DNA from: a virus | Taxonomy: Duplodnaviria > Caudoviricetes | DNA length: 64,000 nucleotides | Reading direction: 5' to 3' (one strand) | IMG/VR virus record: IMGVR_UViG_3300028595_000011 | Location: 451-64,450 of that record | Shown here: positions 1 to 64,000 of the stretch, piece after piece | How positions within the stretch are numbered: the stretch's first letter is position 1 | Layout of the letters: each line of letters begins with the position of its first letter | Translations under genes and position numbers: made by a program | Notes under the pieces: model-generated | Database searches by the model: none | Seen by the model: the letters and a program-made list of their open reading frames with translations, nothing else | Told to the model about the DNA's origin: nothing

Positions 1-2
1 TC

Positions 3-935
3 GGAAATGATTTTGAGGTAAACAGCGGGGCGTTTAAGGATTCAGTCATCGGGGACATGCTCAAGTATGAGTCCAGCGGAACACCGCGCACCATTGTTGG
101 AAACACTGGAGCCTGGGTAGAGCTTGCCTCAAATGGACTCGTAAACATAGCCAGCGCCGACATTCTGCTTGCTATCGACAAATACTTACAGGCGTTCAGC
201 GGTTCTACCAAAAACCTGATTGGTCTTTCGGCCAGCGGTGTTGAGGTTGGGAATTCAGGAGAAACACTTCTGCTCAAGTCCACGGACTATGCCACCTTCG
301 ATTCATGTGAACCGCTGCTACAGAATGCTAAATATCTTAAGGGGATCAACACATCAGCCGCCATCAAAGATCTTCTTGGGATCAACGGATCTGATGAGGT
401 CATTCTTGGTGACACCGATCAGTCTATGCAAATTAAGGCGTATACTGATTCTGGGATGTATGTCTACGGAGACAGCTTTCACCGATTTGAGCGTGAAATG
501 CAAACTGGTGGGACGATTACTTCTACCCAAGCGTCCATGGTCTTGGCCATGGCTTCTGATGGTTCAACGTCTATAGGCAATGATGGTGGCCCCGACTTTC
601 TGTTTGAGTGTGAGAACGCTTCCGGTACAGCCAAGTATCTTGCTCGCATTGCTGCCCTGTGGGAAAACTCAGCCGCCGGGTCAGAAGCGGGTTACTTGAA
701 GTTCATGATCAGGGGCGGCTCAAGTGTTGCCTTTGCCACGACTTTTGGGATGAAGATCATTCCTGGTGTGCATGTTGTTCAGGCTTGTGATAGCTCGGCC
801 CCGGCAGATGCGGACATGGAAAACGAATCCTACTGCTTCTACTATGACGGCAGCGCAGGGACTAAGTATTTGAAGGTGAAACACAAAGACAGTGGTGGTA
901 CAGTACGTACTGGCACTGTTGCAACAGTAGCATAA
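3..935 (+). CDS. Tail fibre, C-terminal part (5'-truncated by window edge)
   Basis: Frame is open from nt 3 (GNDFEVNSG...), so the track start at 57 is internal. G/S/T-rich beta-type sequence. C-terminal domain is shared with 58770..59678. Confidence 0.7.
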   Translation, partial: GNDFEVNSGAFKDSVIGDMLKYESSGTPRTIVGNTGAWVELASNGLVNIASADILLAIDKYLQAFSGSTKNLIGLSASGVEVGNSGETLLLKSTDYATFDSCEPLLQNAKYLKGINTSAAIKDLLGINGSDEVILGDTDQSMQIKAYTDSGMYVYGDSFHRFEREMQTGGTITSTQASMVLAMASDGSTSIGNDGGPDFLFECENASGTAKYLARIAALWENSAAGSEAGYLKFMIRGGSSVAFATTFGMKIIPGVHVVQACDSSAPADADMENESYCFYYDGSAGTKYLKVKHKDSGGTVRTGTVATVA

Positions 936-950
936 ACAAAGGGGGAGAAA

Positions 951-1142
951 ATGAAAGTAGAAAATATCGCTGAGTATTTGCAGGAGCGAATGAATATACA
1001 CGTTGCCAACATTCAGGACAAGATTCAAGCCGTTGAAAACATGAAGGTTGCCATTATCGCAGAGCGCGGCAAGGTAGAGGAGATTAAGTATCTCCTCAGC
1101 GAGCTTCATGCCGCCGAAAGTGAGAAGCCCAATGAAGGTTGA
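951..1142 (+). CDS. Small coiled-coil protein (possible fibre chaperone)
   Basis: GGGGAG RBS, helical 63 aa, directly after fibre gene. Confidence 0.55.
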   Translation: MKVENIAEYLQERMNIHVANIQDKIQAVENMKVAIIAERGKVEEIKYLLSELHAAESEKPNEG

Positions 1143-1602
1143 GCTTGTTAATTTTGCCGCAAGGAACTGTCACGAGTACGGGCCAGCGCTATTGTATAGG
1201 GCCGTTAAGTTTAGTCGTGACAATGACTTAGACTCAGACCCGGAGACCCTGTATCAGACCATGGCGTATGAAATGATGCGGGAAAATCCAGACATGATTG
1301 TGCTCGCGGCGATAGAAAGAAAGAAGGTTGTTGGGCATCTTCTCGCAAGGGTAGTCAATATTGATGGAACCATTATGATTCTTGTGACCCAACTTGAGAT
1401 TGACAAGAAGTATCGAGATGGCAGGCAGGACACGATCCTTAATGGGTTTGACATCATCAAACAATTTGCCGCCAGCAAGGAAACAAATAAGATCCGCTGC
1501 TGGGCAATGAATGAAAATGTTGCTAAGATATTTGAAAGGCTTGGGTTTAAGCCTAAATCACACATCCTGATGGATGCAGTAATGGAGGAAGAAGATGGCT
1601 AG
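1132..1602 (+). CDS. GNAT-fold acetyltransferase-like protein of the podovirus virion module
   Basis: VVGHLLA...QLEID...IRCWAMNENVAKIFERLGFK GNAT pattern; lies before ejection proteins. Confidence 0.65.
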   Translation: MKVELVNFAARNCHEYGPALLYRAVKFSRDNDLDSDPETLYQTMAYEMMRENPDMIVLAAIERKKVVGHLLARVVNIDGTIMILVTQLEIDKKYRDGRQDTILNGFDIIKQFAASKETNKIRCWAMNENVAKIFERLGFKPKSHILMDAVMEEEDG

Positions 1603-2428
1603 AAAAATCGCAGTGACATGGACGAACTCCAAGACATCTGCGGTGGTTGCTCTCAATGGCGAAGACATTGTCGCGTTCTGGGATCGAGATGACAAGCTCT
1701 CGGGCGGATCGCTAACTGTCAAGACATCCGACGAGAGTGCTGGCACGTATCTCAGCGACCCTGTTGTTGATTCTGCCGACGCCACCACAGCACTAACAAT
1801 TGACCTCGACGCTGGGAGCCACAACTTTGTGCAGGTTGCGCCAACGAAGTTCTCTGGCATTCTGCGCTATGCGTGGTTTGTTTCAGACAAGGTGGAGGGC
1901 GTTAGCTCATACACAACGCAGGCGTCAACTTTCTGCAAGGGTGATGATGGTGGGTCTTTTGCTGACCTTGCGACCATCAGCGGTGAGGCTGGGTATACTT
2001 CCAACTGGCAGATTTTCCCTGATGCTCCTGCAGATGATGATGCTGTGTACTTCGGCGCTGCTGATGTGTTCGATGCTATCAGTTGTCCATTTAGCGCCAC
2101 GCTCCAGACCTATGATGCTGCCGGCGTCCTTGGTTGGGAGTACTACGACGGGGACTCCTGGGAAGCTCTGACGATTGTGCAGGATAATTCTGGGTCTACA
2201 GCCACTGATGGCACCTATTTTGGTGAGCAGGCTGGCACGCTACACTTCACTCAGCCGAGTGACTGGGCTGCGAGCACTGTTGATTCTCAGGAAGCATATT
2301 GGATTCGGGCCGTTGTCCAGACTGGCAAGGCAGCTAACATGACTCAGGTTGGACTTCTGACCGATGAGCACGCCGTGGCAACCTCAGAGGCTGAGACGGC
2401 ATACGTGGTCGTTAGGGACCTGAAGTAA
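1595..2428 (+). CDS. Virion structural/appendage protein
   Basis: GGAGG RBS; carries the VYFG..WEYY..ATDGTY..YWIRA domain also found in 56300..57442. Confidence 0.65.
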   Translation: MARKIAVTWTNSKTSAVVALNGEDIVAFWDRDDKLSGGSLTVKTSDESAGTYLSDPVVDSADATTALTIDLDAGSHNFVQVAPTKFSGILRYAWFVSDKVEGVSSYTTQASTFCKGDDGGSFADLATISGEAGYTSNWQIFPDAPADDDAVYFGAADVFDAISCPFSATLQTYDAAGVLGWEYYDGDSWEALTIVQDNSGSTATDGTYFGEQAGTLHFTQPSDWAASTVDSQEAYWIRAVVQTGKAANMTQVGLLTDEHAVATSEAETAYVVVRDLK

Positions 2429-3504
2429 TGGGCAACAAGAACCTTCTTCGCTGGATGGGCGTTGCCGCCGGGATACAGAATCCTGTTGGCGGTGGTGCTG
2501 CCTCCACCTACACGGTTTCCGGCACCGTCACGGGAGATGTGGTCGAGGATGTAACCGTCACTCTCAGCGGGGATGCTGACGATTCCACAATGACAGCGGG
2601 TGACGGTACGTACTCTTTCACCGGGGTTGCCGATGGCTCCTACACCGTGACGCCAACGAAGACCGACTGCTCGTTTACGCCAACCTCCAGCGCGGTCAAT
2701 GTAAGCGGAGCAGACAGCACGGGCAACGATTTCACGTCTACCAGCATCTTTGCCATCCTCCCGCTGCTTCACAGGGTCTCAACCACACAGACGGTCGGGG
2801 AACCGCTCACGTCGCCGTGGTTCGGCCAAACGTCAGTGGACGGGTACAGCGGCGACCTAGAATACGCGCCAGCCGTTGTGAACGGAACCACCCTCGTTGT
2901 TCAGAACCCCGGAGTCACTATCCGCTGTGGGAACGATGCCAACGATGGAACCAGAGTCTTTCTGGACATCGGCGGCTACCTCCCGCGCGAAGGCTTCCGG
3001 ATGCAGGTGAGGGCGGCTTACATCGACAACAATGCCGAGGACAATCTGCGGTGGGGGCTTTGCGAGGAGCCGTTTACGAATGATTCTCTGGCCAGCTACC
3101 CGAATCTGATCTACTGTCACTCAAGTAAGGTCAATCACAAGATCAGCGTGTATTTCCTGGGAGATGAGGTCAACGATCCGCTGGGTTGGGATTCCGCGAA
3201 TACCGACAATACGGTCGGTGCTAAGTTTGGCGCTTCGTGGCACATCTGGAATTGGGAGTACGACTTCTCGGACAAGGTCAAGTGCGAGCTATACCGGAGA
3301 CAGGATTCCGGCATCTGCCACTCAGGGACTATCGGCACCGGTTACGACATCTCCGGGCTGTCGTTCAATGGTGGCTCGCAGAACCTTCGATATTTCTGGT
3401 TTATGAACAGCAGGGCCTTCAACGTCTACTGCAAGCGTACCGAAATTCAACTGGTCTGGTTTGGGTCGCTGACGGATTCGTTCCCGGCCTACAATGCGTA
3501 CTAA
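2428..3504 (+). CDS. Virion appendage protein with Ig-like (carboxypeptidase-regulatory-like) domain and beta-rich C-terminus
   Basis: YTVSGTVTG..VTVTLSG..DGTYSFTGVADGSYTVTPTK motif. Confidence 0.65.
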   Translation: MGNKNLLRWMGVAAGIQNPVGGGAASTYTVSGTVTGDVVEDVTVTLSGDADDSTMTAGDGTYSFTGVADGSYTVTPTKTDCSFTPTSSAVNVSGADSTGNDFTSTSIFAILPLLHRVSTTQTVGEPLTSPWFGQTSVDGYSGDLEYAPAVVNGTTLVVQNPGVTIRCGNDANDGTRVFLDIGGYLPREGFRMQVRAAYIDNNAEDNLRWGLCEEPFTNDSLASYPNLIYCHSSKVNHKISVYFLGDEVNDPLGWDSANTDNTVGAKFGASWHIWNWEYDFSDKVKCELYRRQDSGICHSGTIGTGYDISGLSFNGGSQNLRYFWFMNSRAFNVYCKRTEIQLVWFGSLTDSFPAYNAY

Positions 3505-3517
3505 AAAGGAGAAAGAC

Positions 3518-3637
3518 ATGAAGAATGCACTGTACAAAATTCGTTGGTATTTCAAGAACCTTGCGACCGGAATCATGTACGGCTTTGCTGGTATTGAGGT
3601 CGTTCGCAACTACATGAACGGCAAGTATGACGACTAG
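3518..3637 (+). CDS. Small protein, 39 aa (MKNALYKIRWYF...), not in ORF track
   Basis: AAAGGAG RBS upstream; fills the intergenic gap. Confidence 0.55.
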   Translation: MKNALYKIRWYFKNLATGIMYGFAGIEVVRNYMNGKYDD

Positions 3638-3680
3638 AAGTTCTTTGTTGTCTGTGGTTTAATATTAACAGGAGGCAATT

Positions 3681-4733
3681 ATGGCCGGTGGCGGATCACA
3701 AACGAGTACAAGCAATCCTCAGCTACCACCAGAGTTGAGGCGAGTATTTGGTTCAACGGCTGACGAGGTTCAGGGCGTCTTTGACAACTACAACTTGACT
3801 GACGCCTTTGGCATTGGTCCTCGTCAGGTTGCTGGCGCTGACCCTCTTGAGAGCGCAGCCTATGACCAGGTTGGGCAATTCTTTGAGCCAACCCAGTCTG
3901 CTCAGGCGGCATTCCAGGGGGCGGCTGCATTGGCACAGCCTTCTCAGTATCGGGGCGTCGATCTTTCTGGCATTGGAAGCTCGGCTGATTATGGCGTTGG
4001 TGGCGGATCTGCTGGTGGCCCCGGTGGAGCTATGCCACGAGAGGCGCAGGCTTCTAATCAGGACAGGATTGACAGCGCGATTGAGAACATTGACTTTGCT
4101 AATCACCCCGCCCTTCGCTCAGCCATGGCAACGTTTGAGCAGGCTGCTCTGCCTGGGATTGCGAACCAAATGGGCGCTGCTGGGTTGTCGAGATCCGGCG
4201 CTGCAGGTTCTGCGATCACCCAAGGCAAGGCGCAGATGGCCATGCCGATCATGCAGCAGCTTATCAGTAGCTCCGTGCAGGAAAGGCAACAGGACATCGG
4301 GCAGCGTGAGCAAGATCAACAGTTTGATCTCGGGCAGCGTGGTCAGGATGTGACACAGCGTGGCCAAGATCTCAATCAACTTCTTCAAAACGCAGGACTT
4401 GGGCTTCAGGCTAGAGGGCAGGATATCAATGCTCTCTTGCAGCAGGGTTCGCAGGGGCTGCAGGCCAGAGGTCAAGACATTAACTCTCTCATTGCTGGCA
4501 CGCAGTCATTCAACCAGCGTGACGCGCAGGATCTCGCCAGGCTGCAGGGTGGCATGGGTGCCGCCGCACAGATGGGTGGTTTGATGAGAGGCATTGAGCA
4601 GGAGGGCTTGAATGCGCTTTACGACGCTGCCATTCGTGACTCAGATCTTCTTGCTCAGATTGGACTTGCGCCGCTTGGAGGTCTTACATCTCAAATCGGG
4701 ACGCGGACTACCACAAGCGGAGGAGGTAAATAA
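3681..4733 (+). CDS. DNA ejection/internal virion protein
   Basis: MAGGGSQTSTS start, G/Q/A-rich, QRGQD repeats, TTTSGGGK end. Confidence 0.7.
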   Translation: MAGGGSQTSTSNPQLPPELRRVFGSTADEVQGVFDNYNLTDAFGIGPRQVAGADPLESAAYDQVGQFFEPTQSAQAAFQGAAALAQPSQYRGVDLSGIGSSADYGVGGGSAGGPGGAMPREAQASNQDRIDSAIENIDFANHPALRSAMATFEQAALPGIANQMGAAGLSRSGAAGSAITQGKAQMAMPIMQQLISSSVQERQQDIGQREQDQQFDLGQRGQDVTQRGQDLNQLLQNAGLGLQARGQDINALLQQGSQGLQARGQDINSLIAGTQSFNQRDAQDLARLQGGMGAAAQMGGLMRGIEQEGLNALYDAAIRDSDLLAQIGLAPLGGLTSQIGTRTTTSGGGK

Positions 4734-4786
4734 TGGCTGGTCTGAGGAAGAGAAAGTGCAAAAAGAAAAAGGGCAAAAAGAAGTAG
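4733..4786 (+). CDS. Basic micro-peptide MAGLRKRKCKKKKGKKK
   Basis: GGAGGAGG RBS, TAATG stop/start coupling, 11 of 17 residues K/R. Confidence 0.5.
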   Translation: MAGLRKRKCKKKKGKKK

Positions 4787-4815
4787 CTCAATGAACACAA
4801 GCGATGAGGTGACTC

Positions 4816-5559
4816 ATGGTCAGGTTCTTCGACCCAAAGAAAACAAAAGAGGAATCCGAGAGGGCGCTCCAAAAGAAGGGGGGCGGCTTCGGCATTATGG
4901 ATTTAGCAGAAATAGCTGCACCTATTGCCGGAATGGCTTTCGGCGGTCCTCTTGGCGCAATGGCAGCAGGAGCTGCGGTTACTGCCATCAAGGGTGGAGT
5001 CGAGGGCAAAGGCGTTGGTGACATCTTTAAAGACGTTGCCATTGGTGGCGGCATTGATGCGCTAACAATGGGCGCTGGTGGCGGCTTCAAGGGTGCTGGT
5101 AAGGCTGCTGCCAAGGGTGTAACCAAAGAGGTTGCAACAAAAACGCTAGGCAAGGGCATGGTTGAGCAGGCTGTTGACCAGGGCGCTAAGAATGCGCTTG
5201 GTCTTGGTCTTGGGCAGGCTACTAACAGGGGGCTTGCTGGGCTGAAAGGTGGGATAGGTGCTGGACTCGACATGGGTGTCAGTGGTGGAGCACCAATCAC
5301 GGAAGCAGTTACCACCAGCCTCAAGAGTGCTGCTGCACCAGTTACCCAAACCGCAAAACAAAGGTTCCTTGATGAAGCAGGAAACCTTGCAACCATGGGC
5401 CTTAACACATATAGTCAGGTACAGGCTGAGAGCGAACAGAAGCGCAGGTTCGCAGAAGCGCAGAGCATGCAATTCATGCAGAACTTGCAGAACGCTTCAA
5501 TGGGAGGTGGCTTCACCCCACCCAGTTCCAGGTTCTATCAGCCATACGGAGGGGTGTAA
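4816..5559 (+). CDS. Internal virion/ejection protein with glycine-zipper hydrophobic segment
   Basis: IAAPIAGMAFGGPLGAMAAGAA; G/A-rich; operon context. Confidence 0.65.
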   Translation: MVRFFDPKKTKEESERALQKKGGGFGIMDLAEIAAPIAGMAFGGPLGAMAAGAAVTAIKGGVEGKGVGDIFKDVAIGGGIDALTMGAGGGFKGAGKAAAKGVTKEVATKTLGKGMVEQAVDQGAKNALGLGLGQATNRGLAGLKGGIGAGLDMGVSGGAPITEAVTTSLKSAAAPVTQTAKQRFLDEAGNLATMGLNTYSQVQAESEQKRRFAEAQSMQFMQNLQNASMGGGFTPPSSRFYQPYGGV

Positions 5560-6845
5560 TGGCGCAGAAGAAGAAAAAGAAGAAGAACTTCAAGGGTGTC
5601 ACAGGGATCAAGTTTAATGACCTGATCCTTCCGCTCGTTCTCGGCGGCGTTGGATCTTACAGCAACGCTGCTGGGCGTGGTGTGAACCTTGGGCTTCAAG
5701 CGTTTCGGACTCTGCAGGCCGGAAGAGAGTTTCAAGCAGAGCGTGATCTGGGCGTGGAACAGTCGGAGAACCTCAGCGGATACGCTGACTCCCTACGCCA
5801 GCAAGCGGAAGCACTAAACATTCCAGAAGAGGAGTTCACCCAAGTTCTGCAGGAAGAGGCAACCAAAGAGCGGGTGCTTCCGACTGAAGGGCAGGCTCCC
5901 GAAACAGTGCAGGTTGACTTGGAAGCCCTTTACGGGAAGGGCGATAACATGGCCGCACAACCAGGTGCCACATTTGCCGAGCAATTCGGACTTGTGGAGC
6001 CGACCGTAGCTGGAGCGGAAGAACAGCAGTTGGAACAGCAGGCTGCCGTCGTTGAGCAAGAGGGTGCGGCTCAAGGCGAAGACTATGCTGGTGCTATACT
6101 CGGCGCAAAAAAGTTGAGGGATCAACAGGCGAAAGACCTCGGTATTCTTCAGGACCGGATCACATTCTATGACCAAATGGCTGGGCTATCTAAAGTTAAC
6201 CCTTCATCCGCCGGCTATCTCATTGGCCAGGAGATGCTGGGAAGAGCAAGAAGCCAGCAGAGCTTAGATCAGATTGCTGCCACCGGCATAATGTATGCAG
6301 AAAACAATGCCGACAAATCAAGGCGAGAGGCGCTGGCTCAGGCCGCGAAGCATGGACACGTCATGGCTGAAATTAGACTCCGTGCTGAGCTTGAACCAGA
6401 ATTCACCCCATTCCAGGGACCGTTTGGCCTCATCAATGTCTGGAAGAAGGGGCCGCTCGCTGGCAAGATGACGGATGCGGACAACAACATTGTTACGCAA
6501 CAGCAAATACAGGCTGCAATCAATAACAGCAACAATCCACAGATTAGAGACGACTGGAGGAATGGATACTTTGCCTCATGGCAAGATTATGTGGATGGTC
6601 AAAAGATGCTTGCGGATGGTCAGATCGGTCAAGAAGAAGTAAACAGTGCCAAGGCTATTTGGATGAGCTACTGGAACGGCATGCCCCCTTGGATGAAACA
6701 GAAAATGGCAATGCTATATGAGAGCGGGAAGACTCCAGTGCCGCCACCAGGGTATGAAGGGGACAAGAAGCCAGAGCAGCCGAATCCCCTTGATATCGCA
6801 GCCAACAATTATGGAGTAGATCCTTCACCGTACATTGTACAATAA
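5559..6845 (+). CDS. Internal virion/ejection protein
   Basis: Q/E/A-rich helical protein, poly-K N-terminus, context. Confidence 0.6.
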   Translation: MAQKKKKKKNFKGVTGIKFNDLILPLVLGGVGSYSNAAGRGVNLGLQAFRTLQAGREFQAERDLGVEQSENLSGYADSLRQQAEALNIPEEEFTQVLQEEATKERVLPTEGQAPETVQVDLEALYGKGDNMAAQPGATFAEQFGLVEPTVAGAEEQQLEQQAAVVEQEGAAQGEDYAGAILGAKKLRDQQAKDLGILQDRITFYDQMAGLSKVNPSSAGYLIGQEMLGRARSQQSLDQIAATGIMYAENNADKSRREALAQAAKHGHVMAEIRLRAELEPEFTPFQGPFGLINVWKKGPLAGKMTDADNNIVTQQQIQAAINNSNNPQIRDDWRNGYFASWQDYVDGQKMLADGQIGQEEVNSAKAIWMSYWNGMPPWMKQKMAMLYESGKTPVPPPGYEGDKKPEQPNPLDIAANNYGVDPSPYIVQ

Positions 6846-6860
6846 GCGCCGAGGTGAGCT

Positions 6861-9800
6861 ATGACAACCCATGATGCCCTCTTCATGTTCAAGGACAAGA
6901 AGTGGAAAGAAAACACACCGCTTCAGCTTCAGTATGCAGCATTTGCGACAGCCCTCAAGAACGATCCGGGCTGGAAGAAGATGCCGCCAGAAGTAAAGGC
7001 CAAGGTTTATAAGCAGAACTTTGGGTTTGAGAGTCCATTTGAACTGATCAACAATCCCGAATTCGAGTTTGATTCCTTTGATGTGGAACAGCGTGAGCGG
7101 ATCTTTGATGCTGTCACAATCAACGATGACAATTGGCACAACCTTGGCGACGAAGAGAAGCGTTTAATCAAGGGCAAGAAGATCCCCGAGGTTGGGCAGA
7201 GATTCCTTGAGGCTGAAGCTGCTGGTGTACAGGAGCCGGTCGAGCTACCGAAGGATGAGCAAGGAAGGATCGAGGTTCAGCCGAATGTACCGCATCGTCC
7301 ACAGATAGATGGACAGTATGTTGTGCCTCCGCTGCAAAGGCCCGACGACTATAGCGACCAGCCCATCAAGGCCTCTCCTCCAGAGGGTGAGGGGATGTAC
7401 TTCCCCGAGGTCAGCAACCAGTTGCCGCCCGAGGTTGTCGAAGATATTGTCAACGCGCCTGAGTCAGTCCGACCGTATCTTGAGAGCGAGTTCGGGGACA
7501 AGCCATTTGTTTCGCAGAGAGAATATGACCAGAGTCTTAGGGCCATGGCAATGGAGCAGCCGGACGCCCCGCTCCCGCACGGCAACATCAACATCGGATC
7601 ACCCAAAGATCCGGTCATTCTTTCTGGATCTCGCATTGAAGTCGGCACCCAGAGGGGCGTCATTGAGATCACCCCCGAAGAGGGGGAGAGGATGTTCAAT
7701 CGTGGTGTCATTAGGCACCATGTCGAAACACCGAACGGTGTTGTCATGCTTCGTGACCCCTCAAAGCTGTCAGAAGAGGAGCTTGCCAAGGCCAGAGAGC
7801 TTGACTATGTGCGCCCTGAGTTGATGAAGAATCCCGCCGTGGCCGCATACATGAAGTTCAATCAGGGTGCTGGCATTGATGATGTGCTCAACTGGGCTGC
7901 AAGCAAGGGCGAGCAAGTCATTGATAACAAGACACTTGCTGGACTTGCTGAGTTTGGTATCACGAGCCAAGAGCAGGCCATCAAGATGTTGGCAAAGAAG
8001 GGGCATCGGGAAGCGATGATGGATCAGATCACTGGCGCTCCTCTTAGTCCAGAGTTCCATGGTCTGAGCAGGGCGAGCCAGGTCAAGTTCATCATGGATC
8101 GCGTCCCGCTTGAGAGCGAAGAAGACAAGCGAGAGTTCACCAAGAAATTCATGGAACAGTTCGTTGATCCAGTCAAGAAAGACTTTGACTCTTTGCCGGA
8201 CCACCTGCGACCTGAGTATCCCAAAGATCCGATGGAGCGCGGCGTTGAGTTGCGAAAACACCCGTACTGGAACTCACTGAAGGCTGGAACTGGCGACTTG
8301 CTGATGGCTGTTGGTGGGGCGATGTGGCTCACTGGTGACGCCATGGTTCAGGGCGGCAAAGAAGAGGGCATGGAGCTTATCGAGAAGGGTAAGGAGATCT
8401 CAGATAAGTACACAGATACAGAGGTCGAAGCCGACCTTGGGCAGCAATTGCTTAGAACTGCTCCTGTCAGTGTGCCGCTTATGGTTCCTGCCGCTGTTGT
8501 TAGTGCCGCAACTGGCGGCGCTCTTCTTCCTGTTGCCATTGCTGCTGCCGGTAGTGGTATTGCAGAATCATTCATGGAGGGCGGAAGCACCGCAGCAGAG
8601 TCACTGCTGGCTGGCGATCAAGAGGCTGTGGCGAGGTCAAAGGGAATCAGGGTAACAAGGGATAATCTAATCTACCAGGCTGGCATGAGTATTCCAGAGG
8701 CATATGCTGCCTTTGTGCCTACCGCAAAACTCACAGAAGCAGCAGCCAAACTGCCAGGACTTAGAAATATAAAGATGACTCCCAAGATGACAGAGGCCTG
8801 GAATACAATGGGAAGGGTCGGGGTCACAAAAGCACTTGATACTGCTGGCCGTATTGCGTTAGACACCACTTCCGAATACGCTGAGGAGTGGTTACAAACA
8901 TTCTTCCAGCAGGCTGCAGATCAGGACAAGGACACCTTTTCCTGGGACAGTATTGCTAACGCAACCAACGCAGAGATGGAGGAACGACACGGTGCTGGCG
9001 TCGTTGGCGCTCACTTTGGTGGAGGCATGGCGGTTGCTGGCCAGCCGGTTCAGGCTGTGGCAACTTATTTTTCCAAAGAGGGAACAGCCAATCGCATTCA
9101 AAAGAAACTATTTGAGTCTGAGGTCAATCGTCTGGCAGAGAAGTTTGACGCTAAGCCTTCAGAGATTCGAGCGGACATTGAGGCAGCATACAGAACAGAA
9201 GGCTTAATGGATGAGGCTAATACAGAGGTTGAGGTTCTGTCTAAAGAGCTAAACATTGAGGAAGACGAGGTCAGAGCCGATCTTGATGGCGCTCGCTCTG
9301 CTGCCTGGGGTTCTCACGAACAAGAAGATGTGACGATGCTATCTCAGATGTTCGGGGTTCCAGAGTATTTTGTTCGTCAGAACTGGGATGAGGTTAACGC
9401 AGCGGCAGGTCGTGGCGCACTGGATGAAGATACAAAAACGCCAGCGTCTCCAGAGGAAGCTGCGCTGGAGCCTGGAACAACCTCGGTTCCAGCTGGAGTT
9501 TCGGCAGAAGTGGCCACTTCATTTGATGGCATTCCAGACGCTCATAAGGGACTTATTGTTGACAGGGCTACTCAGGTGGCTAACATGCGGATTAAGGCGA
9601 AGATGGATCAGTATGGTCTTGATGAGAAGACGGCTGATCAGTTCCCCGAGAATGAGCGTGAGCAGATTGTTAAGGATTCGTTTGAGCAAGTCTGGAGAAT
9701 CTACGCAGACAGTGAACCTGGCAGAGCCGCTCTTGGCAAGGGTGAGTCTCAGAAGCCCACAAAACCGCCCACAAAGGCCGAGGAGCCAAAGGCTACCCCC

Positions 9801-12800
9801 ACTACGCAGAAAGGCACAGCGAAGAGCACAGCCCCATCTGTGAAGCTTGTGCCGCAATGGAAAGAAGATGTCAACAACGCCACCACCAGAGAAGAGCTAG
9901 ATGAGGTTGAGAAGCAGTGGCAAGAATCTGACAGGGCATCTTCCGTTGGTGTGCGTAAGGCTATTGATGCCAGGCGCAAGACGCTTGAGACTGAGGCGGC
10001 GGCTGAGATTGGCCTCGATGAGTTTGACTATGACACAACCGGGCAGAAGGGGACCATTGGTGGTGTAAATGATGGCTCATTTGTCAGGGTGACTACTGAG
10101 GATGGTCGGCTGGTAGAGGGCAGGGTGAGAGCAGAGGTGGGTGAAGAGGGACTCATCGCCATTGATGATGGCAACAAGCTCGAATACTTTGACCCTGAAA
10201 CCGAGGTCGATATTCTGGTGCGTAAGCAGAAGCCAGCGCCAAGGGTCCCGCCCAAGACCAAGCGCAAGAAGGGTAAGTACTATGGAGATCCCGACCTTGA
10301 GATGGAGATCTTCGATTACGCCAATGACTTCGAGCTTGCCAACGCAGAGAAGCCCGATGCCCAAGAGTTGTATGAGTACATGAACGAAGAGGGCGTAGAC
10401 ATTGAGCTTGAAGAGGTGCGTGATGCGCTTGAGAATGAGCCGTTCCTCGGTCGCACTGCGCTCGGCTGGGTTCAGGCATTTGAGAAGTTCAGTGACCAGG
10501 GCATTACTGCCACAAGGCTGAAGGACTTCATCAATAGCTCTGCTGCCCTGAAGGGCAACAAGAAGATTGACGCTGCCATGGCTCGTTATCTTATGAGCAT
10601 CGCTGATGTTACACCTGTTCAGGATGTTGATGCTAAGGCTGGTGAGGATGAGCAACTTGACGTTGAGGAGCCAACCATTCCGACCGCTCCGCCAAGGAGA
10701 AGGAAGAGTGACCAGGCTCAGGATAAAACTGACGCCATTGAGTCCATCCTGAGAGAAGACGCAGAGAAAGCTGGCATCCCTAAGGATGTAGTTGATCGTG
10801 TGGTCAAGAAGATTCGGGCCGGAGAAGAGGTTACGAAGGTCATGCAGGAGGAGAAGGTCCGAGCCAACTTCCGTGGCCCAGCAGTAGAGCAGGCACAGTT
10901 CCTTGAGAAAGCAGTAGCTGAGCAGGACGCACTCGAAAGAATGCTGCGCGATCCGTTTGAGATCGGCAAGACACCAGCCAGACGAAAGGGTGAGGCTGAG
11001 GTCGTCGCACAGACGGAAGCCGAAGAGGCAGCACCAATTAGTCAAGAGGCTAAGGACAAGATTGCAGATGCTCTTGATGGCACAACAAAGCCTGATGAGG
11101 ATGTAAAGAAGTACGGCCCGATCAAGATGAACAAGAACGGAACCACGTCCGCCCGTTCCATGAAGGACCAAATTCGGAAGGCTGACACAATCCAAAGGCT
11201 TGATGACCTTGAAGCCATTGAGAGGGAGCAGGTTGTTGATGGTTTGATGGACAAGCCTAGAGCTTCCATCATCACAGCGATTGAGAATAGGCGGAAGGAG
11301 ATGGCTGGCGATTCTGTACCAACTAAGCCGGAGCCTGAAAAGGCTGGCGAGGTTGTTGAGTTTCCAGGCAGGGATGAAGAGTGGGCAGAGTTTCTGAAGA
11401 ACGGAAGACTTCTCGCTAAGAGCAAGAAGACAAACGAACAAAAGACAGGAACAGTTGTTCTTGATTCCAGTGAAACTAGAGACGGCGCTGTCGATATGGT
11501 TAAAGGGATTGTTGGGGGCAAGGGTTCCCTGGCTGATGAGATGACGAAGATTTCAAAGAGGAATGGACAGCACATCATCTTCAATCTTCAGGTTTCTGAG
11601 AACCCTGACACGGGTCTCTTTGAAGTTCTTGGGCACTATACGCTAACGCAGAGTCCGCCCAAGATAAAGATTGCCAACTCTACGTATGGGCGAGACATCA
11701 AAAACATAGAGAAGTCTAAGTCCATCAAGAGGGCTGCGGTCCTTGAGGTTCAAGAAAGAACTGCGGCGAGCGCCGCTGTTGCTGAGCAAGTCGGAAGGGT
11801 TGCTGAGCGGGCCGATGCGACCGGCGTTTTTGTTGGCGTCGTTCTTGAAGGGAAAGATGGCAAGATGATTGCCAACTTTTTTGACGTAAATGGCAAGGAT
11901 CTTGGTGCTGTTTCGTTTAGCAATGGCACGAAAGAGTATGCTGAGCTAAAGAACATTCTTGACAAGAAGTCTGGCGAAAATGTTGTGGCTGTAGAATTTA
12001 GCAAGCCCGAGTCTGAGAAAAACAAAGGCAGGCCAACCAAGCCAGAGGCCAAGGCTGCAACCAAGAAGGCTAAGGCTAAGAAGAAAACCACTCAGCCTAA
12101 GAAGGATCAGATCGAACAAGCCAGGGCTGAGCTTGAGGTGGCGAGGTCAGAGGTCCAGAGGCTTCGAGATGAGGGCGTTAACGTCTTTGATGATGAGATG
12201 CGTGCCGCAATGGACGCTCTCGATGACGCTGACGATAGGCTTGCCACGCTTCAAAGCAAGGAGGATGGGCAGTCCCCCAAAGACCCAGCCAAGAGGCCAG
12301 ACAAGAAGCAGGAGAAGTCAACCAAGACTAAGACAAATGATTCTGTCCGGCCAGACAGCACCCCGTCTCTCAGGAGAGACAAGAATGGTGCCGTGTTTGT
12401 TGAAGATTTGCTCAACATCATCAACTCAGCAGACAACATGGAAGTTGTAATGGCTGCGCTGGAAGTGTATAAGGCAGACCTTAAGAACGGTCGGCGCAAG
12501 AAGGCATCTCGCAAGATTACGAAGATGGCCGAACGCAAGATGGATGAGCTTGCTGCCTCCGAGATGGATGCAGAAGAGATATCGACTAGAGACTTCGCGT
12601 TCGATAAGAACCGGGGCAACGAAGAGATTGACTACATCTATGTGGACAATGGGGCTGGAGGGAAGTCTCTTGTCAGAGTGGTTGGTCAAGTAAAGAAGGC
12701 CGAGTCAGAAGCAGAGGGCGAAGTTGTTGAGACAGATGAAGAGGCCAGCGCACGCATGGCAGATGTCATGGCTGCTGAATGGCCGTGGGTGAGTCAGACC

Positions 12801-15800
12801 GAGGAGCAAAATGAGGCTTATGAATATCTGGACAGCTTAGAGGGTGACGCTCAGGCTGCCGAGATCTTTGATGTCATCACTACAAGGTGGAAGTCTACCA
12901 ACATGATTGATGACATGATTGATCCGACCTTTGTCAACCAAGTCTTGAATGAGATGGAGGAACAGGCACCGTCCGTTGCTGGCAATAGACAGCTTGTTGT
13001 TGATGCGATCAGGAATGAAGAGCTTCTTGATGATGCTAGAACCATGCGCATGTTCCTGTTCCAAGAGTACCCAGGTGCTACTACGCTTCGCAATGCAACT
13101 GGCGAGCCGATTAGCAGCAAGCTTTCTCGTTTACCAAGGCGCGCATTCGAAGACTACTTAGAGCTAGAGTCTGACAGGGTTGAGGACGAGGCCCGTGGCA
13201 CGACAGCAGAACAGGCGCAGAAAGACATGCGCTCGAAGCCTGGGTTCCAGGGTAAACCTAAGCGTCCACATCCAGAACATGTGAAGCAAGCTGTCCTGAT
13301 GAAAGACATTGAGCTTGGGACAATCCAAACGCTCATAGAGAACGGACACGTTGACAATGATAGCCTGAAGCGGGCCATCAACGAGGAGATTGAGAGGCGC
13401 AAGAAGGAAGATCCGAAGCGCAAGTTCCCCTCAACCATGGAAGAGGTCGAGGCATACCTTGGCGCGGTCGCTGATGCCGCCGGAATGGAGATGGCAGACC
13501 TGGTCCGCAAGGTTGTTTCTCTCGCTGATATTAACGAGAGGTCAAAGGCGGCTAGGTCAGAGCGGCAGGAAGAGGTGAAGGTTGAGAAGGCTGAGGAAGA
13601 GGATGAAGTAGCTCCAGAAGACATTGATGCCGAGGAAGAGCGGCTCGCAATGCTGAGAGACCTCGACAACATGGGCTTCTTTGAGCTTGCCAGTGGGGAG
13701 ATCGCACACCCAGGGTTCCCGAAGAAGCTTGGCGGAGAGTCCGGGAAGGAGATGATCACCAAGCGTGCGCTGGAGAATCTTGGCCCAGGAACTGAGGTTG
13801 AAGAAATTCCAGGCGGGTTCCGCATTACGGTACAGAGTGATAATGGTCCGGTCCCACTGGACATCTTGGTCACTAGCACTGATCGTGCGATCCTCAGAAT
13901 GCTTGAAGAACTCACGCAGGGCGAGTTGCTCGTTCTTGCCAGAAATCTTGAGCGCCATCTGACAAGGCAGGGCGAGAGGGGGGAGAACATTCTCCCGACT
14001 GCACGCGGTTCAATTAACACAACCGCCAAGCTGATCGCAGCAATTCGAACGGCAATGATTTTTGTGGATGTCCAAAAGGGAAGGGGTAACCTTGAGATTC
14101 CGCCGATCTCCGCTGGTAGATACGACGCAGACCCAGTTACCGGCAGACACCTTGTTGAAATCATCTCAGGCCTTGCGTTTAGGGAGTCTGGATACCATGA
14201 GGTTGGTCACTGGTGGCTTAGGAACTTTGTGTCTGATGAAACGTTCCTCAAGATAATCAATGAGCACGGCTCAGAAGAGGATGCCGTCAACGCAATTGCT
14301 GTTGCCCTATCAAGTGCGGCAGATGCTAAAGACCTGAAAAGAAAAGAGATGGGAACCGTTGGCAGGATTGCATCCGACATTAAAGAGTTTGCAATCAAGC
14401 TGTGGAACACGATCTTTAAGAAGGGTTCCGTTGATCCCAACGAGATCGCTAAGCTCTGGGCTGACCCGACACTCGACAACATCGTGGAGCTTTTCCAGCG
14501 GGGCGAAGCCTTCAAGAAAATGTATCCGATGATCAGCAGAGAGATGCCATCAACCCTGACTCCTGCTGGTGTACAGAGCAGGCTCCATGACATATGGGGG
14601 ACACTGCCAAGGAATAAGGATGTTCTGCGTGGCGAAACTGACAAGCCCGGACTAGTGCTCAGCGGAGGCCCAAGGGTGGACAGCAACCCGCTGAAAATTG
14701 TTCCTGTTCGGTATGCTCTGCGCTCGTATAGTGAGGGCGACATTGATGCTGGCAGAAAGATTCTGCTTCAATCCAAGCTGACCAAGCAGGCGCATGAGGT
14801 AAGCATTGTCCCGGCAACGCAGTACCTCCAGGACATGGTTGCGCAAGCCAACAGGGCGAGCGATGTCCACGACTACGGCGATGTCACACACGTTGTGTTT
14901 GTGCGAGAGCCGCGGTTTGGTGACATGTGGATTCCTGTGCAGTTTGTGAATGCAAGCAGCACTGCCGCAGCCAGACAGCAGGTCACAGACATGTGGGAAT
15001 CTGGAGAAGACAGCTTCTTCTGGGTTGGCAACAGCGTTGGCCGTGGCCGGATTGGATTCAATCTTGCCGGAAGAAATCCCGAGGATTCAAGGCAGCTTGA
15101 CGATCTCGCCCGTGTTATTGACTTGCATCTTCCGGAAGATGTCAGCGAGGCACAGCTTCCCCTTGAGCAAGATGCCGCAGCGAGACAGGGTGGCACCCAG
15201 CGGCAGATGGAGCAGCCATCATTCCTCGATAGGATGAAGGCACACAGATTCCGTGGCATGAAGTCCTGGCTAAATGCTAACCTCAAGCCAGCCAGGGGTT
15301 TAGATAAAGAACTGTACCTCACCCTCATTGATCGCAGGCGTGGCGCAATGAAGGGCAAGGTGATGGGCAAGGCCGCCAACCAGCGCGTGCGTAAGATAAT
15401 CAAGCAACTCAAAGACAAATTCGGTGAAGAGCGAATCAACAACACCCTGTCCATGGTTCTTGATGGGCGCATGCCAGTTGATCAGTTCAAGAGGATCTAC
15501 GGACTTAAGAACGACAACCCAGAAATGGTCGAGCTTCAGAAGATTCTTGATGAATCTGCACGGCTGAGGGCCGAGTTGTCTGCCAGCCCAAACATCCCCC
15601 AGAAGCTGAGGGATCTCATCCTTTCTAACGAGTTCTATCAAACTAGAATGTATGCGATCCATGCCCTTGGCAACGGGTATGTTGCACCGCAGGATGCATA
15701 TCAGGCTGCAGTCGATGCCGTCTTTGACATGCATGAAGAAGAAATCAACAGGCTCATCACCCGAGCCAACAAAACCATTGGGCGCAGAGAGGTGTTCGAT

Positions 15801-18341
15801 CTTCCTGGGTACATGCAGGCACCAGTTGCACAGAGGCAGCAGATGCTTCAGGGTCTCTCACGAACCAAGAAGGCAGCGATTGAGAACCTTGCTAAAGCAA
15901 TGGACCCATGGATGGAAGTCATTGATTCCCTTGAACTTAGAGACGGCAACCTGATTGCTCAGTGGTCTCAGGAATCCTTGAGCAGCATGGCTGCTGATAC
16001 TGTTGAAGGCTACCTAAGTAGCTCAGCCAACAAAGGCAAGTCTGTGCCTGGTCCGATTGGCGGCATGCCAATCACACACCAGATGAAGCGCAAGCTGGAC
16101 GAGACGTTCCGTGAATTGTACGGAGAGATCACAAGTCCGGGCGAGAGGTTGTCGAGAACCATGGAGGTTCAACACGATCTCCTCGCAGCAAGCGTCATGT
16201 TCCAGAAGATCTTCGAAGAAGGCGAAGGTAAGTGGTGGTCACGAGCAAAGCGTGGCAACTTCTCAGAAAGATTGGCCAGCGGACGTGGCATCACGCCCGC
16301 CGACCGCAGGAAGTATGGCAACATGGCTGGGATGTACGTCACGCAAGAGACATACGATCTCCTCCATGGCGAAGGAACCTTTGATCAGATTACCGAGGGC
16401 TTCGCCCCCACCAGGTGGTTCAACCAACTTCAGGCTGTCACTCGTGCGACTAGGTTAATCTGGCCGAAGACAATCCTTCGCAATGGCTTTACTTCGGTGA
16501 CAGGCTTTGCTGCCAGATCTGGTGATATCTTCAACAAGAACTGGCTAAAGCACATGAAAGATGGAACAGCCCTCGCCGCCAGAGTTGGCAGGGCCATCAT
16601 GGCAGATGAGGGCTGGGCACCAGGAAAGCAGGGAGATCCGGAGGCTTTAGAAATCCTTGCTGACTTGGTAGCCAAAGATGTTTTCGACTTCTCACAAGAC
16701 TCTATTCTGACTGCGATTGATGCGAACATTAAGATCACTGCTGAATCTAAGAAGGGTAGCCCGATGCGCATCCTTCGTGAGTCGATGATGCTGTATGCGT
16801 TGATCGACCTGCCAGCGAAGTATGCATCCTACTACTCGATGCGTGATGAGGGAGCGAGCCACGAAGAAGCAGTGCAGCATGTCCGTGACCACTACCAGTA
16901 CAGGGACTATGTCCCACTTGGCGTGAGCAAGATCAACCGAGCGAGCTTCGGGGATTACTTCGGTTACACCTTTGATTCCACAAGGACGTGGATCAATAGC
17001 ATGAATCGGGCAGCAAGAGAAGCCAAGAAGGGCAACCTGAGACCACTCATGGGCTTCATGTTGTCTGCAACGATACCGATCTTCCGCTTCGGCTCCGGTG
17101 GATGGCTTGCAGCAGCCTCACCCAAGTTGTATACGAGCATCGTTCATGCGACTGCGAGTCTTGGGAATCTCTTGACAGCACTCGGCATGAAGGATGATGA
17201 CGATGATGACACCTGGAAGATTGCAACTGACGAGCAAGTTGCGGCGCTCCGTGAATCCCTGCCATCATATGATAGGTATCAACCACTCGCTGTCTGGTAC
17301 GAGAAGAACGAGGATGGTGACTGGAACCTTAAGTGGTATGTGATGGGCAACCTTTCGGCATTCCCAATCGAGGATGTAATCATTGGGGCATGGCAGGCAT
17401 CCAATCAGAACACAGAGCTATCATTCATTGATGCGCTGATTCACAACACGTCGCAGGCATCCCCGTTCTCTTGGGGCATGACTGTTGAGAACGTGGTCAA
17501 GGCAACGACTGGTTATGATATGTCTAGCGGCTGGTCACAGCCTGGGCTGTGGGATGTATATGACAGCTTCCGTGACTCAAAAGACGGCACTGCCATCAGG
17601 CCCGACGCTGGAGAGATAGTAGCCAATAGGCTCTTCGATTTTGTTTCTGAATCCTTTGCACCTGGACAAACCGGGAATACAATCCGCACCGCATCTGAAG
17701 TCATTCAGGGACGGGAACCTCGTCTTGGGCGGTTCGTCAGGCGCAAGAAATTTAGCGATGTGGTGGACATCTTTGCAAGATTGCAACGTAGCTATGATGC
17801 CGCACCAGAGGATCAGGCTCGGCTCTTGGATAAGATGACAAGGAACAACTTTGAAAACCTGGAGATCGCCAAACGGATGGCCGGAACCGCTGGGCGCAAA
17901 GAACTGGAGTGGAAGGATGGAGCAGTTCGCAGTGAGCTACTCCGAACCGAGCGCGGCCAACGCGCATGGCATCGTGCGCTGCTCAACATCCAGAAGAAGG
18001 TTCAAAACTTTAGAGTCTTGACCAACGGTAACTTCAGTGACCAGGAGATCAAGGACATGTTGCGATCCTTCGGCACTATCAGGGCAGCCGAGGCTGACCA
18101 CATTGTAAGAGGAACAGTGGAGCAGATGACTGCATCCGAGTTCGAGATCAAGAGTAGACCATTACCAACACAGCGTGGTGATGACAAGGTCCTTGAATAC
18201 TTCGAGCAGACCAAGGGTGGCCAGGTATTATACAAGCCGCTCTGGGAAAGCATGAAGGAACAAGGCTATGCTGTTGGTGAACTCAAGTCATTTAGAACCA
18301 GAGCTAAGAAACTACGCAAGGATTGGATGAAGCAGCAGTAG
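6861..18341 (+). CDS. Giant internal virion (polyvalent-type) protein with zincin HExxH motif
   Basis: 3826-aa ORF ending the virion operon; hydrophobic G/A segments near N-terminus; YHEVGH at 14193-14210. Confidence 0.75.
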   Translation: MTTHDALFMFKDKKWKENTPLQLQYAAFATALKNDPGWKKMPPEVKAKVYKQNFGFESPFELINNPEFEFDSFDVEQRERIFDAVTINDDNWHNLGDEEKRLIKGKKIPEVGQRFLEAEAAGVQEPVELPKDEQGRIEVQPNVPHRPQIDGQYVVPPLQRPDDYSDQPIKASPPEGEGMYFPEVSNQLPPEVVEDIVNAPESVRPYLESEFGDKPFVSQREYDQSLRAMAMEQPDAPLPHGNINIGSPKDPVILSGSRIEVGTQRGVIEITPEEGERMFNRGVIRHHVETPNGVVMLRDPSKLSEEELAKARELDYVRPELMKNPAVAAYMKFNQGAGIDDVLNWAASKGEQVIDNKTLAGLAEFGITSQEQAIKMLAKKGHREAMMDQITGAPLSPEFHGLSRASQVKFIMDRVPLESEEDKREFTKKFMEQFVDPVKKDFDSLPDHLRPEYPKDPMERGVELRKHPYWNSLKAGTGDLLMAVGGAMWLTGDAMVQGGKEEGMELIEKGKEISDKYTDTEVEADLGQQLLRTAPVSVPLMVPAAVVSAATGGALLPVAIAAAGSGIAESFMEGGSTAAESLLAGDQEAVARSKGIRVTRDNLIYQAGMSIPEAYAAFVPTAKLTEAAAKLPGLRNIKMTPKMTEAWNTMGRVGVTKALDTAGRIALDTTSEYAEEWLQTFFQQAADQDKDTFSWDSIANATNAEMEERHGAGVVGAHFGGGMAVAGQPVQAVATYFSKEGTANRIQKKLFESEVNRLAEKFDAKPSEIRADIEAAYRTEGLMDEANTEVEVLSKELNIEEDEVRADLDGARSAAWGSHEQEDVTMLSQMFGVPEYFVRQNWDEVNAAAGRGALDEDTKTPASPEEAALEPGTTSVPAGVSAEVATSFDGIPDAHKGLIVDRATQVANMRIKAKMDQYGLDEKTADQFPENEREQIVKDSFEQVWRIYADSEPGRAALGKGESQKPTKPPTKAEEPKATPTTQKGTAKSTAPSVKLVPQWKEDVNNATTREELDEVEKQWQESDRASSVGVRKAIDARRKTLETEAAAEIGLDEFDYDTTGQKGTIGGVNDGSFVRVTTEDGRLVEGRVRAEVGEEGLIAIDDGNKLEYFDPETEVDILVRKQKPAPRVPPKTKRKKGKYYGDPDLEMEIFDYANDFELANAEKPDAQELYEYMNEEGVDIELEEVRDALENEPFLGRTALGWVQAFEKFSDQGITATRLKDFINSSAALKGNKKIDAAMARYLMSIADVTPVQDVDAKAGEDEQLDVEEPTIPTAPPRRRKSDQAQDKTDAIESILREDAEKAGIPKDVVDRVVKKIRAGEEVTKVMQEEKVRANFRGPAVEQAQFLEKAVAEQDALERMLRDPFEIGKTPARRKGEAEVVAQTEAEEAAPISQEAKDKIADALDGTTKPDEDVKKYGPIKMNKNGTTSARSMKDQIRKADTIQRLDDLEAIEREQVVDGLMDKPRASIITAIENRRKEMAGDSVPTKPEPEKAGEVVEFPGRDEEWAEFLKNGRLLAKSKKTNEQKTGTVVLDSSETRDGAVDMVKGIVGGKGSLADEMTKISKRNGQHIIFNLQVSENPDTGLFEVLGHYTLTQSPPKIKIANSTYGRDIKNIEKSKSIKRAAVLEVQERTAASAAVAEQVGRVAERADATGVFVGVVLEGKDGKMIANFFDVNGKDLGAVSFSNGTKEYAELKNILDKKSGENVVAVEFSKPESEKNKGRPTKPEAKAATKKAKAKKKTTQPKKDQIEQARAELEVARSEVQRLRDEGVNVFDDEMRAAMDALDDADDRLATLQSKEDGQSPKDPAKRPDKKQEKSTKTKTNDSVRPDSTPSLRRDKNGAVFVEDLLNIINSADNMEVVMAALEVYKADLKNGRRKKASRKITKMAERKMDELAASEMDAEEISTRDFAFDKNRGNEEIDYIYVDNGAGGKSLVRVVGQVKKAESEAEGEVVETDEEASARMADVMAAEWPWVSQTEEQNEAYEYLDSLEGDAQAAEIFDVITTRWKSTNMIDDMIDPTFVNQVLNEMEEQAPSVAGNRQLVVDAIRNEELLDDARTMRMFLFQEYPGATTLRNATGEPISSKLSRLPRRAFEDYLELESDRVEDEARGTTAEQAQKDMRSKPGFQGKPKRPHPEHVKQAVLMKDIELGTIQTLIENGHVDNDSLKRAINEEIERRKKEDPKRKFPSTMEEVEAYLGAVADAAGMEMADLVRKVVSLADINERSKAARSERQEEVKVEKAEEEDEVAPEDIDAEEERLAMLRDLDNMGFFELASGEIAHPGFPKKLGGESGKEMITKRALENLGPGTEVEEIPGGFRITVQSDNGPVPLDILVTSTDRAILRMLEELTQGELLVLARNLERHLTRQGERGENILPTARGSINTTAKLIAAIRTAMIFVDVQKGRGNLEIPPISAGRYDADPVTGRHLVEIISGLAFRESGYHEVGHWWLRNFVSDETFLKIINEHGSEEDAVNAIAVALSSAADAKDLKRKEMGTVGRIASDIKEFAIKLWNTIFKKGSVDPNEIAKLWADPTLDNIVELFQRGEAFKKMYPMISREMPSTLTPAGVQSRLHDIWGTLPRNKDVLRGETDKPGLVLSGGPRVDSNPLKIVPVRYALRSYSEGDIDAGRKILLQSKLTKQAHEVSIVPATQYLQDMVAQANRASDVHDYGDVTHVVFVREPRFGDMWIPVQFVNASSTAAARQQVTDMWESGEDSFFWVGNSVGRGRIGFNLAGRNPEDSRQLDDLARVIDLHLPEDVSEAQLPLEQDAAARQGGTQRQMEQPSFLDRMKAHRFRGMKSWLNANLKPARGLDKELYLTLIDRRRGAMKGKVMGKAANQRVRKIIKQLKDKFGEERINNTLSMVLDGRMPVDQFKRIYGLKNDNPEMVELQKILDESARLRAELSASPNIPQKLRDLILSNEFYQTRMYAIHALGNGYVAPQDAYQAAVDAVFDMHEEEINRLITRANKTIGRREVFDLPGYMQAPVAQRQQMLQGLSRTKKAAIENLAKAMDPWMEVIDSLELRDGNLIAQWSQESLSSMAADTVEGYLSSSANKGKSVPGPIGGMPITHQMKRKLDETFRELYGEITSPGERLSRTMEVQHDLLAASVMFQKIFEEGEGKWWSRAKRGNFSERLASGRGITPADRRKYGNMAGMYVTQETYDLLHGEGTFDQITEGFAPTRWFNQLQAVTRATRLIWPKTILRNGFTSVTGFAARSGDIFNKNWLKHMKDGTALAARVGRAIMADEGWAPGKQGDPEALEILADLVAKDVFDFSQDSILTAIDANIKITAESKKGSPMRILRESMMLYALIDLPAKYASYYSMRDEGASHEEAVQHVRDHYQYRDYVPLGVSKINRASFGDYFGYTFDSTRTWINSMNRAAREAKKGNLRPLMGFMLSATIPIFRFGSGGWLAAASPKLYTSIVHATASLGNLLTALGMKDDDDDDTWKIATDEQVAALRESLPSYDRYQPLAVWYEKNEDGDWNLKWYVMGNLSAFPIEDVIIGAWQASNQNTELSFIDALIHNTSQASPFSWGMTVENVVKATTGYDMSSGWSQPGLWDVYDSFRDSKDGTAIRPDAGEIVANRLFDFVSESFAPGQTGNTIRTASEVIQGREPRLGRFVRRKKFSDVVDIFARLQRSYDAAPEDQARLLDKMTRNNFENLEIAKRMAGTAGRKELEWKDGAVRSELLRTERGQRAWHRALLNIQKKVQNFRVLTNGNFSDQEIKDMLRSFGTIRAAEADHIVRGTVEQMTASEFEIKSRPLPTQRGDDKVLEYFEQTKGGQVLYKPLWESMKEQGYAVGELKSFRTRAKKLRKDWMKQQ

Positions 18342-18506
18342 CTATCCGTACAGATCAAGCTTTCTTGATTCGAGGATTTTGAAAAGCTTCTCTCGGACCT
18401 CTTCTGCATCAGGCCAGAACGAGCAGTCTATTTTCATTTCACCTGTTAGCCATACGACAAATTCTTGCATCGCCCACTGAAACTCTTGTTCTTTGTCTTT
18501 GCTCAT
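18342..18506 (-). CDS. Hypothetical protein (MSKDKEQEFQW...)
   Basis: ATGA overlap with upstream gene; the longer track start runs through a structured RNA. Confidence 0.55.
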   Translation of the reverse strand: MSKDKEQEFQWAMQEFVVWLTGEMKIDCSFWPDAEEVREKLFKILESRKLDLYG

Positions 18507-18721
18507 AGCTCTGTTCCACATTTGGGGCAGCGACTCGTGACAGAAGCCGAAGGGATCTGGTGTCCGCAGTGCAAGCAAAACCTCTTCTTCTCTTTGGGCC
18601 TTCGCGTCTTGAGTTCCATGCGCTCCCCGCTGGCCAGGTCTGATCGGCGTCTTTCGCCACCACGGACGGCTGGCTCCTTGGTGTCTTTCCTCGTCTTGTA
18701 GATATCGTCTCTCGTTTTCAT
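18503..18721 (-). CDS. Small basic Zn-ribbon protein
   Basis: GGAGG RBS; CLHC..CPKC. Confidence 0.6.
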   Translation of the reverse strand: MKTRDDIYKTRKDTKEPAVRGGERRRSDLASGERMELKTRRPKEKKRFCLHCGHQIPSASVTSRCPKCGTEL

Positions 18722-18730
18722 GTCGCCTCC

Positions 18731-18820
18731 AAAAAATAGGGGCGGCGGCAAGGGAGAAGGATGACCGCCCGGAAAGGAGAACGGGCGGGAGGGGAGGTGT
18801 GATTGCCGCCACCCATCTAC
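18731..18820 (-). ncRNA. Candidate structured RNA with anti-SD loops / terminator
   Basis: 12-bp outer stem with a U:G pair valid only on - strand, 7-bp inner stem, three C/U-rich single strands, U6 tail. Confidence 0.55.
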
Positions 18821-18824
18821 TAGC

Positions 18825-19871
18825 TTACGCTAGTTTCTCCGCCTCTTCAACCTTCTCCCTGAGAAAGTGATAGAATTCTTCTCTATCTTTTCTGGACCTG
18901 ATCTCAGTAACAGACTCAAAACCAGACTGACCAAGCAGGTCATACGTAGTACGTTCAGCAGCCTGCTGTCCAATTGCCTCTGCGAGTCTGCTTGCCAGAC
19001 CATCGACAGCCTGTTGGAATTGGTTGTCTTCATCGCTGGAAATTCTTCCGCTTCCCTCGAAGCTTGGCTCCTCTTCCACAGCTTCTGCGTCCACAACCAG
19101 ATCTTCAAGCGTTGACTTAGGCTCTTCGACATCGACCTCTCCGGTTTCGGGGTCAACCCTTTCTTCAAGCAGCTTATGCAGCAGACCACGTTCGGCATAC
19201 TCGTCCGCCGTGACAGCGGCCTGAACATCCGGTGACAGTGGCAGGTACTTCATAAGCTTGCGAACTACTGTCTTGCGAGCCATCTCTTCAAAGTCCGTGA
19301 CCCAAGGTCCGCTCTCTCCGGCTCGGCTGCGCTTCCTGATCTTTTCTACATCATCATCATACATGACTTCGAACGCAACCTCACCACTCTCGGTGAATTT
19401 GGCAGCAGCATAGACAGCGTGGAACTTGCCGGGTTCTGCGCCGACAGCCCTGGCTGGTACGTGTGTGAGGAATGGGTCAGCCCCGTATCCATAGCTGAAG
19501 TCATCGCCCTCATACACGACCCTCGCTTGAATCCATGCGATCTTCCCGCTGCGTCTGGCTAGATCAATCAGGCCACGGTAGCCTGGAATAAACTTGGCAC
19601 TCTTGCCATACGGCAGGATGTAACCATGACCAAGCACACCATCAGGCAGCAGGCCGAGAGAACTCGCCTCCATCACAGCCTTCATAAGAGATGCCGGTTC
19701 ACAATCCAGAAGCTTGGGGGTTGTTGTGATTGCTGTCAAGAACACACGGCTCATCTTCTCTGCCGTGATGTGCGACGGCAGCGCACGCCTGAGATTATCC
19801 AATGTCTCAGGGTCGCTCACCAACTTCTTGATTGCAAAGAACTTCTCGTTTGCAGGTACGATCTGGCTCAT
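18825..19871 (-). CDS. recT: RecT single-strand annealing recombinase
   Basis: LLDCEPASLMKAVMEASSLGL..GYILPYG..GYRGLIDLARRSG..W..DFEEMARKTVV..LPLS. Confidence 0.93.
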   Translation of the reverse strand: MSQIVPANEKFFAIKKLVSDPETLDNLRRALPSHITAEKMSRVFLTAITTTPKLLDCEPASLMKAVMEASSLGLLPDGVLGHGYILPYGKSAKFIPGYRGLIDLARRSGKIAWIQARVVYEGDDFSYGYGADPFLTHVPARAVGAEPGKFHAVYAAAKFTESGEVAFEVMYDDDVEKIRKRSRAGESGPWVTDFEEMARKTVVRKLMKYLPLSPDVQAAVTADEYAERGLLHKLLEERVDPETGEVDVEEPKSTLEDLVVDAEAVEEEPSFEGSGRISSDEDNQFQQAVDGLASRLAEAIGQQAAERTTYDLLGQSGFESVTEIRSRKDREEFYHFLREKVEEAEKLA

Positions 19872-20818
19872 TTCTTCTCCTTCACCCTGCGTAGGGTTTT
19901 GAATGTGCCACCCTTGGTGACACCAGGTTTGCGTGTGACGGTACTGACCCTGAAAGATCCACTACCATCAGGGAGAAAGCCTTCAGTGGCATCGCCAATA
20001 GCCTGCCAGATCTTGGCTTCGGCGTCCTTCTTCACCCTCTCCCACTCCTTGATCTTTTCCTTTGCACCTTGGACTTGAGCCGCCCAATGGATCGAGTCTA
20101 ACGGTAGCTCGATTTGCTTATCAGGGTCCGGCTCCGCAATGCGCTTGACCAGATCCAGATCCAAAGCACCAGCTACTGGTTGCTCGTTGTTCTCCACCAT
20201 CTGCCAGAAGGTTTGAAGCTTCTGGAGCATGCCGCCAATGAATTTCTCACTGCGTTCCACTAAAGCCCAAGCAAACCGATTGCCACCAATCAGTGTTGCG
20301 ATGCAACCAATATCTGCACCCGCAACAAACATTTGATGCTGGCATTGGGCCTGGTACTTGATCGGCGCTTCTTCAGCCCACTGATCAGCTACCCAGGCGC
20401 TGCTGTTTTTTAGCTCTAGTGGTCCCCACTTACCATCAATACACACCCAGTAATCCAGATTAGCCTGCATGAAGGGGTACTCCGGATGGGCCAAAGTGCG
20501 TGGCTCGGGTCGAACCTCATAGCCGGTTCTTTCCCGAAACTCATCAGCGATAAGCGGCTCTAGTTTATGTCCAAAGTGGAATAGCTCCATGAGTTCTTCG
20601 GAGGGTTCATCATCGAAGATCCCTCGCTTGTCTGCCCACACCTCAAGTGCGGACCTGAAGGCCCCATCAGCACCTAGAATAGAAGGGGTATCGGACGCCC
20701 CTATTCCTCCACGGCGTGCCATAAGCCACTCATCTGATTGAACTTGGAACTCTCCAACCACAACAGGCTCATGCATCAACCCCGGAGGGAATAGCATTCC
20801 TTCAGTCCATTCACTCAT
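19868..20818 (-). CDS. YqaJ-like (lambda-exonuclease family) exonuclease
   Basis: WLMARRGGIGASD..GHKLEP..ANLD..LELK..YQAQCQHQM; adjacent to recT. Confidence 0.9.
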   Translation of the reverse strand: MSEWTEGMLFPPGLMHEPVVVGEFQVQSDEWLMARRGGIGASDTPSILGADGAFRSALEVWADKRGIFDDEPSEELMELFHFGHKLEPLIADEFRERTGYEVRPEPRTLAHPEYPFMQANLDYWVCIDGKWGPLELKNSSAWVADQWAEEAPIKYQAQCQHQMFVAGADIGCIATLIGGNRFAWALVERSEKFIGGMLQKLQTFWQMVENNEQPVAGALDLDLVKRIAEPDPDKQIELPLDSIHWAAQVQGAKEKIKEWERVKKDAEAKIWQAIGDATEGFLPDGSGSFRVSTVTRKPGVTKGGTFKTLRRVKEKK

Positions 20819-20827
20819 GTCTACTCC

Positions 20828-21127
20828 TCAGTCGATGAACTGTAGTTCTTCGACTATCTTCGTGCTTCTTGCAGCACGGGTTGCTCTCTCTTCGTTAATG
20901 TCTGGGAGATCTGGGGCAAGCACCTTCTGCCACATACCATATGCCCCACTCTCTTTCTTGATTGTAATCCTTGACGTTCTATATTGCACGCCGAATGTCT
21001 CACTCACATATTCAACCGTGACAAGGTGCAGCCTTGGGATGTGCTCCACTTCGCTGTTGATGGCGTACCCATAGAACAGGTAGACGCCCGGCTTCTTGGG
21101 CCACTTCGATGACCAGTCGTCACTCAT
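20828..21127 (-). CDS. Hypothetical protein
   Basis: WSSKWPKKPGVYLFY motif; ATGAGTGA-coupled start. Confidence 0.65.
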   Translation of the reverse strand: MSDDWSSKWPKKPGVYLFYGYAINSEVEHIPRLHLVTVEYVSETFGVQYRTSRITIKKESGAYGMWQKVLAPDLPDINEERATRAARSTKIVEELQFID

Positions 21128-21575
21128 CTTTCATTCTCCATCCTCGCCCGTTGCAGTCGGGGCATGGCTCTACCAACTCGCCGTTGATCTGCGATGCTTT
21201 GAGGTGGTCACACTCGACGATGTCAGCAAGGGCAAGAACCTCTTTAATTACTATGGCAAGGCTTGAGCAACGGTCGTCTCCAGCGATTTTGAGCTTTTCA
21301 ATATACTCCCACATCTTGTCGATGCGCTCGTAGGGGATGAAAATGGCGTCAACGTCGTTCATGGCGTCGATCTCTGCCTGAAGGATGGAAGCCGACGCCT
21401 CAGCCTGACCCTGATGGTACTCTGCAAGTTTGACCTGCTGCTCCAACTCCTCGATGCGGGCGCGGAGACGTTCGATCTCATCGGCGGCTTGCCCTTCGAC
21501 AGTGCTCTCGGGCGTCATCCAACACTCCCTTGCGGCCATCTCGCGCAAGGCTCTGATCAAAGCATCGTCACTCAT
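21120..21575 (-). CDS. Ead/Ea22-like mosaic coiled-coil protein
   Basis: AADEIERLRARIEELE segment; C-terminal CPDC. Confidence 0.65.
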   Translation of the reverse strand: MSDDALIRALREMAARECWMTPESTVEGQAADEIERLRARIEELEQQVKLAEYHQGQAEASASILQAEIDAMNDVDAIFIPYERIDKMWEYIEKLKIAGDDRCSSLAIVIKEVLALADIVECDHLKASQINGELVEPCPDCNGRGWRMKDE

Positions 21576-21784
21576 AGTCCGACCCTCGCAATTTTCCAGA
21601 GGAGCCAGAGAGGTGCGCCGATCGCAACAACGACGAGCAGAATCGCGATCATCGCGGGCCAGAAGAACGGAATGAGGATGATAGCCTCAAAGCTCATGTC
21701 CGCGAAATCATCCTCGGATCGAGCCTCGACGATGAACATGATTATGAAGAGAACCAGGACCGACCACAAATAGAATTCAATCAT
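21572..21784 (-). CDS. Small membrane protein
   Basis: Two hydrophobic segments, FFWP motif. Confidence 0.6.
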   Translation of the reverse strand: MIEFYLWSVLVLFIIMFIVEARSEDDFADMSFEAIILIPFFWPAMIAILLVVVAIGAPLWLLWKIARVGL

Positions 21785-22178
21785 CGCTCATCCTCCAGCC
21801 GCCCTCGCCGTCATCGACGATGCCGATGATTTCGAGGGCGCGCTCCATTCCCTGATGGTAGACAGGCTCCGCTCGCGTTTGAATCTTCGCCCACGCCTTG
21901 TCGATGCAGTCGTTGGGGATGGTGACGTGATCTTCCGGGTGGAAGGTTCGTAGTTCGTGAGCACGAAGGCGAACCTGCTCTGAAACCTTCGCCTCCAACT
22001 TCTCGATGCGGCGTCCCTTCTCCTCGTTCGCGTTCATCTCCAACAGAAGCTCTTTCTCCAACTCCTCGATGCGGGCGCGGAGGCGCTCGATCTCTTTCTT
22101 CGCCCCTCTGAGTTCACGCTGCGGTTGGACCACCTGCCTGTCCAGGGCTGCGTTCCAGCGGTCTGCATAGTCACTCAT
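21777..22178 (-). CDS. Ead/Ea22-like mosaic protein, paralog of 21120..21575
   Basis: GGAGG RBS at MSDYADRW; shared EIERLRARIEELE, IPxxxIDKxW and GWRM. Confidence 0.65.
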   Translation of the reverse strand: MSDYADRWNAALDRQVVQPQRELRGAKKEIERLRARIEELEKELLLEMNANEEKGRRIEKLEAKVSEQVRLRAHELRTFHPEDHVTIPNDCIDKAWAKIQTRAEPVYHQGMERALEIIGIVDDGEGGWRMSDD

Positions 22179-22266
22179 CGTCGTCCTCCTCCAAGCAGTC
22201 AAAGCAAATATCATCGACAGTATCCTCAACGGGAACTTCAGACCCACACCGACAACAAACAGTCAT
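22171..22266 (-). CDS. 31-aa Zn-finger peptide (MTVCCRCG...ICFDCLEEDDDE)
   Basis: Fills the gap, two CxxC, coupled stop/start; not in track. Confidence 0.55.
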   Translation of the reverse strand: MTVCCRCGSEVPVEDTVDDICFDCLEEDDDE

Positions 22267-22267
22267 T

Positions 22268-22459
22268 TCATCGCTCAATGGTTGCCTCCAATTCTCCGAT
22301 GCGGCGACGATGGGTTTTTATCTCCCTTCTGTATTGGTCAGGCAGGGCTTGGATACGTTCGTAGTGTTCCAACCGTATGAGAGCGTGAGTAGGGTTGTCG
22401 GTTTCTACAATTTTATTGTCAGGCGTTATCGACACTCGTCGTACGTCGTCGTCACTCAT
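22268..22459 (-). CDS. Hypothetical protein (MSDDDVRR...)
   Basis: GGAGG RBS, ATGAGTGA junction. Confidence 0.6.
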   Translation of the reverse strand: MSDDDVRRVSITPDNKIVETDNPTHALIRLEHYERIQALPDQYRREIKTHRRRIGELEATIER

Positions 22460-22652
22460 CGTCGGCCTCCATTTCATCGAGAATGTCAGGGGTGTATCGT
22501 TCAAGAGCAGACCTGAACCGACAATTCTCAGCGCGGAGACGTTCGATCTCCTTGGCCCCTTCTTCCAGCAGCGCCCCTGCTGGCAGGTAGTGCTGGTCGA
22601 TCATCTGATTGTTCTGTGCTTCATGGACCATGCGTTCTGGTAGGTCGCTCAT
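22452..22652 (-). CDS. Hypothetical protein (MSDLPERM...EIERLRA)
   Basis: GGAGG RBS; shared repeat. Confidence 0.6.
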   Translation of the reverse strand: MSDLPERMVHEAQNNQMIDQHYLPAGALLEEGAKEIERLRAENCRFRSALERYTPDILDEMEADDE

Positions 22653-22671
22653 TTTCATCCTCCAAGCATTC

Positions 22672-22794
22672 GAGGGGGGACGCCAAGGCAGTCCGGTAGT
22701 TCGACCCGCTCGGCCACCAAAGAAACTTGATGGGAGTGGGGAGGAACCTTTGTTTTATTTGTTTAACGCCCATCGGCGTGGCGCTACCCCCCTC
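22672..22794 (-). ncRNA. Candidate structured intergenic RNA
   Basis: Closing stem GAGGGGGG..CGCCA / TGGCG..CCCCCCTC, A-rich and anti-SD single strands, internal hairpin with G:U pairs on - strand. Confidence 0.4.
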
Positions 22795-22800
22795 TTATAA

Positions 22801-22959
22801 CTAGTTTGACCAAGTGATCTCGGCCAACACAACTTTGTATGTGCTAAGTCCAGCAGACTCAAAGCTTTCCTTTACTTCCTTCGCAGCTTCTGGATCTTCG
22901 AAAACATCAACGACTATATCGTCGTCACAGTCCACAAGAACCCACTGTCTACTCGTCAT
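22801..22959 (-). CDS. Small acidic protein (MTSRQWVLVD...)
   Basis: 52-aa ORF filling the gap; not in track. Confidence 0.5.
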   Translation of the reverse strand: MTSRQWVLVDCDDDIVVDVFEDPEAAKEVKESFESAGLSTYKVVLAEITWSN

Positions 22960-23446
22960 CTTCATTCTTGTCTACCCCCAAGGCCTGTTGAATTAGATCA
23001 AATGCTGAACCCATCTTAACGTCTTTCCAATCTACCTCAAGATATGTCCAGCCCTCAAGGTTTGCGAGGTTGCTCTTGTCCATGTCCCTGCGCCTGCCTT
23101 CAGGGGAATGGTGTGCGCCACCTAAGTAATGGACCTTGCCATCCTTTGAGCGGCGCACAACATAACTTCCTCCGTGGATCTCGACGAGTAGTCTTTCTGT
23201 AGGTATTGCGAGATCTGCACGGAACCTTCTCTTCGTAGAGAAAACATATTCAAGGTACAGAGTCGATGGCTTAACTTCCATTTTGGAATTCCAACGACCA
23301 CCAAACTCGATCCCCATTTGTTCTAGCTCAATGATCAGGTTCATTAGAGCCAAGTCTCTGTCACGCTTGGCTTTAGTATCTTTCCTCTTCATCCCCACTT
23401 TGCCAGCAAGACGGCGGAACTCTTCAAGCGTTGTGTTCTGATTCAT
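22949..23446 (-). CDS. PD-(D/E)xK endonuclease, DUF559/Vsr-like
   Basis: EYVF..RRFRADLA..LVEIHGG..H..DMDKSN..EGW. Confidence 0.75.
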   Translation of the reverse strand: MNQNTTLEEFRRLAGKVGMKRKDTKAKRDRDLALMNLIIELEQMGIEFGGRWNSKMEVKPSTLYLEYVFSTKRRFRADLAIPTERLLVEIHGGSYVVRRSKDGKVHYLGGAHHSPEGRRRDMDKSNLANLEGWTYLEVDWKDVKMGSAFDLIQQALGVDKNEDDE

Positions 23447-23621
23447 CTTTGACTCCCACAATAGGATACACAAAGACTTCACAGAATGCAATTGCGAAGA
23501 GGATCATGTCACACAGTGTGGACTTGATCCAGCGTAGCACTAAAAGAAAGAACGCTATCCAGAGGATGAAACCATAATAGATTGCGAAGAGTACGATGGG
23601 TGAAACTACCAGCAGTTTCAT
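23424..23621 (-). CDS. Small membrane protein
   Basis: Very hydrophobic 65-aa ORF; weak RBS. Confidence 0.4.
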   Translation of the reverse strand: MKLLVVSPIVLFAIYYGFILWIAFFLLVLRWIKSTLCDMILFAIAFCEVFVYPIVGVKDESEHNA

Positions 23622-23634
23622 CCAGGCACTTCCG

Positions 23635-23680
23635 AAAGAAAGGACCGCCGCTCCCAGCAGGATTGCCGGGAGCAGCAGTC
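23635..23680 (-). terminator. Intrinsic terminator
   Basis: 16-bp stem (G:U pairs on - strand) followed by CUUUCUUU. Confidence 0.7.
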
Positions 23681-23688
23681 GATTTAGG

Positions 23689-24126
23689 TTAGCAATAGTC
23701 CCGACTGAGGATCGGAGCGTTGCGGTTCACGAGCTTCTCCCAGGAGCGGGGGAAGGCCTTCTTGAACATGCCGTTGGCCCAGCGGGCGGCGTAACCGGCG
23801 GTGCCTTCCGAGGCCGAGGCCATCGGGAATTCACGATTGTCCTCAAGCGCCTCAGCAAAGAGGCGGAGGTAGGTCATAATGGCGAAGCCGGGGCGCAGGA
23901 CGATGGTGTCCTGGCCGGAGACGTAGAAGCCACCAGCGTTGGTGGGTTCGTCGCCATCGGTGTCCACGACGAGATCAATCTCGATCCCATATGCATCACA
24001 CAGCTCAGCGTGAAACACACGGATCTTCTCGACCCGCTCGTCGAAGTCTCCCGCCCACGGGCGGTCCTGTGCATACGCCTTCGCAGCAGCGAGTGCGTAG
24101 CGGTTGTGCTTGGCAACAAATTCCAT
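23689..24126 (-). CDS. Zincin-like protein with degenerate metal site
   Basis: AAGGAGGA RBS; GGFY..DTIVL..TYLRLFAEAL where HExxH would be expected. Confidence 0.5.
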   Translation of the reverse strand: MEFVAKHNRYALAAAKAYAQDRPWAGDFDERVEKIRVFHAELCDAYGIEIDLVVDTDGDEPTNAGGFYVSGQDTIVLRPGFAIMTYLRLFAEALEDNREFPMASASEGTAGYAARWANGMFKKAFPRSWEKLVNRNAPILSRDYC

Positions 24127-24192
24127 TTTGTATTCCTCCTTGGAATGGTTGGTTAGTCTTAGAACCGAGTTGTTCATTATGCACTCGCTACT

Positions 24193-24762
24193 CTAGCTCT
24201 CCTTTCTAACACCTCCCCTGTTTTCTAGGAGCCACATCGCCTCCCTCAACGCTATTGGATAGTCTTCCCTCGATGACCATACGATGCCCATCCGGGGGAA
24301 GCTGGATTCAATCCATGCCTTGCATAGATCAACCAGCTTGGCCAATGTAGTGCGGAGCATGGCAACCTCTAGCTCCTGTCCATGTTTGGGCGGGGCTGGC
24401 TCTTCGTTAGCCTCATCAACAGCCTCGGCAACAACTGCCCTGGCAAACTTTCTTGCCCTGGTAGATGCTCCCTTCGGTGTCAGCGCACCGCCCCATGACT
24501 TTCCTCGCCACAGCCTACCGTTGTAGATCATAGCGTAATGAGTGAAGTAGTTCTTCGCTTCCTCATTACCCATAAAGATTCGGTCGTTGTGTTTAACAGC
24601 CTGGCTATACACTATGCCATGCTCTGTAAACGTGATGCTCTCAAGCGAGATATCTGAAAGATCCATGCTCATCTTGCCCAGAGCCATCACGTTGCTTCGT
24701 GACAGGCCAGGTCGGAACTTGACAGACCACGGCTCCCAGAAGTAGCTCGCATCAGCAGACAT
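24193..24762 (-). CDS. Hypothetical protein
   Basis: 189-aa ORF, TAATG coupling. Confidence 0.65.
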   Translation of the reverse strand: MSADASYFWEPWSVKFRPGLSRSNVMALGKMSMDLSDISLESITFTEHGIVYSQAVKHNDRIFMGNEEAKNYFTHYAMIYNGRLWRGKSWGGALTPKGASTRARKFARAVVAEAVDEANEEPAPPKHGQELEVAMLRTTLAKLVDLCKAWIESSFPRMGIVWSSREDYPIALREAMWLLENRGGVRKES

Positions 24763-25118
24763 TAGTTCTCCTCACCCTCCGGCACGGTGGAATCAACAAT
24801 CTTCGCAACCATCTTGTTGCTGTTTTGTTCTGTGTATTCCACCATCTCCCTCATTGAATCCCCGTCAACCCCGAGGTTATGAAGGAACAGCATTTGAGCC
24901 AGAAGAATATCATGCCATACCAACCCGACATCCTTGTCGGATGAGGCAGGGAACCACTCAACCATGGATGCCTGACTTGCTGATGCCCCCTTGCCAATGA
25001 AGACAAATACAGCACCATCAATCAGACTTGCATCCTGTTGTTTGGTCATCTCCAAGAATGACTCAAGCATCATTACATATTCTGGTGTTACTTCCATTTT
25101 ACTCCCCGCTTCACTCAT
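24762..25118 (-). CDS. Hypothetical protein
   Basis: ATGA overlap, operon context. Confidence 0.6.
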   Translation of the reverse strand: MSEAGSKMEVTPEYVMMLESFLEMTKQQDASLIDGAVFVFIGKGASASQASMVEWFPASSDKDVGLVWHDILLAQMLFLHNLGVDGDSMREMVEYTEQNSNKMVAKIVDSTVPEGEEN

Positions 25119-26290
25119 GCGATGTTGAATGCCTGCTCAACATTCTGATACATTGAATGCTCTGTCATTGTGAAGGCTTTTGTAATTAGATCAGAGTCGA
25201 TACTCTGAATCACTTTGTCTGTCGGGAATTGAACATCCCCACTCTTTTTGATGATCGACCTTGCTCCAGCCTTCTTCTGTGCAAGAGCATATATGACCCT
25301 CAATGTTTCGTTAACTCCGGCGGAGTCAACACGCAACACACCCATACTGGAGAGTTGTTTTGCAAAGCTTGCGATCTCATCGTTGAACATTGAGTCAATG
25401 TAATCTGCACGATAAGAGTCTGCCATTTTTTCATCGAGGATCTGCATCGGATCTTCATTGAGCCTCAGGATCAACTGTAAGGCGAGGTTATCAGTTGAAA
25501 TTCCTAACTGAAGAAACTCACCAGATGGTGTGATCCTACATCCCAACTTTTTCATCACTTCCGTGTTGACACGCCCTCTAATAAAGTGCTTGCCTCTGTT
25601 GGCAAAGGATGGATTATCAGACATCTTGATCTTGAACACAAGCCCACCTTCATAGCGGACTATCGTGTTGGGTACGTTGTCTTTGATTTGCAGCAACATT
25701 CGAGCCTTGGCTGCGTGGGCAAGGCGATTGATGCTTATCTTAGTAGCCATCGCAAGCGTTGCAGCAGCCCTTACTTCATGGTCATCAATGTGTTCTGCAC
25801 GTATTGATGTGACACAATTACAAGATGGACAACAGTAAATATACTTTACCCCATAATTATCATCTGGCGGAAAAACTGACCCGGCTCGACACGAAGGATT
25901 GATGCACACTCCATATATCAGATCTTCATCCCCGTATCGTCTTTTCAAATTGTATGCCACAAGCTCATCGAATTGTTTGCAATCAAACAATTTTTGATGG
26001 AAGGCGACATACTCGGTTGGTGACATATGCGTTATCGCATTGATGCGTGCGATGTGTTCTCGTCTCTCGTCAAGAGAGCCAGTGAATCCATCTATCCACT
26101 CAATCTCTCTGTCGCCCCTCTGGGCCAGGAGATCAGCAACATCAAGCATGAATCCGCTCGTGTCTGGATGCCACCAGACAATGCCCGTATATTCACTCAG
26201 TGGTTGTTGGTATTCAGACCACCAGTACCACTGAATGGTTTTATGCATCCTCTTCCATCTGCCCCCATTTTCATGGGTTCCATTGTCCAT
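25115..26290 (-). CDS. Hypothetical protein with central Zn ribbon
   Basis: GAAAGGAG RBS; CINPSC..CPSC. Confidence 0.7.
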   Translation of the reverse strand: MDNGTHENGGRWKRMHKTIQWYWWSEYQQPLSEYTGIVWWHPDTSGFMLDVADLLAQRGDREIEWIDGFTGSLDERREHIARINAITHMSPTEYVAFHQKLFDCKQFDELVAYNLKRRYGDEDLIYGVCINPSCRAGSVFPPDDNYGVKYIYCCPSCNCVTSIRAEHIDDHEVRAAATLAMATKISINRLAHAAKARMLLQIKDNVPNTIVRYEGGLVFKIKMSDNPSFANRGKHFIRGRVNTEVMKKLGCRITPSGEFLQLGISTDNLALQLILRLNEDPMQILDEKMADSYRADYIDSMFNDEIASFAKQLSSMGVLRVDSAGVNETLRVIYALAQKKAGARSIIKKSGDVQFPTDKVIQSIDSDLITKAFTMTEHSMYQNVEQAFNIA

Positions 26291-26304
26291 AAACGAACTC
26301 CTTT

Positions 26305-27522
26305 CTATGCGTCTTGTTCACCGAAGTACAGCAGCCCATACTCCTGAACTATTTCCCAGTGATCTTGGATGTATGTCCTTTTGCTCTGACAGAATGGGCA
26401 GAGAACAGCTTTCTCTGTTCCACCACAACTGACCACTTCCCTGGTGTCTACTACACCATCATCTTCATGGAAGTATGAGGCACAGTCAAAGCACATCATG
26501 CCCTGGTCACTCCAGTCTGCCTCTTTTTCCAAGAAACCCCACCCCTGACTCTCAGTCTTGACAATCTTTTTGCTTTGACCTTCTTTGTCAAACAGCTTGT
26601 CAGCCTCGACTGTTGAGTCAGAGTCACAGTTGGGGCATCGGACAATTTCCTTGTAGCCCATGTCCCACTTAATAAGTCTCGATTCACCACGCTCGAAGTA
26701 TCCATGACAATCAACGCAGTAGTAGCTGATGTATTCCTTTGTGTTCTTGTCCTTGTCGGATCGAAGAACCTTCTTTGTTTCGGAACAATCTATACTAACA
26801 GCACACTTGTCCTTGTCGAACGCATTGGTTATTGGGTTTCCAGCAGCGCCACCATATCCATAGGTAGCCTTATTCTTGATCTGGTTTCGATTGTACTTAT
26901 AGTTCTTGCCATAGGTTATGGTCGAAGATTTGTATGGCTTCCAAAGCATATTGGAAAACCACACGTCCTTGTACCCCGACACCTGACCCCATGATCCTTG
27001 GTGCTCATTCACGATGGCAACATCACCGTTGCTATCCATGAACACCAGCTTGTTGCCACCGATGAACTTGCCGAGCATCTTATTGATAACACCAACACCG
27101 TCAAGTGTTTCAGTTGTGATGCCAGCCACAAGGTCTTCATGTAGTGGATGCAGGACATCCAGAATGAATGTTTCCGTGTCGCTAATGTCTTCATCCTTTG
27201 GCACATCAACGCAACTGAGTACCCCGTTGTGTGCCATGTAGACATCTTCGGTTACACCGAATGGATGAGTGTTCTCTGGTCGAACACTGCCGTGAGTTGC
27301 GATGCGAAAGTGGAGAACAACAGGGAGAGACTTGAATCTCTCCTTGCCCATGCGCTTGATGAATCGTTTCATCGAGCGCCATCGCATGAAGCCCTTCTTC
27401 ACATGCAACTCACCATCCTCAGCGAACATCAGGCCAGCGCCGTCGCTATTCTTTTTCCAGCACTGCTTCAGAACATCCATGTCTACATCCACATCAGATG
27501 GCTTGTAGACGATAACGCACAT
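26305..27522 (-). CDS. Class-II (Ntn) glutamine amidotransferase with C-terminal Zn ribbons
   Basis: Cys2 nucleophile, NSDGAG, HFRIATHG, HPF, HNG, SDT motifs. Confidence 0.9.
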   Translation of the reverse strand: MCVIVYKPSDVDVDMDVLKQCWKKNSDGAGLMFAEDGELHVKKGFMRWRSMKRFIKRMGKERFKSLPVVLHFRIATHGSVRPENTHPFGVTEDVYMAHNGVLSCVDVPKDEDISDTETFILDVLHPLHEDLVAGITTETLDGVGVINKMLGKFIGGNKLVFMDSNGDVAIVNEHQGSWGQVSGYKDVWFSNMLWKPYKSSTITYGKNYKYNRNQIKNKATYGYGGAAGNPITNAFDKDKCAVSIDCSETKKVLRSDKDKNTKEYISYYCVDCHGYFERGESRLIKWDMGYKEIVRCPNCDSDSTVEADKLFDKEGQSKKIVKTESQGWGFLEKEADWSDQGMMCFDCASYFHEDDGVVDTREVVSCGGTEKAVLCPFCQSKRTYIQDHWEIVQEYGLLYFGEQDA

Positions 27523-27531
27523 GCAATCTCC

Positions 27532-29046
27532 TTACTCCTCACGCTCAAACGTCAGCACCTCTGTCGTTTGGTTGAGGCATATGAAATTTTTGTAGGCTGC
27601 ACCTCTCTCGTGTACGAAATCAATGAATCTTTCGTACGTCGTGTGGTTGTACCCACAAGTCTTAGTGAAATCGAATAGAGCTTGAAGAAACTCTACGTTG
27701 CCAAAGTATACTGTCGGAGCTAGCGTGCTTCTGAAGATGCGACACTCAACAGTGTTCGAATTGCTCGTGTTGATTGCCGATCCCCTGCCGTGTGGTTGTT
27801 CTCCTCGTTTGGTTCGAGCGATGCTTAACAGTTCCTTGTTATCACCCAAGTTTGTGTTGGCCCACTGTCTCAGTCTTTTGGCCGGTCGCCTTGAGATCCT
27901 TGTGATGAATGCTTCATTCTCCTTGAAGAACTTCATAAACTTCAACAAGTGAAAGTTGGTGAAGGCATCGTTGCTCATGTGGACGTGCATCCCACAGTTC
28001 TCAGCATCATATCCTTTCATCAGCTTTGCGAGATTGAACATGGGTTTAAATGCATCCTCGTTCTTCTTCATCCACTCGTATGTGAATGGATGACTGACCA
28101 ACTCGAACCCATTCCTGATTGATGAGTCACTCTTGCAGTAGAAGAGACCGTTCCCTCCATCCTGCTCACCGAGTTGGATCAGTGCAGATTCACGAGGAAC
28201 ACCCTGACCCTTCGCCATTTCAATCTCAACCTCTGTTCCAAAGAACAGCGCACGTTCATCGAGATTGATCTCGACCTTCCTGAAATCGGGAATAGGTCGA
28301 TGACTGTAGTTCCTTATCTGATAAGCACCAGCAACTCTGTTACCTGCCCTTCTGTAACAATCCGGGCAAATGCCAGTGTTAGCACTTAAGTCCCTGACGT
28401 AACGACACCGCACCTCAAGCGTGCCTCCAGGCACATCACGATATGCATTGCTGCAAGATGTACAAGTGTACATCCTCGACCTCATGACGTTTACGTCAAG
28501 CTCACAAACCATAGTAAGCGCAGCCTCAACTTCAGCAACATCTCTCGATCTTCGCTGACGAATGATCGTGTTAATCTGCTGGGCTGCATGAACTCGACAC
28601 AGCTTTCTACCTTCAACTTCCCACACCCTGGAACGGAGCCGATCACTGTCACACTCGGCGCATGGATTCAGTGTATCCATGCAACTGGGACACCAGAGTT
28701 CTCCATTTGGTGACTCCATCCCCTCGGTTTGTAGTGTCGGCTGATCACATGATGGACAGAAAAAGTATGCGTCATTGAAGCACCTATAACAGAGCCGATT
28801 ACCTTGAAGGTCTCGCCTCATCTGTTCCTGTGCATCTTCGTCTCGCGGTGTAAAGCAGAGCCTTTCACAGCCCTCGGCAGAACACTGCTGAACAGCAGGG
28901 GACCCTATCTCTACACACTCTTTACAGATAGCAGTAGTATCCTGCCAGTCGAAGTACACTGGCGCATGATAATCCCGTGGTCCCATGAAGGTAGACTCGC
29001 ACACACAGCACCTCCACTCACTTCGAGCTTTCGGTACGTGCGACAT
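27532..29046 (-). CDS. COOH-NH2 amidoligase (Amidoligase_2/glutamine-synthetase fold) with multi-Zn-ribbon N-terminus
   Basis: FGTEVEIE..KSDSSI..GFELVSHP..CGMHVH..AIN..TVECRIFR. Confidence 0.85.
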   Translation of the reverse strand: MSHVPKARSEWRCCVCESTFMGPRDYHAPVYFDWQDTTAICKECVEIGSPAVQQCSAEGCERLCFTPRDEDAQEQMRRDLQGNRLCYRCFNDAYFFCPSCDQPTLQTEGMESPNGELWCPSCMDTLNPCAECDSDRLRSRVWEVEGRKLCRVHAAQQINTIIRQRRSRDVAEVEAALTMVCELDVNVMRSRMYTCTSCSNAYRDVPGGTLEVRCRYVRDLSANTGICPDCYRRAGNRVAGAYQIRNYSHRPIPDFRKVEINLDERALFFGTEVEIEMAKGQGVPRESALIQLGEQDGGNGLFYCKSDSSIRNGFELVSHPFTYEWMKKNEDAFKPMFNLAKLMKGYDAENCGMHVHMSNDAFTNFHLLKFMKFFKENEAFITRISRRPAKRLRQWANTNLGDNKELLSIARTKRGEQPHGRGSAINTSNSNTVECRIFRSTLAPTVYFGNVEFLQALFDFTKTCGYNHTTYERFIDFVHERGAAYKNFICLNQTTEVLTFEREE

Positions 29047-29145
29047 TCATTCTCCTTTCTGCAACGTCTCATTCATTTCCCGCTGATGAGTGCGTTGTCT
29101 CAATACTCGGCACAGTATGGTGCCTGTCTCAATTGAATAGCTTCC

Positions 29146-29487
29146 TTACTTCCACCGACACAGTGGAGGAGCGGCAATGTCTTCACTTGTCTTGCTTGGT
29201 AGTAGCTGGTCGTCTGTCTGTATGCCCTCCACTCTAAAGGGCAAGTCCCCCTCCCACGCGGACACGTAGTTGCATGGCAAGCCGTCGATGACATCGAGTC
29301 TTACCAATCGGCAGCCAGCCTTTCGTAGCGTTTCCCAAGAGAAACCAAGGAGAATTTCCGCAACTTCAATGCAGGTAACACCACTATCACTGAGTGTCTG
29401 CTCAAAGAATGCCCACTCGGTTTCAGATATCACCTGAACCACACCCCACATCATGCCCTTGAACTTGTCATCGAACTGATTGCTCAT
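29146..29487 (-). CDS. Hypothetical protein
   Basis: ORF in operon. Confidence 0.55.
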   Translation of the reverse strand: MSNQFDDKFKGMMWGVVQVISETEWAFFEQTLSDSGVTCIEVAEILLGFSWETLRKAGCRLVRLDVIDGLPCNYVSAWEGDLPFRVEGIQTDDQLLPSKTSEDIAAPPLCRWK

Positions 29488-29490
29488 TGG

Positions 29491-29730
29491 CTAGTCCAGT
29501 TCGAGCCATGCCCGTGTTTCATCCGATGCTTCCCAGGCATCAAAGGTCTGGGTTGTTTCTTGATAGACATTGAATGCCATAAAGAATCCACAAGCTAAGC
29601 CATCAGCTATGCAGTACAGCATCAGCCAGAGGCGACGGCCACGCTTCCCTTCCCTGGTGATAACCCAGTCATAGAAGCAGCGAAGCATCTTCATTGTCTT
29701 GAAATCAAGACGTTCGATGTACCGATACAT
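29491..29730 (-). CDS. Hypothetical protein
   Basis: AGAAAGGAGG RBS. Confidence 0.6.
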   Translation of the reverse strand: MYRYIERLDFKTMKMLRCFYDWVITREGKRGRRLWLMLYCIADGLACGFFMAFNVYQETTQTFDAWEASDETRAWLELD

Positions 29731-29742
29731 AGCGCCTCCTTT

Positions 29743-30069
29743 CTAAGTTGGTATGTTGCGCTTGATTCGGGAGAGCTTTGCCTTCAGTGGCCTCACGCCA
29801 CCAATCCTCTTCATTTCTGTGTAGCACGTGTGACAGATATACGCACCATGATCGAGATTGATTATTAAATCCAGCTTCCAGTCTGCATCTCGACCACACC
29901 AGTTCCTGTCTGCTGAATTTTCAGTCGTGTCCCAGTCACTTGCCACCTCGCATACATAGCCCTGACCAATCGGGTGCCACTCAAAAAGGTGAGCACCAGA
30001 TTCAACCAACTCTTGTGGTGTTGGCTTGCGTGGTGGCTGGTAGTTTAGACGACGTTCAATGTCTGGCAT
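29743..30069 (-). CDS. Cys-containing small protein ending IKRNIPT
   Basis: AAGGGAG RBS; CHTC. Confidence 0.6.
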   Translation of the reverse strand: MPDIERRLNYQPPRKPTPQELVESGAHLFEWHPIGQGYVCEVASDWDTTENSADRNWCGRDADWKLDLIINLDHGAYICHTCYTEMKRIGGVRPLKAKLSRIKRNIPT

Positions 30070-30084
30070 CTCGTCTCCCTTCTA

Positions 30085-30288
30085 CTACGGTACTTGGTAG
30101 TATTCTTCCCACCAATCTTCATACGCTATGTAGTCAGCCCTCCGAAACGCAGTTCTTATTGACTTGAGCTTCTCAGCCTGGTTGTTGTTGAGGTTTTCGA
30201 GGTACTTGATTCTCTCTTTATACCTCACTGTCACGTACGCCAAAGCCATGCCTTGGAATATGATGCAGCTAATCACAAACAAGTTCAT
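30085..30288 (-). CDS. Small membrane-anchored coiled-coil protein
   Basis: N-terminal hydrophobic helix; AAGGAGG RBS. Confidence 0.6.
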   Translation of the reverse strand: MNLFVISCIIFQGMALAYVTVRYKERIKYLENLNNNQAEKLKSIRTAFRRADYIAYEDWWEEYYQVP

Positions 30289-30566
30289 GGCAGCCTCCTT
30301 TTGATTGCGTTATCAGTAATCATTGCCCTTACTCTTGGCAATCTTAGAAAGCACTCTTCGCACAGCCACTGAACTGGCTGACTCCTATGTACCCTGCGAT
30401 AGTTAGCAACATTCGAATCTATCCAATCTTGCTCTTCAGCATTGAACCCCTCGCACAGTTGATCCTCTTCAATTGCCCTCTCTTGATCATCATCATTAAG
30501 CCTGTAGAAATCAAAGCGGCAGATGATACCCTCTTCAATGAGTTGCCTCAACCCACGCCTTGGCAT
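30285..30566 (-). CDS. Small Zn-binding protein, tandem paralog A (ends IKRRLP)
   Basis: RQLIEEGIIC..WIDSN..LCEECF. Confidence 0.7.
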   Translation of the reverse strand: MPRRGLRQLIEEGIICRFDFYRLNDDDQERAIEEDQLCEGFNAEEQDWIDSNVANYRRVHRSQPVQWLCEECFLRLPRVRAMITDNAIKRRLP

Positions 30567-30578
30567 AGACTACTCCTT

Positions 30579-30866
30579 TCATGGCAGCTTCCTTTTAATT
30601 GGTTCCATCTTTCGATTGCGAGTGGGCGGCAACGCCGTAAAGCAGTCCGCACATAGATATCGTACAGGACCTGGACCTGTAGGCAACAGCCCTCTCCTGA
30701 TGTAATGCACACAATTACTGTCTATCCACTCGCCTTCCTCGGCATCCCATGCCTCACATCTAGCGCCAATGTTCTGACCCGAAACGTACTCACTGTATCT
30801 GATTATTCGATAATCCTCTTGGCAAATCTCGCCGTTCTCTATCAGTTGCCTGAAGTCTGCTGGCAT
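30579..30866 (-). CDS. Small Zn-binding protein, tandem paralog B (ends IKRKLP)
   Basis: RQLIENGEIC..WIDSN..LCADCF. Confidence 0.7.
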   Translation of the reverse strand: MPADFRQLIENGEICQEDYRIIRYSEYVSGQNIGARCEAWDAEEGEWIDSNCVHYIRRGLLPTGPGPVRYLCADCFTALPPTRNRKMEPIKRKLP

Positions 30867-30869
30867 AGG

Positions 30870-31094
30870 CTACCCCATCACTGCTCTCGATAGCTCATGC
30901 TCACACTGAAGCGGACCACGACCAAGTGACTGGATGTAGATCACTGGCAACCCGTGACCGAATTGCACCTGACTCACACCCCGCACGGATCGAACCCGCT
31001 TCTCGAACTGGGCCTGAGTTTCGTGATTGTCTGGTAGCTCATGCGCTTCAACGAGGAACACGAACGAGCGGCCATTCCGCTTAAGTCCAATCAT
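30870..31094 (-). CDS. Hypothetical protein (MIGLKRNG...)
   Basis: ATGA overlap, GGAAAGGGG RBS. Confidence 0.55.
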   Translation of the reverse strand: MIGLKRNGRSFVFLVEAHELPDNHETQAQFEKRVRSVRGVSQVQFGHGLPVIYIQSLGRGPLQCEHELSRAVMG

Positions 31095-31399
31095 GCTTTG
31101 CCCCTTTCCATGCCATCCTCTATCATTTGCCACTCGATGACACAATACACAGTACATACCCATGGTCCACACTGAGCTTCATACATCAGTGCCGAGCCAT
31201 CTGTGTAGCTTCGCCCGACTATCGTCAGGGGTCTGCTATCAGCACAGTGAATCTCACGCTGAAGCTTAACGAAATCCCTGGCCCATGCAGTGGCACGAGT
31301 CAGCGATGGGTAGGCACGCATGTCACTGAAGAGATAGTGCCTGTCCTCATCGTCAACGTGACCAGGAACACACACAAATGTGACAATCTCCTCGCTCAT
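31091..31399 (-). CDS. Hypothetical protein (MSEEIVTF...)
   Basis: AGAAAGGAGG RBS. Confidence 0.6.
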   Translation of the reverse strand: MSEEIVTFVCVPGHVDDEDRHYLFSDMRAYPSLTRATAWARDFVKLQREIHCADSRPLTIVGRSYTDGSALMYEAQCGPWVCTVYCVIEWQMIEDGMERGKA

Positions 31400-31500
31400 G
31401 TGTCCTCCTTTCTGGAACATGAGTTCCAAGCAGCCATCCCACCAGACCCGCATCCTTACCTGATGCTCGGTCTGGCTGCGCACGGGAAGGCTGCTTGCAA
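31400..31500 (-). promoter_or_regulatory. Structured leader: long interrupted stem plus hairpin abutting the SD
   Basis: CAAGCAGCC/GGCTGCTTG, CCAGACC/GGTCTGG, GCATC/GATGC nested; then GGAAC-TCAT-GTTCC-AGAAAGGAGG. Confidence 0.6.
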
Positions 31501-31545
31501 CCCACGCAGGGCTGCTAGTTCCAGTAGTCTGGATCGACTACTGCC

Positions 31546-31842
31546 TCAGCTATTGCCACGATCACCACAGCTACAGCCACAGCCACCAGTACAGCGGTCA
31601 TTAACATCTGCTGTCTCCTTCCAGTCCACAAGCTTGACGGCCCCCTCATTGCTGTTGTAGTACATGATGCTTGGATACTTATTCAGATCGCCATTGTGTC
31701 CGATATACCAGTCCTTTTCGCCATCCTCGAACTTGATGTTGATAGACAGCGGACGCCTGGGGTCGTTGCTGTGGTATATTGCAACATGTATACCAGTTGG
31801 CTTGATCTCAATCCTCGGCTGCCCCTCGATGTTGATCGACAT
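31546..31842 (-). CDS. Hypothetical protein with Cys-rich tail
   Basis: AAGGAGG RBS. Confidence 0.6.
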   Translation of the reverse strand: MSINIEGQPRIEIKPTGIHVAIYHSNDPRRPLSINIKFEDGEKDWYIGHNGDLNKYPSIMYYNSNEGAVKLVDWKETADVNDRCTGGCGCSCGDRGNS

Positions 31843-32080
31843 CAGTCCTCCTTCCTGCGCCGGTTGGCCCTACTCCCCATCCTTGCTCAGTCTTCTCGAT
31901 CTGCTGGATCAGGTTACGACCAACCATCCACCCGGTCACCCACACAACGCTTTCCGCAACAAACCGACCATCAGGGTCCAGCATGTTGCGTATGGCTTCT
32001 TTGTCATCAATGTGTTGGTTGCATAACTTTCTCAGACGTTTGACTTCTTCCTGAAGCTCCGCTTTGGTTTTACCTGCCAT
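31808..32080 (-). CDS. Hypothetical protein (MAGKTKAELQEE...)
   Basis: AAAGGTGA RBS. Confidence 0.6.
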   Translation of the reverse strand: MAGKTKAELQEEVKRLRKLCNQHIDDKEAIRNMLDPDGRFVAESVVWVTGWMVGRNLIQQIEKTEQGWGVGPTGAGRRTDVDQHRGAAED

Positions 32081-32181
32081 GGTCTCACCTTTCCTTGTCT
32101 CTGGCAAACCAGTCAGCCAGAAGCATGTAGATCAGAAGCCACATGCACACAGTAAGCAATGTGTTTTGCCAATCTCCCATG

Positions 32182-32442
32182 TCATTCCTCCTTCACCCCT
32201 CTTAGCAGAGGCATTTTGTGTGCCTTGATAGTCCAAGACAGCACGTCCATGGCAAAGAAGTCATCAGTGCCAGGGCCTGGGCGAATGTCGGGCCATCTGT
32301 TGTGGAGTATGCTTTGCTCTTGCACCAACCCAATTGCCATTTTGTACATCTGCTCCTTGGCAACACGGCGCGTCGCGCAGAGCACCAGCTTCTCTGATTT
32401 GCCAGTCACATTACGCAGGATCACAGCCCACACATATTGCAT
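32182..32442 (-). CDS. Hypothetical protein
   Basis: AGAAAGGAGG RBS. Confidence 0.6.
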   Translation of the reverse strand: MQYVWAVILRNVTGKSEKLVLCATRRVAKEQMYKMAIGLVQEQSILHNRWPDIRPGPGTDDFFAMDVLSWTIKAHKMPLLRGVKEE

Positions 32443-32480
32443 GGTTCCTCCTTTCTAGTAGGCTAGCACGCCAGCCCACT

Positions 32481-32508
32481 AGAAAAGTGGGGCAGGAAAA
32501 CCTGCCCC
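32481..32508 (-). terminator. Intrinsic terminator
   Basis: GGGGCAGG-TTTT-CCTGCCCC-ACTTTTCT. Confidence 0.6.
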
Positions 32509-32600
32509 GAATGTTGTTACCTTACTGTGTCCACAACCCATACGAGTCCACGAACAACAGCCAATAACAGGGCAAGCAGGATGACATCAACAGTCACTGC

Positions 32601-32831
32601 TTAGACCTGCTCTACGGTAACTTTCAGAAGCTCGGGAACCACAAGCTCGCCATCCTCATCCGAGTCCAACGCTTCGTGGCGAAGGTACAGGGTCCGGACG
32701 TGCGACTTGTTCTGCGCCTTCTTCGTTCCCTTGGCTGTGGTCTCGACGAATCGGACCGCACCCTTGGTCACTTTCTCCGGCGCAAAGAACACGGTTCGGG
32801 CAGCAAAGCCCTCCTCTTTCTTTTCCGGCAT
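32601..32831 (-). CDS. Small beta-rich early protein
   Basis: GGAAAGGAG RBS; EKVTKGAVRFVE..TLYLR..LKVTVE. Confidence 0.7.
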   Translation of the reverse strand: MPEKKEEGFAARTVFFAPEKVTKGAVRFVETTAKGTKKAQNKSHVRTLYLRHEALDSDEDGELVVPELLKVTVEQV

Positions 32832-33020
32832 GATGCTCTCCTTTCCGGGCCGAAGCCCTAGTGTATGTACCTCATGCCATAGGTACTAGGCTGTGCCTGC
32901 CGAGAGACACAGCTAACTACCTACGTAGTCTTGCTTGGGGCAGGTGCCCCTTGATTGCCACCCCCTGTATGTGGCTTCAGCTTATATGCTGAGTGCTAAT
33001 ACCAGGTCTGTCTCTTCACG

Positions 33021-33308
33021 CTAACCTCCGTTTCCAAGCACGCACTCCTCTTTCAACGGGAACCTTTCGAGGTGATCGAAGAGCTGCAATATGATCGGAG
33101 CATCCTTTGGAATGCCGAGATCCGTACGAGCTTTGAGCGACCACTTCATGTTGGTCACGGTGGAGTCGAACTCCTTGCCCGCATCGTTGAGGCTGCGACG
33201 CTTGATGCGTTGCACCTCCATCAGATCTCCATCATTGTTCGGAGCGAACACGATCACACTGTAGCCCCGTGAGTACCTCGGCAATGGCCGATCATGGGGC
33301 TGCTTCAC
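33021..33308 (-). CDS. Hypothetical protein
   Basis: GTG start with AAGGGAGG RBS. Confidence 0.6.
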   Translation of the reverse strand: MKQPHDRPLPRYSRGYSVIVFAPNNDGDLMEVQRIKRRSLNDAGKEFDSTVTNMKWSLKARTDLGIPKDAPIILQLFDHLERFPLKEECVLGNGG

Positions 33309-33320
33309 TTTGCCTCCCTT

Positions 33321-33614
33321 CTACTCCAGCTTGTCGGAGCAGGCGATGATGTTAGCGAACACGGCGTCGAACATCTCCCTTGATCTGAACAACGAGACAG
33401 TGAGCGAGTCCGCTTTCCCGTTTGGCCACTCGGCAATCGCACCGTAGCAGCCTCGCATGGAGGGCGGAAGCGCAAGATCTTCCAGTTGCCAAACACGATA
33501 CGCTGTGTCATCAGCCTCCACGTAGGCTTCTGATTCCACTTCGATGTCTCGCAACTTGGCACAGATCTTTCTGTCCTTCTCGCTGTCCAAATCCAAGTGC
33601 CTTACACTTGGCAT
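33321..33614 (-). CDS. Hypothetical protein (MPSVRHLD...)
   Basis: GGAAAGGAG RBS. Confidence 0.6.
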   Translation of the reverse strand: MPSVRHLDLDSEKDRKICAKLRDIEVESEAYVEADDTAYRVWQLEDLALPPSMRGCYGAIAEWPNGKADSLTVSLFRSREMFDAVFANIIACSDKLE

Positions 33615-33727
33615 GGCAGCACTCCTTTCCGGGCATGAAGCCCAGGCTAGGCTATGACCTAGCATTGCACGTCCGCGCTGCGATAGTGTTGGCGCTCGTG
33701 CCTTTCACGCATAGCCTAGCTCACGCT

Positions 33728-33925
33728 TCACGCTTCGTTGTCTACCCGCTGCTCTGCGAGTCTGCGACGTTCCACTAACGTCCCATCGTTGGCGTCCATG
33801 TGAGCCATAAGCTCACGGATACGAAGCTCACGAGCCGATAGCTCGTTGCGCTCACTGATGTGAGCTTGAAGAGCTTGCCAATGGGCGTCAGTGCGTACGG
33901 ATACACTGTATCCTCTGCACTTCAT
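33728..33925 (-). CDS. Hypothetical protein
   Basis: GAAGGGAGA RBS. Confidence 0.55.
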   Translation of the reverse strand: MKCRGYSVSVRTDAHWQALQAHISERNELSARELRIRELMAHMDANDGTLVERRRLAEQRVDNEA

Positions 33926-33945
33926 AGCCGTTCTCCCTTCTAGCG

Positions 33946-34092
33946 TTAGTCAGTACAGAACCAACGGCGCTTCACATTGCTGTGGTAGATTTGCTGTGCT
34001 CGCTCGAAGTTCACGCTGATAACAATGTACTGTTTGCCACAGCGTGCACACTGCACATTCACCTTGTACCCACGGGGCCATTTGAATCCCAT
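33946..34092 (-). CDS. 48-aa protein MGFKWPRGYKVNVQCARCG... (not in track)
   Basis: GAAAGGAG RBS; preferred over track ORF 33950..34144. Confidence 0.55.
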   Translation of the reverse strand: MGFKWPRGYKVNVQCARCGKQYIVISVNFERAQQIYHSNVKRRWFCTD

Positions 34093-34140
34093 GCTGCACT
34101 CCTTTCGATAGGTTCACACCCAACGAGGGTGCAGCCCTCG

Positions 34141-34830
34141 TCATTTGATTCCATGAATGTGCTCAAGAGCATGAAGAGCTTGACGCTCGCTCTTGACACG
34201 GCGGATGATGATACTTTTGGAGAACTCGCCATTGCTGACTTGGATTGTGGCGTCATGGAATTTGGTGACGCCGATCTTGGTCATGGTGACACGCTTTACG
34301 CGCCACGTCTCAGGGCTTGAGTCCACCACCTTGGCAGCGCGCTGCGTCATGTCCACAGTTGGAGCATCAACGCTGTGCTTATTCTTGATTCCGGGAGCGG
34401 TCAGAATGCGGACATTCTTAGCTTCACCGGGATTGTCCTTCTTAGCCTGCTCACGCTTCACCTTCTCGACGGCCTTCAGTGCTTCACCGTTCTCAAAGTT
34501 AGCAATGGGAGCGATGTGGCAGCCAGGGCCGAATGGCAAGGCGGGAGCCTGCTTATGCCGCTTTTTGCCCGTCCGCTTTTTCAAGCGCGAATCCTTGACT
34601 TCAACTGTGGGCAACTCAATCTCGTACGGCCGGAATGGAAATCCAGGGTCCACACGTACTGTATGAGTCCCGACCACCTTGAATGTCAAGATTTCGGTGA
34701 CATTCTCAACAGCTTGGGTCATCCGGTGCAAGCGATTGACTCTGGAAAACCGCGAGCGATTCCCTCTGCGAGTCTTACGCTGAGTCCCGTCCAGCCTGTC
34801 TCGGGTAGGATTGCTGGTAACGTTTGGCAT
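34141..34830 (-). CDS. Basic hypothetical protein, first gene of the leftward arm
   Basis: 229 aa, K/R-rich, GGAGAGG RBS. Confidence 0.65.
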   Translation of the reverse strand: MPNVTSNPTRDRLDGTQRKTRRGNRSRFSRVNRLHRMTQAVENVTEILTFKVVGTHTVRVDPGFPFRPYEIELPTVEVKDSRLKKRTGKKRHKQAPALPFGPGCHIAPIANFENGEALKAVEKVKREQAKKDNPGEAKNVRILTAPGIKNKHSVDAPTVDMTQRAAKVVDSSPETWRVKRVTMTKIGVTKFHDATIQVSNGEFSKSIIIRRVKSERQALHALEHIHGIK

Positions 34831-35105
34831 AAGCCTCTCCGTTTCCAGGGTCGTACCCTCGTTGGCTATGAACCCATCTTCTACTTACCGTGCAGCATTC
34901 TCCTCTGCACCCCTGTCTTTCAGCGTCCATCTCCCTAGGTAGCCTGCTTACTCTGGTACAGTGTGCACCATTTCAGTATCTTCTGGCTCCATCGCAGTCT
35001 CCGGATGGCTGGCCGATCCCTGCTGGCTGTCTCCTCCCGTTGTGGAGGGGTCCAGCGGTCAACCATAGTTTGGGGTCGAGTAGGGTTTCACACCACAAAA
35101 CGGCG

Positions 35106-35324
35106 TAAGTACCTTTGTTTTCAGAAGGTTACAAACGTGCTAATTTTTTAGCACCTCGTGTCCAGCGGAGTTAAGTTGCTGCAAACAAAGGAGTTAAGGC
35201 TAGATACCCATCCGGTCACGGATTTTTTTCTCGCGTATATAATGTCAGCCGCTGTCCAGGGTCCGATAATAACGATTATGTAAACCTGAGTCGTGCTGCT
35301 AAGTCGTTTAAAATCAACAACATC
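35106..35324. promoter_or_regulatory. Three IHF-like quasi-palindromic sites
   Basis: TAAGT-initiated ~25-bp units at 35106-35131, 35172-35196, 35300-35324 resembling overlapping inverted WATCAANNNNTTR. Confidence 0.45.
35259..35286 (+). other. dif-like XerC/XerD recombination site
   Basis: GGGTCCGATAA-TAACGA-TTATGTAAACC: 11-6-11 geometry with ATAA/TTAT inner ends. Confidence 0.7.
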
Positions 35325-35692
35325 ACGAAAATCGGCGCTGAGAAGCTGTCTCGCAGGACGGCGGATGCGGCGCGCACAATATAACAGTCAGGCCGGGAGG
35401 GGGTTCGGCTTCGCCGTGCCTTGCCCCTCCTTTAGTACCCTCCCCAAAATGCCGAATCAAAAAATTGAGAAAACCTCCATTTGACACAAACTCATGTATA
35501 GTAGGGTGTTAGGGTAGGAACTAGAATACCCCTCTCGCTGCTCAGATGGCTCTGTACGGGCGCGTAGGCGTGTACGCGGGATAATGCTCGCGTGGAGCTA
35601 CGTACGCGCACCACGGCGCGTGTGAAGCTGTGGTTCCCGTTTTGTGGACAAAAGTGGGGGGTGGGACCGATGATGATGGTGGGAGGTGCGGC

Positions 35693-35935
35693 ATGATCCG
35701 AGTAACGGTAGAGGTGATTCCCTTTGGGGAAGAGAAGAGGAAGAGAACCATTGGTACGATGAAGATTGTGAACGATGGGGAGGGGAACGTGTGGGTTGGT
35801 GATTACGACGTGCACGTAGAGGATGAGGCGCGGGAGGTGACGGGGAAGTACAAGGATTTCAAGATAAGGAGCTTCAATCGTTCTGGTGGCTTCTGGCGGC
35901 TTATAGGTGCTGCTATTGAGGGGATGGAGAAATGA
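35693..35935 (+). CDS. Hypothetical protein (MIRVTVEVIPFG...)
   Basis: GGAGGTG RBS. Confidence 0.65.
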   Translation: MIRVTVEVIPFGEEKRKRTIGTMKIVNDGEGNVWVGDYDVHVEDEAREVTGKYKDFKIRSFNRSGGFWRLIGAAIEGMEK

Positions 35936-36099
35936 TCTTAGACATTCTTGCGTTGGTGATCCTGGTGATTCTTTCGGGACTGGTTTTGTTACTCTTGTTG
36001 TCATGGGCTGCGGAAGACCCGGATGGTTGCGGGGCTGCATTTATTGTTCTTGCTCTTGTGATGGCTTTCTTATGGGCTATTTATCGTCTGGGTGGATAA
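35932..36099 (+). CDS. Small two-TM membrane protein (not in track)
   Basis: ATGA overlap; MILDILALVILV... Confidence 0.55.
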   Translation: MILDILALVILVILSGLVLLLLLSWAAEDPDGCGAAFIVLALVMAFLWAIYRLGG

Positions 36100-36149
36100 T
36101 AATGTTATACATGGTATTCAATTGCACTGGATTAGAAGGGGAGGATGAT

Positions 36150-36344
36150 ATGGGTAAAGAGAAGCGTCCGGTAAACGTAAACATGGACATGAGTATGTAC
36201 GAGGAGATTTGCGTAGAGGTGGAGGAGATGAACGATAACTTGAAGAGCATGAATATTCCTACGCGGGTGAGCGTGCACGGGTTTATCATTGGTGCGATTC
36301 GGGAGAAGCTGGAAAGGCTTGAGGATATGGAGAGGGTGAAATGA
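36150..36344 (+). CDS. Ribbon-helix-helix (Arc/CopG-like) regulator
   Basis: RPVNVNMD beta strand plus two helices (SVHGFIIGAIREKL); GGAGG RBS. Confidence 0.6.
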   Translation: MGKEKRPVNVNMDMSMYEEICVEVEEMNDNLKSMNIPTRVSVHGFIIGAIREKLERLEDMERVK

Positions 36345-36562
36345 CTACACTGGAAAATTTGAAAGAGCTTGTTGAGGCGCTGAAAGAGGCAGATACGCTC
36401 ATGTACGCGGTAGAGCGTGATGCGAAGGTGAGTTCTTGGCCGCATCAGAACAGGGCTATTATGGATCTGGTTGATAGGAATATTGATTTTTTGCATAAGA
36501 TTATGAAGAAGCTAGACCTGATTTATGTAGAGCATTCCAAGGATCACCGGACGGGGCAGTGA
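36341..36562 (+). CDS. Hypothetical protein
   Basis: ATGA overlap. Confidence 0.6.
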   Translation: MTTLENLKELVEALKEADTLMYAVERDAKVSSWPHQNRAIMDLVDRNIDFLHKIMKKLDLIYVEHSKDHRTGQ

Positions 36563-36727
36563 GCGCTTTACAGTTAATACACTGCATAGTTAGTTTTATT
36601 AGTTTCGTTAGTTGCGTTAGTTAGTGTGCTTTTTTTTCAGGGTGGAAAAAGTTACACCCGATTTGTCCACTTGACATCGGTCCCGAGGTCGGACATCCGA
36701 ATTCGGACACACGAATTGAATGAGTAG

Positions 36728-36756
36728 TTGACACGCTACGTAACGTTATGTATCGT
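36728..36756 (+). promoter_or_regulatory. Sigma70-type promoter of the replication initiator
   Basis: TTGACA-17 nt-TATCGT; spacer holds the TAACGTTA palindrome. Confidence 0.65.
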
Positions 36757-36773
36757 TAGTAGCGGAGGATTAA

Positions 36774-37226
36774 ATGAATACATACGGAAAGATTTGGAAA
36801 AGCATGTTTGAGGGTTCCCTTTATGGTAAGGGGGCTGTAGTACAGGCGTTGATGGCGTATTCCATTGCGTGTGCAGACAAGAACGATCTCCTTGAATTGA
36901 ATTCTAGTTTGTTGGCAAACACGATAGGGTGTGACAAGAAGGAGGTTGATGCTGCAATTGAGTTCCTAACGTCTCCTGATGAGAACTCACGTTCTAAGGA
37001 GGAGGGTGGCAGGAGACTGATTCACCGGGATGGATTCACATATTTCGTAGTTAACAGGAAGTTCTATTCCTCTGCTACGAGTGACGATGACTACCGAAGG
37101 AACTGCAGGATTCGACAGAGGCGTCGCCGGTACAGGCTGTGGTGTGAGGAAAATGGGGAGAAGTTTTCTGAAGAGAAGTTTCAATTCAAAGACAGGGACT
37201 CCTTTCCGCAGGACTGGAAGAAGTAG
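36774..37226 (+). CDS. Phage replication initiator, N-terminal wHTH part
   Basis: YGKIWKSMFEGSL..AIEFLTSPDENSRS..GRRL..VVN..RIRQRRRR pattern of replisome-organiser N-domains. Confidence 0.7.
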   Translation: MNTYGKIWKSMFEGSLYGKGAVVQALMAYSIACADKNDLLELNSSLLANTIGCDKKEVDAAIEFLTSPDENSRSKEEGGRRLIHRDGFTYFVVNRKFYSSATSDDDYRRNCRIRQRRRRYRLWCEENGEKFSEEKFQFKDRDSFPQDWKK

Positions 37227-37330
37227 CGTGTCGTCACGTTACGTCACCCCATATAGATATAGATATAAATATACTGTTAGTATTTGTTAGTACGGTTACT
37301 GAATACATGCAGTACTTAACCAGTATTTAG
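37227..37330. other. Putative replication origin (iteron-like plus AT-rich)
   Basis: GTCACGTTACGTCAC, ATAGATATAGATATAAATATA, GTTAGTA repeats. Confidence 0.45.
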
Positions 37331-37338
37331 GAGGAGCG

Positions 37339-37533
37339 ATGCTGCTAACGATTCTGTGTGCTTTGTATATTGTCGTTTCAGGGGGCGTTTTTGCGTACAT
37401 CGTTAATGATGGTTCAATTGTGGACTACGATGAAATGGGGACTGCGGTGATGCTGGCGTTTCTATGGCCACTCACGGTGCCTATTGCTTTGGTTGGCACT
37501 TTCATTTTGTTGCTAGTAGATAAGTTCAGATGA
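37339..37533 (+). CDS. Small membrane protein
   Basis: Two TM segments, FLWP motif, GGAGG RBS. Confidence 0.6.
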   Translation: MLLTILCALYIVVSGGVFAYIVNDGSIVDYDEMGTAVMLAFLWPLTVPIALVGTFILLLVDKFR

Positions 37534-37544
37534 TGGGAGGAGTG

Positions 37545-37817
37545 ATGCCGTACGTAAAAGATAATCCGCCAACCCGCTCGCAAGTTGTAGAGTGGTGGGC
37601 GTTGAAGGGCTGCGTGGTAGATAGGAAGGTGCTGCAACAGGCAGATTTGTTCATTGAGTGGTACGAGGATAGGGGGTGGAAGGATGCGCGTGGTAAACTG
37701 CTGAAGGTGTGGCGTGCAGCCGCTACCGGGTGGGCGATTCGTGGGAACTTCACACTGACCGCCAAGGCGCAGTTTGCTATGGACGACATCGCGGAGAAGT
37801 ACAATGGGAAACGATAA
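37545..37817 (+). CDS. Stand-alone replication-initiator C-terminal domain
   Basis: PPTRSQV..ADLFIEWYEDRGW..LKVWRAAATGW motif. Confidence 0.6.
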   Translation: MPYVKDNPPTRSQVVEWWALKGCVVDRKVLQQADLFIEWYEDRGWKDARGKLLKVWRAAATGWAIRGNFTLTAKAQFAMDDIAEKYNGKR

Positions 37818-38061
37818 GAAGAGACTGTTGGTGTTGAGCGTTGTGAGGGATAGGCTTAAACACATCAGGGAGAAGGAAGCAGAACTGAAACTCCTTTTGG
37901 AGCACTACAAAGACTACCCAATTGTCCCGGCAGAAAACCTCGGGAAGATGATGGTTGTGATATGCCCACACTGCGGAATCACTGCGTACAATTGCGACGA
38001 GCACCTTCACAGGTGCGGGTGGTGCCAAGGTTGGTACTACTATGCTAAGGTAGAAAAATAA
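37804..38061 (+). CDS. Zn-ribbon protein
   Basis: CPHC..CGWC. Confidence 0.6.
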   Translation: MGNDKKRLLVLSVVRDRLKHIREKEAELKLLLEHYKDYPIVPAENLGKMMVVICPHCGITAYNCDEHLHRCGWCQGWYYYAKVEK

Positions 38062-38070
38062 GGAGAACCG

Positions 38071-38343
38071 ATGAAATATATTGATGGTTCGGATGTTGTG
38101 TGGTTCTTGATCTGCATCATTGTTGCTGCTGTCGTGTTCGGGTGGTGCAATACTTACGATGCGTGTTGGCAGGAAGAGAGAGATCGCTATATCAGTGATT
38201 GCGCAGGGGCGTACCAAGCCGGTGGGCTGCAGATGCCCGCGAGCATGGTCTTTGAGTCGTGCGCTGAAGCTTTTGATAAAGGGTGGCGCACCAGCTACCC
38301 GCTGGCAATTCCTGGAGGAGCAATTGATGAGAATTCTAATTGA
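38071..38343 (+). CDS. Membrane-anchored Cys-rich protein
   Basis: AAGGAG RBS; N-terminal TM. Confidence 0.6.
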   Translation: MKYIDGSDVVWFLICIIVAAVVFGWCNTYDACWQEERDRYISDCAGAYQAGGLQMPASMVFESCAEAFDKGWRTSYPLAIPGGAIDENSN

Positions 38344-38860
38344 CGCAGATGGGGTGATCACCAACTTTACTGAAACGTTCGAGACTATCTATGTTGGCTG
38401 TGGGGGGAAGATTCCAGAGGGATTCATTTGGGATCACTGGCACGCCATGGACAAGTTGGAGAAGGGGATTGTTGAACAGGTGTGGAATGACCCGTACTTG
38501 TTCCGTGTGCAGGAGCCGTACTCCGGTGCGCTTGAGGCGCTGGAAAGACTGAACAAGGAACACGAGGTGTTCATTGTTACGTCAACTCCGCACATGCATG
38601 CATGGTCGAGGAGCGACTGGTTTAGGCGGAATGCTCCATTTATTCACAGGGAAAACCAGATCGTCTTCACGAGCCAGAAATACCTCATTCGCGGAGATGT
38701 CTTGGTAGAAGACAATCTCCTCAACCTTGAGGAGTGGCACCGCAACAACCCGAGAGGGTGGCCGGTCCTGATCGACAGGCCGTGGAACTGGGAAGAAACC
38801 CCCTCCTTCGGCTACGAAGTTTACGCCAGCCTTGGTTCGTTTGCTCAGGGGGTGTGCTGA
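38327..38860 (+). CDS. HAD 5'(3')-deoxyribonucleotidase (NT5C family)
   Basis: MRILIDADGV..IVTS..K..DVLVEDN..RPWN. Confidence 0.85.
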   Translation: MRILIDADGVITNFTETFETIYVGCGGKIPEGFIWDHWHAMDKLEKGIVEQVWNDPYLFRVQEPYSGALEALERLNKEHEVFIVTSTPHMHAWSRSDWFRRNAPFIHRENQIVFTSQKYLIRGDVLVEDNLLNLEEWHRNNPRGWPVLIDRPWNWEETPSFGYEVYASLGSFAQGVC

Positions 38861-39090
38861 TGAGAATCGTAATCGAGTACAACAGCGACAACGCCAAGGA
38901 CCGGGAAGCATTTATCCGCGCCCTTGACGCACACAAATGGGCTGATGCAGTGGCGGAGTTTGATAACATGCTGCTGCGGCGTCAGGTCGGAATGGATGTA
39001 TGCGATCCGCTGAAGAAGCAGATTGATGACATCCGAGATGATCTCTATACAGCATTTGCTGAGGAGGGAATCGACTTGGAGGATCAGTGA
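38860..39090 (+). CDS. Hypothetical protein
   Basis: TGATG coupling. Confidence 0.6.
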   Translation: MRIVIEYNSDNAKDREAFIRALDAHKWADAVAEFDNMLLRRQVGMDVCDPLKKQIDDIRDDLYTAFAEEGIDLEDQ

Positions 39091-39091
39091 C

Positions 39092-39340
39092 ATGACACTC
39101 AAAGACTGGACTCCCAAAGAGGGTTGGAGAATGGAACGTGCAGTCGAGGTAACTGATTGCCCGTATTGCAGGGAACCCAGCGAGTTCTATCTGTGCGACG
39201 TATTTGGGTGCAGCAATACTGAATTGGTGGCGGGCTTTCTTAATGCGTCCGCAAGGAGACATGTGCAGGTTTGTGGCAAGCACGCCTGGATAGCATACGG
39301 GGAGACAAAGGATGGACCTACAGAGCCTGAAGCTGCATGA
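39092..39340 (+). CDS. Cys-rich hypothetical protein
   Basis: GGAGG RBS; CPYC. Confidence 0.55.
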   Translation: MTLKDWTPKEGWRMERAVEVTDCPYCREPSEFYLCDVFGCSNTELVAGFLNASARRHVQVCGKHAWIAYGETKDGPTEPEAA

Positions 39341-39485
39341 GTTGGAAGAACTGATGTGCGAAACAATGGAGAAGATCAAGTCGGCGTGGGCCGAGACTGA
39401 TCGGCAGCGGATGATCATTGCAGAACTTGAAACGAGAAGGCTTGATTTGGAAGATCTATTGGAGAAGGTGAGGAACGATGAGTGA
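39312..39485 (+). CDS. Small coiled-coil protein (not in track)
   Basis: GGAG RBS; fills the gap. Confidence 0.5.
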   Translation: MDLQSLKLHELEELMCETMEKIKSAWAETDRQRMIIAELETRRLDLEDLLEKVRNDE

Positions 39486-39951
39486 CAACATTGCGGACGA
39501 TTTGAGTGAATGGATCATATGGCTCCGCGAAAATGCGGACGACGACGGCCTTTGCAGGGTTAACCAAGAAGAGTTACTAAAAACGCTCCGTATTGCCTCG
39601 CAGGCAATCGACGAGAAACGGAGTACAGTGGATGATCTGGACGAAAGTACCCACTTGCGGTGGGAAAATCTGCGCCAAGTAGACATCGACAACATCGTAT
39701 CGGAGTTGCCATTTGCTACGCTGCGCTTCTATGCAAATGACCCAGACTCTATGCGGAGGTTTCGCCTGTGTCTACAAGCTGAGGAGATGCACAATCTACT
39801 GTTCGAACTTTCCCATAACACCATCCACGATGAGATGGAGTATAGGTGTGCTGACAACCATGACGGGGAAGTTGCATACAACACTCTTCAGTGGGTGCAG
39901 GATCAGATTTGGGCAGAGATTGAAGCGCGTGACATTAGAATGGAGGAATGA
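39478..39951 (+). CDS. Hypothetical protein
   Basis: 157-aa ORF, coupled start. Confidence 0.6.
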   Translation: MSDNIADDLSEWIIWLRENADDDGLCRVNQEELLKTLRIASQAIDEKRSTVDDLDESTHLRWENLRQVDIDNIVSELPFATLRFYANDPDSMRRFRLCLQAEEMHNLLFELSHNTIHDEMEYRCADNHDGEVAYNTLQWVQDQIWAEIEARDIRMEE

Positions 39952-39952
39952 A

Positions 39953-41164
39953 ATGAAAAAATATCTTTTAACCTTTGCGTTGTTGATGTGTGCCTCACTT
40001 GCATTGGGACAAGTCCCATGCAGTGAGTGTCTGCCAGCGGATGATATCACTTGCATCATCTCGCCGGAGATTTGCGAAGAATGCTGGGACACTTGCTATC
40101 GAGTAAGAATCACAACGCCGGTTGGGCCTGGGCGTCAGGCCGGTGTGGACTATATGCTGCATCGGCAGGTCGGCGTGACAGCCATCGACTATGGCCCTAA
40201 TGATCTTGAGATGACAGAGATCCTTGCTGATGAGGGGTTCCGTACGGTACAGCTTTGGACCGACACGGTGCCGTATTGTCCGGGCCACCATGAGCCGCCG
40301 TTCCCCAGCACCGAGTGGGTGGTGGACGAGCCTGGCTGCGAGTTCGAGCAGTTCATCCGGCGCACGAGGGCGAAGCAGATCTTTGTTCGATTGCACGCCT
40401 GGGCTGACACCGAAGGCAATGATCAGCCTAACGCATGTAGAATCAACACATTAGAACCTGCTGGGCACATTGTTTACCGTCTGTACGAAATGTTCTGGTG
40501 GAAGGATATCACCATCGTTGTTACACCGTGGGAGCAGGGATGGTACAGCCTTGGCTGTTGGGACTGTCCAGAGCGGGAAGAGTGTTGTCCTGAAACGTAT
40601 CGGAATGACTGTACCTGGGGCCTGAAGCGGCAGGAGTACATGGTCAGGCAGGACCGACTTGTCGCCCAGTACGAGCGGCTTATGGTCCATGTAAAGCAGG
40701 CGAGGGCGCTGATGATCCAGCGATACCCCAAAGCCAAGCTGAACGTTACCTTTGCCATGACAGTCAACAAGAGTGGCGGGTACAATGTCCCTGGTCAGCC
40801 GCCGAGATACGAGTGGACCGAGGGGCTTCCTACCCTGGCCGAGCGCATCGGCTGGATGGACAACCCACCAGACTACGTGGCGGTGAGCTACTACGTCTAT
40901 GGGGTGGACCCGACAATCGTGCTGGACCACATTAAAGAGGCGACTCGTTTTCCGAAGCACCGCATCTTCATTGCCGAGTTCGGTGGCAACACGCCGGAGT
41001 CACAGGTGCAGAGAATTGCGGACTACGTTCCAGCTTTCTGGGACTGGGGCATCCGCACCGTTCTGTTGTGGGTCTATTACCAACCAGAAGACACGCCGTG
41101 GATGCTCACCGACGAGGCATTGGACGAGGCCCGGCGATTGAACATTGAGGCGATTTCATGGTGA
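39953..41164 (+). CDS. Secreted Cys-rich glycoside-hydrolase-like (TIM-barrel) protein
   Basis: Signal peptide MKKYLLTFALLMCASLALG; PWEQ and IFIAEFG motifs. Confidence 0.55.
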   Translation: MKKYLLTFALLMCASLALGQVPCSECLPADDITCIISPEICEECWDTCYRVRITTPVGPGRQAGVDYMLHRQVGVTAIDYGPNDLEMTEILADEGFRTVQLWTDTVPYCPGHHEPPFPSTEWVVDEPGCEFEQFIRRTRAKQIFVRLHAWADTEGNDQPNACRINTLEPAGHIVYRLYEMFWWKDITIVVTPWEQGWYSLGCWDCPEREECCPETYRNDCTWGLKRQEYMVRQDRLVAQYERLMVHVKQARALMIQRYPKAKLNVTFAMTVNKSGGYNVPGQPPRYEWTEGLPTLAERIGWMDNPPDYVAVSYYVYGVDPTIVLDHIKEATRFPKHRIFIAEFGGNTPESQVQRIADYVPAFWDWGIRTVLLWVYYQPEDTPWMLTDEALDEARRLNIEAISW

Positions 41165-41436
41165 AATACGAAATTGAATACTATCCCGAGGTTGCGTGTG
41201 ATGACTGTGGTAGAATAGGTGTCTACGATGTGGATGGGCAGTACGTTTGCACTTATTGCCTAAACGCCTGTATCCGTGCAGAGGAGTTGTTTGATGATGG
41301 ATCGCTACAAAACGGATTCGAAGGGGAACTTGGTGGACTTGAATCCGCCAGTGAAGAAAAACCAAACAATCAAGAGGGGAACAGCGGAGTGGGTCTACTC
41401 GATCCCAAGAAAATACGCGAAGGCTCTTCTGGCTGA
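41158..41436 (+). CDS. Small Zn-finger protein
   Basis: CDDC..CTYC. Confidence 0.5.
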   Translation: MVKYEIEYYPEVACDDCGRIGVYDVDGQYVCTYCLNACIRAEELFDDGSLQNGFEGELGGLESASEEKPNNQEGNSGVGLLDPKKIREGSSG

Positions 41437-41456
41437 CATAGAGGGGAGGAAACCAC

Positions 41457-41852
41457 ATGCCTCGAAGAAGGAGCGGCTACGACGGATTCAACAACTGGAA
41501 TCAGGGGTTCTCAAGCGGGAACACTTTTCGAGATGTAAACCAGCAATTAGGAGCGATGAATCAATGGAATAACACGGCAACGCATGAGTTCCAAACATTC
41601 ACATATGAGCAAATGGCTCGGGCTTTTGGTGTGCAAACCCAAGCCCAACAGCAGCAGTATCAAAATATTTATGCATCAGTGCGGGAGATGGAACAGGCGC
41701 GACAGCCAACAACAGACGAAAGAAGAGACAGAAACACATGGCCAGAGTTCCTGACATCAGTTTCGGAATCAGACATGCACTGGGAGTGGGCTGAACCTGA
41801 GAAGGAACATGTTGTAAAGTGCTCTCCGATTAAACGAAGACTTCCAAAATAA
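41457..41852 (+). CDS. Q/N-rich protein ending IKRRLPK
   Basis: GGAGG RBS. Confidence 0.6.
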   Translation: MPRRRSGYDGFNNWNQGFSSGNTFRDVNQQLGAMNQWNNTATHEFQTFTYEQMARAFGVQTQAQQQQYQNIYASVREMEQARQPTTDERRDRNTWPEFLTSVSESDMHWEWAEPEKEHVVKCSPIKRRLPK

Positions 41853-41862
41853 GGAGGAAGAG

Positions 41863-42123
41863 ATGCGAGTATTCAAAGCTAAGAAGAAGAAACAACTTGA
41901 TGGTCGTGACAAGCCGCTGTGGATTGACGTTGGGTTCACCATGCTCCAGGGCGAGTATGATGGCAGGGAAACTTATACTCTGATTGATGAGCGAACAGGA
42001 GAGAAGTATTCCTTGTTCGCTATCGAAAGAAAGCAGGAGCCGTCACAGCAGCCGTCGTATGGAGACATCCCGACGAGCGGCCCCGTCCCCACTGAAGAGG
42101 GAGCAGGTGACGTACCGTTCTGA
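41863..42123 (+). CDS. Small SSB-like protein
   Basis: KPLWIDVG beta core, flexible tail ending DVPF. Confidence 0.55.
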   Translation: MRVFKAKKKKQLDGRDKPLWIDVGFTMLQGEYDGRETYTLIDERTGEKYSLFAIERKQEPSQQPSYGDIPTSGPVPTEEGAGDVPF

Positions 42124-42279
42124 TGGTCCCGGTAGCTACGTTTGTGAGCAGTGTGGTCGATGGGAACCGTGGCCCATTGACCCCTGCCCACAATGTACAA
42201 ATAACAAAGAGGTTCTGGGAATGTCCATCAACGAGCGATACAAGCTCGGGCTTTACCAAACCAGGAGGATAATAGAAGA

Positions 42280-42555
42280 ATGTTGTGGAAGGAATTCAAA
42301 TGCAAAGCCTGCGGGCATGTCATCGAAAACTTCTCCTGCAGGCCAGAAGACACCAGCATCGAATGCAAAGAGTGCGGTGGTGAAGCCAGGGTTGTCATCA
42401 CCCCCAAGCCGACAAGGTTCAAAGGGGCGGGGTGGCAAACCAAAAGGCCAATCGAAACGTTCCCAGACGAGCCGGACGACCCGGCGAAGTGGGACAAAGA
42501 CTCACACGGAGTAGAAGCCTCGCTTAAGCGTGGCCAAACATATGACAGCTATTAG
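42280..42555 (+). CDS. FmdB-like Zn-ribbon protein
   Basis: EFKCKACGH..CKECGG..FKGAGW. Confidence 0.75.
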   Translation: MLWKEFKCKACGHVIENFSCRPEDTSIECKECGGEARVVITPKPTRFKGAGWQTKRPIETFPDEPDDPAKWDKDSHGVEASLKRGQTYDSY

Positions 42556-42564
42556 GAGTAGAAA

Positions 42565-43143
42565 ATGACAAAGGATGAAGAGAACCTTGTTGCGAGGGCG
42601 CAAGAGGTTTGGCAGAACATCTTGACCAGAGAGGCCGCCGTGCCGCAGCCGCCATCAGAGCGTGGTGGTCGGGCGATCACCATTACCGTTGCTGCTGACA
42701 TCGCTGGCTTAGTAAAAGACCCCGAGCTTGTGAGGGAGCTTGTTCTTGACTTTGCCGCAAGAGACGACATGGGCTTTAAGAAGCACAAGCAGAACCTTGA
42801 GGTCGGTGATGGCAGGGATACGGAGTACGACCTTTACCAAGAGCTTCTGGATGCAGTCCAGTACAACAAGAAAGCAATCCTGGAAAATGATCCCGCGACC
42901 GGAATTGGTCATTTCTATGTTGAGATCTATGAACGACTGATAGAGCTTGTTGCTCAGGTAAAGCATCAGCTTTTGGCCAGGCCCGAGTACGAAGACGCAA
43001 TGGATTTCAAAGATTGTTCAAGGAGAACCACCAATGACAGTGACAACTCAGGATGTGAAGAGACTTCTAGCTACCAGCGGTTCGATGCCACCGAAGGAAA
43101 TTCTGGACCATTTCCACGAATCTTCCTTGCAGGAGATCAGTGA
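42565..43143 (+). CDS. All-alpha NTP pyrophosphohydrolase-like protein
   Basis: RDDMGFKKH..GRD..DLYQELLDAVQY. Confidence 0.5.
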   Translation: MTKDEENLVARAQEVWQNILTREAAVPQPPSERGGRAITITVAADIAGLVKDPELVRELVLDFAARDDMGFKKHKQNLEVGDGRDTEYDLYQELLDAVQYNKKAILENDPATGIGHFYVEIYERLIELVAQVKHQLLARPEYEDAMDFKDCSRRTTNDSDNSGCEETSSYQRFDATEGNSGPFPRIFLAGDQ

Positions 43144-43231
43144 TATCCTTTGGCAACTTATTGACAATGGTGAAGTTGACATCACACCCTACAAAGAAAT
43201 CAAACTGAATGGAGAACACACGGATGAGTGA
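43034..43231 (+). CDS. Small winged-helix protein
   Basis: AAGGAG RBS; ILWQLIDNGEV; overlaps upstream ORF by 110 nt. Confidence 0.5.
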   Translation: MTVTTQDVKRLLATSGSMPPKEILDHFHESSLQEISDILWQLIDNGEVDITPYKEIKLNGEHTDE

Positions 43232-43475
43232 TGAAAAATATGAGGGAGTTAAGGATGGTGAGGCGATTGACATTGACTGGCGCAGTGGAGAAGCTATACG
43301 GTTTTCTTGCTGCGATTGCGGCTTGGTGCATCAAATTAACGTTGTTGCTGCGGGGCCGAAAATTAGAATGAGATTCTACAGGATGGAACGGGACACTCAA
43401 CAGCGAAGGGCAGAGAGGGGCATCATCCTCGAAGGGTATGTGCCTCCTCCAATTGGGCCTGGGGAGTTGAATTAG
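43224..43475 (+). CDS. Hypothetical phage protein (CCDCGLVH)
   Basis: GGAG RBS. Confidence 0.6.
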   Translation: MSDEKYEGVKDGEAIDIDWRSGEAIRFSCCDCGLVHQINVVAAGPKIRMRFYRMERDTQQRRAERGIILEGYVPPPIGPGELN

Positions 43476-44791
43476 TGAGCACACTAGACTCCATTGATAC
43501 AGAAGTGGCCGTGCTTAGCGCGGTCTTTGCTGATCCAGCAACGCTTTGGGATGCCATGTCTATCGTTGAGTCTGACCATTTCAGGGACAGAAGGAATCAG
43601 TATATCTTCAGTGCGCTCAGTAGTTTAGCTACAAATGGAATGCCGTACGACATGTCGGCTGTAAGGACGAAGCTTCGCCAAGATGGAGACATGTTTGTGG
43701 TTACTGAGTCGCACCTGTCTTCTTTGGAGGATCTGTCACCCGACACCACAAACGTTGCATGGTACGCCAACAAAATCAAAGAATCGTTCGTTAGGATTGA
43801 GGCGATCAAAGAAACCAATCGCCTTAAGGCTCAGCTTGAACAAGGTGGAAACTTAAAGGAGATTCTCGATGACCACAGTAAAACGTTGCTTGACCTGCAC
43901 GGCGGTCTTGCCGCTAGATCGGAAGCCGTCCATATCTCGCGCCCAGTCGGAGAGGCAATGGATCTGTTGGCAAAAATGCGTGCTGGAGATATTTCAGGAC
44001 TTGGTGTTCGAACTGGAGTTGGCGTCCTCGACGACAGGTTCAGCTTCTTTGCCCCAAAAAATGTCTACGTTATCTGCGGTGGAGTCTCTGCTGGAAAAAG
44101 CGCTCTCGCAGACCAAATCGCAGACTACGTGGCAGGGAATGGTTCAAATGTCTATGTTTCGTGCCTTGAGATGTCCGCGATGCAACGCGCTCAGCGATTC
44201 ATCTCAAGGAGGGCAAGAGTATCGTTGAAGGCTTGGCAGGCGAAGGACATGTTGAGCAAGGCCGCTGAGGAGAGCCTGCAGAAAGCGGCAGCGGAGTTCA
44301 GGAAGCCGCCCATTTACATTGATGACGCTCGTGGTTTAACGGCGCTCGACATCATGGCGAAGGCTCGGCGGTTTAGAGACACGCACGGTCTCGGCATGCT
44401 CATCATTGATTATCTGCAATTGATGAAGCCGCTGCGTCGTGGTCCACGGGAGCAAGAGGTTGCTGAAATGTCTGGCGCTGTGCTTGATATATCTGGCGAT
44501 CTTGATGTTCCGGTGATCCTTGTGTCGCAGTTATCGAGAACACACCAACACGAGAACAGGGAGCCGGAGCTTCGTGATCTTCGAGAGTCTGGCCGGATTG
44601 AGCAAGACGCCTTTGGTGTTGTTGCCATCTACAGGCCCCACCTTGAAGAGCCTGAGAGCAAGGTCATTGTGTTGAAGAACAGACAGGGTCCGCTTGGTCG
44701 CAGACAGATGCGATTCATTGGAGAACAGGTGCGCTTTGAGGAGATCCAATCTACAGACGTATACTACAAGGAGGCCTTTGGTGGCAATTAA
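43475..44791 (+). CDS. dnaB: Replicative DNA helicase
   Basis: Walker A GGVSAGKS, LEM, IIDYLQL, SQLSR, DLRESGRIEQDA, KNRQGP. Confidence 0.93.
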   Translation: MSTLDSIDTEVAVLSAVFADPATLWDAMSIVESDHFRDRRNQYIFSALSSLATNGMPYDMSAVRTKLRQDGDMFVVTESHLSSLEDLSPDTTNVAWYANKIKESFVRIEAIKETNRLKAQLEQGGNLKEILDDHSKTLLDLHGGLAARSEAVHISRPVGEAMDLLAKMRAGDISGLGVRTGVGVLDDRFSFFAPKNVYVICGGVSAGKSALADQIADYVAGNGSNVYVSCLEMSAMQRAQRFISRRARVSLKAWQAKDMLSKAAEESLQKAAAEFRKPPIYIDDARGLTALDIMAKARRFRDTHGLGMLIIDYLQLMKPLRRGPREQEVAEMSGAVLDISGDLDVPVILVSQLSRTHQHENREPELRDLRESGRIEQDAFGVVAIYRPHLEEPESKVIVLKNRQGPLGRRQMRFIGEQVRFEEIQSTDVYYKEAFGGN

Positions 44792-44981
44792 GGAAATTCA
44801 CCTGGTTGTTAAGCACCCACAGGTTGGGCAGTTCATTGCTCGAAAGATAACTGATCCAGAGCAATTGAATGATGATACGTTTATTGATCGAACTGTAAAT
44901 AATCTTGAACGACAACTAAAGAACAAGGGCGGGTGGGGCGACTGTCCGCCCGCAGTGTTCTGTCGGAGGATTGAAGAATAA
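44781..44981 (+). CDS. Hypothetical protein
   Basis: GTG start, AAGGAGG RBS. Confidence 0.5.
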   Translation: MAIKEIHLVVKHPQVGQFIARKITDPEQLNDDTFIDRTVNNLERQLKNKGGWGDCPPAVFCRRIEE

Positions 44982-45226
44982 TGGGCGGAAGGTATAAGTC
45001 CACATTCACTGAGCAGGAAGTGCTTAATGTCATCAAGCAGAATCCTGGCATTACGGCAACTCGGTTGGCCATTAGGTTTTCCGTGAGTCGGCAAGCCATG
45101 CACCATAGGCTGAACAAACTTATAAGGAAGGGGTTTCTGAAGATCGACAATGGTGCCGGTCGAAGACCCAATGGGTACTACACGCTAGATCCAACACCTT
45201 GGAGAAGGAAAAGGTTTCATGGCTAG
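44981..45226 (+). CDS. Winged-HTH DNA-binding protein
   Basis: PGITATRLA..VSRQAMHHRLNKL..GFL. Confidence 0.75.
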   Translation: MGGRYKSTFTEQEVLNVIKQNPGITATRLAIRFSVSRQAMHHRLNKLIRKGFLKIDNGAGRRPNGYYTLDPTPWRRKRFHG

Positions 45227-45608
45227 TATTATGCAGTCAGAGGCTGGGCTTATGCTGTTGGCGGAGGAGTTTGATTTCCTTCGGAGCAAGAAGGTTCTGT
45301 CAATACTCCTCCTCCTCGCCACTCGTGGTCCGCTCACAAAAGAACAAATAGCAAAGTCCGGTATTGGAAAACCGTACAAGCTGAGGAAGAGACTGGACTT
45401 CCTGGTTGATCAGGGGATTCTTGTCCTGTCGAAACAGGTGTACAAAAAGGCACCACACATTCCGCCCAAAAACTACACACTGTACTACATGGCTGACGAG
45501 TTTATTGGAGAGGCCATAGTTGAAACCGCGAAGCTGTTGCAAAGATCTCACCAGGCGTACGCTGACGGCTTCCGCGTTTTGCGTAACCAGTTGAAACCAC
45601 TACCGTAG
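45219..45608 (+). CDS. Winged-HTH protein
   Basis: GPLTKEQIA..LDFLVDQGIL. Confidence 0.6.
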   Translation: MASIMQSEAGLMLLAEEFDFLRSKKVLSILLLLATRGPLTKEQIAKSGIGKPYKLRKRLDFLVDQGILVLSKQVYKKAPHIPPKNYTLYYMADEFIGEAIVETAKLLQRSHQAYADGFRVLRNQLKPLP

Positions 45609-45639
45609 CAATGTATCATTGTTTCGTAGGAGGTCCGTC

Positions 45640-46308
45640 ATGGACGAACAAAAAGCTGTTGAGCTAATGAAGGAACTCGGGGTCAGTTGCGAGATCGGAA
45701 CCGAGACCTACGAAGCAATGCTTGAACATCCGACCGTTGCCGCCTTTATGAAGGGTGAGGTTAGCATGAGCCAGGCTATCTTTGTTGAAGAGTATCTAGC
45801 CAATGGCTTTAATGCTTCTAGGGCAGCCAAGGCTGCCAAATACAGGGCATTCAATAAGGGCGGGTTCTCAAGTATTGGGAGCGTCGTGATGAAGAGCAAG
45901 AGGGTTAAGTCTCTGATTGCCAGGCGCATTACCGAGAGGGCAATGAATGCTAATGAAGTGCTTGATCGCTATAGAGATATTGCTGACGGCACCATCGGTG
46001 CCTTCTTGAGTGACGACTACAGTGCTGTTGATTTAAGGAAGGCTGCCGATGAAAACAAATTGCACTTGCTCAAAGACTTGAAGATTGATTCCGAGGGCAA
46101 CGTGCAAATCAAGATTCGAGACCAGGATCACGCGCTGGATCAGCTTGCGCGATCTCTTGGGGTGTTCGAAAAAGACAACACGTCGAAGCTCCCGCCGGAA
46201 ATCATTGCCCTCCTTGGGCTGTCTCCGCAAGAGCTACAGGCCAGGCAGGATGCGTATAGAGACATGAAGTCCGAGTTGGAGGGCGACAATGCAGCCGATG
46301 CCGGTTAG
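45640..46308 (+). CDS. terS: Terminase small subunit
   Basis: FVEEYL..FNASRAAKAAKY..ALDQLARSLGVF. Confidence 0.85.
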   Translation: MDEQKAVELMKELGVSCEIGTETYEAMLEHPTVAAFMKGEVSMSQAIFVEEYLANGFNASRAAKAAKYRAFNKGGFSSIGSVVMKSKRVKSLIARRITERAMNANEVLDRYRDIADGTIGAFLSDDYSAVDLRKAADENKLHLLKDLKIDSEGNVQIKIRDQDHALDQLARSLGVFEKDNTSKLPPEIIALLGLSPQELQARQDAYRDMKSELEGDNAADAG

Positions 46309-47035
46309 TGATGAAGAACTAACAGCACTAATCACAAACCACCAAGTAATTGACGAGGCGCTTGCCAAGGATTGCTGGAAGTGGTGCTGCCATCTTGTTG
46401 TCACTGTAGACGAGGCGGCAGACGAGGGCGTCTCTCGTCGTCGTCGATGGCCAGCCCGCCTCAAATATATTCAGGAAGCAATGCAAATCCTTAAGAATGA
46501 AAGGTTTGTGATCTTCCCGAAGTCTCGCCGCATGATGGCCACCTGGCTCATCTGTGCCTACCTGCTACATGATACACGCTACACGCCGGACTCGGCAAAC
46601 TTCATCCTGTCTGAGACGGAGCAGAAGGCCGCGTTCTGTATTGACAAGCGTTGTTACCATATGGAAACCAATCTACGATTCCCAGAATTCCAGAAAGAAG
46701 TCCACACCCTAAGAACCAAGACTGGCCTTATCGGGCGCATGACGTATCCCCACAACGGCTCGTACCTTTGGGGTCTCGCTAGCACTGGAGATGCGCTGCG
46801 CGCTTATACCGCCACCAAGGTTTTCGTGGATGAAATTGAATTCATTGAACAGGCCCCGGCGCTCACCCGCGCACTTGTGCCGCTGATCGAGGGCGGGGCG
46901 CAGGCAATCTTTGCATCGTCCAGCAATGGCCCAACAGGAATCATTGCGGAGTATTGCAGAGATGTCTCCTTTCACAAATGGGAAGATCTTGCTAAACTAA
47001 ATGCTGAAGACGTTGGAATTATGTACGCAAGTTAA
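46289..47035 (+). CDS. terL: Terminase large subunit, N-terminal ATPase part
   Basis: Deviant P-loop PKSRRMMATW, Walker B VFVDE, coupling motif SSSNG. Confidence 0.8.
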   Translation: MQPMPVSDEELTALITNHQVIDEALAKDCWKWCCHLVVTVDEAADEGVSRRRRWPARLKYIQEAMQILKNERFVIFPKSRRMMATWLICAYLLHDTRYTPDSANFILSETEQKAAFCIDKRCYHMETNLRFPEFQKEVHTLRTKTGLIGRMTYPHNGSYLWGLASTGDALRAYTATKVFVDEIEFIEQAPALTRALVPLIEGGAQAIFASSSNGPTGIIAEYCRDVSFHKWEDLAKLNAEDVGIMYAS

Positions 47036-47050
47036 TCAAGGAGGCATATC

Positions 47051-47740
47051 ATGGGTGGCGCAACAGGACAAGGTCAGTTGGGACAGGCTGCAAATCCGCA
47101 GCAAAGTGATCCGATGCAGAATCTAAACAGAGGCGGGATGCCGAATGTAGCACAGCCTCGGTTAATGGACACCTACTCTGGGAGCGTTGCTGATGCTCCG
47201 TCTTGGATTCGGGGCGGCATAGAGGCTAACAGGCGTCAGGTAAATACGCCTTCGCAAGCGCTGCAGAACATGGGCTTTGCCAACAATAGGATGCTTGGCG
47301 GCTCCCAGCAAGCCCAGGGCAAGGTTGGCAAGATCGCGGCTCCTGGCACTGACGGGCTGCCGGGGTCCGGCAATTCTTATGGAATGGCTAATGCTGGCCT
47401 GGGGAACCCCATCCGTCAGGACCGGCATGGAAGCAATATGATTGCCTCGCAAGGACAGCCGGTGCAGCTTGGTAACAATGCTGGTCGCGCCTCGGCTGGT
47501 GCTCCAGAGTTCGGTCGCTTCTGGAACCCGAACGACTGGAATGCGGCGAATCCGATGAGCAACTTCGAATCGCCCGAAGCCAGGCAGGCTGCGCGTCAAG
47601 GCGCTAGGCAAGACGCCAGACAAAATTGGAGAGATGCAGGAGGCTTAAGTATGCGGCCTGAAAATATGAACATCGGGCGGCAGGAACCGCGAGCCGGTGC
47701 GCCGCCAACCCCAGGAGGTTCGACTGGCGCAGGGAAATAG
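47051..47740 (+). CDS. Low-complexity G/N/Q/P protein
   Basis: GGAGG RBS; disordered composition; ends GGSTGAGK. Confidence 0.65.
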   Translation: MGGATGQGQLGQAANPQQSDPMQNLNRGGMPNVAQPRLMDTYSGSVADAPSWIRGGIEANRRQVNTPSQALQNMGFANNRMLGGSQQAQGKVGKIAAPGTDGLPGSGNSYGMANAGLGNPIRQDRHGSNMIASQGQPVQLGNNAGRASAGAPEFGRFWNPNDWNAANPMSNFESPEARQAARQGARQDARQNWRDAGGLSMRPENMNIGRQEPRAGAPPTPGGSTGAGK

Positions 47741-47750
47741 GGGAGATTGC

Positions 47751-48524
47751 ATGAGTAAAGTTCGGCGCTTGTTTTGGGATATAGAGACTTCACCTAATGT
47801 TGGTTTTTTCTGGTCATCTGGATACAAAGTAAACATTCCGCCCGATAACATCATTCAAGAGCGGGCCATCATTTGTATCTGCTTTAAGTGGGAGGGAGAA
47901 AAACAAGTACACTACCTTCAGTGGGATGGTGGATGCGACAGGGAAATGATCCGTGAGTTTATCGAGGTTGCATCGTTTGCAGACGAGATGGTTGCTCATA
48001 ACGGAGACAAGTTCGACATGGCCTGGTACAACGGTCGGCATCTGATTCATGGGTTTGATCCTATGCCTAACCACAAGACCGTTGATACGTACAAGATGGC
48101 CGCGAAGAACTTTAACTTGAACAGCTACAAGCTGGATTATCTTTCAAAGATCCTTCTTGGAGAGGGCAAGATCCATGCTCCGTTCCAGTTGTGGGAGGAT
48201 ATCGTTAAGTCGAATTGCCCGAAGGCAATGAAGAAGATGATCGCCTATTGCAAGAAGGATGTCGTCCTGCTTGAGAGGGTGTGGCAAAAGCTGAGCGCAT
48301 ACGAGGAGCCGATGACACACGCCGGCGTTTACAAGACGGGAGACGTGAAAAAGCGGTGGACCTGTCCGCATTGCGGTAGCGAGAATGTGTACAAATCAAA
48401 AACAAATGTCACCAGAAAGGGCATGGCCCACCACCAGATGCAGTGCAATGACTGCGGCAAGTACTACACGATTGTCGGTCTGGTGTACAAATGGTATAGA
48501 GAGGCAAGAGAAGCAACCGTATGA
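47751..48524 (+). CDS. DEDDy 3'-5' exonuclease (RNase_H_2-like) with Zn ribbon
   Basis: DIET, HNGDKFD, VDT, YCKKD; CPHC..CNDC. Confidence 0.85.
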   Translation: MSKVRRLFWDIETSPNVGFFWSSGYKVNIPPDNIIQERAIICICFKWEGEKQVHYLQWDGGCDREMIREFIEVASFADEMVAHNGDKFDMAWYNGRHLIHGFDPMPNHKTVDTYKMAAKNFNLNSYKLDYLSKILLGEGKIHAPFQLWEDIVKSNCPKAMKKMIAYCKKDVVLLERVWQKLSAYEEPMTHAGVYKTGDVKKRWTCPHCGSENVYKSKTNVTRKGMAHHQMQCNDCGKYYTIVGLVYKWYREAREATV

Positions 48525-49417
48525 GCATCTTAAAGGTTCTTCGGCATCGAGGCGGAGCCGCCATTGTCCCGATCCATTATAGTATGGACCCGGACAAAGA
48601 TGTCGTGTGGGCCAGCAAGATGAAACAAAAGGCCGCGAATGAAACTGATTGGCTTATGGAAATGGAAATCTCGTTTGAAACAACCGTTGGCACGAAGTGC
48701 TTTGAAAGCTTTAGCATGCTGGCCAACGTTGATGATTCAGTTGAGTATGACCCGTCCCTGCCAATCAGGCTATGCTGCGACTTCAACGTCGAACCCATGG
48801 CCTGGGTGATTGCCCAGGTTCATGGGGATGTTGTTCACTTCATTGACGAGATCTATCTCCCGGAGGGGGATACCATTGAGGCGTGTGAAGTTTTCCTCGA
48901 CAGATACGGGGATCACTACGGCGACGTGTATGTGTATGGTGATGCCAGTGGCAAATCGAGATCTTCGAAAGACTACGGATCGAACTACGACGAGATCAAG
49001 CTTCGCACAATGGGCCGTCCATTCAAGCTCAAGATGCGGGTGCCGCGCTCTAACCCATCCAATGTCAATCACGTTCGCAGTTTTAACCGCAGGCTCAGCG
49101 ACGAGTTCGGCAATCCAAAGATTCTGATTCACCCGAAGAAGTGTAAGAACTTGATTTTAGATCTTTTACAGGTAATATGGGAACCAGAGGGTAAGCGAAT
49201 TGCGAAGAGTCGCAAACGCGATGACCCATATTTCTGGCGTGGACACTGTGCGGATGCGGCAATGGCGCTCATCTACAGGCACTGGCCCACGCGCAAAGAG
49301 GTTTCGAGGATGTCTCAGGGCGAACGAGAGCATGACGCGGAAGTCAAGCGTCGGAAAATGCGGAACCGCAGGAAAAAGAAACTTATCGGGGCGTTCCCGT
49401 TTAGAGGAGGTAAGTAA
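48521..49417 (+). CDS. terL: Terminase large subunit, C-terminal part (lid, linker, RNase H-like nuclease)
   Basis: HYSMDPDK..EMEISF..CDFNVEP..IDEI..GDASG..HCADA. Confidence 0.8.
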   Translation: MSILKVLRHRGGAAIVPIHYSMDPDKDVVWASKMKQKAANETDWLMEMEISFETTVGTKCFESFSMLANVDDSVEYDPSLPIRLCCDFNVEPMAWVIAQVHGDVVHFIDEIYLPEGDTIEACEVFLDRYGDHYGDVYVYGDASGKSRSSKDYGSNYDEIKLRTMGRPFKLKMRVPRSNPSNVNHVRSFNRRLSDEFGNPKILIHPKKCKNLILDLLQVIWEPEGKRIAKSRKRDDPYFWRGHCADAAMALIYRHWPTRKEVSRMSQGEREHDAEVKRRKMRNRRKKKLIGAFPFRGGK

Positions 49418-51423
49418 TGCCTGACATGGGATTGATCGCTGAACAGGCAGGACTTCCTGAGCCGCCCGATGGGGCGGAACGGATTGCCTATGGAGAGGAT
49501 GCTCCGATTGAGATTCGGCTTGAACCCGGAACTGATCTCCATAAAAAGCTTTTGAATGAGCTTAAGCACCGCAGGGACTTCTCCAGAGAGTACATGAAGG
49601 ACCGACACGACGACTGGGACAGGGTTCGAGAGCACCAGAAGATGTATTTGAACCTTGATCGCAACGCTCGGGGCGGAAATCGTGAAGACATCTATGGTGA
49701 AACCGAGATGCCATTCCAGAGATCCGTTACAATTCCGCTTTCGAAGGCAACACTTGAGGTTCTTTTGACTCAGGTGATGTCCATTTACGCTGCTCGTGAC
49801 CCCATCATCCAGATTATGGCCGACAATGGCGGCTCTCCGTTCAGGGCGAAGCTTGTAGAGGCCATGATTGCCTACGATTTGATCCAAACTAAAGCGTATT
49901 CAGTACTTTACGCCATGTTTGGTGATGCATTTCAGTTTGGAAACGGCTACATCTACGATTCTTGGGAGTTAGAAGAGGGCGTGACCTACGAATTCGAGCC
50001 TCTTGCCGCCCCAGGCGTCCCCCCGGAGCTTCAGCGTGCCGTTCTTGGGCCGCTGGCGTACACTCCCGTCCGCAGAATCGGAATTCAGCGCGAATTTTGC
50101 AAGTGGACACCCATTTCTGCGTACGATATGCGCCCAGACCCACGGGTTTCGCAGTGGGCAATGCAAGAAGGGGAGTTTTGTGGGCATAAATGGAAGAGTT
50201 CTAAGCTTGCATTGATGAAAAGGTCTGGTGAGAAGGGACCGTACTTCAATATCGACCAACTTCCCGACAGATCGCTGCCTGGGGTCATGGATAGTGAGCG
50301 ATCTAACAGTTCTGACCCGTTCAATCCACACCAAGGCTCTCAAGAGCTATTGAAATCAGAGGCTCCGGCATGGTTGAACATGGAGACCATGGTTTGGGAG
50401 CTTGTTCCTAGAGATTTCGAGCTTGGCGAGAGCGACTTCCCGGAAAAGTGGGTGTTTTCGTGGGCTGAAGACAAGGTTATCTGTCGTGCGCACCCGCTCA
50501 TCAACAAGCACCAGCAGTTCCCCTACGCTGTTGCTGAGCCTGAGCCGAATTTCTTCGATCTGTTTTCGCCAGGAACCATGGAGCTTATCGAGCCGCTCCA
50601 AAGATTCATTAACTGGTTGTATAACAGTCACATCGAGAACATCACCCGCGTCCTGAATAACCAGTGGGTGTATTCTCCGCAGTTCATTGAAGAATCGGAC
50701 ATTGAGTTTGGTGGACCTGGCGAGAATGTCAGGATGACACAGGACGCCGTAGATGCAATGCTCAACGGGGAGATCCAAAGCGTTCAACAGTTCCTGTATC
50801 AGATGCCGGTCCAAGATGTCACTGGCCCAACGTACATGAATGCCATTCAGTACACATATCAGATGGCTCAGGTTATGACCGGGGCCAATGATCCGCTCAG
50901 CGGCATCCAGTTGCCGACGCAGCGATCCGCGACGGAGGTCGGGACCATTACCGCCAAGGCTTCTGAGCGCATGGCAATTACCGCTCGGCTCATGGACGAG
51001 AATGCGATTCAGGATTTAGTGAGGCGGTCCGTTCACAACCGCCAACAGTTCACGAGCATTGGAAGATACTACGAGATTGGCGGCAGGCTGGCGCAAGACC
51101 TCGGGATGGACAACATATTCGCTGATCTTGAAGACATCCAGGGTGATTTCAAGTACAAGCCGATTACCGGGATTCTCCCACAAGATCCGGCGAGGTCTGC
51201 TGCGAACTGGAGCAACCTCTTGTCTGCCGCTGGTCAGATTCCACAGTTGCAGCAGCCGGGTCCAGATGGTCGCGCCCTTGATTTCCGAGAGATCTTTAAT
51301 GTGATTGCTGAGAAGTCAGGAATCCAGAACATCGACGATTACTACATGGAAGTCCAAGTTATGCCAGATGAAGAGCTTGCACAGCAGGCCCAGGCTGGTA
51401 ACGTGGTTCCGGTCGGGGGTTAA
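49417..51423 (+). CDS. Portal protein
   Basis: 668 aa after terminase; RSATEV clip motif; Q-rich tail. Confidence 0.85.
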   Translation: MPDMGLIAEQAGLPEPPDGAERIAYGEDAPIEIRLEPGTDLHKKLLNELKHRRDFSREYMKDRHDDWDRVREHQKMYLNLDRNARGGNREDIYGETEMPFQRSVTIPLSKATLEVLLTQVMSIYAARDPIIQIMADNGGSPFRAKLVEAMIAYDLIQTKAYSVLYAMFGDAFQFGNGYIYDSWELEEGVTYEFEPLAAPGVPPELQRAVLGPLAYTPVRRIGIQREFCKWTPISAYDMRPDPRVSQWAMQEGEFCGHKWKSSKLALMKRSGEKGPYFNIDQLPDRSLPGVMDSERSNSSDPFNPHQGSQELLKSEAPAWLNMETMVWELVPRDFELGESDFPEKWVFSWAEDKVICRAHPLINKHQQFPYAVAEPEPNFFDLFSPGTMELIEPLQRFINWLYNSHIENITRVLNNQWVYSPQFIEESDIEFGGPGENVRMTQDAVDAMLNGEIQSVQQFLYQMPVQDVTGPTYMNAIQYTYQMAQVMTGANDPLSGIQLPTQRSATEVGTITAKASERMAITARLMDENAIQDLVRRSVHNRQQFTSIGRYYEIGGRLAQDLGMDNIFADLEDIQGDFKYKPITGILPQDPARSAANWSNLLSAAGQIPQLQQPGPDGRALDFREIFNVIAEKSGIQNIDDYYMEVQVMPDEELAQQAQAGNVVPVGG

Positions 51424-51424
51424 C

Positions 51425-51706
51425 ATGAAGTGGTGGAAGGAAAATGCTGGCTGGACATCTGCATTCGTCGCTGTCCTTCTTGTTGCTGTTGGTTGGCTAA
51501 GCGGTCTTTTTGAGCACGTTGTCGAGATTGAGGCTAAGCCAGCAATTCAAAAAGAAATATATTTGCACGAACTTGAGGTAGAACCCAGGCTGCAAAAGAT
51601 TGAAACGACCAGCACATACAACAAGGAAGAGATCCAAAAAATTCAAGACAAGCTTGATGACAGTCTAGTAATACAGCAAAAAATTCTTGATAAGGTGAGT
51701 GAATAA
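51425..51706 (+). CDS. Single-TM coiled-coil protein (holin/antiholin-like)
   Basis: One TM plus coiled coil before endolysin. Confidence 0.55.
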   Translation: MKWWKENAGWTSAFVAVLLVAVGWLSGLFEHVVEIEAKPAIQKEIYLHELEVEPRLQKIETTSTYNKEEIQKIQDKLDDSLVIQQKILDKVSE

Positions 51707-52266
51707 TGAAGATTTGCATTGACCCTGGTCACGGTGGGCATGACCCAGGAGCCATTGGTCCAACTGGGCTAAAGGAAAAGGTCGTGGCCCTTTATGTCGC
51801 ACAAGAGTTGAGCGATCTGTTCGAGCTTGAAGGCTGCGGCATTGAAACATATCTCACCAGGTTTGATGATGAGTTTGTGTCTCTCCAGGGTAGGTGCGAT
51901 GCTGCCAACCAGAATGGCGCAGATTTGTTTATCTCTATTCATTGCAACTCTTTCCATAAGCCACAGGCCAGCGGCTTTGAGGTTTGGACCTCTGTTGGCT
52001 GGACCCCGGCTGACAAGTATGCATCGCATGTGTTCCAGAAGATTCGCTCATACTTCCCGTTCAAGAGGGGGCGCGTTGATATGAGTGATGGCGATGAAGA
52101 CAAAGAGGCGCAGTTCAAGGTTCTTCGAGGAACTAAGATGCCAGCCATCCTTGTTGAGTTGTCCTTTATTTCTAATCCATACGAAGAGCACGAGATGAAA
52201 GACCCTGAGTGGAGAGACACGATGGCACGCGCAATCTATGAGGGGGTGTGCAGTGCAAGATTCTAG
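51706..52266 (+). CDS. Endolysin, N-acetylmuramoyl-L-alanine amidase (Amidase_3)
   Basis: IDPGHGG..E..SIHCN..PAILVELSFISN. Confidence 0.93.
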   Translation: MKICIDPGHGGHDPGAIGPTGLKEKVVALYVAQELSDLFELEGCGIETYLTRFDDEFVSLQGRCDAANQNGADLFISIHCNSFHKPQASGFEVWTSVGWTPADKYASHVFQKIRSYFPFKRGRVDMSDGDEDKEAQFKVLRGTKMPAILVELSFISNPYEEHEMKDPEWRDTMARAIYEGVCSARF

Positions 52267-52522
52267 GCTGCTGAGCCGAAAGTTTTGGCTGATTGTCGGA
52301 GCACTCGCAGGAAGCCAGGCGCTTGTCGTTGGCATGTTTCAGACTTTCTCTGCACTCTTAGAGAAGAAGTTGATTACGGATGTTATCTATGAGAGGCTTG
52401 TATCAACGCTGATGTTCAACGACGCGATGCTAATGGCTGGTCTCGTGGGTTTCTACTTCGGCGTCAACTACTTCCAGAACAGGCTGTTCAAGGGGGGAAG
52501 AGATGTGGATGATAGCTCTTGA
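52253..52522 (+). CDS. Holin
   Basis: LLSRKFW start, two TM segments, YFGVN. Confidence 0.65.
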   Translation: MQDSRLLSRKFWLIVGALAGSQALVVGMFQTFSALLEKKLITDVIYERLVSTLMFNDAMLMAGLVGFYFGVNYFQNRLFKGGRDVDDSS

Positions 52523-52928
52523 ATTTCTTAAAGGCATTCCCTGGGGAAAGGTATTGCCATTGCTGGCTGTGCTTACTTTGGTCGTTGGCGGCTTTCTTTA
52601 TGTCGATAATCTTCGTGACGAGAATGAGAAACTGAAACTTCAGATTGAAGTTCTCAATCGAGATTATGGGCAATGTAAGGCTAATCGAGAAGCCCAGGAT
52701 GAAATCATTGCTGAGTACTCAAAGAATGCTGAAGATGCAGCAAAAAGGAAAGAGGAATTGGACGAGGCTTTGGACAGGATTGCAACGCTTGTTGCCAGCT
52801 TGATTAAGGCCAAGGCCCAACTCGCTGATGTTAGCAAGAAGTATGACAAGCTTCGACAAGAGGCCGGGGAGATCCCGCTGTGCGCCACCTATGAGAACGT
52901 GCTACGGGCAATGGCCGGGGAGGAGTAA
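52503..52928 (+). CDS. Inner-membrane spanin (Rz-like)
   Basis: N-terminal TM plus periplasmic coiled coil. Confidence 0.7.
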   Translation: MWMIALEFLKGIPWGKVLPLLAVLTLVVGGFLYVDNLRDENEKLKLQIEVLNRDYGQCKANREAQDEIIAEYSKNAEDAAKRKEELDEALDRIATLVASLIKAKAQLADVSKKYDKLRQEAGEIPLCATYENVLRAMAGEE

Positions 52929-53239
52929 TGCGTAAAGTATTGATTCTATTAGCCTTGTTTGCCGTCGGCTGCGGGAGCACCGTGCCTCCAGAGCCAATCA
53001 TCAAATATGAAAAAATCTATGTTGATCGCTATATCTATCGTTGCGTTGATATACCTGAGTGCGGTATGCACGAGGAGATCCCCCCGTTCCCCAGGAACGG
53101 AACTGATGACGAGAAGGCGCTTTGGGCTATTAACGTTGGCGAAATTAGAGACAAGAATCAGGCACTTGATGAGGGGTGCATTCACGCCTTAAAGCTTTTG
53201 CTCCTGGAGATTAACTCGGAGTGCCAAGATGGACAGTAG
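52928..53239 (+). CDS. Outer-membrane spanin lipoprotein (Rz1-like)
   Basis: Lipobox FAVGC, Pro-rich. Confidence 0.7.
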   Translation: MRKVLILLALFAVGCGSTVPPEPIIKYEKIYVDRYIYRCVDIPECGMHEEIPPFPRNGTDDEKALWAINVGEIRDKNQALDEGCIHALKLLLLEINSECQDGQ

Positions 53240-53606
53240 GCTTGAGAAAAGGATTGAGGAACTGCAGCGAGACCTGGACATCTATGGGCAGGTCGTGCGG
53301 CAGGCGCGTGCTCGTGTTGCTGGGGAGGATGAGGAGTGGAACAAGGAGCGAGACAAACTCATCGAGACTATTTGTGATCTGGTTGTCGCGTTCAAGCCAG
53401 ATGATCAGCCCAGCAAGGCTGTTCACATACTTGGGCAGATTAACGCATCTGCCGAAAAGCTTCGCGCCCCAAAGAGAATTTGTGTAGAGTTTGACAATAA
53501 GTCTAAACTATTGCATACTTTACGTGATCAACAGCAAAGGCATGAAAATGCAGTTGCTGGTGCTCGTGAGGCACTGAAGCAAAACAAATGGTATGCGAAT
53601 GGCTAG
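53229..53606 (+). CDS. Helical hypothetical protein preceding scaffold
   Basis: 125-aa ORF, GGAG RBS. Confidence 0.6.
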   Translation: MDSRLEKRIEELQRDLDIYGQVVRQARARVAGEDEEWNKERDKLIETICDLVVAFKPDDQPSKAVHILGQINASAEKLRAPKRICVEFDNKSKLLHTLRDQQQRHENAVAGAREALKQNKWYANG

Positions 53607-53701
53607 CGCCCCGCCAACAGGGGCATGTGACTACCCGATGGGAAAGGGATCACCAACAGTAGCAGACGACCTGGAACGCGGGATCTGCGAAGGAGATTAA
53701 A

Positions 53702-54862
53702 ATGGCTGAGGAGAAAACAGACGAACAGTTGGAGCAGGAGGCACAAGATGCTCTCGACTTCGGTGGTGGCGGAGTTGAAGACAACCGTCCTTGGGATCAA
53801 GAAGAGGAAGAGGTTGTTGAAGACAATGCTGATGACGGAGAAGAGCAGGAGGCCGACGACGAAGAGGTAGCTGAAGAGGAAGATGCTGAACAGGATGTAG
53901 CGACCGAGAGTGACGAGGATGACGGGAGCGACGAAGAAGGCTCAAGTACTTTCACCCTTGATGGGAAGAAGTACACAGCCGAAGAAATCGCCGCCGACCC
54001 CAAACTCCTGTCAAAAATGGCTACGCACTACAACCAGGTTGGTAACTTCCAGAAGATCGCAGATGAGCGCAACGACCTAATCAAAGAGCGAGAAGAGCGC
54101 ATCGCACAGCTTGAGGCTGAGAACCGCAAAGTCATGGACGAGTGGACTCGCAACCGCATGCTGAATGAGCAGAAGCAGCGAGAAGAAGCGGAAAAGGAAG
54201 CGGCAGCAGCCGCCCAGCCTCCTCCGCGACCGCCCGCTGACCAGCTTAAGGCGCACTTCAAGCCCCATATTGATCAGCTTGTAGAGCAGGGTCGTTTGTC
54301 GGTTGATGAGCTTGATGAGCATAGTGGCTTGGTTGCAGAATATTTGTACGATACCGCTACCACTCGTGATCTCATCACCAAGGTCGTTTCTCATTTCGCC
54401 CAAGAGATTAACAGCATCAGGGGATTCATTGATCCTGCTGTCAAAAGCTGGGACGAAGAGAAGGCGGTTCGCGCAGATGCTGAGATTCAAAAGGCTGCCG
54501 CAGAACTCGAAGGCTACGACGAGCTTTCTGATCCAGAAATCTGGCAGCAGTTGAAGCAGTTTGTTGCAGATAAAGTTATGGCGAGTCCCAAAGATGCTGA
54601 TGGGAACCCGACGTTTAACCCGATCTTCGACGGACCCACGATGGCTTCCATGTATGATGCAATGACAGGATCTACATTAAGGAAAGCCCTTGGTGGGAAG
54701 AAGAAGAAAGCTAAACAGCAGATTGAGTCTGATAGACGCAAGGCTGGTGGAAGCGCAACGGGTGGGGGCAAGAAGCCCACGAAGCGTCCGAAACCCAAGC
54801 AGCCCAAAACTGAGGCTGAAGATGCACTCGACTGGGGCGACTCAGGCTATGCAACAGGTTGA
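53702..54862 (+). CDS. Capsid scaffolding protein
   Basis: Very acidic N-terminus, coiled coil, basic C-terminus, upstream of capsid. Confidence 0.8.
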   Translation: MAEEKTDEQLEQEAQDALDFGGGGVEDNRPWDQEEEEVVEDNADDGEEQEADDEEVAEEEDAEQDVATESDEDDGSDEEGSSTFTLDGKKYTAEEIAADPKLLSKMATHYNQVGNFQKIADERNDLIKEREERIAQLEAENRKVMDEWTRNRMLNEQKQREEAEKEAAAAAQPPPRPPADQLKAHFKPHIDQLVEQGRLSVDELDEHSGLVAEYLYDTATTRDLITKVVSHFAQEINSIRGFIDPAVKSWDEEKAVRADAEIQKAAAELEGYDELSDPEIWQQLKQFVADKVMASPKDADGNPTFNPIFDGPTMASMYDAMTGSTLRKALGGKKKKAKQQIESDRRKAGGSATGGGKKPTKRPKPKQPKTEAEDALDWGDSGYATG

Positions 54863-54895
54863 CTAATTTAAACAACTCTGCCTTTGGAGGCAAAA

Positions 54896-56230
54896 ATGGC
54901 AGAAGCTATTCTCGGCATGCGTGGCACTGGCTCCTGGGGCCTTAGCTCCAATGAGCGTCCTACTAACTTCCGCGAGAAGATCCTTCGGGAATACCCGAAT
55001 GGTCCTGCGGTTTTCATGGGCCTTCTGGGTATGCTCAAGTCCGAAGATGTGGATGACGTGAAGTTTACCATCTTCGAGCAGACTTTCCCGGATCAGATTC
55101 ATGCGCTCGTGGCCACTGGCGATGTCACCGATGATGGTGACACGGCATCGACCCCGACGACCTCAACCGGCACCACTGACCAGTATATTGTTCTTGGTAC
55201 GACTGAATACACCAATCCTGAAAACTATTTCAAGGTTGGTCACATCATCAAGAACGAGACCACTGGCGAAGTGATGCTTGTTGTTGGTAAGGGCTCTACC
55301 CTGGCCAACTCACTGAAGGTTATCCGCAACATCGGCGCGTCGGCTACTTATGGCGACAACAGCGGCTCGGTTGGAACCGGCGTTGCTCCCAGCAACAGCC
55401 AGGTCATTACCATTATCGGTAATGCCAACATCGAGGGTGACAACTACCCGACCGCAATCGCCTATCAGCCGAGCGAGCGGTGGAACTTTATCGAGACGTT
55501 CCGCACCGCGCTTGAGTTGACCGACGATGCTGCCCAGACCTACTTCCGCACCGGAAAGGTTCTGGACAACCTGAAGTACGACGCTGCGATGCAGCACTCC
55601 ATGGAGATGGAGAAGGCGTTCTGGTTTGGTAAGCGCGAGCTTCTCCAGAGCGGAACCGGCTCTGACACCGTCCCATATCCGATCACCCCGACCATCTCTG
55701 GGCGGACCTCGACCCAGGATCAGCGGTTCATGGGTGGGTTCAACTTCTTTGTTGATTCCAACTATACGACCGACTTTTCTAGCGGCCTGAGTCGCGCTGC
55801 GTTCCTTGAGTTCCTGCGCCCGATCTATACCATTCCTGGCATGTCCATGAATAAGATCGCGTTCTGTGGTTCTCAGGCTCTCGGTGTGATGACTCAGTAC
55901 GCTGAGGATCTTGGGCAGATCTTCCTGGAGCCTTCGGACAAGACCTACGGTCTGCAGATCCGGACCCTCGTGCATGCTTGGGGCGAACTGAAGATGGTCA
56001 ACCATCCTCTGTTCTCCGAGCATCCCTCTTGGGCCAAGCGGATGCACATTGTGGACACGAAGAACGTGATGTATCGCTTCCTTCGTGGCCGCGACACCCG
56101 CTTCCTGAAGGACCGCCAGGGCAATGGCGAAGACAAGACCGTCCACGAGTTTATGACGAAGGCCTCGCTTGAGTTGCGCCACCCGCGCACCCATGGCATC
56201 GCCACCGGCATCGACGCTTTCGTGGGCTAA
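54896..56230 (+). CDS. Major capsid protein (SU10/DUF5309-like)
   Basis: NFIETFRTALELT..HSMEMEKAFWFG..RFMGG pattern; biased codon use. Confidence 0.85.
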   Translation: MAEAILGMRGTGSWGLSSNERPTNFREKILREYPNGPAVFMGLLGMLKSEDVDDVKFTIFEQTFPDQIHALVATGDVTDDGDTASTPTTSTGTTDQYIVLGTTEYTNPENYFKVGHIIKNETTGEVMLVVGKGSTLANSLKVIRNIGASATYGDNSGSVGTGVAPSNSQVITIIGNANIEGDNYPTAIAYQPSERWNFIETFRTALELTDDAAQTYFRTGKVLDNLKYDAAMQHSMEMEKAFWFGKRELLQSGTGSDTVPYPITPTISGRTSTQDQRFMGGFNFFVDSNYTTDFSSGLSRAAFLEFLRPIYTIPGMSMNKIAFCGSQALGVMTQYAEDLGQIFLEPSDKTYGLQIRTLVHAWGELKMVNHPLFSEHPSWAKRMHIVDTKNVMYRFLRGRDTRFLKDRQGNGEDKTVHEFMTKASLELRHPRTHGIATGIDAFVG

Positions 56231-56252
56231 TATTAACTAGCTATGACCGCAA

Positions 56253-56272
56253 GGTGGGGCTTCGGCCCCACC
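56253..56272 (+). promoter_or_regulatory. cUUCGg hairpin after the capsid gene
   Basis: GGTGGGGC-TTCG-GCCCCACC without U-tract. Confidence 0.55.
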
Positions 56273-56299
56273 CTGCCGTCCATCTACTGGAGGTAGATC

Positions 56300-57442
56300 A
56301 TGGCGCTCTCCTTTTCTAATGTGAAGACGCTCAAGCCGATCCGGGGACTCCGGGAGGCTATCATTGACATCACTCTTGATGAGAACTATGCGGCTGGTGG
56401 CTGGGCCATCACTGCTGCAAATCTCACTAACTACAGCGGCATTGGCTCGATCATCTACGATCTCCAGCCCGGCAAAGTTAACGGCTACGGCTTTGAGTGG
56501 GACACCACCAACGGCAAGCTGAAGGCTCTTGTTGGCGCTGCTGATCAGGAAGTCACCGTTGATGCTCTTGCAGAGTACACGATGGTTCCAGCGTATACCG
56601 GGACCGAACAGGCCGCTGCGCTTTGCAAGGTGTACAACTCGACCGCAGCCGCGTATGAGAATCTGGCTGACTCCGCCGACCTTGGTGACGACGTAACCAA
56701 CGACTACCAGCCGTGGCCCGATGCTGCGGACGAAGCGATTGGTGACATGGTCTACTTTGGTGGAGCCGTTCCCTTTGGGCAGATTGCGTTCACCATTACC
56801 ACTGGAGCGGTGTACGGCGCAGCCGACTCGGTTGGATGGGAGTACTACAACGCTGATGGCTCGTGGGATTCCCTGACATCCGCAATCATCTACGATGGTA
56901 GTGGTTCGAATGCGACTGACGGAACCTACTCTTTTGAGCAGACCGGGACCATGACGATTGTTCCACCGCAGGATTGGGGATCTTCGGATGTTGATGGTCA
57001 GACCGCTTATTGGATTCGGGCGAAACTTCTGAAGGCTCAGGTTACGACCACTTCAGTTTTCACCTCGGAGCATGACTTCAACATCCCCGACACTGGTTAC
57101 GTTGCGGCTCGTACTGGCGTGATCAATGGCGTGTCGCTTCTTGATACGTCAGACACCCCTCATTCTGCGAATGATATTGAGTTCTACGTGATCAACACAA
57201 CCAACGGAGAAAGCTCCGGCGTGTGTGCATTCCCGCAGGACATCACAACTTATGACTTTGCGTTCCCGCATTCTGTTCGGGTTTCTGCTGGCGATAAGCT
57301 GGCAATCGTTTGCACCCAAGAAGATGAGACTAACGAACTTGACAGCGGCTTCTGGACTTTCCATTACGGAGAGGCCGAAGCTCTTGCTGGAGACGGAAGT
57401 CTCGCTGGTCAGGTTGTTCGTTGCCGTGTTCTTGGTAGCTAA
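56300..57442 (+). CDS. Head decoration protein with inserted domains
   Basis: DITLDENYAAGG..NGKLKA N-part and VVRCRVLG C-part flank an insert. Confidence 0.65.
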   Translation: MALSFSNVKTLKPIRGLREAIIDITLDENYAAGGWAITAANLTNYSGIGSIIYDLQPGKVNGYGFEWDTTNGKLKALVGAADQEVTVDALAEYTMVPAYTGTEQAAALCKVYNSTAAAYENLADSADLGDDVTNDYQPWPDAADEAIGDMVYFGGAVPFGQIAFTITTGAVYGAADSVGWEYYNADGSWDSLTSAIIYDGSGSNATDGTYSFEQTGTMTIVPPQDWGSSDVDGQTAYWIRAKLLKAQVTTTSVFTSEHDFNIPDTGYVAARTGVINGVSLLDTSDTPHSANDIEFYVINTTNGESSGVCAFPQDITTYDFAFPHSVRVSAGDKLAIVCTQEDETNELDSGFWTFHYGEAEALAGDGSLAGQVVRCRVLGS

Positions 57443-57452
57443 GATTAACCCA

Positions 57453-57511
57453 GGCGGGGGTCGGAGGCTGCATGGTGATGGCTATGCTGAAATCCCACCC
57501 CCGCCATTTTT
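57453..57511 (+). terminator. Terminator-like hairpin
   Basis: GGCGGGGGT/ACCCCCGCC followed by ATTTTT. Confidence 0.5.
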
Positions 57512-57522
57512 AGGAGGGGAAA

Positions 57523-58005
57523 ATGGCTAACTATTATTCGTATCAGCCCGGACTCGGACTCGCCATTGGCGGGACCGTTATCCGTTTCAAGGGTCATTGG
57601 TTGACCCTTGATGATGTGCAGCTTGAAGCCGAGCTTCGCTCTCATCCCAATTATGGGAACCTGTTTCTTTCTGAGGAAGACAAGCGTGAGAGGGAAAAGC
57701 CTGACCCAAAAGTGGAAGAGGATCTGCTAGCGAAGGCGATGGAAACCCTGAAGAGCATTCCGGGAGTGGCCCCCGCTCAGATCCTAGAATCCGAACCAAG
57801 CCAGGAGCCATCGTTGGAGCAGTCGGAACCAAAAGCTAACATGTTCACTGCTGAGGCAAAGCTCCCCAGTTTGACCGAGGTTACTCGGATGAAGAAGGAC
57901 GAGCTTATTGGTCTTGCCGAGATCATGGGTGTGGACTTTGACGAGAACGACACCGCTGCTATAATTAGAAGGAAGGTTCGGAGTGAAATAAAACAACGAA
58001 CCTAG
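57523..58005 (+). CDS. Protein with C-terminal Rho-N/HeH-like motif
   Basis: MKKDELIGLAEIMGVDF..TAAIIR. Confidence 0.6.
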   Translation: MANYYSYQPGLGLAIGGTVIRFKGHWLTLDDVQLEAELRSHPNYGNLFLSEEDKREREKPDPKVEEDLLAKAMETLKSIPGVAPAQILESEPSQEPSLEQSEPKANMFTAEAKLPSLTEVTRMKKDELIGLAEIMGVDFDENDTAAIIRRKVRSEIKQRT

Positions 58006-58017
58006 TAAGGAGTAGTT

Positions 58018-58770
58018 ATGGCAGACTCGGCTGGAGATATCGTCACTCGCGTTAAGAAGTGGGCCATTGACGAAGTCGATGACGAAGAGGTTTGGAGCCT
58101 CATGGACGAGGTCATTGACGACGTGATGTCTGCTCAAGATCCGTGGTTCTGCTTTAACTACGGCCAGGTTGCGCGTACCGCATCAAACAACTTCAATGAC
58201 AACGGCGAGATTCCGCCTGCTAAGCAGGACGGCTCTCTTGTCACGACAGCAAACATTGCGAGTGGCTCGGCGGTGCCGAACAACATCGAGTACCTCCGGG
58301 CCATTCCATTCCCAACCGGATTGGAGAAGCCCATCACGGTCTACTATGGAGATCTTGAGGATGGCATTGAGCTTGACTACATTAGCTGGGAGGAGATGAA
58401 TAGTAGATACCCGTTCTCCGCCTCCTCGTCTGGAGACCAGGGAAAGTATTGGTCCACGTTTGGCAAGACATTCCTTGTTGGACCAGCTCCTCCGCTCGCT
58501 GTAACTCTCTCAGTTTATGGGGTTTACAGGCCAACAGCCATTACAGCCAACGCAGACACGAACGTGTTTATAGTCAATGCTGACAACCTGCTGAGGTACG
58601 GTGTGATGGACAAGCTTATCATGTACAACTGGGAAGAGGATGCTGGTCGATGGGGCGGAATTCAGGCCAATTACAGGAAACAATTCAATCAGTTGAAGAT
58701 GAAAAGCAAGTACATAACTCACAGAGCTAAAAGAGTTAAAGCCCGAAGAGCCGGGACATGGAGAACATAA
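58018..58770 (+). CDS. Head-tail adaptor (tail tubular protein A-like)
   Basis: Position; FLVGPAP..YRP..LLRYG pattern. Confidence 0.7.
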   Translation: MADSAGDIVTRVKKWAIDEVDDEEVWSLMDEVIDDVMSAQDPWFCFNYGQVARTASNNFNDNGEIPPAKQDGSLVTTANIASGSAVPNNIEYLRAIPFPTGLEKPITVYYGDLEDGIELDYISWEEMNSRYPFSASSSGDQGKYWSTFGKTFLVGPAPPLAVTLSVYGVYRPTAITANADTNVFIVNADNLLRYGVMDKLIMYNWEEDAGRWGGIQANYRKQFNQLKMKSKYITHRAKRVKARRAGTWRT

Positions 58771-59678
58771 TGGGAAACTACACTGAAGATTCATTCCCAA
58801 CCAACAGGTGGACGGATTCAGACACCGGCAACGAGCTTGATTCATGTATTGCGAGCATTGATGCCGCAATTCGTCACGTTCTCGGAGTGTCTACTAATAC
58901 TCTAGTTGCACCATTTGATATCACGGACGCTGGAGCGGTCACGGTCACGACATCTCTTGCCATCGGCACGAGTGCTGACATGGATGACATTGTGAGCGAG
59001 ATTCCAGCAACGCCAGGTTCTAGCGAGGATACTGAGCTTGCTACAGTGCAGGCCATCAGGGCCTTTGTTCTTGCTGGTGACGGGTCTTTTGCCGCATCTA
59101 GCGTTAGTGTTGACACATCTAATTTTGGCGGGATCTTTGCCGATGATGATGGTCACGACACCGTTCAGGAATGCTTAGATGTCGTGGACGACCACACACA
59201 CACAGAATCTGACATTACTGACCTCGGATCATATCTTCCACTGGGCGCTGGCAACAGCTACCCGGTGACTGGCCTTTTGCACTTTGATGCCGCAGGAAGC
59301 TCCGGACTCGCCATCTATACTGCGCCATCAAGCTCTGATCAAATCTGCTACTTTGCTGCGTCTGAAACCTTATGGCTTACCGACTTCAAGCTATTGAACG
59401 ACAAGGCTTTGCAGGGTGGCAATGCTGCACAGAATGCTACTTATGATCTTGTAACTGTTGACAGCAATGATGTTGCGATTTTTGGTAGTATAGACACAAA
59501 CTCACAGCTTCTCGGGAGAGAGGTTATATTGGGAGCGCAGAATGCGGCCCCGCTGGATGCAGACCTATCTAATGGAAGTGTTAGCTTTTATTTGGATGAA
59601 TCTGGGAATAACTTGATGGTCAAGGCAAAATACAGCGGCGGAACTGTGAAAACAGGGACTGTTTGCGCTGTTGCCTAG
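58770..59678 (+). CDS. Short tail fibre/needle-like protein
   Basis: HTHTESDITDL metal-binding fibre motif; C-terminus shared with long fibre. Confidence 0.65.
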   Translation: MGNYTEDSFPTNRWTDSDTGNELDSCIASIDAAIRHVLGVSTNTLVAPFDITDAGAVTVTTSLAIGTSADMDDIVSEIPATPGSSEDTELATVQAIRAFVLAGDGSFAASSVSVDTSNFGGIFADDDGHDTVQECLDVVDDHTHTESDITDLGSYLPLGAGNSYPVTGLLHFDAAGSSGLAIYTAPSSSDQICYFAASETLWLTDFKLLNDKALQGGNAAQNATYDLVTVDSNDVAIFGSIDTNSQLLGREVILGAQNAAPLDADLSNGSVSFYLDESGNNLMVKAKYSGGTVKTGTVCAVA

Positions 59679-59686
59679 GAGTCAAT

Positions 59687-62062
59687 ATGAAGAAGATGCC
59701 GAGTGCGCGGTTCCCAGATCCACTGGGTGGGGTAATTAGATCTGAGCACCCACGCAAGGTTGGGATCAATGGCCTGGTTGAAGCAAGCAACTTCATCAGA
59801 GAAGACGGAATTCTCCGCTTGAGAAAGGGGCTTGAGAGGGCGAACTATGTAAACGAAACCGAAGGAAGCTCGGTTATCGGCCTTGGATCATTTGACTACC
59901 AGCAAGAAGGAACAACCACAAGAGATGTTCTTGTTGCTGTCACGGAAGCTGAGATTGATGTCTTTGAAAGCGACATTGGCGATAACGCAAACAACCCCGC
60001 GACTCCTACCGACACCGACTGGACGCTTGGCGGAACCTTTGGTCCAGGCATTGTTAATGGTCAGTATTGGACCAACGAGCCTGGGTTAACAGTTGATTTC
60101 AGCAATATTGATTGGACCAAGTTTGACGCGGATGTTGATTCTGTTTGGATTAGATTGTCTATGAGTTTCGTTGTTGGCGGAACCGGAATGGTCATTGACG
60201 GATTTGAGGTGACAGATGTCCAAGGCACGCCAGGCACGGCGGAGCTTGCGATGGATTGGAACGCCGTTAGTGGCGCATCGACTTACCTTCTTCAGTACAC
60301 ATATTTCCAAGAAACAGATGATCTTGGGAGGGCATTTAGGGTTGATGTTGGTGGCTTGGACAGTGGCATTAGAGTTCAGGTAAACAAAGTATGGGAAGAT
60401 TGGTACGATAATTGGAAGGCTGCTGGTGGGACAAACATATCAGACGGCGATGACGGCCTGTTTTATTATGCTGCAATTTTTAGATCAGACTCAGACAGGT
60501 GGGGTCTCCCCGGTCAGACTGGCGTTGTAAGTGTTGATCGAACAGACAGGCCCGTGATGAGGGCATGGGATTATGAGCAGCGCACGCATGTTCTTGTTGC
60601 CTCTGAGGGAGCATTCCTTTTGGATGTAGATCCAGACCCAACCTCTCCGACAGTCACAACCTGTGGCAGCGTTGGCGAGTGTCCAAGAGCGAAGGCTATT
60701 GGCATTGGTGCTCAGCGCGTGATTGCTGGCAACGTTTCGTATCTTGACGTTGAGACAATGCTCAGTGATGGTGGGCTGCCATATAAGGGTGATTTTGAGG
60801 ATGCTGCAAATAAAGATCCAAACGTAAACTTTCACCAATTCTATAACAATGAAACGTTTGCTTATTGGCCAGACGCCGTGGTCTATAGCGGGACCGTGCT
60901 TACCGGAGGCCAGAAAAAGTGGTATCCAAGTGACATCTTGCGCCTGGCTGATACTCCTGGAGAGGTTGTTGCAATCCAAGAGATGGGCATTCAGCAGTTT
61001 GCTGTGTATAAGACTGACGCCATCTATACCCTAACAGCGCAGAGCGGTCTGTCTCCGTTTGCTCCATACCTTCGAGCGTCCGGAATTCAAGGGCCAGTAA
61101 GTCCGAGATCAGTTGTTGCACTCAACGATTCAACGCACATTTACCTTGGTAGAGACGGCGGGATCTACATGTTCAATGGTGGACTTCCTCAAGATCTTGG
61201 TGATCAATTCAGAACATGGATTTCAAGAGAGCTTGATAGGGATAATGTTGAAAACTCTTTCTTGCTTTTTGACGAAAACCAAAAGCAGGTTCATGTCTTC
61301 TACCCAGTCAAAGGTCTTGGCGGAATTGTTCGCAAGGGACTGACCATTGATGTTTCAAAGCAGCCTTATACTGGATGGCCAATCCTGTATTCGAAGCAGT
61401 CGATGGCTTATGACATGGACGAGATATTAAGTGAAGATGAAAGGCTTTATGACCATGGAATCCTTTGTGGTTGTATGCACTATAGGGCAGATCAGCCTGT
61501 TGCGCTTGGAAGTCTGACCGTCCCAACATCAGAAGCGCTTGGCGCGATGACAAACAAGGAGCGGAGGCTTCTTCTTGGCGTTGAGCATGAACCAACGGAG
61601 TCAAGGGCTGGTGTTTCTTATGGGAGCATCTACCAGGTTGGTGATTCACTGCATGATTATGGTGTGCCGATTGTTGGTGTTCTTGAAAGCGCCATCACGG
61701 ATCTTGGAGATCCAGACAAGCTGAAGGTTCTCATGGAACTTGAAATCCTTTCAGACCCGATGAGTGATGTTGACACCTCTCAATACACTTTCCCCGCAGG
61801 AGACAATACGCCAGCAATTAGCAACACAGAAGCGGAAATGAAGTTGACGATCTATGGTGGGAACTCGGTAAGAAAGCTAAAGCAGTTGTGGCAGGGAACG
61901 CTAGACCCGACAGAGAGTCCGATTGTTGCCAAGCCTAGGGTTAAGGCGAGATACTTCTCGTATAAGATTGAATTCACCGCGCCAATGACGGCGTCTCCTC
62001 TCGGGGACTATGAGTTCTGGGGCATGATTGCTAGGTTCAGGGTTGCTGGGAGCAGGACATAA
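59687..62062 (+). CDS. Tail nozzle/stabilisation protein (tubular B, P22 gp10-like)
   Basis: Beta-propeller-like, GPVSPRSVV..YLGRDGGIYMFNG, KARYFSYKIE. Confidence 0.75.
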   Translation: MKKMPSARFPDPLGGVIRSEHPRKVGINGLVEASNFIREDGILRLRKGLERANYVNETEGSSVIGLGSFDYQQEGTTTRDVLVAVTEAEIDVFESDIGDNANNPATPTDTDWTLGGTFGPGIVNGQYWTNEPGLTVDFSNIDWTKFDADVDSVWIRLSMSFVVGGTGMVIDGFEVTDVQGTPGTAELAMDWNAVSGASTYLLQYTYFQETDDLGRAFRVDVGGLDSGIRVQVNKVWEDWYDNWKAAGGTNISDGDDGLFYYAAIFRSDSDRWGLPGQTGVVSVDRTDRPVMRAWDYEQRTHVLVASEGAFLLDVDPDPTSPTVTTCGSVGECPRAKAIGIGAQRVIAGNVSYLDVETMLSDGGLPYKGDFEDAANKDPNVNFHQFYNNETFAYWPDAVVYSGTVLTGGQKKWYPSDILRLADTPGEVVAIQEMGIQQFAVYKTDAIYTLTAQSGLSPFAPYLRASGIQGPVSPRSVVALNDSTHIYLGRDGGIYMFNGGLPQDLGDQFRTWISRELDRDNVENSFLLFDENQKQVHVFYPVKGLGGIVRKGLTIDVSKQPYTGWPILYSKQSMAYDMDEILSEDERLYDHGILCGCMHYRADQPVALGSLTVPTSEALGAMTNKERRLLLGVEHEPTESRAGVSYGSIYQVGDSLHDYGVPIVGVLESAITDLGDPDKLKVLMELEILSDPMSDVDTSQYTFPAGDNTPAISNTEAEMKLTIYGGNSVRKLKQLWQGTLDPTESPIVAKPRVKARYFSYKIEFTAPMTASPLGDYEFWGMIARFRVAGSRT

Positions 62063-64000
62063 TGAGCGAATTTACACTACCGCCAATTGCAGACCTCCCG
62101 CAACCGCCAGAAGATCTGATTCAAGACATTGATGCGAACATTGATCCAGATGTTCTTGCGGCAATACAGGAGCGGGATGACCAGGTTCGAGACATTATCG
62201 ACTGGTCAAAGAGCCTTATTCAGAAGCTTCAAGCGAGTTACGTGCCTCAGACGGATCGTATTGAAAACATGATCATGTCTGGCGCACTAGAGAACAGGCC
62301 AGAGCCAAGGGCAACAAGGCGAGTTTTTTTTGATCAAAACACCCAGGTTGCATATATTGATTCTTATGATGATGGTGGGCAGGCAGCATGGATTCCGCTC
62401 AATAGCGTCACGTCCATTTCTCCCAGTGGTGGCGGCGGTGGTGGCGATGCCGAAACATACAACAGCGTCCAAGCAACAACAAAAAATGAGTTTTTTAAAA
62501 GTGAGGAAGATCTTCTCTGGGACATAGAGGTTTATGATTATGGCGACATGATGGATGGAGACAACTCAACGGAGTTTACAATCCCCGTTACAGGTGATTA
62601 TCATTTTGAGTTCTACATTCAATTTGACGGCATTGAAGACGGCGATTGGGCCTGGGTCTCAACATATATCAACGGGGAAAAAGTTGGCGAACGAACAGCG
62701 AGCTATCAATATGATGGAGAAGATCCAGTAATCGAATTTGATGGCACCGGAACATATGACGCTGGTGACGTAATTGTTTTTGTTGTTGGCTCGGACAGAG
62801 ACCCCATCCCTGGGTATGGTGATGATAACATATACATTCTTAATGCGAAGGTAACGATAACCCAGGTTAAGGTTACAGAGAAGGCCACTAGCAAAAGTGT
62901 TATTTCTAAGCCGCTTGCTGCTGCTGCTGTTTCTGGTGGAATCCATGCGTCGTTGTCCGGTCTCCTTAATGACGACCACACCCAGTATCTTCTTGCCTCT
63001 GCTGCGACCGATAGGGCGACGTTTGCTGCAAACTGGACCGACCTCACAGATGGCGGAGACACCTCTCTCCACATCCATGACAGTAGATATTACACGGAGT
63101 CTGAGATTGATTCGTTGATTGGGGCCATAGACCACGGCTCCCTTGGCGGCCTCCTCGACGACGACCACACGCAGTACGTCCTGCGCTCTGAGTGGGGCCA
63201 AAACGGGTTCGAGGATGCGGACGACGTTTCCCTTGCATGGGACGACGGGACGCGCACGCTGACTGTCTCGCCAGCCGTGACGAGCTTTTCCTACTTCCTC
63301 GGCGGGGTGAAGTACACCGAGACGGGCAACCTCACCGAGACGATCACTGACACCGAGGGACTGTGGGTCTTTTACATCGACTCAGAAGGCTCGATCACCA
63401 GCGCTCTCAACCCATCTGCGGAGGACGTTGCGAACGTCATCGTCAATTACACCATCATCGCCTATGTCTACTGGGATGCGACGAACAACGATGGTCGCTT
63501 GCTTCCTGAGTGGCATGGCGCGAGTATGTCCCCGCAAACCCACCGCTATCTCCACTTCACGCAGCACGCTCAGTGGGTGAGCGGCATGGCTATCCAGGAC
63601 ATCGACACCAGCGGTAACGGCAACTCCGACTCCGACGCGCAGTTTGGAATTGGTGCCGGGACATTCGATGACGAAGATGTTTTCTGGCAGTTGTCCGCAA
63701 TCGCCGCTGGCGATCCCATCGAAATCTGGTATCGAGAAGGGGCGAGCGCCTGGCGGTGGACCGAGACGACGATCTCCGGTGAGTCCTTCCCCGTTATCCC
63801 GTTCTCTGGCGGCTCCGGGCGGCTGGCGTGGAACGATTTCACGGGCGGCGCGTGGCAGCAGACCGAGGTAGACAACAATGACTTTGTTCTCTGTCACATC
63901 TTCGCCACCAACATCACCGCCGACGATGGGACGGGGCCAAAGTACATCGCCATCCAAGGGCAGAACGAGTACAACACTATAGGGCTAGCGCGAGACGGTG
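62062..64000 (+). CDS. Long tail fibre, N-terminal part (runs off window; not in track)
   Basis: TAATG coupling, frame open to the end; C1q-like FTIPVTGDYHF, two HxxLxGLLxDDHTQY repeats. Confidence 0.8.
   Translation, partial: MSEFTLPPIADLPQPPEDLIQDIDANIDPDVLAAIQERDDQVRDIIDWSKSLIQKLQASYVPQTDRIENMIMSGALENRPEPRATRRVFFDQNTQVAYIDSYDDGGQAAWIPLNSVTSISPSGGGGGGDAETYNSVQATTKNEFFKSEEDLLWDIEVYDYGDMMDGDNSTEFTIPVTGDYHFEFYIQFDGIEDGDWAWVSTYINGEKVGERTASYQYDGEDPVIEFDGTGTYDAGDVIVFVVGSDRDPIPGYGDDNIYILNAKVTITQVKVTEKATSKSVISKPLAAAAVSGGIHASLSGLLNDDHTQYLLASAATDRATFAANWTDLTDGGDTSLHIHDSRYYTESEIDSLIGAIDHGSLGGLLDDDHTQYVLRSEWGQNGFEDADDVSLAWDDGTRTLTVSPAVTSFSYFLGGVKYTETGNLTETITDTEGLWVFYIDSEGSITSALNPSAEDVANVIVNYTIIAYVYWDATNNDGRLLPEWHGASMSPQTHRYLHFTQHAQWVSGMAIQDIDTSGNGNSDSDAQFGIGAGTFDDEDVFWQLSAIAAGDPIEIWYREGASAWRWTETTISGESFPVIPFSGGSGRLAWNDFTGGAWQQTEVDNNDFVLCHIFATNITADDGTGPKYIAIQGQNEYNTIGLARDG

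What the first reader, a model, noticed from the sequence alone, without database searches (positions are those of the whole stretch)
18731..18820. Candidate anti-Shine-Dalgarno RNA behind recT that matches the leaders of the earliest genes
Seen: the - strand reads GGGUGGCGGCAA-UCACACCUCCCCUC-CCGCCCG-UUCUCCUUUC-CGGGCGG-UCAUCCUUCUCCC-UUGCCGCCGCCC-CUAUUUUUU, a stem scaffold exposing three C/U strands that resemble a 16S rRNA 3' tail. The U:G pair and U-tail fix the strand. Complementarity extends beyond the SD: 18767-18780 is the exact reverse complement of 32837-32850 (14 nt; 16 bp with one G:U; leader of gene 32831). There is 13 nt exact to 33622-33634 (gene 33614), 13 bp with one G:U to 33928-33940 (gene 33925), the full 10-nt loop to 29050-29059 (amidoligase RBS), and 11 nt to 24209-24219. 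GAAAGGAG also precedes genes at 34092, 32442, 31399, 30566, 29730 and 26290. Established: C-rich loops that seed on SD sequences are how S. aureus RNAIII-type sRNAs repress translation. Inference: a 3'-UTR-derived RNA made at the far end of the early arm feeds back to silence the first genes (a timer), or mimics the anti-SD against host mRNAs. Caveat: SD-only matches are trivial; only the flanking matches argue for specificity.
Basis: partly seen in the sequence, partly recalled or inferred. Interest (0 to 1): 0.85.

Follow-up and report, generated by a model that had tools for sequence, protein, structure and literature searches.

The report
Conserved phage RNA with ribosome-tail-like loops
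Between the recT gene and a small zinc-ribbon gene this phage keeps a folded RNA whose three open pyrimidine strands resemble the ribosome's mRNA-docking tail; one distant relative keeps the same strands, so the element is real, but its job is untested.

Summary
At 18821..18735 (- strand) a long hairpin (P0+P1 lower stem, P2 upper stem) leaves three C/U-only strands unpaired, followed by U6, then GGAGG and the AUG of a 72-aa zinc-ribbon gene.

New here is one syntenic relative, metagenome contig L042 (RecT 57% identical, third codon positions 42%). It has the same fold. The strand cores are unchanged (CACCUCCC, CUCCUUUC, CAUCCUUCUCCC), while 7 of 24 stem pairs changed on both sides and all still pair. 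A model built from the window alone finds L042 (E 7e-6) and nothing else in 81 sources. It is therefore a selected RNA element, in no Rfam family.

Only the apical loop is specifically matched to the phage's ribosome-binding sites. It is the exact complement of GAAAGGAG, the commonest start-site 8-mer (9 of 25 early-block starts, 0 of 102 others). The other two strands do no better than shuffles. The 13-14-nt flank matches lie inside stems. L042 lacks the U-tail. No discrete RNA was seen.

Best reading (0.4): an anti-Shine-Dalgarno pairing RNA. Rivals are a cis intercistronic element, a protein-binding site and a plain terminator. The scan has noted similar phage RNAs on other DNA.

The parts
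18825..19871 (-). recT gene; its stop codon lies 3 nt before the element
   Evidence: Pfam RecT PF03837, E 3.9e-45; sequence
18735..18821 (-). The whole structured element (P0-P1-S1-P2-S2-P2'-S3-P1'-P0'), 87 nt
   Evidence: Fold; same architecture in L042 3044-3146; 24 pairs, 46 of 46 cells paired, 7 double changes
18803..18821 (-). 5' arms of the lower stem: P0 (18821-18817), 2-nt bulge, P1 (18814-18803)
   Evidence: helix 1: 17 pairs; 5 changed on both sides and 4 on one side against L042
18789..18802 (-). S1, 5' strand of the internal loop, UCACACCUCCCCUC; core CACCUCCC shared with L042
   Evidence: Not better matched to start regions than shuffles
18765..18788 (-). P2 hairpin (7 bp) with apical loop S2 UUCUCCUUUC at 18781-18772; core CUCCUUUC shared with L042
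   Evidence: The loop is the complement of GAAAGGAG(AA). 8-mer seeds in 13 of 127 start regions against 1.1 in 2000 shuffles (fraction 0.0045)
18752..18764 (-). S3, 3' strand of the internal loop, UCAUCCUUCUCCC; 12 of 13 letters identical in L042
18735..18751 (-). 3' arms of the lower stem: P1 (18751-18740) and P0 (18739-18735)
18731..18736 (-). U6 run (its first two U lie in P0); a terminator-like tail in this phage only
   Evidence: L042 has UUUCAU at this place
18503..18730 (-). GGAGG (18730-18726), 4-nt spacer, then a 72-aa basic zinc-ribbon gene (AUG 18721). The SD begins 4 nt after the base of P0 in both genomes
   Evidence: orthologue in L042 is 32% identical
32837..32850 (-). Leader of gene 32831: 14-nt exact complement of P2 3' arm plus loop; candidate target
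33622..33634 (-). Leader of gene 33614: 13-nt exact complement; candidate target
29050..29059 (-). RBS of the amidoligase-like gene: exact complement of the full 10-nt loop; candidate target
   Evidence: PHROG amidoligase hits

Best explanation
Shown:
- An 87-nt RNA structure on the recT-sense strand fills the whole gap between recT and a small zinc-ribbon gene.
- A long lower stem (P0+P1, 17 bp) and an upper stem (P2) hold three pyrimidine-only strands (S1, S2, S3) single-stranded.
- A relative with saturated silent-site divergence keeps those strands almost letter for letter while its stems change compensatorily.

Inferred mechanism:
- The element is made as the 3' end of the leftward recombination-gene message. 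In this phage it ends at the hairpin plus U6.
- It acts by base pairing with purine-rich ribosome-binding sites, as C-rich-loop riboregulators do.
- The apical loop CUCCUUUC, which equals the complement of the phage's own strongest SD consensus, would seed on the GAAAGGAG sites that only the early block carries. It would block 30S binding there, either in trans or on the same long transcript.
- S1 and S3 would add weaker, less selective SD contacts, or serve another partner.

The pairing, the discrete RNA and any repression are not shown.
For: - Fold: -41.2 kcal/mol, z -3.3. The L042 element folds the same way, -48.2 kcal/mol, z -2.7.
- RecT is 57% identical, and third codon positions are 42% identical.
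- S3 is 12 of 13 identical, the S2 core 8 of 8, and the S1 core 8 of 8.
- On the model-fitted alignment, 24 pairs give 46 of 46 cells paired and 7 pairs changed on both sides. Slid controls give 37-51% paired and 0-1 such pairs.
- A model built from the window alone finds L042 at 35.1 bits, E 6.8e-6; the next best of 81 sources has E 1.5.
- GAAAGGAG is the commonest 8-mer in 127 candidate start regions. It occurs in 9 of 25 early-block starts and 0 of 102 others. S2 duplex energies, early against the rest, give Mann-Whitney p 3e-4.
- S2 8-mer seeds occur in 13 of 127 start regions against a mean of 1.1 in 2000 shuffles (fraction 0.0045). The L042 loop tested on the same set gives 9 of 127 (0.0065).
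- The element holds the two longest pyrimidine runs on the sense strand outside 35.7-36.3 kb.
- S2 stays unpaired (probability 1.0) in both window contexts, and S1 and S3 are about 0.7 unpaired in a transcript ending at the U-tail.
- Both elements give a weak full-length hit, on the right strand, to the anti-SD-loop family ar14/cuckoo.
- Anti-SD loop motifs that occlude ribosome-binding sites are described for that family (PMC4615179, passages read). A 3'-UTR motif pairing with an SD is described for icaR (PMC3868564, abstract).
Against: - There are only two sequences, and the pair count was made on an alignment fitted to the structure.
- S1 and S3, the most conserved parts, are no better matched to this phage's start regions than shuffles of the same composition. 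For duplex energy the fractions are 0.27/0.12 and 0.09/0.05. For 8-mer seeds they are 1 and 2 of 127, fractions 0.64 and 0.45.
- S2 cannot be told apart from a plain copy of the host anti-SD, so early-gene specificity and strong-SD preference are the same statement.
- L042 has no U-tract, so a discrete 3' end is not a conserved feature.
- In 311-326-nt contexts the predicted ensemble pairs S1 and S3 with purine-rich coding sequence nearby. Unpaired probabilities are 0.18 and 0.09 in the window, and 0.11, 0.25 and 0.34 for S1, S2 and S3 in L042.
- The set of 127 start regions comes from my own heuristic gene calls and holds some doubtful starts.
Confidence: 0.4

Rival explanations
1. A cis-acting intercistronic element of the recT / zinc-ribbon message. 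The stable hairpin brings the recT stop (3-5 nt before P0) and the next gene's SD (4 nt after P0) side by side. It would serve as a 3' stabiliser, a processing site of the T7 RNase III type, an insulator, or a device for translational coupling. The loops would be kept pyrimidine-only so that they stay open.
For: - The element fills the whole gap in both genomes.
- The geometry is the same: the stop lies 3 nt (window) or 5 nt (L042) before P0, and GGAGG starts 4 nt after P0, then a 4-nt spacer and AUG.
- L042 lacks a terminator tail, so there the two genes must be co-transcribed.
- The zinc-ribbon gene is retained although it is only 32% identical.
- Short hairpins abutting SDs are a general habit of this phage's leaders (note e1-6224944).
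Against: - Staying open needs composition, not sequence, yet S3 is 12 of 13 identical and the S1 and S2 cores are 8 of 8.
- The zinc-ribbon start region is a poor partner for all three strands (ranks 56 to 94.5 of 127).
- With P0 formed, a 4-nt linker cannot reach the loops (inference from geometry).
- SD masking by the P1 3' arm, predicted in the window, is not seen in L042 (SD unpaired 0.2 against 0.8).
- RNase III cleavage was not testable.
Confidence: 0.25
2. A protein-binding site. The three strands, which look like the 16S rRNA 3' tail, are recognised by a protein. It could be the small basic zinc-ribbon protein encoded next to them, which would mean autoregulation by mimicry of an rRNA site, as in ribosomal-protein operons. 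Or it could be a host factor that binds C/U-rich single strands (S1, Rho, or a factor acting on the 16S tail).
For: - Letter-level conservation of S1 and S3 is not explained by complementarity to the phage's start regions.
- The element is linked to the zinc-ribbon gene in both genomes.
- The protein is very basic with a C-terminal CxxC...CxxC ribbon.
- Two C-rich, G-free strands flanking a hairpin recall the rutA-boxB-rutB layout of lambda tR1 (recalled, not from a call).
Against: - There is no evidence of binding.
- The protein has no recognisable RNA-binding family: only generic zinc-ribbon hits below Pfam cut-offs and a weak DksA-like PHROG hit, E 0.002.
- It has no homologues beyond its own record in the word-based search.
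- Two genomes cannot separate linkage from inheritance.
Confidence: 0.15
3. An ordinary intrinsic terminator after recT, whose loop sequences mean nothing.
For: - A GC-rich 17-bp stem is followed by U6 in the window.
- More distant RecT loci (L043, L044, 44-45% identity) carry a simple terminator at the same place.
Against: - L042 keeps the structure and loops but not the U-tract.
- Loops are conserved while stems drift.
- The phage's other terminator-like hairpins have 3-8-nt loops and no internal loop. That scan cannot report larger loops, so this is a weak contrast.
Confidence: 0.08
4. A recT-autoregulatory 3'-UTR. S3 and S1 pair with the ribosome-binding site or the 3' codons of recT on the same mRNA, as the icaR 3'-UTR does.
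For: - S3 against the recT start region gives -16.6 kcal/mol, rank 10 of 127, in the window.
- In L042 the recT start region is the best of 4 local ones for S1 (-15.5) and S3 (-12.9).
- S3 is 12 of 13 complementary to recT codons 18847-18859.
- The precedent is PMC3868564 (abstract).
Against: - The partner sites differ between the two genomes. In the long-context fold L042 S3 pairs with zinc-ribbon coding sequence instead.
- 40 sites in the window pair with S3 at -17 kcal/mol or better.
- The local comparison in L042 has only 4 start regions.
Confidence: 0.07

Closest known systems
Cuckoo / alpha-r14 (CcsR, NfeR1) sRNAs of Alphaproteobacteria, Rfam RF02344
   Same: Several unpaired C/U motifs that are partly the anti-SD sequence (CCUCCUCCC) are displayed on GC-rich stems whose sequences drift by compensatory change, while only the motif is conserved (PMC4615179, passages read). 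S3 holds CCUUCUCCC, one letter from that motif. Both elements give a weak full-length RF02344 hit on the right strand.
   Different: Scores of 13.4 and 10.1 bits are far below the gathering score of 58.8. The motifs sit in a nested internal loop, not in the apical loops of 2-4 consecutive hairpins. The alternative two-hairpin fold possible in the window is not possible in L042 (arms read). The element is phage-borne and intercistronic.
C-rich-loop SD-targeting sRNAs of Gram-positive bacteria (RNAIII, RsaE/RoxS type)
   Different: There is no sequence or structural relation. Here the loops are U/C-mixed copies of the anti-SD tail rather than UCCC/CCCC motifs. No promoter of its own was found.
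icaR mRNA 3'-UTR / 5'-UTR pairing in Staphylococcus aureus (PMC3868564)
   Same: An anti-SD-like pyrimidine motif in a 3'-UTR pairs with an SD region and blocks the initiation complex (abstract).
   Different: There it is one motif acting on its own mRNA, and the duplex is an RNase III substrate. Here there are three motifs, and the own-mRNA partner is not conserved.
IMPDH RNA motif, Rfam RF02994
   Same: The consensus has a CCUCCUCC run followed by a hairpin with a UCUCCUUC loop, like S1-P2-S2 (alignment).
   Different: 12.1 bits against a gathering score of 95.4, and only 35 nt of a 108-position model match.
Phage P1/P7 c4 antisense RNA (recalled, not checked in a call)
   Same: A small structured RNA cut from the same transcript as the genes it controls, with exposed loops that pair with a ribosome-binding site.
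   Different: c4 pairs with specific sequences just downstream of it. Here the adjacent start region is a poor partner.

Membership tests
Intrinsic (Rho-independent) terminator | GC-rich hairpin directly followed by a U-tract | tested here: inconclusive
   Window: met, with P0+P1 and then U6. L042: not met, with the same hairpin and then UUUCAU. Termination is therefore not the conserved feature.
Cuckoo / ar14, RF02344 | Covariance-model score at or above the gathering score (58.8 bits) | tested here: not met
   13.4 bits (E 1.5) in the window and 10.1 bits (E 8.4) in L042
Cuckoo / ar14, RF02344 | CCUCCUCCC motif in the apical loops of 2-4 consecutive hairpins | tested here: not met
   The motif variants lie in a nested internal loop. 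S3 is CCUUCUCCC and S1 is CCUCCCCUCCC in the window. Family definition from PMC4615179.
SD-targeting pairing sRNA (functional class) | Unpaired motif complementary to SD regions beyond what composition gives | tested here: inconclusive
   Met for S2 (13 of 127 start regions against 1.1 in shuffles, fraction 0.0045). Not met for S1 (0.64) or S3 (0.45). Energies.
SD-targeting pairing sRNA (functional class) | A discrete, accumulating transcript | not testable with these tools
   Four RNA libraries hold 100%-identical short contigs of the leftward arm, but contigs show no ends or strand.
SD-targeting pairing sRNA (functional class) | Repression of target translation | not testable with these tools
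   Needs reporters or toeprinting.
icaR-type 3'-UTR/5'-UTR pairing | 3'-UTR motif complementary to the SD of the same mRNA, conserved in relatives | tested here: inconclusive
   S3 against the recT start region is -16.6, rank 10 of 127. The L042 recT start region is the best of 4. The paired letters differ between the genomes.
IMPDH RNA, RF02994 | Score at or above the gathering score (95.4 bits) | tested here: not met
   12.1 bits over model positions 23-59 of 108
T7-type RNase III processing hairpin | Cleavage in the internal loop of an intercistronic two-stem hairpin | not testable with these tools
   Only the general shape (lower stem, internal loop, upper stem, intercistronic place) is seen. 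The internal loop of 14 x 13 nt is far larger than I recall for T7 sites.

The most novel reading that the evidence does not exclude
The element is a phage-made copy of the 16S rRNA 3' tail that works with the neighbouring small basic zinc-ribbon protein. The protein would act at the ribosome's anti-SD region to retune which messages are started, and would throttle its own synthesis by binding the look-alike in its leader. Alternatively the RNA itself soaks up extended SD sites, so that translation passes from early genes and host genes to later phage genes.
Probability: 0.1. Interest if true: 0.85.

Novelty: new variant of a known kind. Interest (0 to 1): 0.55.

Why it matters
Riboregulators that display the anti-SD sequence are established in bacteria. 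For lytic phages I found nothing comparable in print with three searches:
- 1 paper, unrelated;
- none;
- 48 papers, of which none of the 15 listed describes such a phage RNA.

If the element pairs with the extended SDs of the early block, it would be a simple RNA device for switching off early translation from the far end of the same transcription arm. It could be tested with one loop mutant and compensatory leader changes.

Whatever the mechanism, it is a new conserved RNA motif with a clear covariation signal. It also adds to a recurring pattern of anti-SD-like phage RNAs noted elsewhere in this scan (those notes are unchecked).

Tried and rejected
Relatives
- Nothing near in the phage collection by DNA or by protein (RecT at most about 50%, portal at most 29%).
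- IMG/VR RecT loci reach at most 52% identity.
- No relative of the giant-protein C-terminus or of the clade-specific RecT C-terminus.
- Three-motif pattern: 0 hits in IMG/VR. It gave 8 in species-representative genomes, all unrelated on inspection, none a closed stem.
- Two-motif pattern: 23 IMG/VR hits, none with the architecture.
- Model R2: no further match below E 0.28 in 200 sources. L091-L121 were searched with R1 only. L231-L232 were only looked at by eye.
- About 30 RecT homologues at 54-61% identity exist, but their contigs could not be fetched.

RNA evidence
- The four metatranscriptome runs gave only short contigs.
- None listed crosses 18731-18820, and 10 pieces were not shown.
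- Lack of cover there is no finding.

Readings rejected
- cis masking of the zinc-ribbon SD. It is a poor partner, and the masking predicted in the window is absent in L042.
- A translation-sensing antiterminator made of recT 3' codons pairing with S3 and S1. The partner is not conserved.
- A pyrimidine clamp (triplex). S1 and reversed S3 are not mirror images (read by eye).
- A coding explanation. No frame through the element is conserved. The antisense mini-ORF behind GGGAGAAGGAUG is 13 codons in the window and unrelated in L042.
- Function on the + strand, for example a GGA-loop sponge. The G:U pairs become A:C mismatches there.

Other
- No tRNA and no Rfam family at gathering score.
- MAFFT alignments A2 and A4 misplace the stems and were not used for counts.
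- Supplementary files of papers were closed. The cuckoo motif variants in the supplements of PMC4615179 might bear on how near S1 and S3 are to accepted variants.

Full report
**Context.** The window is bases 451-64450 of a 64,450-base single-contig phage genome.
- The genes form three arms:
  - a + arm ending in a 3826-aa ORF (6861..18341);
  - a leftward arm from about 35 kb down to 18342;
  - a rightward arm from 36.7 kb with the portal and packaging genes.
- The leftward arm ends with a YqaJ-type exonuclease (20818..19868), RecT (19871..18825; Pfam RecT E 3.9e-45), the element, a 72-aa zinc-ribbon ORF (18721..18503) and a 54-aa ORF (18506..18342). The last of these abuts the stop of the convergent giant gene.

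**The observation.** The fold is a 12-bp stem P1, a 14 x 13-nt internal loop (S1, S3), a 7-bp stem P2 and a 10-nt apical loop S2.
- MFE is -41.2 kcal/mol, against -30.4 +/- 3.3 for 200 shuffles.
- All the quoted exact matches exist. The 11-nt match at 24209-24219 is with S1.
- Against 300 shuffles of the element, a 14-nt match occurs in 3% and two matches of 13 nt or more in 0.3%.
- The two long matches are one event rather than two. Both leaders carry the same small hairpin (GGGC-UUCG/UUCAU-GCCC) directly before GGAAAGGAG.
- The extra letters GCCCG are stem letters in the leader hairpin and in P2. Using them would cost as many pairs as it gains.

**A relative.**
- No close relative exists in the phage collection or in IMG/VR.
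- The large protein database holds a RecT clade at 54-61% identity.
- A metagenome scan with an alignment of this clade returned one syntenic contig, L042. Its order is exonuclease, RecT (57% identity), a 121-nt gap, a 75-aa zinc-ribbon gene (32% identity) and a convergent giant ORF.
- Third codon positions of recT are 42% identical, so silent sites are near saturation.
- The gap in L042 still folds into the same shape: P0 5 bp, 2-nt bulge, P1 13 bp, S1 13 nt, P2 12 bp, loop 13 nt, S3 13 nt.
- It keeps CACCUCCC in S1, CUCCUUUC in the loop and CAUCCUUCUCCC in S3.
- A covariance model built from the window sequence alone finds L042 at 35.1 bits (E 6.8e-6). Nothing else of note appears in 542,655 bases from 81 sources.
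- On the resulting alignment all 46 cells of the 24 pairs are standard pairs.
  - 7 pairs changed on both sides and 4 on one side.
  - Partners slid by 1-3 columns give 37-51% pairing and 0-1 double changes.
  - This alignment was fitted to the structure and holds only two sequences.
- G:U pairs (2 in the window, 6 in L042, read) fix the recT-sense strand.
- No reading frame through the element is conserved.
- More distant RecT loci (L043, L044) have a plain terminator at this place.
- The improved model finds no further copy in 200 sources, including the rest of the window.

**What the loops match.** From heuristic gene calls I took 127 candidate start regions.
- GAAAGGAG is their commonest 8-mer. 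It occurs in 9 of the 25 starts of the early block (25-34.9 kb) and in none of the other 102.
- The conserved core of the apical loop is its exact complement.
- 8-mer seeds of S2 occur in 13 of 127 start regions, against 1.1 in 2000 composition-matched shuffles (fraction 0.0045). The L042 loop tested on the same set gives 9 of 127 (0.0065).
- S1 and S3 are no better than shuffles, by seeds (fractions 0.64 and 0.45) or by duplex energy.
- Most of the complementarity to leaders is therefore what any C/U strand shows towards purine-rich start regions. Only the apical loop is specifically anti-SD.
- That specificity cannot be separated from being a copy of the host anti-SD, which the phage's SD consensus implies.
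- The zinc-ribbon start region next door is a poor partner (ranks 56 to 94.5 of 127).
- In contexts of about 300 nt the predicted ensemble pairs S1 and S3 with nearby purine-rich codons. The partners differ between the two genomes.

**Terminator or not.** The window has U6 after the stem. L042 has UUUCAU. Conserved instead are the structure, the three strands, and the geometry: the stop lies 3-5 nt before P0, and GGAGG starts 4 nt after it.

**Expression.** One DNA run (a possible source) and four salt-marsh RNA libraries hold parts of the region. Laid on 17500-37400, the RNA libraries give short, mostly 100%-identical contigs over recT and other leftward genes. One 168-nt contig lies over a second structured gap. 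Contigs show neither strand nor ends, so this shows only that the phage's sequence is present in RNA libraries.

**Known families.**
- No Rfam family reaches its gathering score.
- With permissive thresholds both elements give a weak, full-length, same-strand match to ar14/cuckoo: RF02344, 13.4 and 10.1 bits against 58.8. The window also gives one to the IMPDH motif, 12.1 against 95.4.
- Cuckoo RNAs are defined by a CCUCCUCCC loop motif, partly an anti-SD, on stems that drift by compensatory change (PMC4615179, passages read).
- The icaR 3'-UTR blocks its own SD with a UCCCCUG motif (PMC3868564, abstract).
- The element works like these on paper but is a member of neither.

**Verdict.** This is a real, conserved, strand-specific RNA element with anti-SD-like open strands.
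- Its most likely action is pairing with ribosome-binding sites, the loop favouring the early GAAAGGAG class (0.4).
- The rivals are a cis intercistronic role (0.25), a protein-binding site (0.15), a plain terminator (0.08) and recT autoregulation (0.07).
- Earlier notes of this scan describe similar anti-SD-like RNAs in other phages. They are unchecked and count here only as a sign that the theme recurs.

Noticed in passing
window 22672-22794 (- strand): A second closed-stem intergenic structure (GGGGGG...CCCCCC; -59.8 kcal/mol for 171 nt, z -2.4). It has an A-rich stretch and a UUCCUCCCCACUCCC strand, and is again followed by GGAGG and a start codon (gene 22652). In the MFE its pyrimidine strand is paired, so the design differs. 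A 168-nt contig of an RNA library lies at 22669-22836. Models R1 and R2 do not match it.
   Followed up: partly
window 25000-34900 (- strand): The early block uses an extended SD, (A)GAAAGGAG(G/A): 9 of 25 candidate starts against 0 of 102 elsewhere. The other arms mostly use GGAGG.
   Followed up: partly
window 6861-18341 (+); L042 3353->7594 (-): A 3826-aa ORF with no PHROG hit, convergent with the recT arm. L042 has a giant ORF of at least 1413 aa in the same place. No relative of its C-terminus in IMG/VR.
   Followed up: no
window 18501: One RNA-library contig fits the window up to 18501 and then runs on for 255 unlike letters (table 7). This may be a variant phage with a different right-hand neighbour, the side that holds the zinc-ribbon gene and the element.
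   Followed up: no
window 35700-36350: A cluster of pyrimidine-rich runs on the - strand, with GC skew turning positive from 34 kb. The - strand ORFs listed here (35492..36040, 36077..36496) may not be the coding strand, or the region may be non-coding.
   Followed up: no
window 18503-18721 (-): The 72-aa basic zinc-ribbon protein has a weak hit to PHROG 54, DksA-like zinc finger (E 0.002, residues 40-70). It has no homologue except its own record in the word-based search. The Atlas model has low confidence (pLDDT 0.46).
   Followed up: partly
window 18746-18790 (+ strand): On the antisense strand the complement of S3 reads GGGAGAAGGAUG, an SD-like run plus AUG that opens a 13-codon ORF. L042 has the AUG, but its peptide is unrelated.
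   Followed up: yes
window 32825-32870 and 33608-33660 (- strand): Two early leaders share the design of a short GGGC-loop-GCCC hairpin one base before GGAAAGGAG. The same habit was noted by the scan (e1-6224944).
   Followed up: partly

Follow-up and report, generated by a model that had tools for sequence, protein, structure and literature searches.

The window analysed in this study, meaning the whole stretch of 64,000 nucleotides, corresponds to bases 451-64450 of a viral contig from IMG/VR, 64,450 bp long, which is classed as linear and has a CheckV completeness estimate of 78%. The genes run rightward from 1 to 18341, leftward from 18342 to 34830 and rightward again from 35630 to the window end, and the interval 34831-35629 is free of open reading frames (ORFs) of 100 amino acids or more. 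The leftward block carries RecT (18825-19871), a RecE-like exonuclease (19868-20818), a glutamine amidotransferase-like gene (26305-27522) and an amidoligase-like gene (27532-29046). The second rightward block carries DnaB (43475-44791), the small terminase (45619-46308), the large terminase in two plus-strand ORFs (46289-47035, ATPase-like, and 48521-49417, nuclease-like), the portal (49417-51423), an endolysin (51706-52266), an Rz-like spanin (52503-52928) and the major head protein (54884-56230). The presence of the large terminase in two ORFs could reflect a split gene or an insertion; between them lie an ORF without a match (47051-47740) and one that resembles a DNA-polymerase-exonuclease-like PHROG (47697-48524). 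A single giant ORFan of 3826 amino acids (6861-18341, plus strand) closes the structural block; it matches nothing in Pfam or PHROG and cannot be recognised as a virion RNA polymerase of the N4 type.

An earlier note on this DNA had seen no tyrosine or serine recombinase in the window. HMM searches of the whole record agreed, finding neither PF00589 nor PF00239, a result that holds for a record 78% complete, of which the remaining 22% could hold such a gene. The twenty ORFs that flank the 28-bp site described below gave no Pfam match above threshold. Partition, repressor and plasmid-replication families were not recognised among the scanned proteins, which is a weak negative because many of these proteins are ORFans. 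The label of podophage, which had also been applied, was not confirmed. Judged by database comparison, the phage is a near-singleton. The portal is 25-29% identical to those of four cultured phages, and a megablast of 33000-38000 against phage records gave no match. Among the neighbours of the site, a protein of 229 amino acids had no match in viral contigs and one of 145 amino acids had none in metagenome contigs. DnaB matched nine loci in viral contigs, eight of them at 26-28% identity and one, a partial match of 112 residues, at 40%. The major capsid protein matched one viral fragment of 15.6 kb at 69% identity, and this fragment was judged too short to reach the region of the site, since the capsid gene lies about 20 kb away. 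Thus, no relative covering this region was found in the phage, viral-contig or metagenome searches. The N-terminus of the g36774 product is 25% identical to an ORF beside a dif-like site in another phage record (G045), a resemblance too weak to build on.

The ORF-free interval is the main non-coding divergent, or strand-switch, region of the phage according to the ORF lists, and measures about 800 nt (34831..35629). Within it, the 28-mer at 35259-35286 lies between a gene that points leftward (34141-34830) and the ORF at 35630, the first that points rightward. The site is therefore outside any ORF of at least 100 amino acids, as had been proposed, and 428 nt of non-coding DNA lie on the side of its XerC-type arm. 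This DNA contains the repeats GTCCAGCGG (at 35050 and 35160) and GGAGTTAAG (at 35167 and 35190), a 20-nt inverted repeat spanning 35112-35191 and a terminator-like hairpin with a T run at 35210-35229. Predicted RNA folding gave z = -2.0 for 35095-35232 and z = 0.1 for 35250-35445, and an Rfam search returned two sub-threshold snoRNA matches only. IHF-like sites had been described at 35106, 35172 and 35300, but none of the three matches WATCAANNNNTTR, which we take to be the IHF consensus, with up to one mismatch. At the same threshold, 3 kb of DNA held four matches against 2.1 expected, one of them perfect (35455-35467).

The 28-mer consists of two imperfectly inverted arms of 11 bp around a centre of 6 bp, which is the geometry of Xer core sites, whose centre may measure up to 8 bp; its reported structure was confirmed on the plus strand. 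The XerC-type arm is GGGTCCGATAA (35259..35269, plus strand), the central region is TAACGA (35270..35275, plus strand) and the XerD-type arm is TTATGTAAACC (35276..35286, plus strand). As in Xer core sites, the XerD arm is of the TTATGTNAANT type and the XerC arm ends in ATAA, the site is in non-coding DNA and there is one copy in the replicon; a search allowing up to three mismatches found the 28-mer once in the 64,450-bp record. The consensus KCSBAKAA-N6-TTATGTHAA, which was built beforehand from three dif sites printed in PMC3025954, had the 28-mer as its sole perfect match in the window, and two matches with up to two mismatches against 0.25 expected. A shorter motif, composed after the 28-mer had been seen, gave one match in the window against 0.04 expected. 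These motif scans found no second dif-like site in the window that could bound a module, and half-sites were not in excess (CCGATAA, 6 against 4.3 expected; TTATGTAA, 1 against 0.68). A near-palindrome at 36735-36754, directly upstream of the ORF 36774-37226, includes TAACGTTATGTA, a sequence similar to the centre and right arm of the 28-mer; on either strand it departs from the search motif at three positions.

The 28-mer was compared with dif sequences printed in PMC3025954 and in Table 1 of PMC2731167 (Carnoy & Roten 2009). Among these printed sites the closest is that of Myxococcus xanthus (PMC2731167, Table 1), which agrees at 10 of 11 positions in the left arm and 10 of 11 in the right arm, a total of 20 of 22. 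The Syntrophus aciditrophicus site from the same table agrees at 8 of 11 positions in the left arm and all 11 in the right (19 of 22). The left and right arms, respectively, agree at 6 and 10 of 11 positions with the B. subtilis dif, at 7 and 8 with the E. coli dif and at 7 (the inner seven) and 8 with the predicted Frankia alni dif. As printed in PMC3025954, the B. subtilis right arm differs from the phage arm at one of 11 positions and the E. coli left arm ends in ATAA, both as stated in the earlier note. The centre is less similar, since only between one and three of the six positions of TAACGA agree with the centres of these five printed sites. By its arms, the 28-mer belongs with the dif sites of "delta-proteobacterial" type.

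The 19 bases at the inner ends of the arms, GTCCGATAA-N6-TTATGTAAAC, were found in at least 120 genomes of bacteria, with one copy at each locus, against an expectation of about 4 in 596 Gb calculated for uniform base composition. The inner 9 nt of the XerC arm are thus shared without change by at least 120 dif sites from genomes; the full XerC arm is identical in two of the loci (L149 and L173), and both arms are identical in one (L149). The centres GATATA, TGTATA, TATATA and CAGGTA account for 68 of the 120 genome sites listed, and 92 of the 120 end in TA. These common centres and TA endings indicate that the 120 listed matches look like chromosomal dif sites. TAACGA was absent both from these 120 sites and from the 64 viral sites sharing the arms that are described below, so that it is private to this phage among sites with these arms, and it agrees with any listed chromosomal centre at no more than 4 of 6 positions. 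Thus, the comparison of the 28-mer with bacterial dif sites showed arms equal to real chromosomal dif arms and a centre found in none of those listed. Assigned to phyla by their record titles, the 120 genome matches listed comprise about 37 of Acidobacteriota type, 30 Desulfobacterota/"delta", 7 Myxococcota, 15 Ignavibacteria/Bacteroidetes, 13 Bacillota, 3 Fibrobacter and 15 others. It had been suggested that the site could identify the host. However, the arms are spread over all six of the groups just named, and a marker common to several phyla cannot pin the host down. The Rz-like spanin points to a diderm host, and the host can be narrowed no further than to a probable diderm of one of these phyla living in salt marsh.

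Sites of this type are not confined to the phage studied here. A 17-base pattern, CCGATAA-N6-TTATGTAAAC, was found in at least 119 viral contigs, whereas the same letters reversed matched 20 viral contigs and the two words in swapped order matched five. The 19-base pattern matched 61 viral contigs (64 sites). The 119 viral matches listed include 96 distinct 28-mers with 78 distinct centres, and the GC content of their loci ranges from 0.26 to 0.69. A position outside ORFs of at least 100 amino acids was found for 100 of the 119 viral matches listed, against 6 of the 20 control matches, and when measured from stop to stop an intergenic position was found for 54 of the 64 sites with the 19-base pattern. 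The 64 sites have 53 distinct centres. The four centres most common in chromosomes are present at only five of them, against 68 of the 120 genome sites listed, and 10 of the 64 carry any centre found among the 120 genomes listed.

Packaging genes are frequent neighbours of the viral sites, which were compared as two sets of loci, L011-L129 (119) and L312-L338 (27). A terminase gene lay within 2.5 kb of the site in 46 of the 119 viral loci listed when neighbours were grouped in BLAST clusters. The clusters were named by Pfam searches on ten representatives, nine of which belonged to a terminase or packaging family and one of which (from L077) had no match. A blastx check of the same distance gave 48 of the 119 listed, 12 of the 27 additional 19-base matches and none of the 25 control matches. 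In phages with a small terminase of the GP3_package type, terS and terL flank the site. As a class, the viral sites are intergenic and private-centred, and a terminase gene is often found next to them. In the phage studied here the site is 10.3 kb upstream of terS, and thus its setting is atypical for the class. In addition, one 103-kb record has four dif-type sites within 650 bp (L333:9596-10244), two of them 46 nt apart and with centres that differ. The glutamine-amidotransferase-like and amidoligase-like genes of our phage adjoin each other in 25115-29046 (minus strand), and homologues of both lie at 925-2334 of L040, a fragment unrelated to the phage, 3.4 kb from the dif-type site of that fragment.

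Some carriers of these sites encode a recombinase of their own. PF00589 was found in 26 of the 119 viral carrier records listed and in 12 of the 27 that are at least 90% complete; among the 15 near-complete carriers without PF00589, one has PF00239. This leaves 14 of the 27 near-complete carriers listed with neither family, and eight of these 14 have direct terminal repeats. Fourteen of the listed carriers are classed as proviruses by IMG/VR, and 12 of the 14 have their own PF00589. In 10 of the 14, by arithmetic on the coordinates, neither end of the record lies within 9 kb of the site, which indicates that the site is not the prophage junction there. A further group is formed by eight mosaic phage records (G006, G007, G025, G052, G063, G068, G072 and G119; GC 35-38%), in which the site and its surroundings, about 160-180 nt beyond the XerC arm and about 90 nt beyond the XerD arm, are conserved as a non-coding cassette. 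The centre is GAATGG, TTATAA or CAATAA and differs between members.

The resemblance of the 28-mer to dif is very unlikely to have arisen by chance, judging from the collection controls, the intergenic place and the identity of the arms to real dif arms. The proposal of a dif-type XerC/XerD site is thus supported, both by arms equal to chromosomal dif arms and by a motif that is strongly over-represented and intergenic in viral contigs. A wider doubt is whether the 28-mer is a Xer site at all, as it could be a chance palindrome or the operator of some other phage or host protein that resembles dif. The phage, itself a singleton, has one such site with an atypical centre, and repeats containing GTCCAG nearby (35050, 35160, 35254) could belong to another binding protein. 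However, 19 fixed bases have a chance expectation of about 5e-7 per 64 kb (arithmetic), the control patterns gave 20 and 5 matches where the motif gave at least 119, and the control matches are mostly coding where the phage 28-mer is intergenic. For these reasons a non-Xer origin is considered quite improbable. A site that does bind Xer need not be recombined, and host XerC and XerD may dock on it without recombination and so occlude or time the divergent early promoters. The position of the 28-mer in an early divergent control region agrees with such a role, as does the presence inside it of two -10-like hexamers, GATAAT (plus strand, 35265-35270) and CATAAT (minus strand, 35280-35275). The region as a whole has three promoter-like matches against 0.8 expected, two of which use the inner arm ends as -10 hexamers. 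This promoter likeness is nevertheless built into the dif consensus, because a dif centre that starts with T and ends with A always yields GATAAT and CATAAT, and so it is not independent evidence. There is, moreover, one site only, and half-sites are not in excess. Regulatory docking as the function of the site is therefore held to be unlikely.

The earlier note had offered integration at the host dif as one of two options, by which the phage would enter the host dif through host XerCD and lysogenise without an integrase, in the manner of the integrating elements known as IMEX. In favour of this route, the two arms are complete dif-type arms, no recombinase was found in the record and the habitat is salt marsh. 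In addition, TAACGA agrees at its first two positions and at its last with the TATATA centres of the Desulfobacterales-type dif (L160, L192), and partial homology of the centre suffices for some IMEX. The phage site and the attP sites of CTXphi, VGJphi, TLCphi and the Microviridae and tailless capsid proviruses at dif are alike in that a dif-like site is carried without an integrase. However, the IMEX known so far are small elements of the filamentous, microvirus or tailless capsid kind, whereas the phage is large and tailed and neither an integrated form nor a host junction was found. Four salt marsh metagenome runs hold parts of the stretch in contigs of at least 99% identity, and contigs of two runs bridge the 28-mer intact (record 22, 35207-35420; record 25, 35208-35437). 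Neither a joint nor a loose end was reported, although these contigs are of low depth and a rare integrated form could escape. The 28-mer including its centre had no match in metagenome contigs. Prophage relatives flanked by dif, which had also been suggested, were not found by a portal search of 50 dif-matching genomes and 401 Desulfobacterota. None of the 50 genomes with a matching dif held the portal protein. Two of the 401 from Desulfobacterota had it at about 30% identity, and the sequence retrieved around these two matches, 120 kb and 20 kb long, contained no dif-like site. These two loci have a GC content of 66% and share only the portal and capsid with the phage, one of them DnaB as well. 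A scan of 68 predicted proteins of the phage revealed no gene of the repressor, antirepressor or Xaf-like kind, and where proviruses carry a site of this type it is mostly at an internal position. With no joint or loose end, no prophage relative, no lysogeny gene and a centre unmatched among the 120 genome sites listed, the claim of integration at the host dif was not borne out, and we regard this route as improbable.

The same metagenome runs gave uneven coverage of the region. The X1 and X2 contigs cover about 35.26-39 kb and none cover 31.2-35.0 kb, and no run covers 33.4-35.2 kb. This hole in the contig cover is not interpretable, and so no conclusion about a mosaic boundary or a chimera is drawn from it. 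The contig with the highest depth (9.7) is one from an RNA library at 35207-35420; such contigs cannot show transcription, strand or starts.

The reading we prefer is that the 28-mer is a genuine Xer core at which the host Xer would recombine phage DNA with phage DNA, in multimer resolution or in cyclisation. It is the best supported of the readings considered, and is put forward tentatively, at somewhat less than an even chance. We infer Xer binding, the recombination partner and the outcome of the reaction as follows. XerC would bind the left arm of the 28-mer and XerD the right arm, and the host Xer would join two copies of the phage site on behalf of a phage without its own recombinase. 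Because the centre TAACGA is private, the productive partner would be another phage copy and not the host dif. Circular dimers or multimers arising from replication and RecE/RecT recombination would thereby be converted to monomers; alternatively, the reaction may close a terminally redundant phage molecule. The support for recombination between phage copies comes from the private centre together with the lack of a lysogeny gene or host junction, and from the internal position of the site in integrase-bearing proviruses together with the recurrence of such sites in complete recombinase-less genomes. RecT with the RecE-like exonuclease, the failure to find a recombinase, the single site and the spanin are also consistent with it. 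Host Xer acting on phage multimers, the other option offered in the earlier note, would fit better than integration at dif. Several points weigh on the other side. Phages that package from concatemers gain little from resolving them, which speaks against resolution, as does the fact that no plasmid maintenance or replication-initiator gene marking a circular resident form was recognised in the scanned proteins. The distance of the site from terS, which sets it apart from the viral class, also argues against recombination between phage copies.

Recombination between phage copies by the host Xer can be set beside several known systems. Exploitation of Xer is described, in PMC2731167 among other sources, for plasmids and the gonococcal island as well as for filamentous phages, microviruses and tailless capsid phages. 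The phage site and the chromosomal dif of delta-proteobacterial type are alike in the 11-6-11 geometry, the arms, the non-coding place and the single copy. However, the chromosomal site is located at the chromosome terminus and the phage site on a phage record, and the phage centre TAACGA is not among the chromosomal centres, most of which end in TA. The polarity that orients FtsK was looked for with the E. coli-type KOPS GGGNAGGG, which occurs 8 times against 7.7 expected and without polarity, although this consensus may not be that of the host. The cer site of ColE1 and the psi site of pSC101 offer a closer parallel. They too are located on a foreign replicon without a recombinase and have the host XerCD as their enzyme, and their centres differ from dif so that a sister copy serves as partner; the phage site is likewise private-centred, with the same kind of partner proposed. 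Both types of site have non-coding DNA on the XerC side. The cer and psi sites require PepA, ArgR or ArcA and accessory sequences of about 180 bp on that side, and the cassette kept in the mosaic phage family (G006 and the others) has a layout similar to that of cer and psi. The carriers differ, since cer and psi are found on plasmids and the phage site on a tailed phage of at least 64 kb in which no plasmid functions were recognised among the scanned proteins, many of them ORFans. The job proposed for the phage site is that of loxP in phage P1, where Cre recombines two copies to cyclise terminally redundant DNA and to resolve dimers. P1 encodes its own recombinase, whereas here two copies of the phage site would be recombined by an enzyme of the host to close or monomerise the DNA.

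On the basis of the viral collection, this reading may be extended to a class of phages. Tailed phages without a recombinase, infecting hosts of many phyla, may borrow XerCD by means of dif-type sites with private centres and use it as P1 uses Cre and lox to cyclise or monomerise their own DNA, with the site usually beside packaging genes; in the phage studied here the copy would lie instead in the early control region, where Xer binding may gate transcription. This generalisation is speculative, and in its full form we consider it possible but doubtful. At the level of titles and abstracts, no description of dif-type sites in tailed phages without a recombinase was found, and at this same level the work on XerD and tailed phages appears to concern Xer-like recombinases encoded by the phages themselves. 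The known exploiters of host Xer are plasmids (cer, psi) and the small integrating elements (IMEX). If the extended reading is true, large tailed phages without a recombinase would depend on the host Xer, which would be an extra host dependency in phage DNA metabolism, and the dif-type site would provide a new sequence marker for the annotation of phage genomes.

Follow-up and report, generated by a model that had tools for sequence, protein, structure and literature searches.

Can a phage build its packaging motor on a large terminase (TerL) that is made as two chains? Packaging-motor models assume a one-chain TerL, in which ATPase core, lid and nuclease communicate force and signals through covalent links. 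The question is raised by a locus in a 64,000-nt stretch of viral DNA (IMGVR_UViG_3300028595_000011:451-64450, hereafter the window), in which TerL was originally predicted to be split inside its ATPase domain, with two ordinary genes between the halves, and to form a true two-chain motor.

All genes of the locus lie on the plus strand and are tightly packed, in the order terS, TerL N-half, low-complexity gene, exonuclease gene, TerL C-half and portal (Table 1); every predicted ORF was found at its coordinates. The position of TerL is canonical: terS is directly upstream of the N-half, with 20 nt shared between it and the N-half start, and the portal gene is directly downstream of the C-half, whose stop codon has one base in common with the portal start (TAATG). 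The spacer of 1,485 nt is coding throughout, and its two ORFs have their own ribosome-binding sites and boundaries that overlap or nearly abut. The morphogenesis gene row around the split gene is intact. The record, assembled from a metagenome as a linear sequence, is about 78% complete.

Both halves match TerL families, not unrelated ones, and together with the motifs described below this confirms the predicted split. Overall, the large terminase of this phage very probably consists of two polypeptides from two genes, cut in the ATPase domain and assembled non-covalently.

Table 1 Features of the split terL locus, in window coordinates
Feature	Coordinates	Strand	Basis
terS (small terminase subunit)	45619..46308	+	Pfam Terminase_2 2.9e-15; phrog_51 8.1e-16
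TerL N-half, 248 aa	46289..47035	+	phrog_5989 1.7e-7; phrog_2 2e-6 (TerL families)
Deviant P-loop PKSRRMMAT, residues 77-85	46517..46543	+	aligns on T4 NLSRQLGKT
Walker B VFVDE (D181, E182)	46820..46834	+	aligns on T4 IYIDE
Coupling (C) motif SSSNGP, residues 210-215	46916..46933	+	aligns on T4 TTPNG 286-290
Low-complexity protein, 229 aa, predicted disordered	47051..47740	+	Atlas model pLDDT 0.39
DEDDy (DnaQ-like) 3'-5' exonuclease	47752..48524	+	phrog_403 5.4e-57; Pfam RNase_H_2 9.5e-8
TerL C-half, 298 aa	48521..49417	+	phrog_10250 (TerL family) 7.2e-10
Predicted beta-hairpin ILKVLRH / AAIVPIHYS, C-half residues 1-24	48521..48592	+	complex model
Lid-like helices and linker to nuclease, C-half residues ~25-75	48593..48745	+	AF2 model
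RNase H-like terminase nuclease, C-half residues ~80-265	48758..49315	+	conservation, Foldseek
Basic C-terminal tail, LIGAF-type end and stop	49316..49417	+	conservation
Portal gene	49417..51423	+	Pfam SU10_portal 4.6e-21

The N-half contains a predicted ASCE ATPase core

The N-half extends from N-terminal helices to the coupling motif and one further helix, and ends in a conserved ...YAS tail followed by a TAA stop codon. The profile of its family (A1) matches residues 140-290 of T4 gp17, spanning Walker A through TTPNG (E 5e-10). Walker B residues D181 and E182 are invariant in 24/24 N-halves, as are S212, G214 and P215 of the coupling motif. The same holds for P77, K78, R80, R81 and W86 in and next to the P-loop. 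Unlike in one-chain TerLs such as that of T4, this P-loop is devoid of the canonical Walker-A lysine (GK[ST]); Ala or Met occupies its position and K78 lies upstream. The deviant P-loop is common to one-chain relatives too. It presumably resembles the P-loop of lambda gpA, in which case K78 may substitute for the missing lysine; one relative of the N-half (P0043) matches Pfam GpA_ATPase (8.2e-6). ATPase chemistry of the N-half is assumed from likeness to the TerL family.

The C-half carries the lid and the nuclease

The C-half starts with the sequence MSILKVLRHRGGAAIVPIHYSMDPDK. Its AF2 model, made without the partner chain (pLDDT 84.9; 63-83 over the first 60 residues), places lid-like helices at residues 28-37, 41-48 and 66-69, ahead of the nuclease. 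In the latter, D87, D141, D214 and H242 are invariant in 25/25 C-halves. Foldseek matches the model to the TerL nucleases of SPP1 (2wc9), P22 (4dkw) and G20c (5m1o) with TMt values of 0.63-0.67, the range being 0.58-0.67 for nuclease domain matches that include P74-26 TerL, and to the full-length D6E TerL with an E-value of 1e-7. The tail is rich in K and R, with a nearly invariant G290 and low pLDDT at 288-298; a role in portal docking is putative.

The cut is conserved and lies at one site

Relatives of the N-half fall into 44 clusters of stand-alone proteins of 164-278 aa, with identities down to 34%. Among 80 distinct N-domains placed in a tree, that of the window belongs to a clade of 28 rows with a support of 100. 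Four rows stop at contig ends and could not be scored; the other 24 are all split, 19 of them with an insert and five with abutting halves, and none is fused. Gaps between the halves range from overlapping stop and start codons up to 4.5 kb, with differing cargo. The split arrangement is not due to chance; assemblies made independently of each other show the cut again. In the abutting relatives, the halves join by overlapping stop and start codons (e.g. TAATG, TAGTG or ATGA), which means that they are two translatable genes and not frameshift debris.

Split relatives and one-chain relatives of 482-567 aa are intermixed. A word search, which is a weak method, found no fused relatives of the N-half; it is contradicted by the C-half search, where the best 35 representatives (E<=1e-30) comprise 30 proteins of 106-314 aa and five one-chain proteins of 482-567 aa that contain both TerL domains. 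The two halves tile such a protein (P0063): residues 22-234 of the N-half align with its residues 17-225, and residues 12-251 of the C-half with 233-473, which leaves 25 unaligned junction residues in the split pair versus 7 in the one-chain protein. Judged from these alignments, both halves are pieces of a TerL from which nothing is missing.

The model of a second one-chain relative, P0048, has the fold of a complete TerL (pLDDT 82.5), with T4 gp17 (E 1e-17), D6E, Sf6 and HK97 TerLs as its best Foldseek matches. Its C-motif strand is followed by a helix and then by the loop 226-243, which is the equivalent of the cut site. Strands 244-246 and 252-256, equivalent to those of the C-half hairpin, come just after it. 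In addition, the alignment of the T4 ATPase domain (2o0j) with the one-chain relative covers 286 columns and extends beyond the cut. Given its position, the cut makes the last core strands and the lid travel with the nuclease. It probably goes back to an ancient fission of the gene, at a site that is fixed in this TerL family.

The two chains are predicted to form a TerL protomer

Models of the N-half in complex with the C-half gave ipSAE values of 0.90, 0.90 and 0.92, versus 0.00 for the best of three controls. The ipSAE mark is reached by 58/80 solved complexes and 2/110 mismatched pairs, counts that are rough since our own alignments were used. The runs had at least 77% of contacts in common, with partner pLDDT of at least 79. 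The closest contacts pair residues 73-79 of the N-half, the Walker-A strand, with residues 13-20 of the C-half (error 0.3-0.5 A), and C-half residues 45-54 also lie within the predicted interface. Hence, in the model, the ATPase beta-sheet would be completed in trans by a strand of the C-half. For the halves of a split gene, a model is expected to draw on solved one-chain TerLs that it has memorized; the score may have this origin, and to that extent it shows likeness rather than binding. The complex model supports non-covalent reassembly of the two products, short of demonstrating it.

These data suggest the following organization. The N chain, with its deviant P-loop, Walker B and coupling motif, would bind and hydrolyze the nucleotide. 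Besides the lid and the nuclease, the C chain would supply the final strands of the ATPase core as well as the C-terminal tail. Assembly of the chains is most likely non-covalent, the N-terminal hairpin of the C chain inserting beside the Walker-A strand so as to rebuild a normal TerL protomer. We infer that this protomer would package DNA at the portal and cut it as a one-chain TerL does. The conserved cut, the tiling of one-chain relatives, the invariant motifs, the exclusion of introns and inteins detailed below and the complex model all speak for the two-chain motor of the original prediction.

Genes between the halves vary among relatives

The low-complexity ORF, rich in G, Q, N and P, is preceded by an AAGGAGG site 7 nt upstream and matches no Pfam or PHROG family. 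Its product starts with a motif of about 24 residues, G-Q-L-G-Q-x-A-N-P-Q-x-x-D-P-x-Q-N-x-N-x-x-G-[FLM]-P, found in 11/11 aligned homologues of the window's subclade, all encoded directly after the N-half. The exonuclease has the DEDDy motifs DxE, NxxxFD and YxxxD on an RNase H-like fold, read from its translation as DIE (Exo I), HNGDKFD (Exo II) and YCKKD (Exo III). It scores 32.6 bits against Pfam RNase_H_2 (cut-off 22) and ends with a CxxC...CxxC zinc ribbon. Within this ribbon lies a 12.8-bit, sub-threshold TerL ATPase match, the sole exception to the absence of matches to the four Pfam TerL ATPase families in the record; a second, one-chain TerL may be encoded elsewhere, the record being about 78% complete.

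A low-complexity gene follows the N-half in 5/5 close relatives (75-79% N-half identity). An exonuclease homologue occurs at the same place only in L113, the sole close relative whose contig reaches that far. The gene order of the window thus recurs in independent assemblies. Elsewhere, only the low-complexity gene lies between the halves (L008, L010, L012), or the place is taken by a DNA methylase (L036), a metallophosphoesterase-like protein (L035) or, in L002, by unrelated ORFs of 541, 520 and 190 aa; in others, including L004, L020 and L022, the halves abut. No endonuclease family was found in the 10 cargo ORFs tested from 7 relatives. After the fission, the boundary would have become an ordinary intergenic site at which phages of this clade gain and swap passenger genes, those of the window being the disordered protein and the DEDDy exonuclease.

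Could the split be a working design rather than a tolerated accident? The N-chain ATPase would then stay off until the nuclease chain docks, because the N chain is without the strand beside the P-loop and without the lid, so that motor activity would hinge on the two chains coming together, and the disordered protein, which may dock on the terminase or portal via its conserved motif, would act as a third packaging factor. This elaboration is tentative and we regard it as rather unlikely.

It is less likely still that the exonuclease, and perhaps the low-complexity protein too, are working parts of the terminase that process DNA ends during packaging, as was originally suggested for the exonuclease. 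The overlap of the exonuclease stop with the C-half start (ATGA) suggests translational coupling, the gene order up to the exonuclease is repeated in L113, and the low-complexity gene with its motif is constant after the N-half within the subclade. Besides, no PolA or PolB family polymerase, which a 'DNA polymerase exonuclease subunit' (the annotation of phrog_403) could serve, was found in the record at its completeness of about 78%. On the other hand, phrog_403 is a replication-type exonuclease family, and overlapping genes are usual along the entire row. Beyond the nearest kin of the window, other genes or none lie between the halves, and the one-chain and abutting relatives evidently function without the exonuclease. 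The end-processing proposal is not supported; we read the exonuclease as cargo specific to the window's own lineage.

The split gene is very probably neither decaying nor an artefact of assembly

That terL is decaying and non-functional here, as part of a defective element, or that the split arose in assembly, is very improbable and largely refuted. The incomplete, linear metagenome assembly and the P-loop without its canonical lysine would fit such a reading. However, many independent contigs preserve the cut along with invariant catalytic residues, at identities as low as 34%, and the deviant P-loop also occurs in one-chain relatives. The canonical position between terS and portal, the intact morphogenesis row and the repeated gene order in L113 argue in the same direction. 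Moreover, the window has 100% matches among contigs of other runs, also where the N-half adjoins the low-complexity gene.

No intron or intein is found between the halves

Published split terL genes are mostly explained by introns or inteins. Group I introns, supported by RNA reads, interrupt the gene in Jug phages (PMC12880540). In phD2B the interruption is presumed to be an intron and comes with a homing endonuclease (PMC4246154), and AceL-TerL and GOS-TerL are naturally split inteins of 25+104 or 37+115 residues (PMC11766414). Like the present locus, these genes as described there comprise at least two ORFs with foreign DNA between them (PMC12880540, PMC4246154, PMC11766414).

Unlike in these systems, no ribozyme, Hint domain or homing endonuclease is found here, and a two-chain product is expected. 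An Rfam E-value scan of positions 45500-50000 gave no intron family, the only match being snoZ30 (E 0.61), and Pfam (E<=0.1) gave no Hint, intein or homing-endonuclease domain. An intein would require Hint pieces of at least about 130 residues in total, with Cys, Ser or Thr at the splice sites; the 25 unaligned junction residues, versus 7 in the one-chain relative, leave no room for one. The original reading of the locus as free of intein ends, homing endonuclease and intron-sized non-coding sequence is borne out by these searches.

Three RNA-library runs from three studies contain contigs of 151-219 nt identical to the window. One of them (46920-47070) crosses the N-half stop without splicing and continues into the low-complexity gene, and no RNA joint was seen in the runs, whose contigs are short and of low depth; this is weak evidence against splicing. 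The contigs may derive from DNA in the libraries, and no transcript, strand or ends can be deduced from them. It is extremely unlikely that a self-splicing intron, a split intein or some other form of trans-splicing joins the halves at the RNA or protein level.

Comparison with known systems

The two-chain TerL resembles one-chain TerLs (T4 gp17, D6E, Sf6 gp2, HK97) in its predicted ASCE ATPase with Walker B and coupling motif, its lid and RNase H-like nuclease, and its gene position between terS and portal. It differs from them in consisting of two polypeptides, the cut lying inside the ATPase domain behind the helix next to the coupling-motif strand, and in its P-loop without the GK[ST] lysine. 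A comparable fate of an essential phage enzyme gene is that of nrdA in Aeromonas phage Aeh1, for which a 2007 report is said to describe two translatable genes whose products must reassemble non-covalently. The gene is cut by a free-standing homing endonuclease gene, mobE (PMC3045599). Both systems have an essential enzyme gene in two translatable pieces. Unlike in Aeh1, no homing endonuclease lies between the TerL halves, there are no evident interaction tails derived from a mobile element, and the cut is old and clade-wide, with variable insert content.

The two-chain clade and its close one-chain relatives constitute a natural experiment on which covalent links the motor needs, on ATPase completion in trans and on what determines the stoichiometry of the two activities. 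Neither half has a Pfam match, so pipelines that expect a single TerL of about 500 aa can miss or mis-score such phages, and trees based on TerL as a marker can be affected. That a two-chain TerL might offer a different target to host sensors of folded TerL, for example of the Avs type, is pure conjecture. More generally, the locus illustrates how an essential gene, once split, can offer passenger genes a landing site at the point of fission.

TerL is split in the window, and both halves are large terminase pieces

The interrupted terminase is confirmed: both open reading frames are in place, and both halves are assigned to large terminase families. Neither half has a Pfam match, even at E ≤ 1, and the assignments come from PHROGs (N-half, phrog_5989, 1.7e-7, and phrog_2, 2e-6; C-half, phrog_10250, 7.2e-10). 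P0043, an N-half relative, matches Pfam GpA_ATPase (8.2e-6), and the family profile built from 24 N-halves matches residues 140-290 of T4 gp17 (E 5e-10), placing PKSRRM..T on SRQLGKT, VFVDE on IYIDE and SSSNG on TTPNG. Residues P77, K78, R80, R81, D181, E182, S212, G214 and P215 are invariant in 24/24 N-halves. In the window and in one-chain relatives alike, the P-loop is without the usual lysine, so this deviation is a trait of the family and not of the split. A comparable P-loop, its lysine placed upstream, occurs in lambda gpA.

For the C-half, a fold search was needed because its family profile reached no solved structure by sequence. The C-half model (pLDDT 84.9) matches the nuclease domains of SPP1, P22 and G20c TerL (TMt 0.63-0.67), as well as full-length D6E TerL over about 250 columns (E 1e-7). 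Here, D87, D141, D214 and H242 are invariant in 25/25 sequences.

The source record is linear (64,450 bases, of which the window is bases 451-64450) and about 78% complete. From terS to the portal gene, the row lies on one strand and is tightly packed, with neighbours that overlap or are separated by 11-15 nt. ATGA joins the stop of the exonuclease gene to the start of the C-half, and TAATG the stop of the C-half to the start of the portal gene. A promoter and terminator scan of 45000-52000 was uninformative, giving 6 and 5 sites where shuffled sequences predict 5.7 and 6.8. Within the head-assembly row, an endolysin gene stands after the portal gene and a short ORF and ahead of the major head protein gene; its position again suggests a module that accepts gene insertions.

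Positions of the genes, related loci and model segments discussed in the text
Feature	Source	Position	Strand	Remarks
3,826-aa ORF	window	6861-18341	+	
RecT-like annealing protein and RecE-like exonuclease pair	window	18825-20818	-	phrog_148 1.7e-78, phrog_434 2.3e-69
Amidotransferase-like and amidoligase-like gene pair	window	26305-29046	-	weak PHROG matches
DnaB-like helicase	window	43475-44791		
terS	window	45619-46308	+	Pfam Terminase_2 2.9e-15
TerL N-half ORF	window	46289-47035	+	248 aa
Low-complexity ORF	window	47051-47740	+	229 aa
DEDDy exonuclease ORF	window	likely ATG start 47752, end 48524	+	cargo after low-complexity gene
Exonuclease zinc ribbon	window	48330-48464	+	
TerL C-half ORF	window	48521-49417	+	298 aa
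Portal gene	window	49417-51423	+	Pfam SU10_portal 4.6e-21
Endolysin gene	window	51706-52266	+	phrog_435 5.2e-48
Major head protein gene	window	54884-56230		
Low-complexity gene	L002	1483-1953		
Low-complexity gene	L008	1618-2457		
Low-complexity gene	L113	3688-4917		
DEDDy exonuclease	L113			cargo after low-complexity gene
Unrelated ORFs	L002			cargo; 541, 520, 190 aa
ORFs	L015			cargo; 143 and 320 aa
DNA methylase	L036			cargo; N6_N4_Mtase 6.4e-16
Metallophosphoesterase-like protein	L035			cargo
Reverse-strand ORFs	L004	1-2253	-	two, upstream of terminase
Cys-rich ORF	L044	10600-11250	+	216 aa
Split TerL	L088	9929-13328		
P-loop strand	P0048 model	E69-74		
Walker-B strand	P0048 model	E175-179		
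C-motif strand	P0048 model	E205-211		
Helix after C-motif strand	P0048 model	H218-225		
Low-confidence loop	P0048 model	226-243		cut site
Two strands after cut site	P0048 model	E244-246, E252-256		
Lid helices	P0048 model	H266-286		
Nuclease	P0048 model	from E320		

A cut within the ATPase domain

The one-chain relative P0048 was modelled as a full TerL (pLDDT 82.5), with T4 gp17 (E 1e-17), D6E, Sf6 and HK97 as best Foldseek matches. Because 2o0j, the T4 ATPase domain by itself, aligns on P0048 over 286 columns, extending past the cut site, the cut lies within the ATPase domain, as the original prediction had placed it.

When the N and C chains of the window were predicted as a complex, ipSAE reached 0.90, 0.90 and 0.92, against 0.00 for the best of three controls; the ipSAE mark was reached by 58/80 solved complexes and by 2/110 mismatched pairs, counts that apply only approximately here, since the prediction used our own alignments. 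Contacts agree between runs to at least 77%, and partner pLDDT does not fall below 79. The tightest predicted contacts join N-half residues 73-79 (FVIFPKS, the strand leading into the P-loop) to C-half residues 13-20 (AAIVPIHY). Thus placed, a strand of the C-half would complete the ATPase β-sheet in trans, beside the P-loop strand of the N-half. The predicted complex supports this chain geometry; it falls short of proof of binding because halves of a split gene tend to pass through their likeness to solved one-chain structures.

The split recurs among relatives

Stand-alone N-halves group into 44 clusters (164-278 aa) whose identities span 100% to 34%. With the C-half as query, a full HMMER search gave 2,500 matches; among the best 35 (E ≤ 1e-30), 30 have 106-314 aa, and the other five, of 482-567 aa, hold both domains in one chain. 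These five override a weak word search for longer, fused N-half relatives, which returned 0/2,112 candidates. The N-half profile search, in which N and C domains were scored on their ORFs, yielded 80 viral and 22 genome loci, the latter from the profile scan, a single-protein scan of genome contigs having given nothing.

A tree was made of 80 distinct N-domains, leaving out matches below 170 profile positions and identical duplicates. This set comprises 28 fused forms, 21 split forms with at least 120 nt between the halves and 20 split forms with abutting halves; five have a partial C match only and six have none (mostly contig ends). The 28-row clade of the window (support 100) comprises 19 rows with an insert, five abutting, four cut short by contig ends and none fused. 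In a second tree, made of these 28 rows, eight hand-picked outgroup rows and five one-chain representatives, the latter five fall within a wider 33-row clade (100/100), as an unresolved group beside the 10-row subclade of the window. The trees require 4-5 changes between fused and split states, only two of them forced by well-supported branches, and fix neither the number nor the direction of fissions and re-fusions. In abutting relatives, the stop and start codons overlap (for instance TAATG, TAGTG or ATGA), which fits coupled genes, unlike broken ones.

Among cultured-phage records, the N-half has 679 matches, which all fall below 60% identity and never span 80% of the query, and the C-half has 92; there is no close relative in these records. 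One N-half relative is located on a 4.7-Mb contig. In addition, a split TerL of the wider clade (L088), with ORFs of 298 and 309 aa between its halves, is carried by a 117.8-kb contig from a Saprospiraceae (Bacteroidota) MAG. It may belong to a prophage or to phage DNA binned in error, and is the sole host hint found for the clade.

A conserved low-complexity gene is followed by variable cargo

In the subclade of the window, the low-complexity protein always comes directly after the N-half. It is rich in G, Q, N and P, and has 171 to 409 aa among complete copies. Conservation is limited to the first ~30 residues, with the N-terminal motif G-Q-L-G-Q-x-A-N-P-Q-x-x-D-P-x-Q-N-x-N-x-x-G-[FLM]-P in 11/11 aligned sequences, and a variable tail follows. 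It belongs to no Pfam or PHROG family, and an Atlas look-up gave no usable relative; the Atlas model is disordered (pLDDT 0.39). The arrangement resembles a short docking motif attached to a variable tail.

Beyond the low-complexity gene, the cargo varies among relatives, some of which carry further ORFs without known identity. Endonuclease families matched 0/10 cargo ORFs from seven relatives. An exonuclease coupled to the motor, as the original prediction had suggested, finds no support here: the exonuclease stands between the halves only in the window and in L113, with other cargo elsewhere. Since the cargo varies in this way, the exonuclease appears to be a passenger of the lineage of the window and not a conserved motor partner.

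The zinc ribbon of the exonuclease gives a weak, sub-threshold match to GpA_ATPase positions 185-232 (12.8 bits, E 0.0026). As phrog_403 also covers that region, the match is probably a generic zinc-ribbon likeness. In a distant split relative (L044), the ORF between the halves is Cys-rich and has no Pfam family.

Intron, intein and chimera

An intron in the spacer is rejected, an E-value scan of 45500-50000 having found no Rfam intron family and the spacer being coding throughout. The original prediction had named a spliced mRNA joining the halves as evidence against a two-chain motor. RNA libraries (three runs from three studies) gave contigs of 151-219 nt that match the window at 100%, and one of them (46920-47070) runs with no joint past the N-half stop and into the adjoining gene. 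In the covered parts of the stretch, these runs contain no splice joint, a weak result given contigs that are short and possibly DNA-derived. The contigs are thus a weak hint of unspliced reading, as the libraries may also contain DNA. Only small shares of the sampled words (0.05-0.12) occur in the sequencing runs, which are informative for the covered parts of the stretch only. An apparent joint in another run (X3) is not a splice: 231 other letters separate its sides, which points to a divergent relative, and this run holds relatives only.

An intein at the junction is ruled out. Pfam found no Hint or homing-endonuclease domain at E ≤ 0.1. N-half residues 22-234 align with residues 17-225 of the one-chain relative P0063, and C-half residues 12-251 with its residues 233-473, so that the junction has 25 unaligned residues in the window and 7 in P0063. 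The known TerL split inteins require 25+104 or 37+115 (PMC11766414, in excerpt).

An assembly chimera is largely ruled out by the gene order of the window, which recurs in independent assemblies of relatives: the low-complexity gene comes next after the N-half in 5/5 metagenome contigs with 75-79% identical N-halves, and an exonuclease homologue follows in L113, whose contig extends past it.

A probable two-chain TerL

Comparative and modelling evidence lends good support to the two-chain motor of the original prediction, and TerL probably works as two chains. Published split terL genes have been ascribed to group I introns in the Jug phages, with RNA support (PMC12880540, in excerpt), and in Twort (PMC13729910, in excerpt), to a presumed intron with a homing endonuclease in phD2B (PMC4246154, in excerpt), and elsewhere to split inteins (PMC11766414, in excerpt). 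A described two-chain TerL was not found in the searchable literature, to which subscription journals mostly do not belong and which offers only intron or intein explanations. The SEA-PHAGES function list reportedly has separate terminase entries for an 'ATPase domain' and a 'nuclease domain'. In mechanism, the closest precedent is the genes-in-pieces ribonucleotide reductase of phage Aeh1 (PMC3045599, in excerpt), from which the split TerL of the window differs in having no homing endonuclease.

Other genes of the record

The record gave no match to a polymerase of the PolA or PolB family; it does encode a DnaB-like helicase and a RecT-like/RecE-like pair. The 3,826-aa ORF has no PHROG family at E ≤ 0.001, and may encode a giant virion protein, an injected protein or one resembling a polymerase. 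Upstream of the terminase of L004, a split-TerL relative, the two reverse-strand ORFs look, by sequence, like the amidotransferase-like and amidoligase-like pair of the window.
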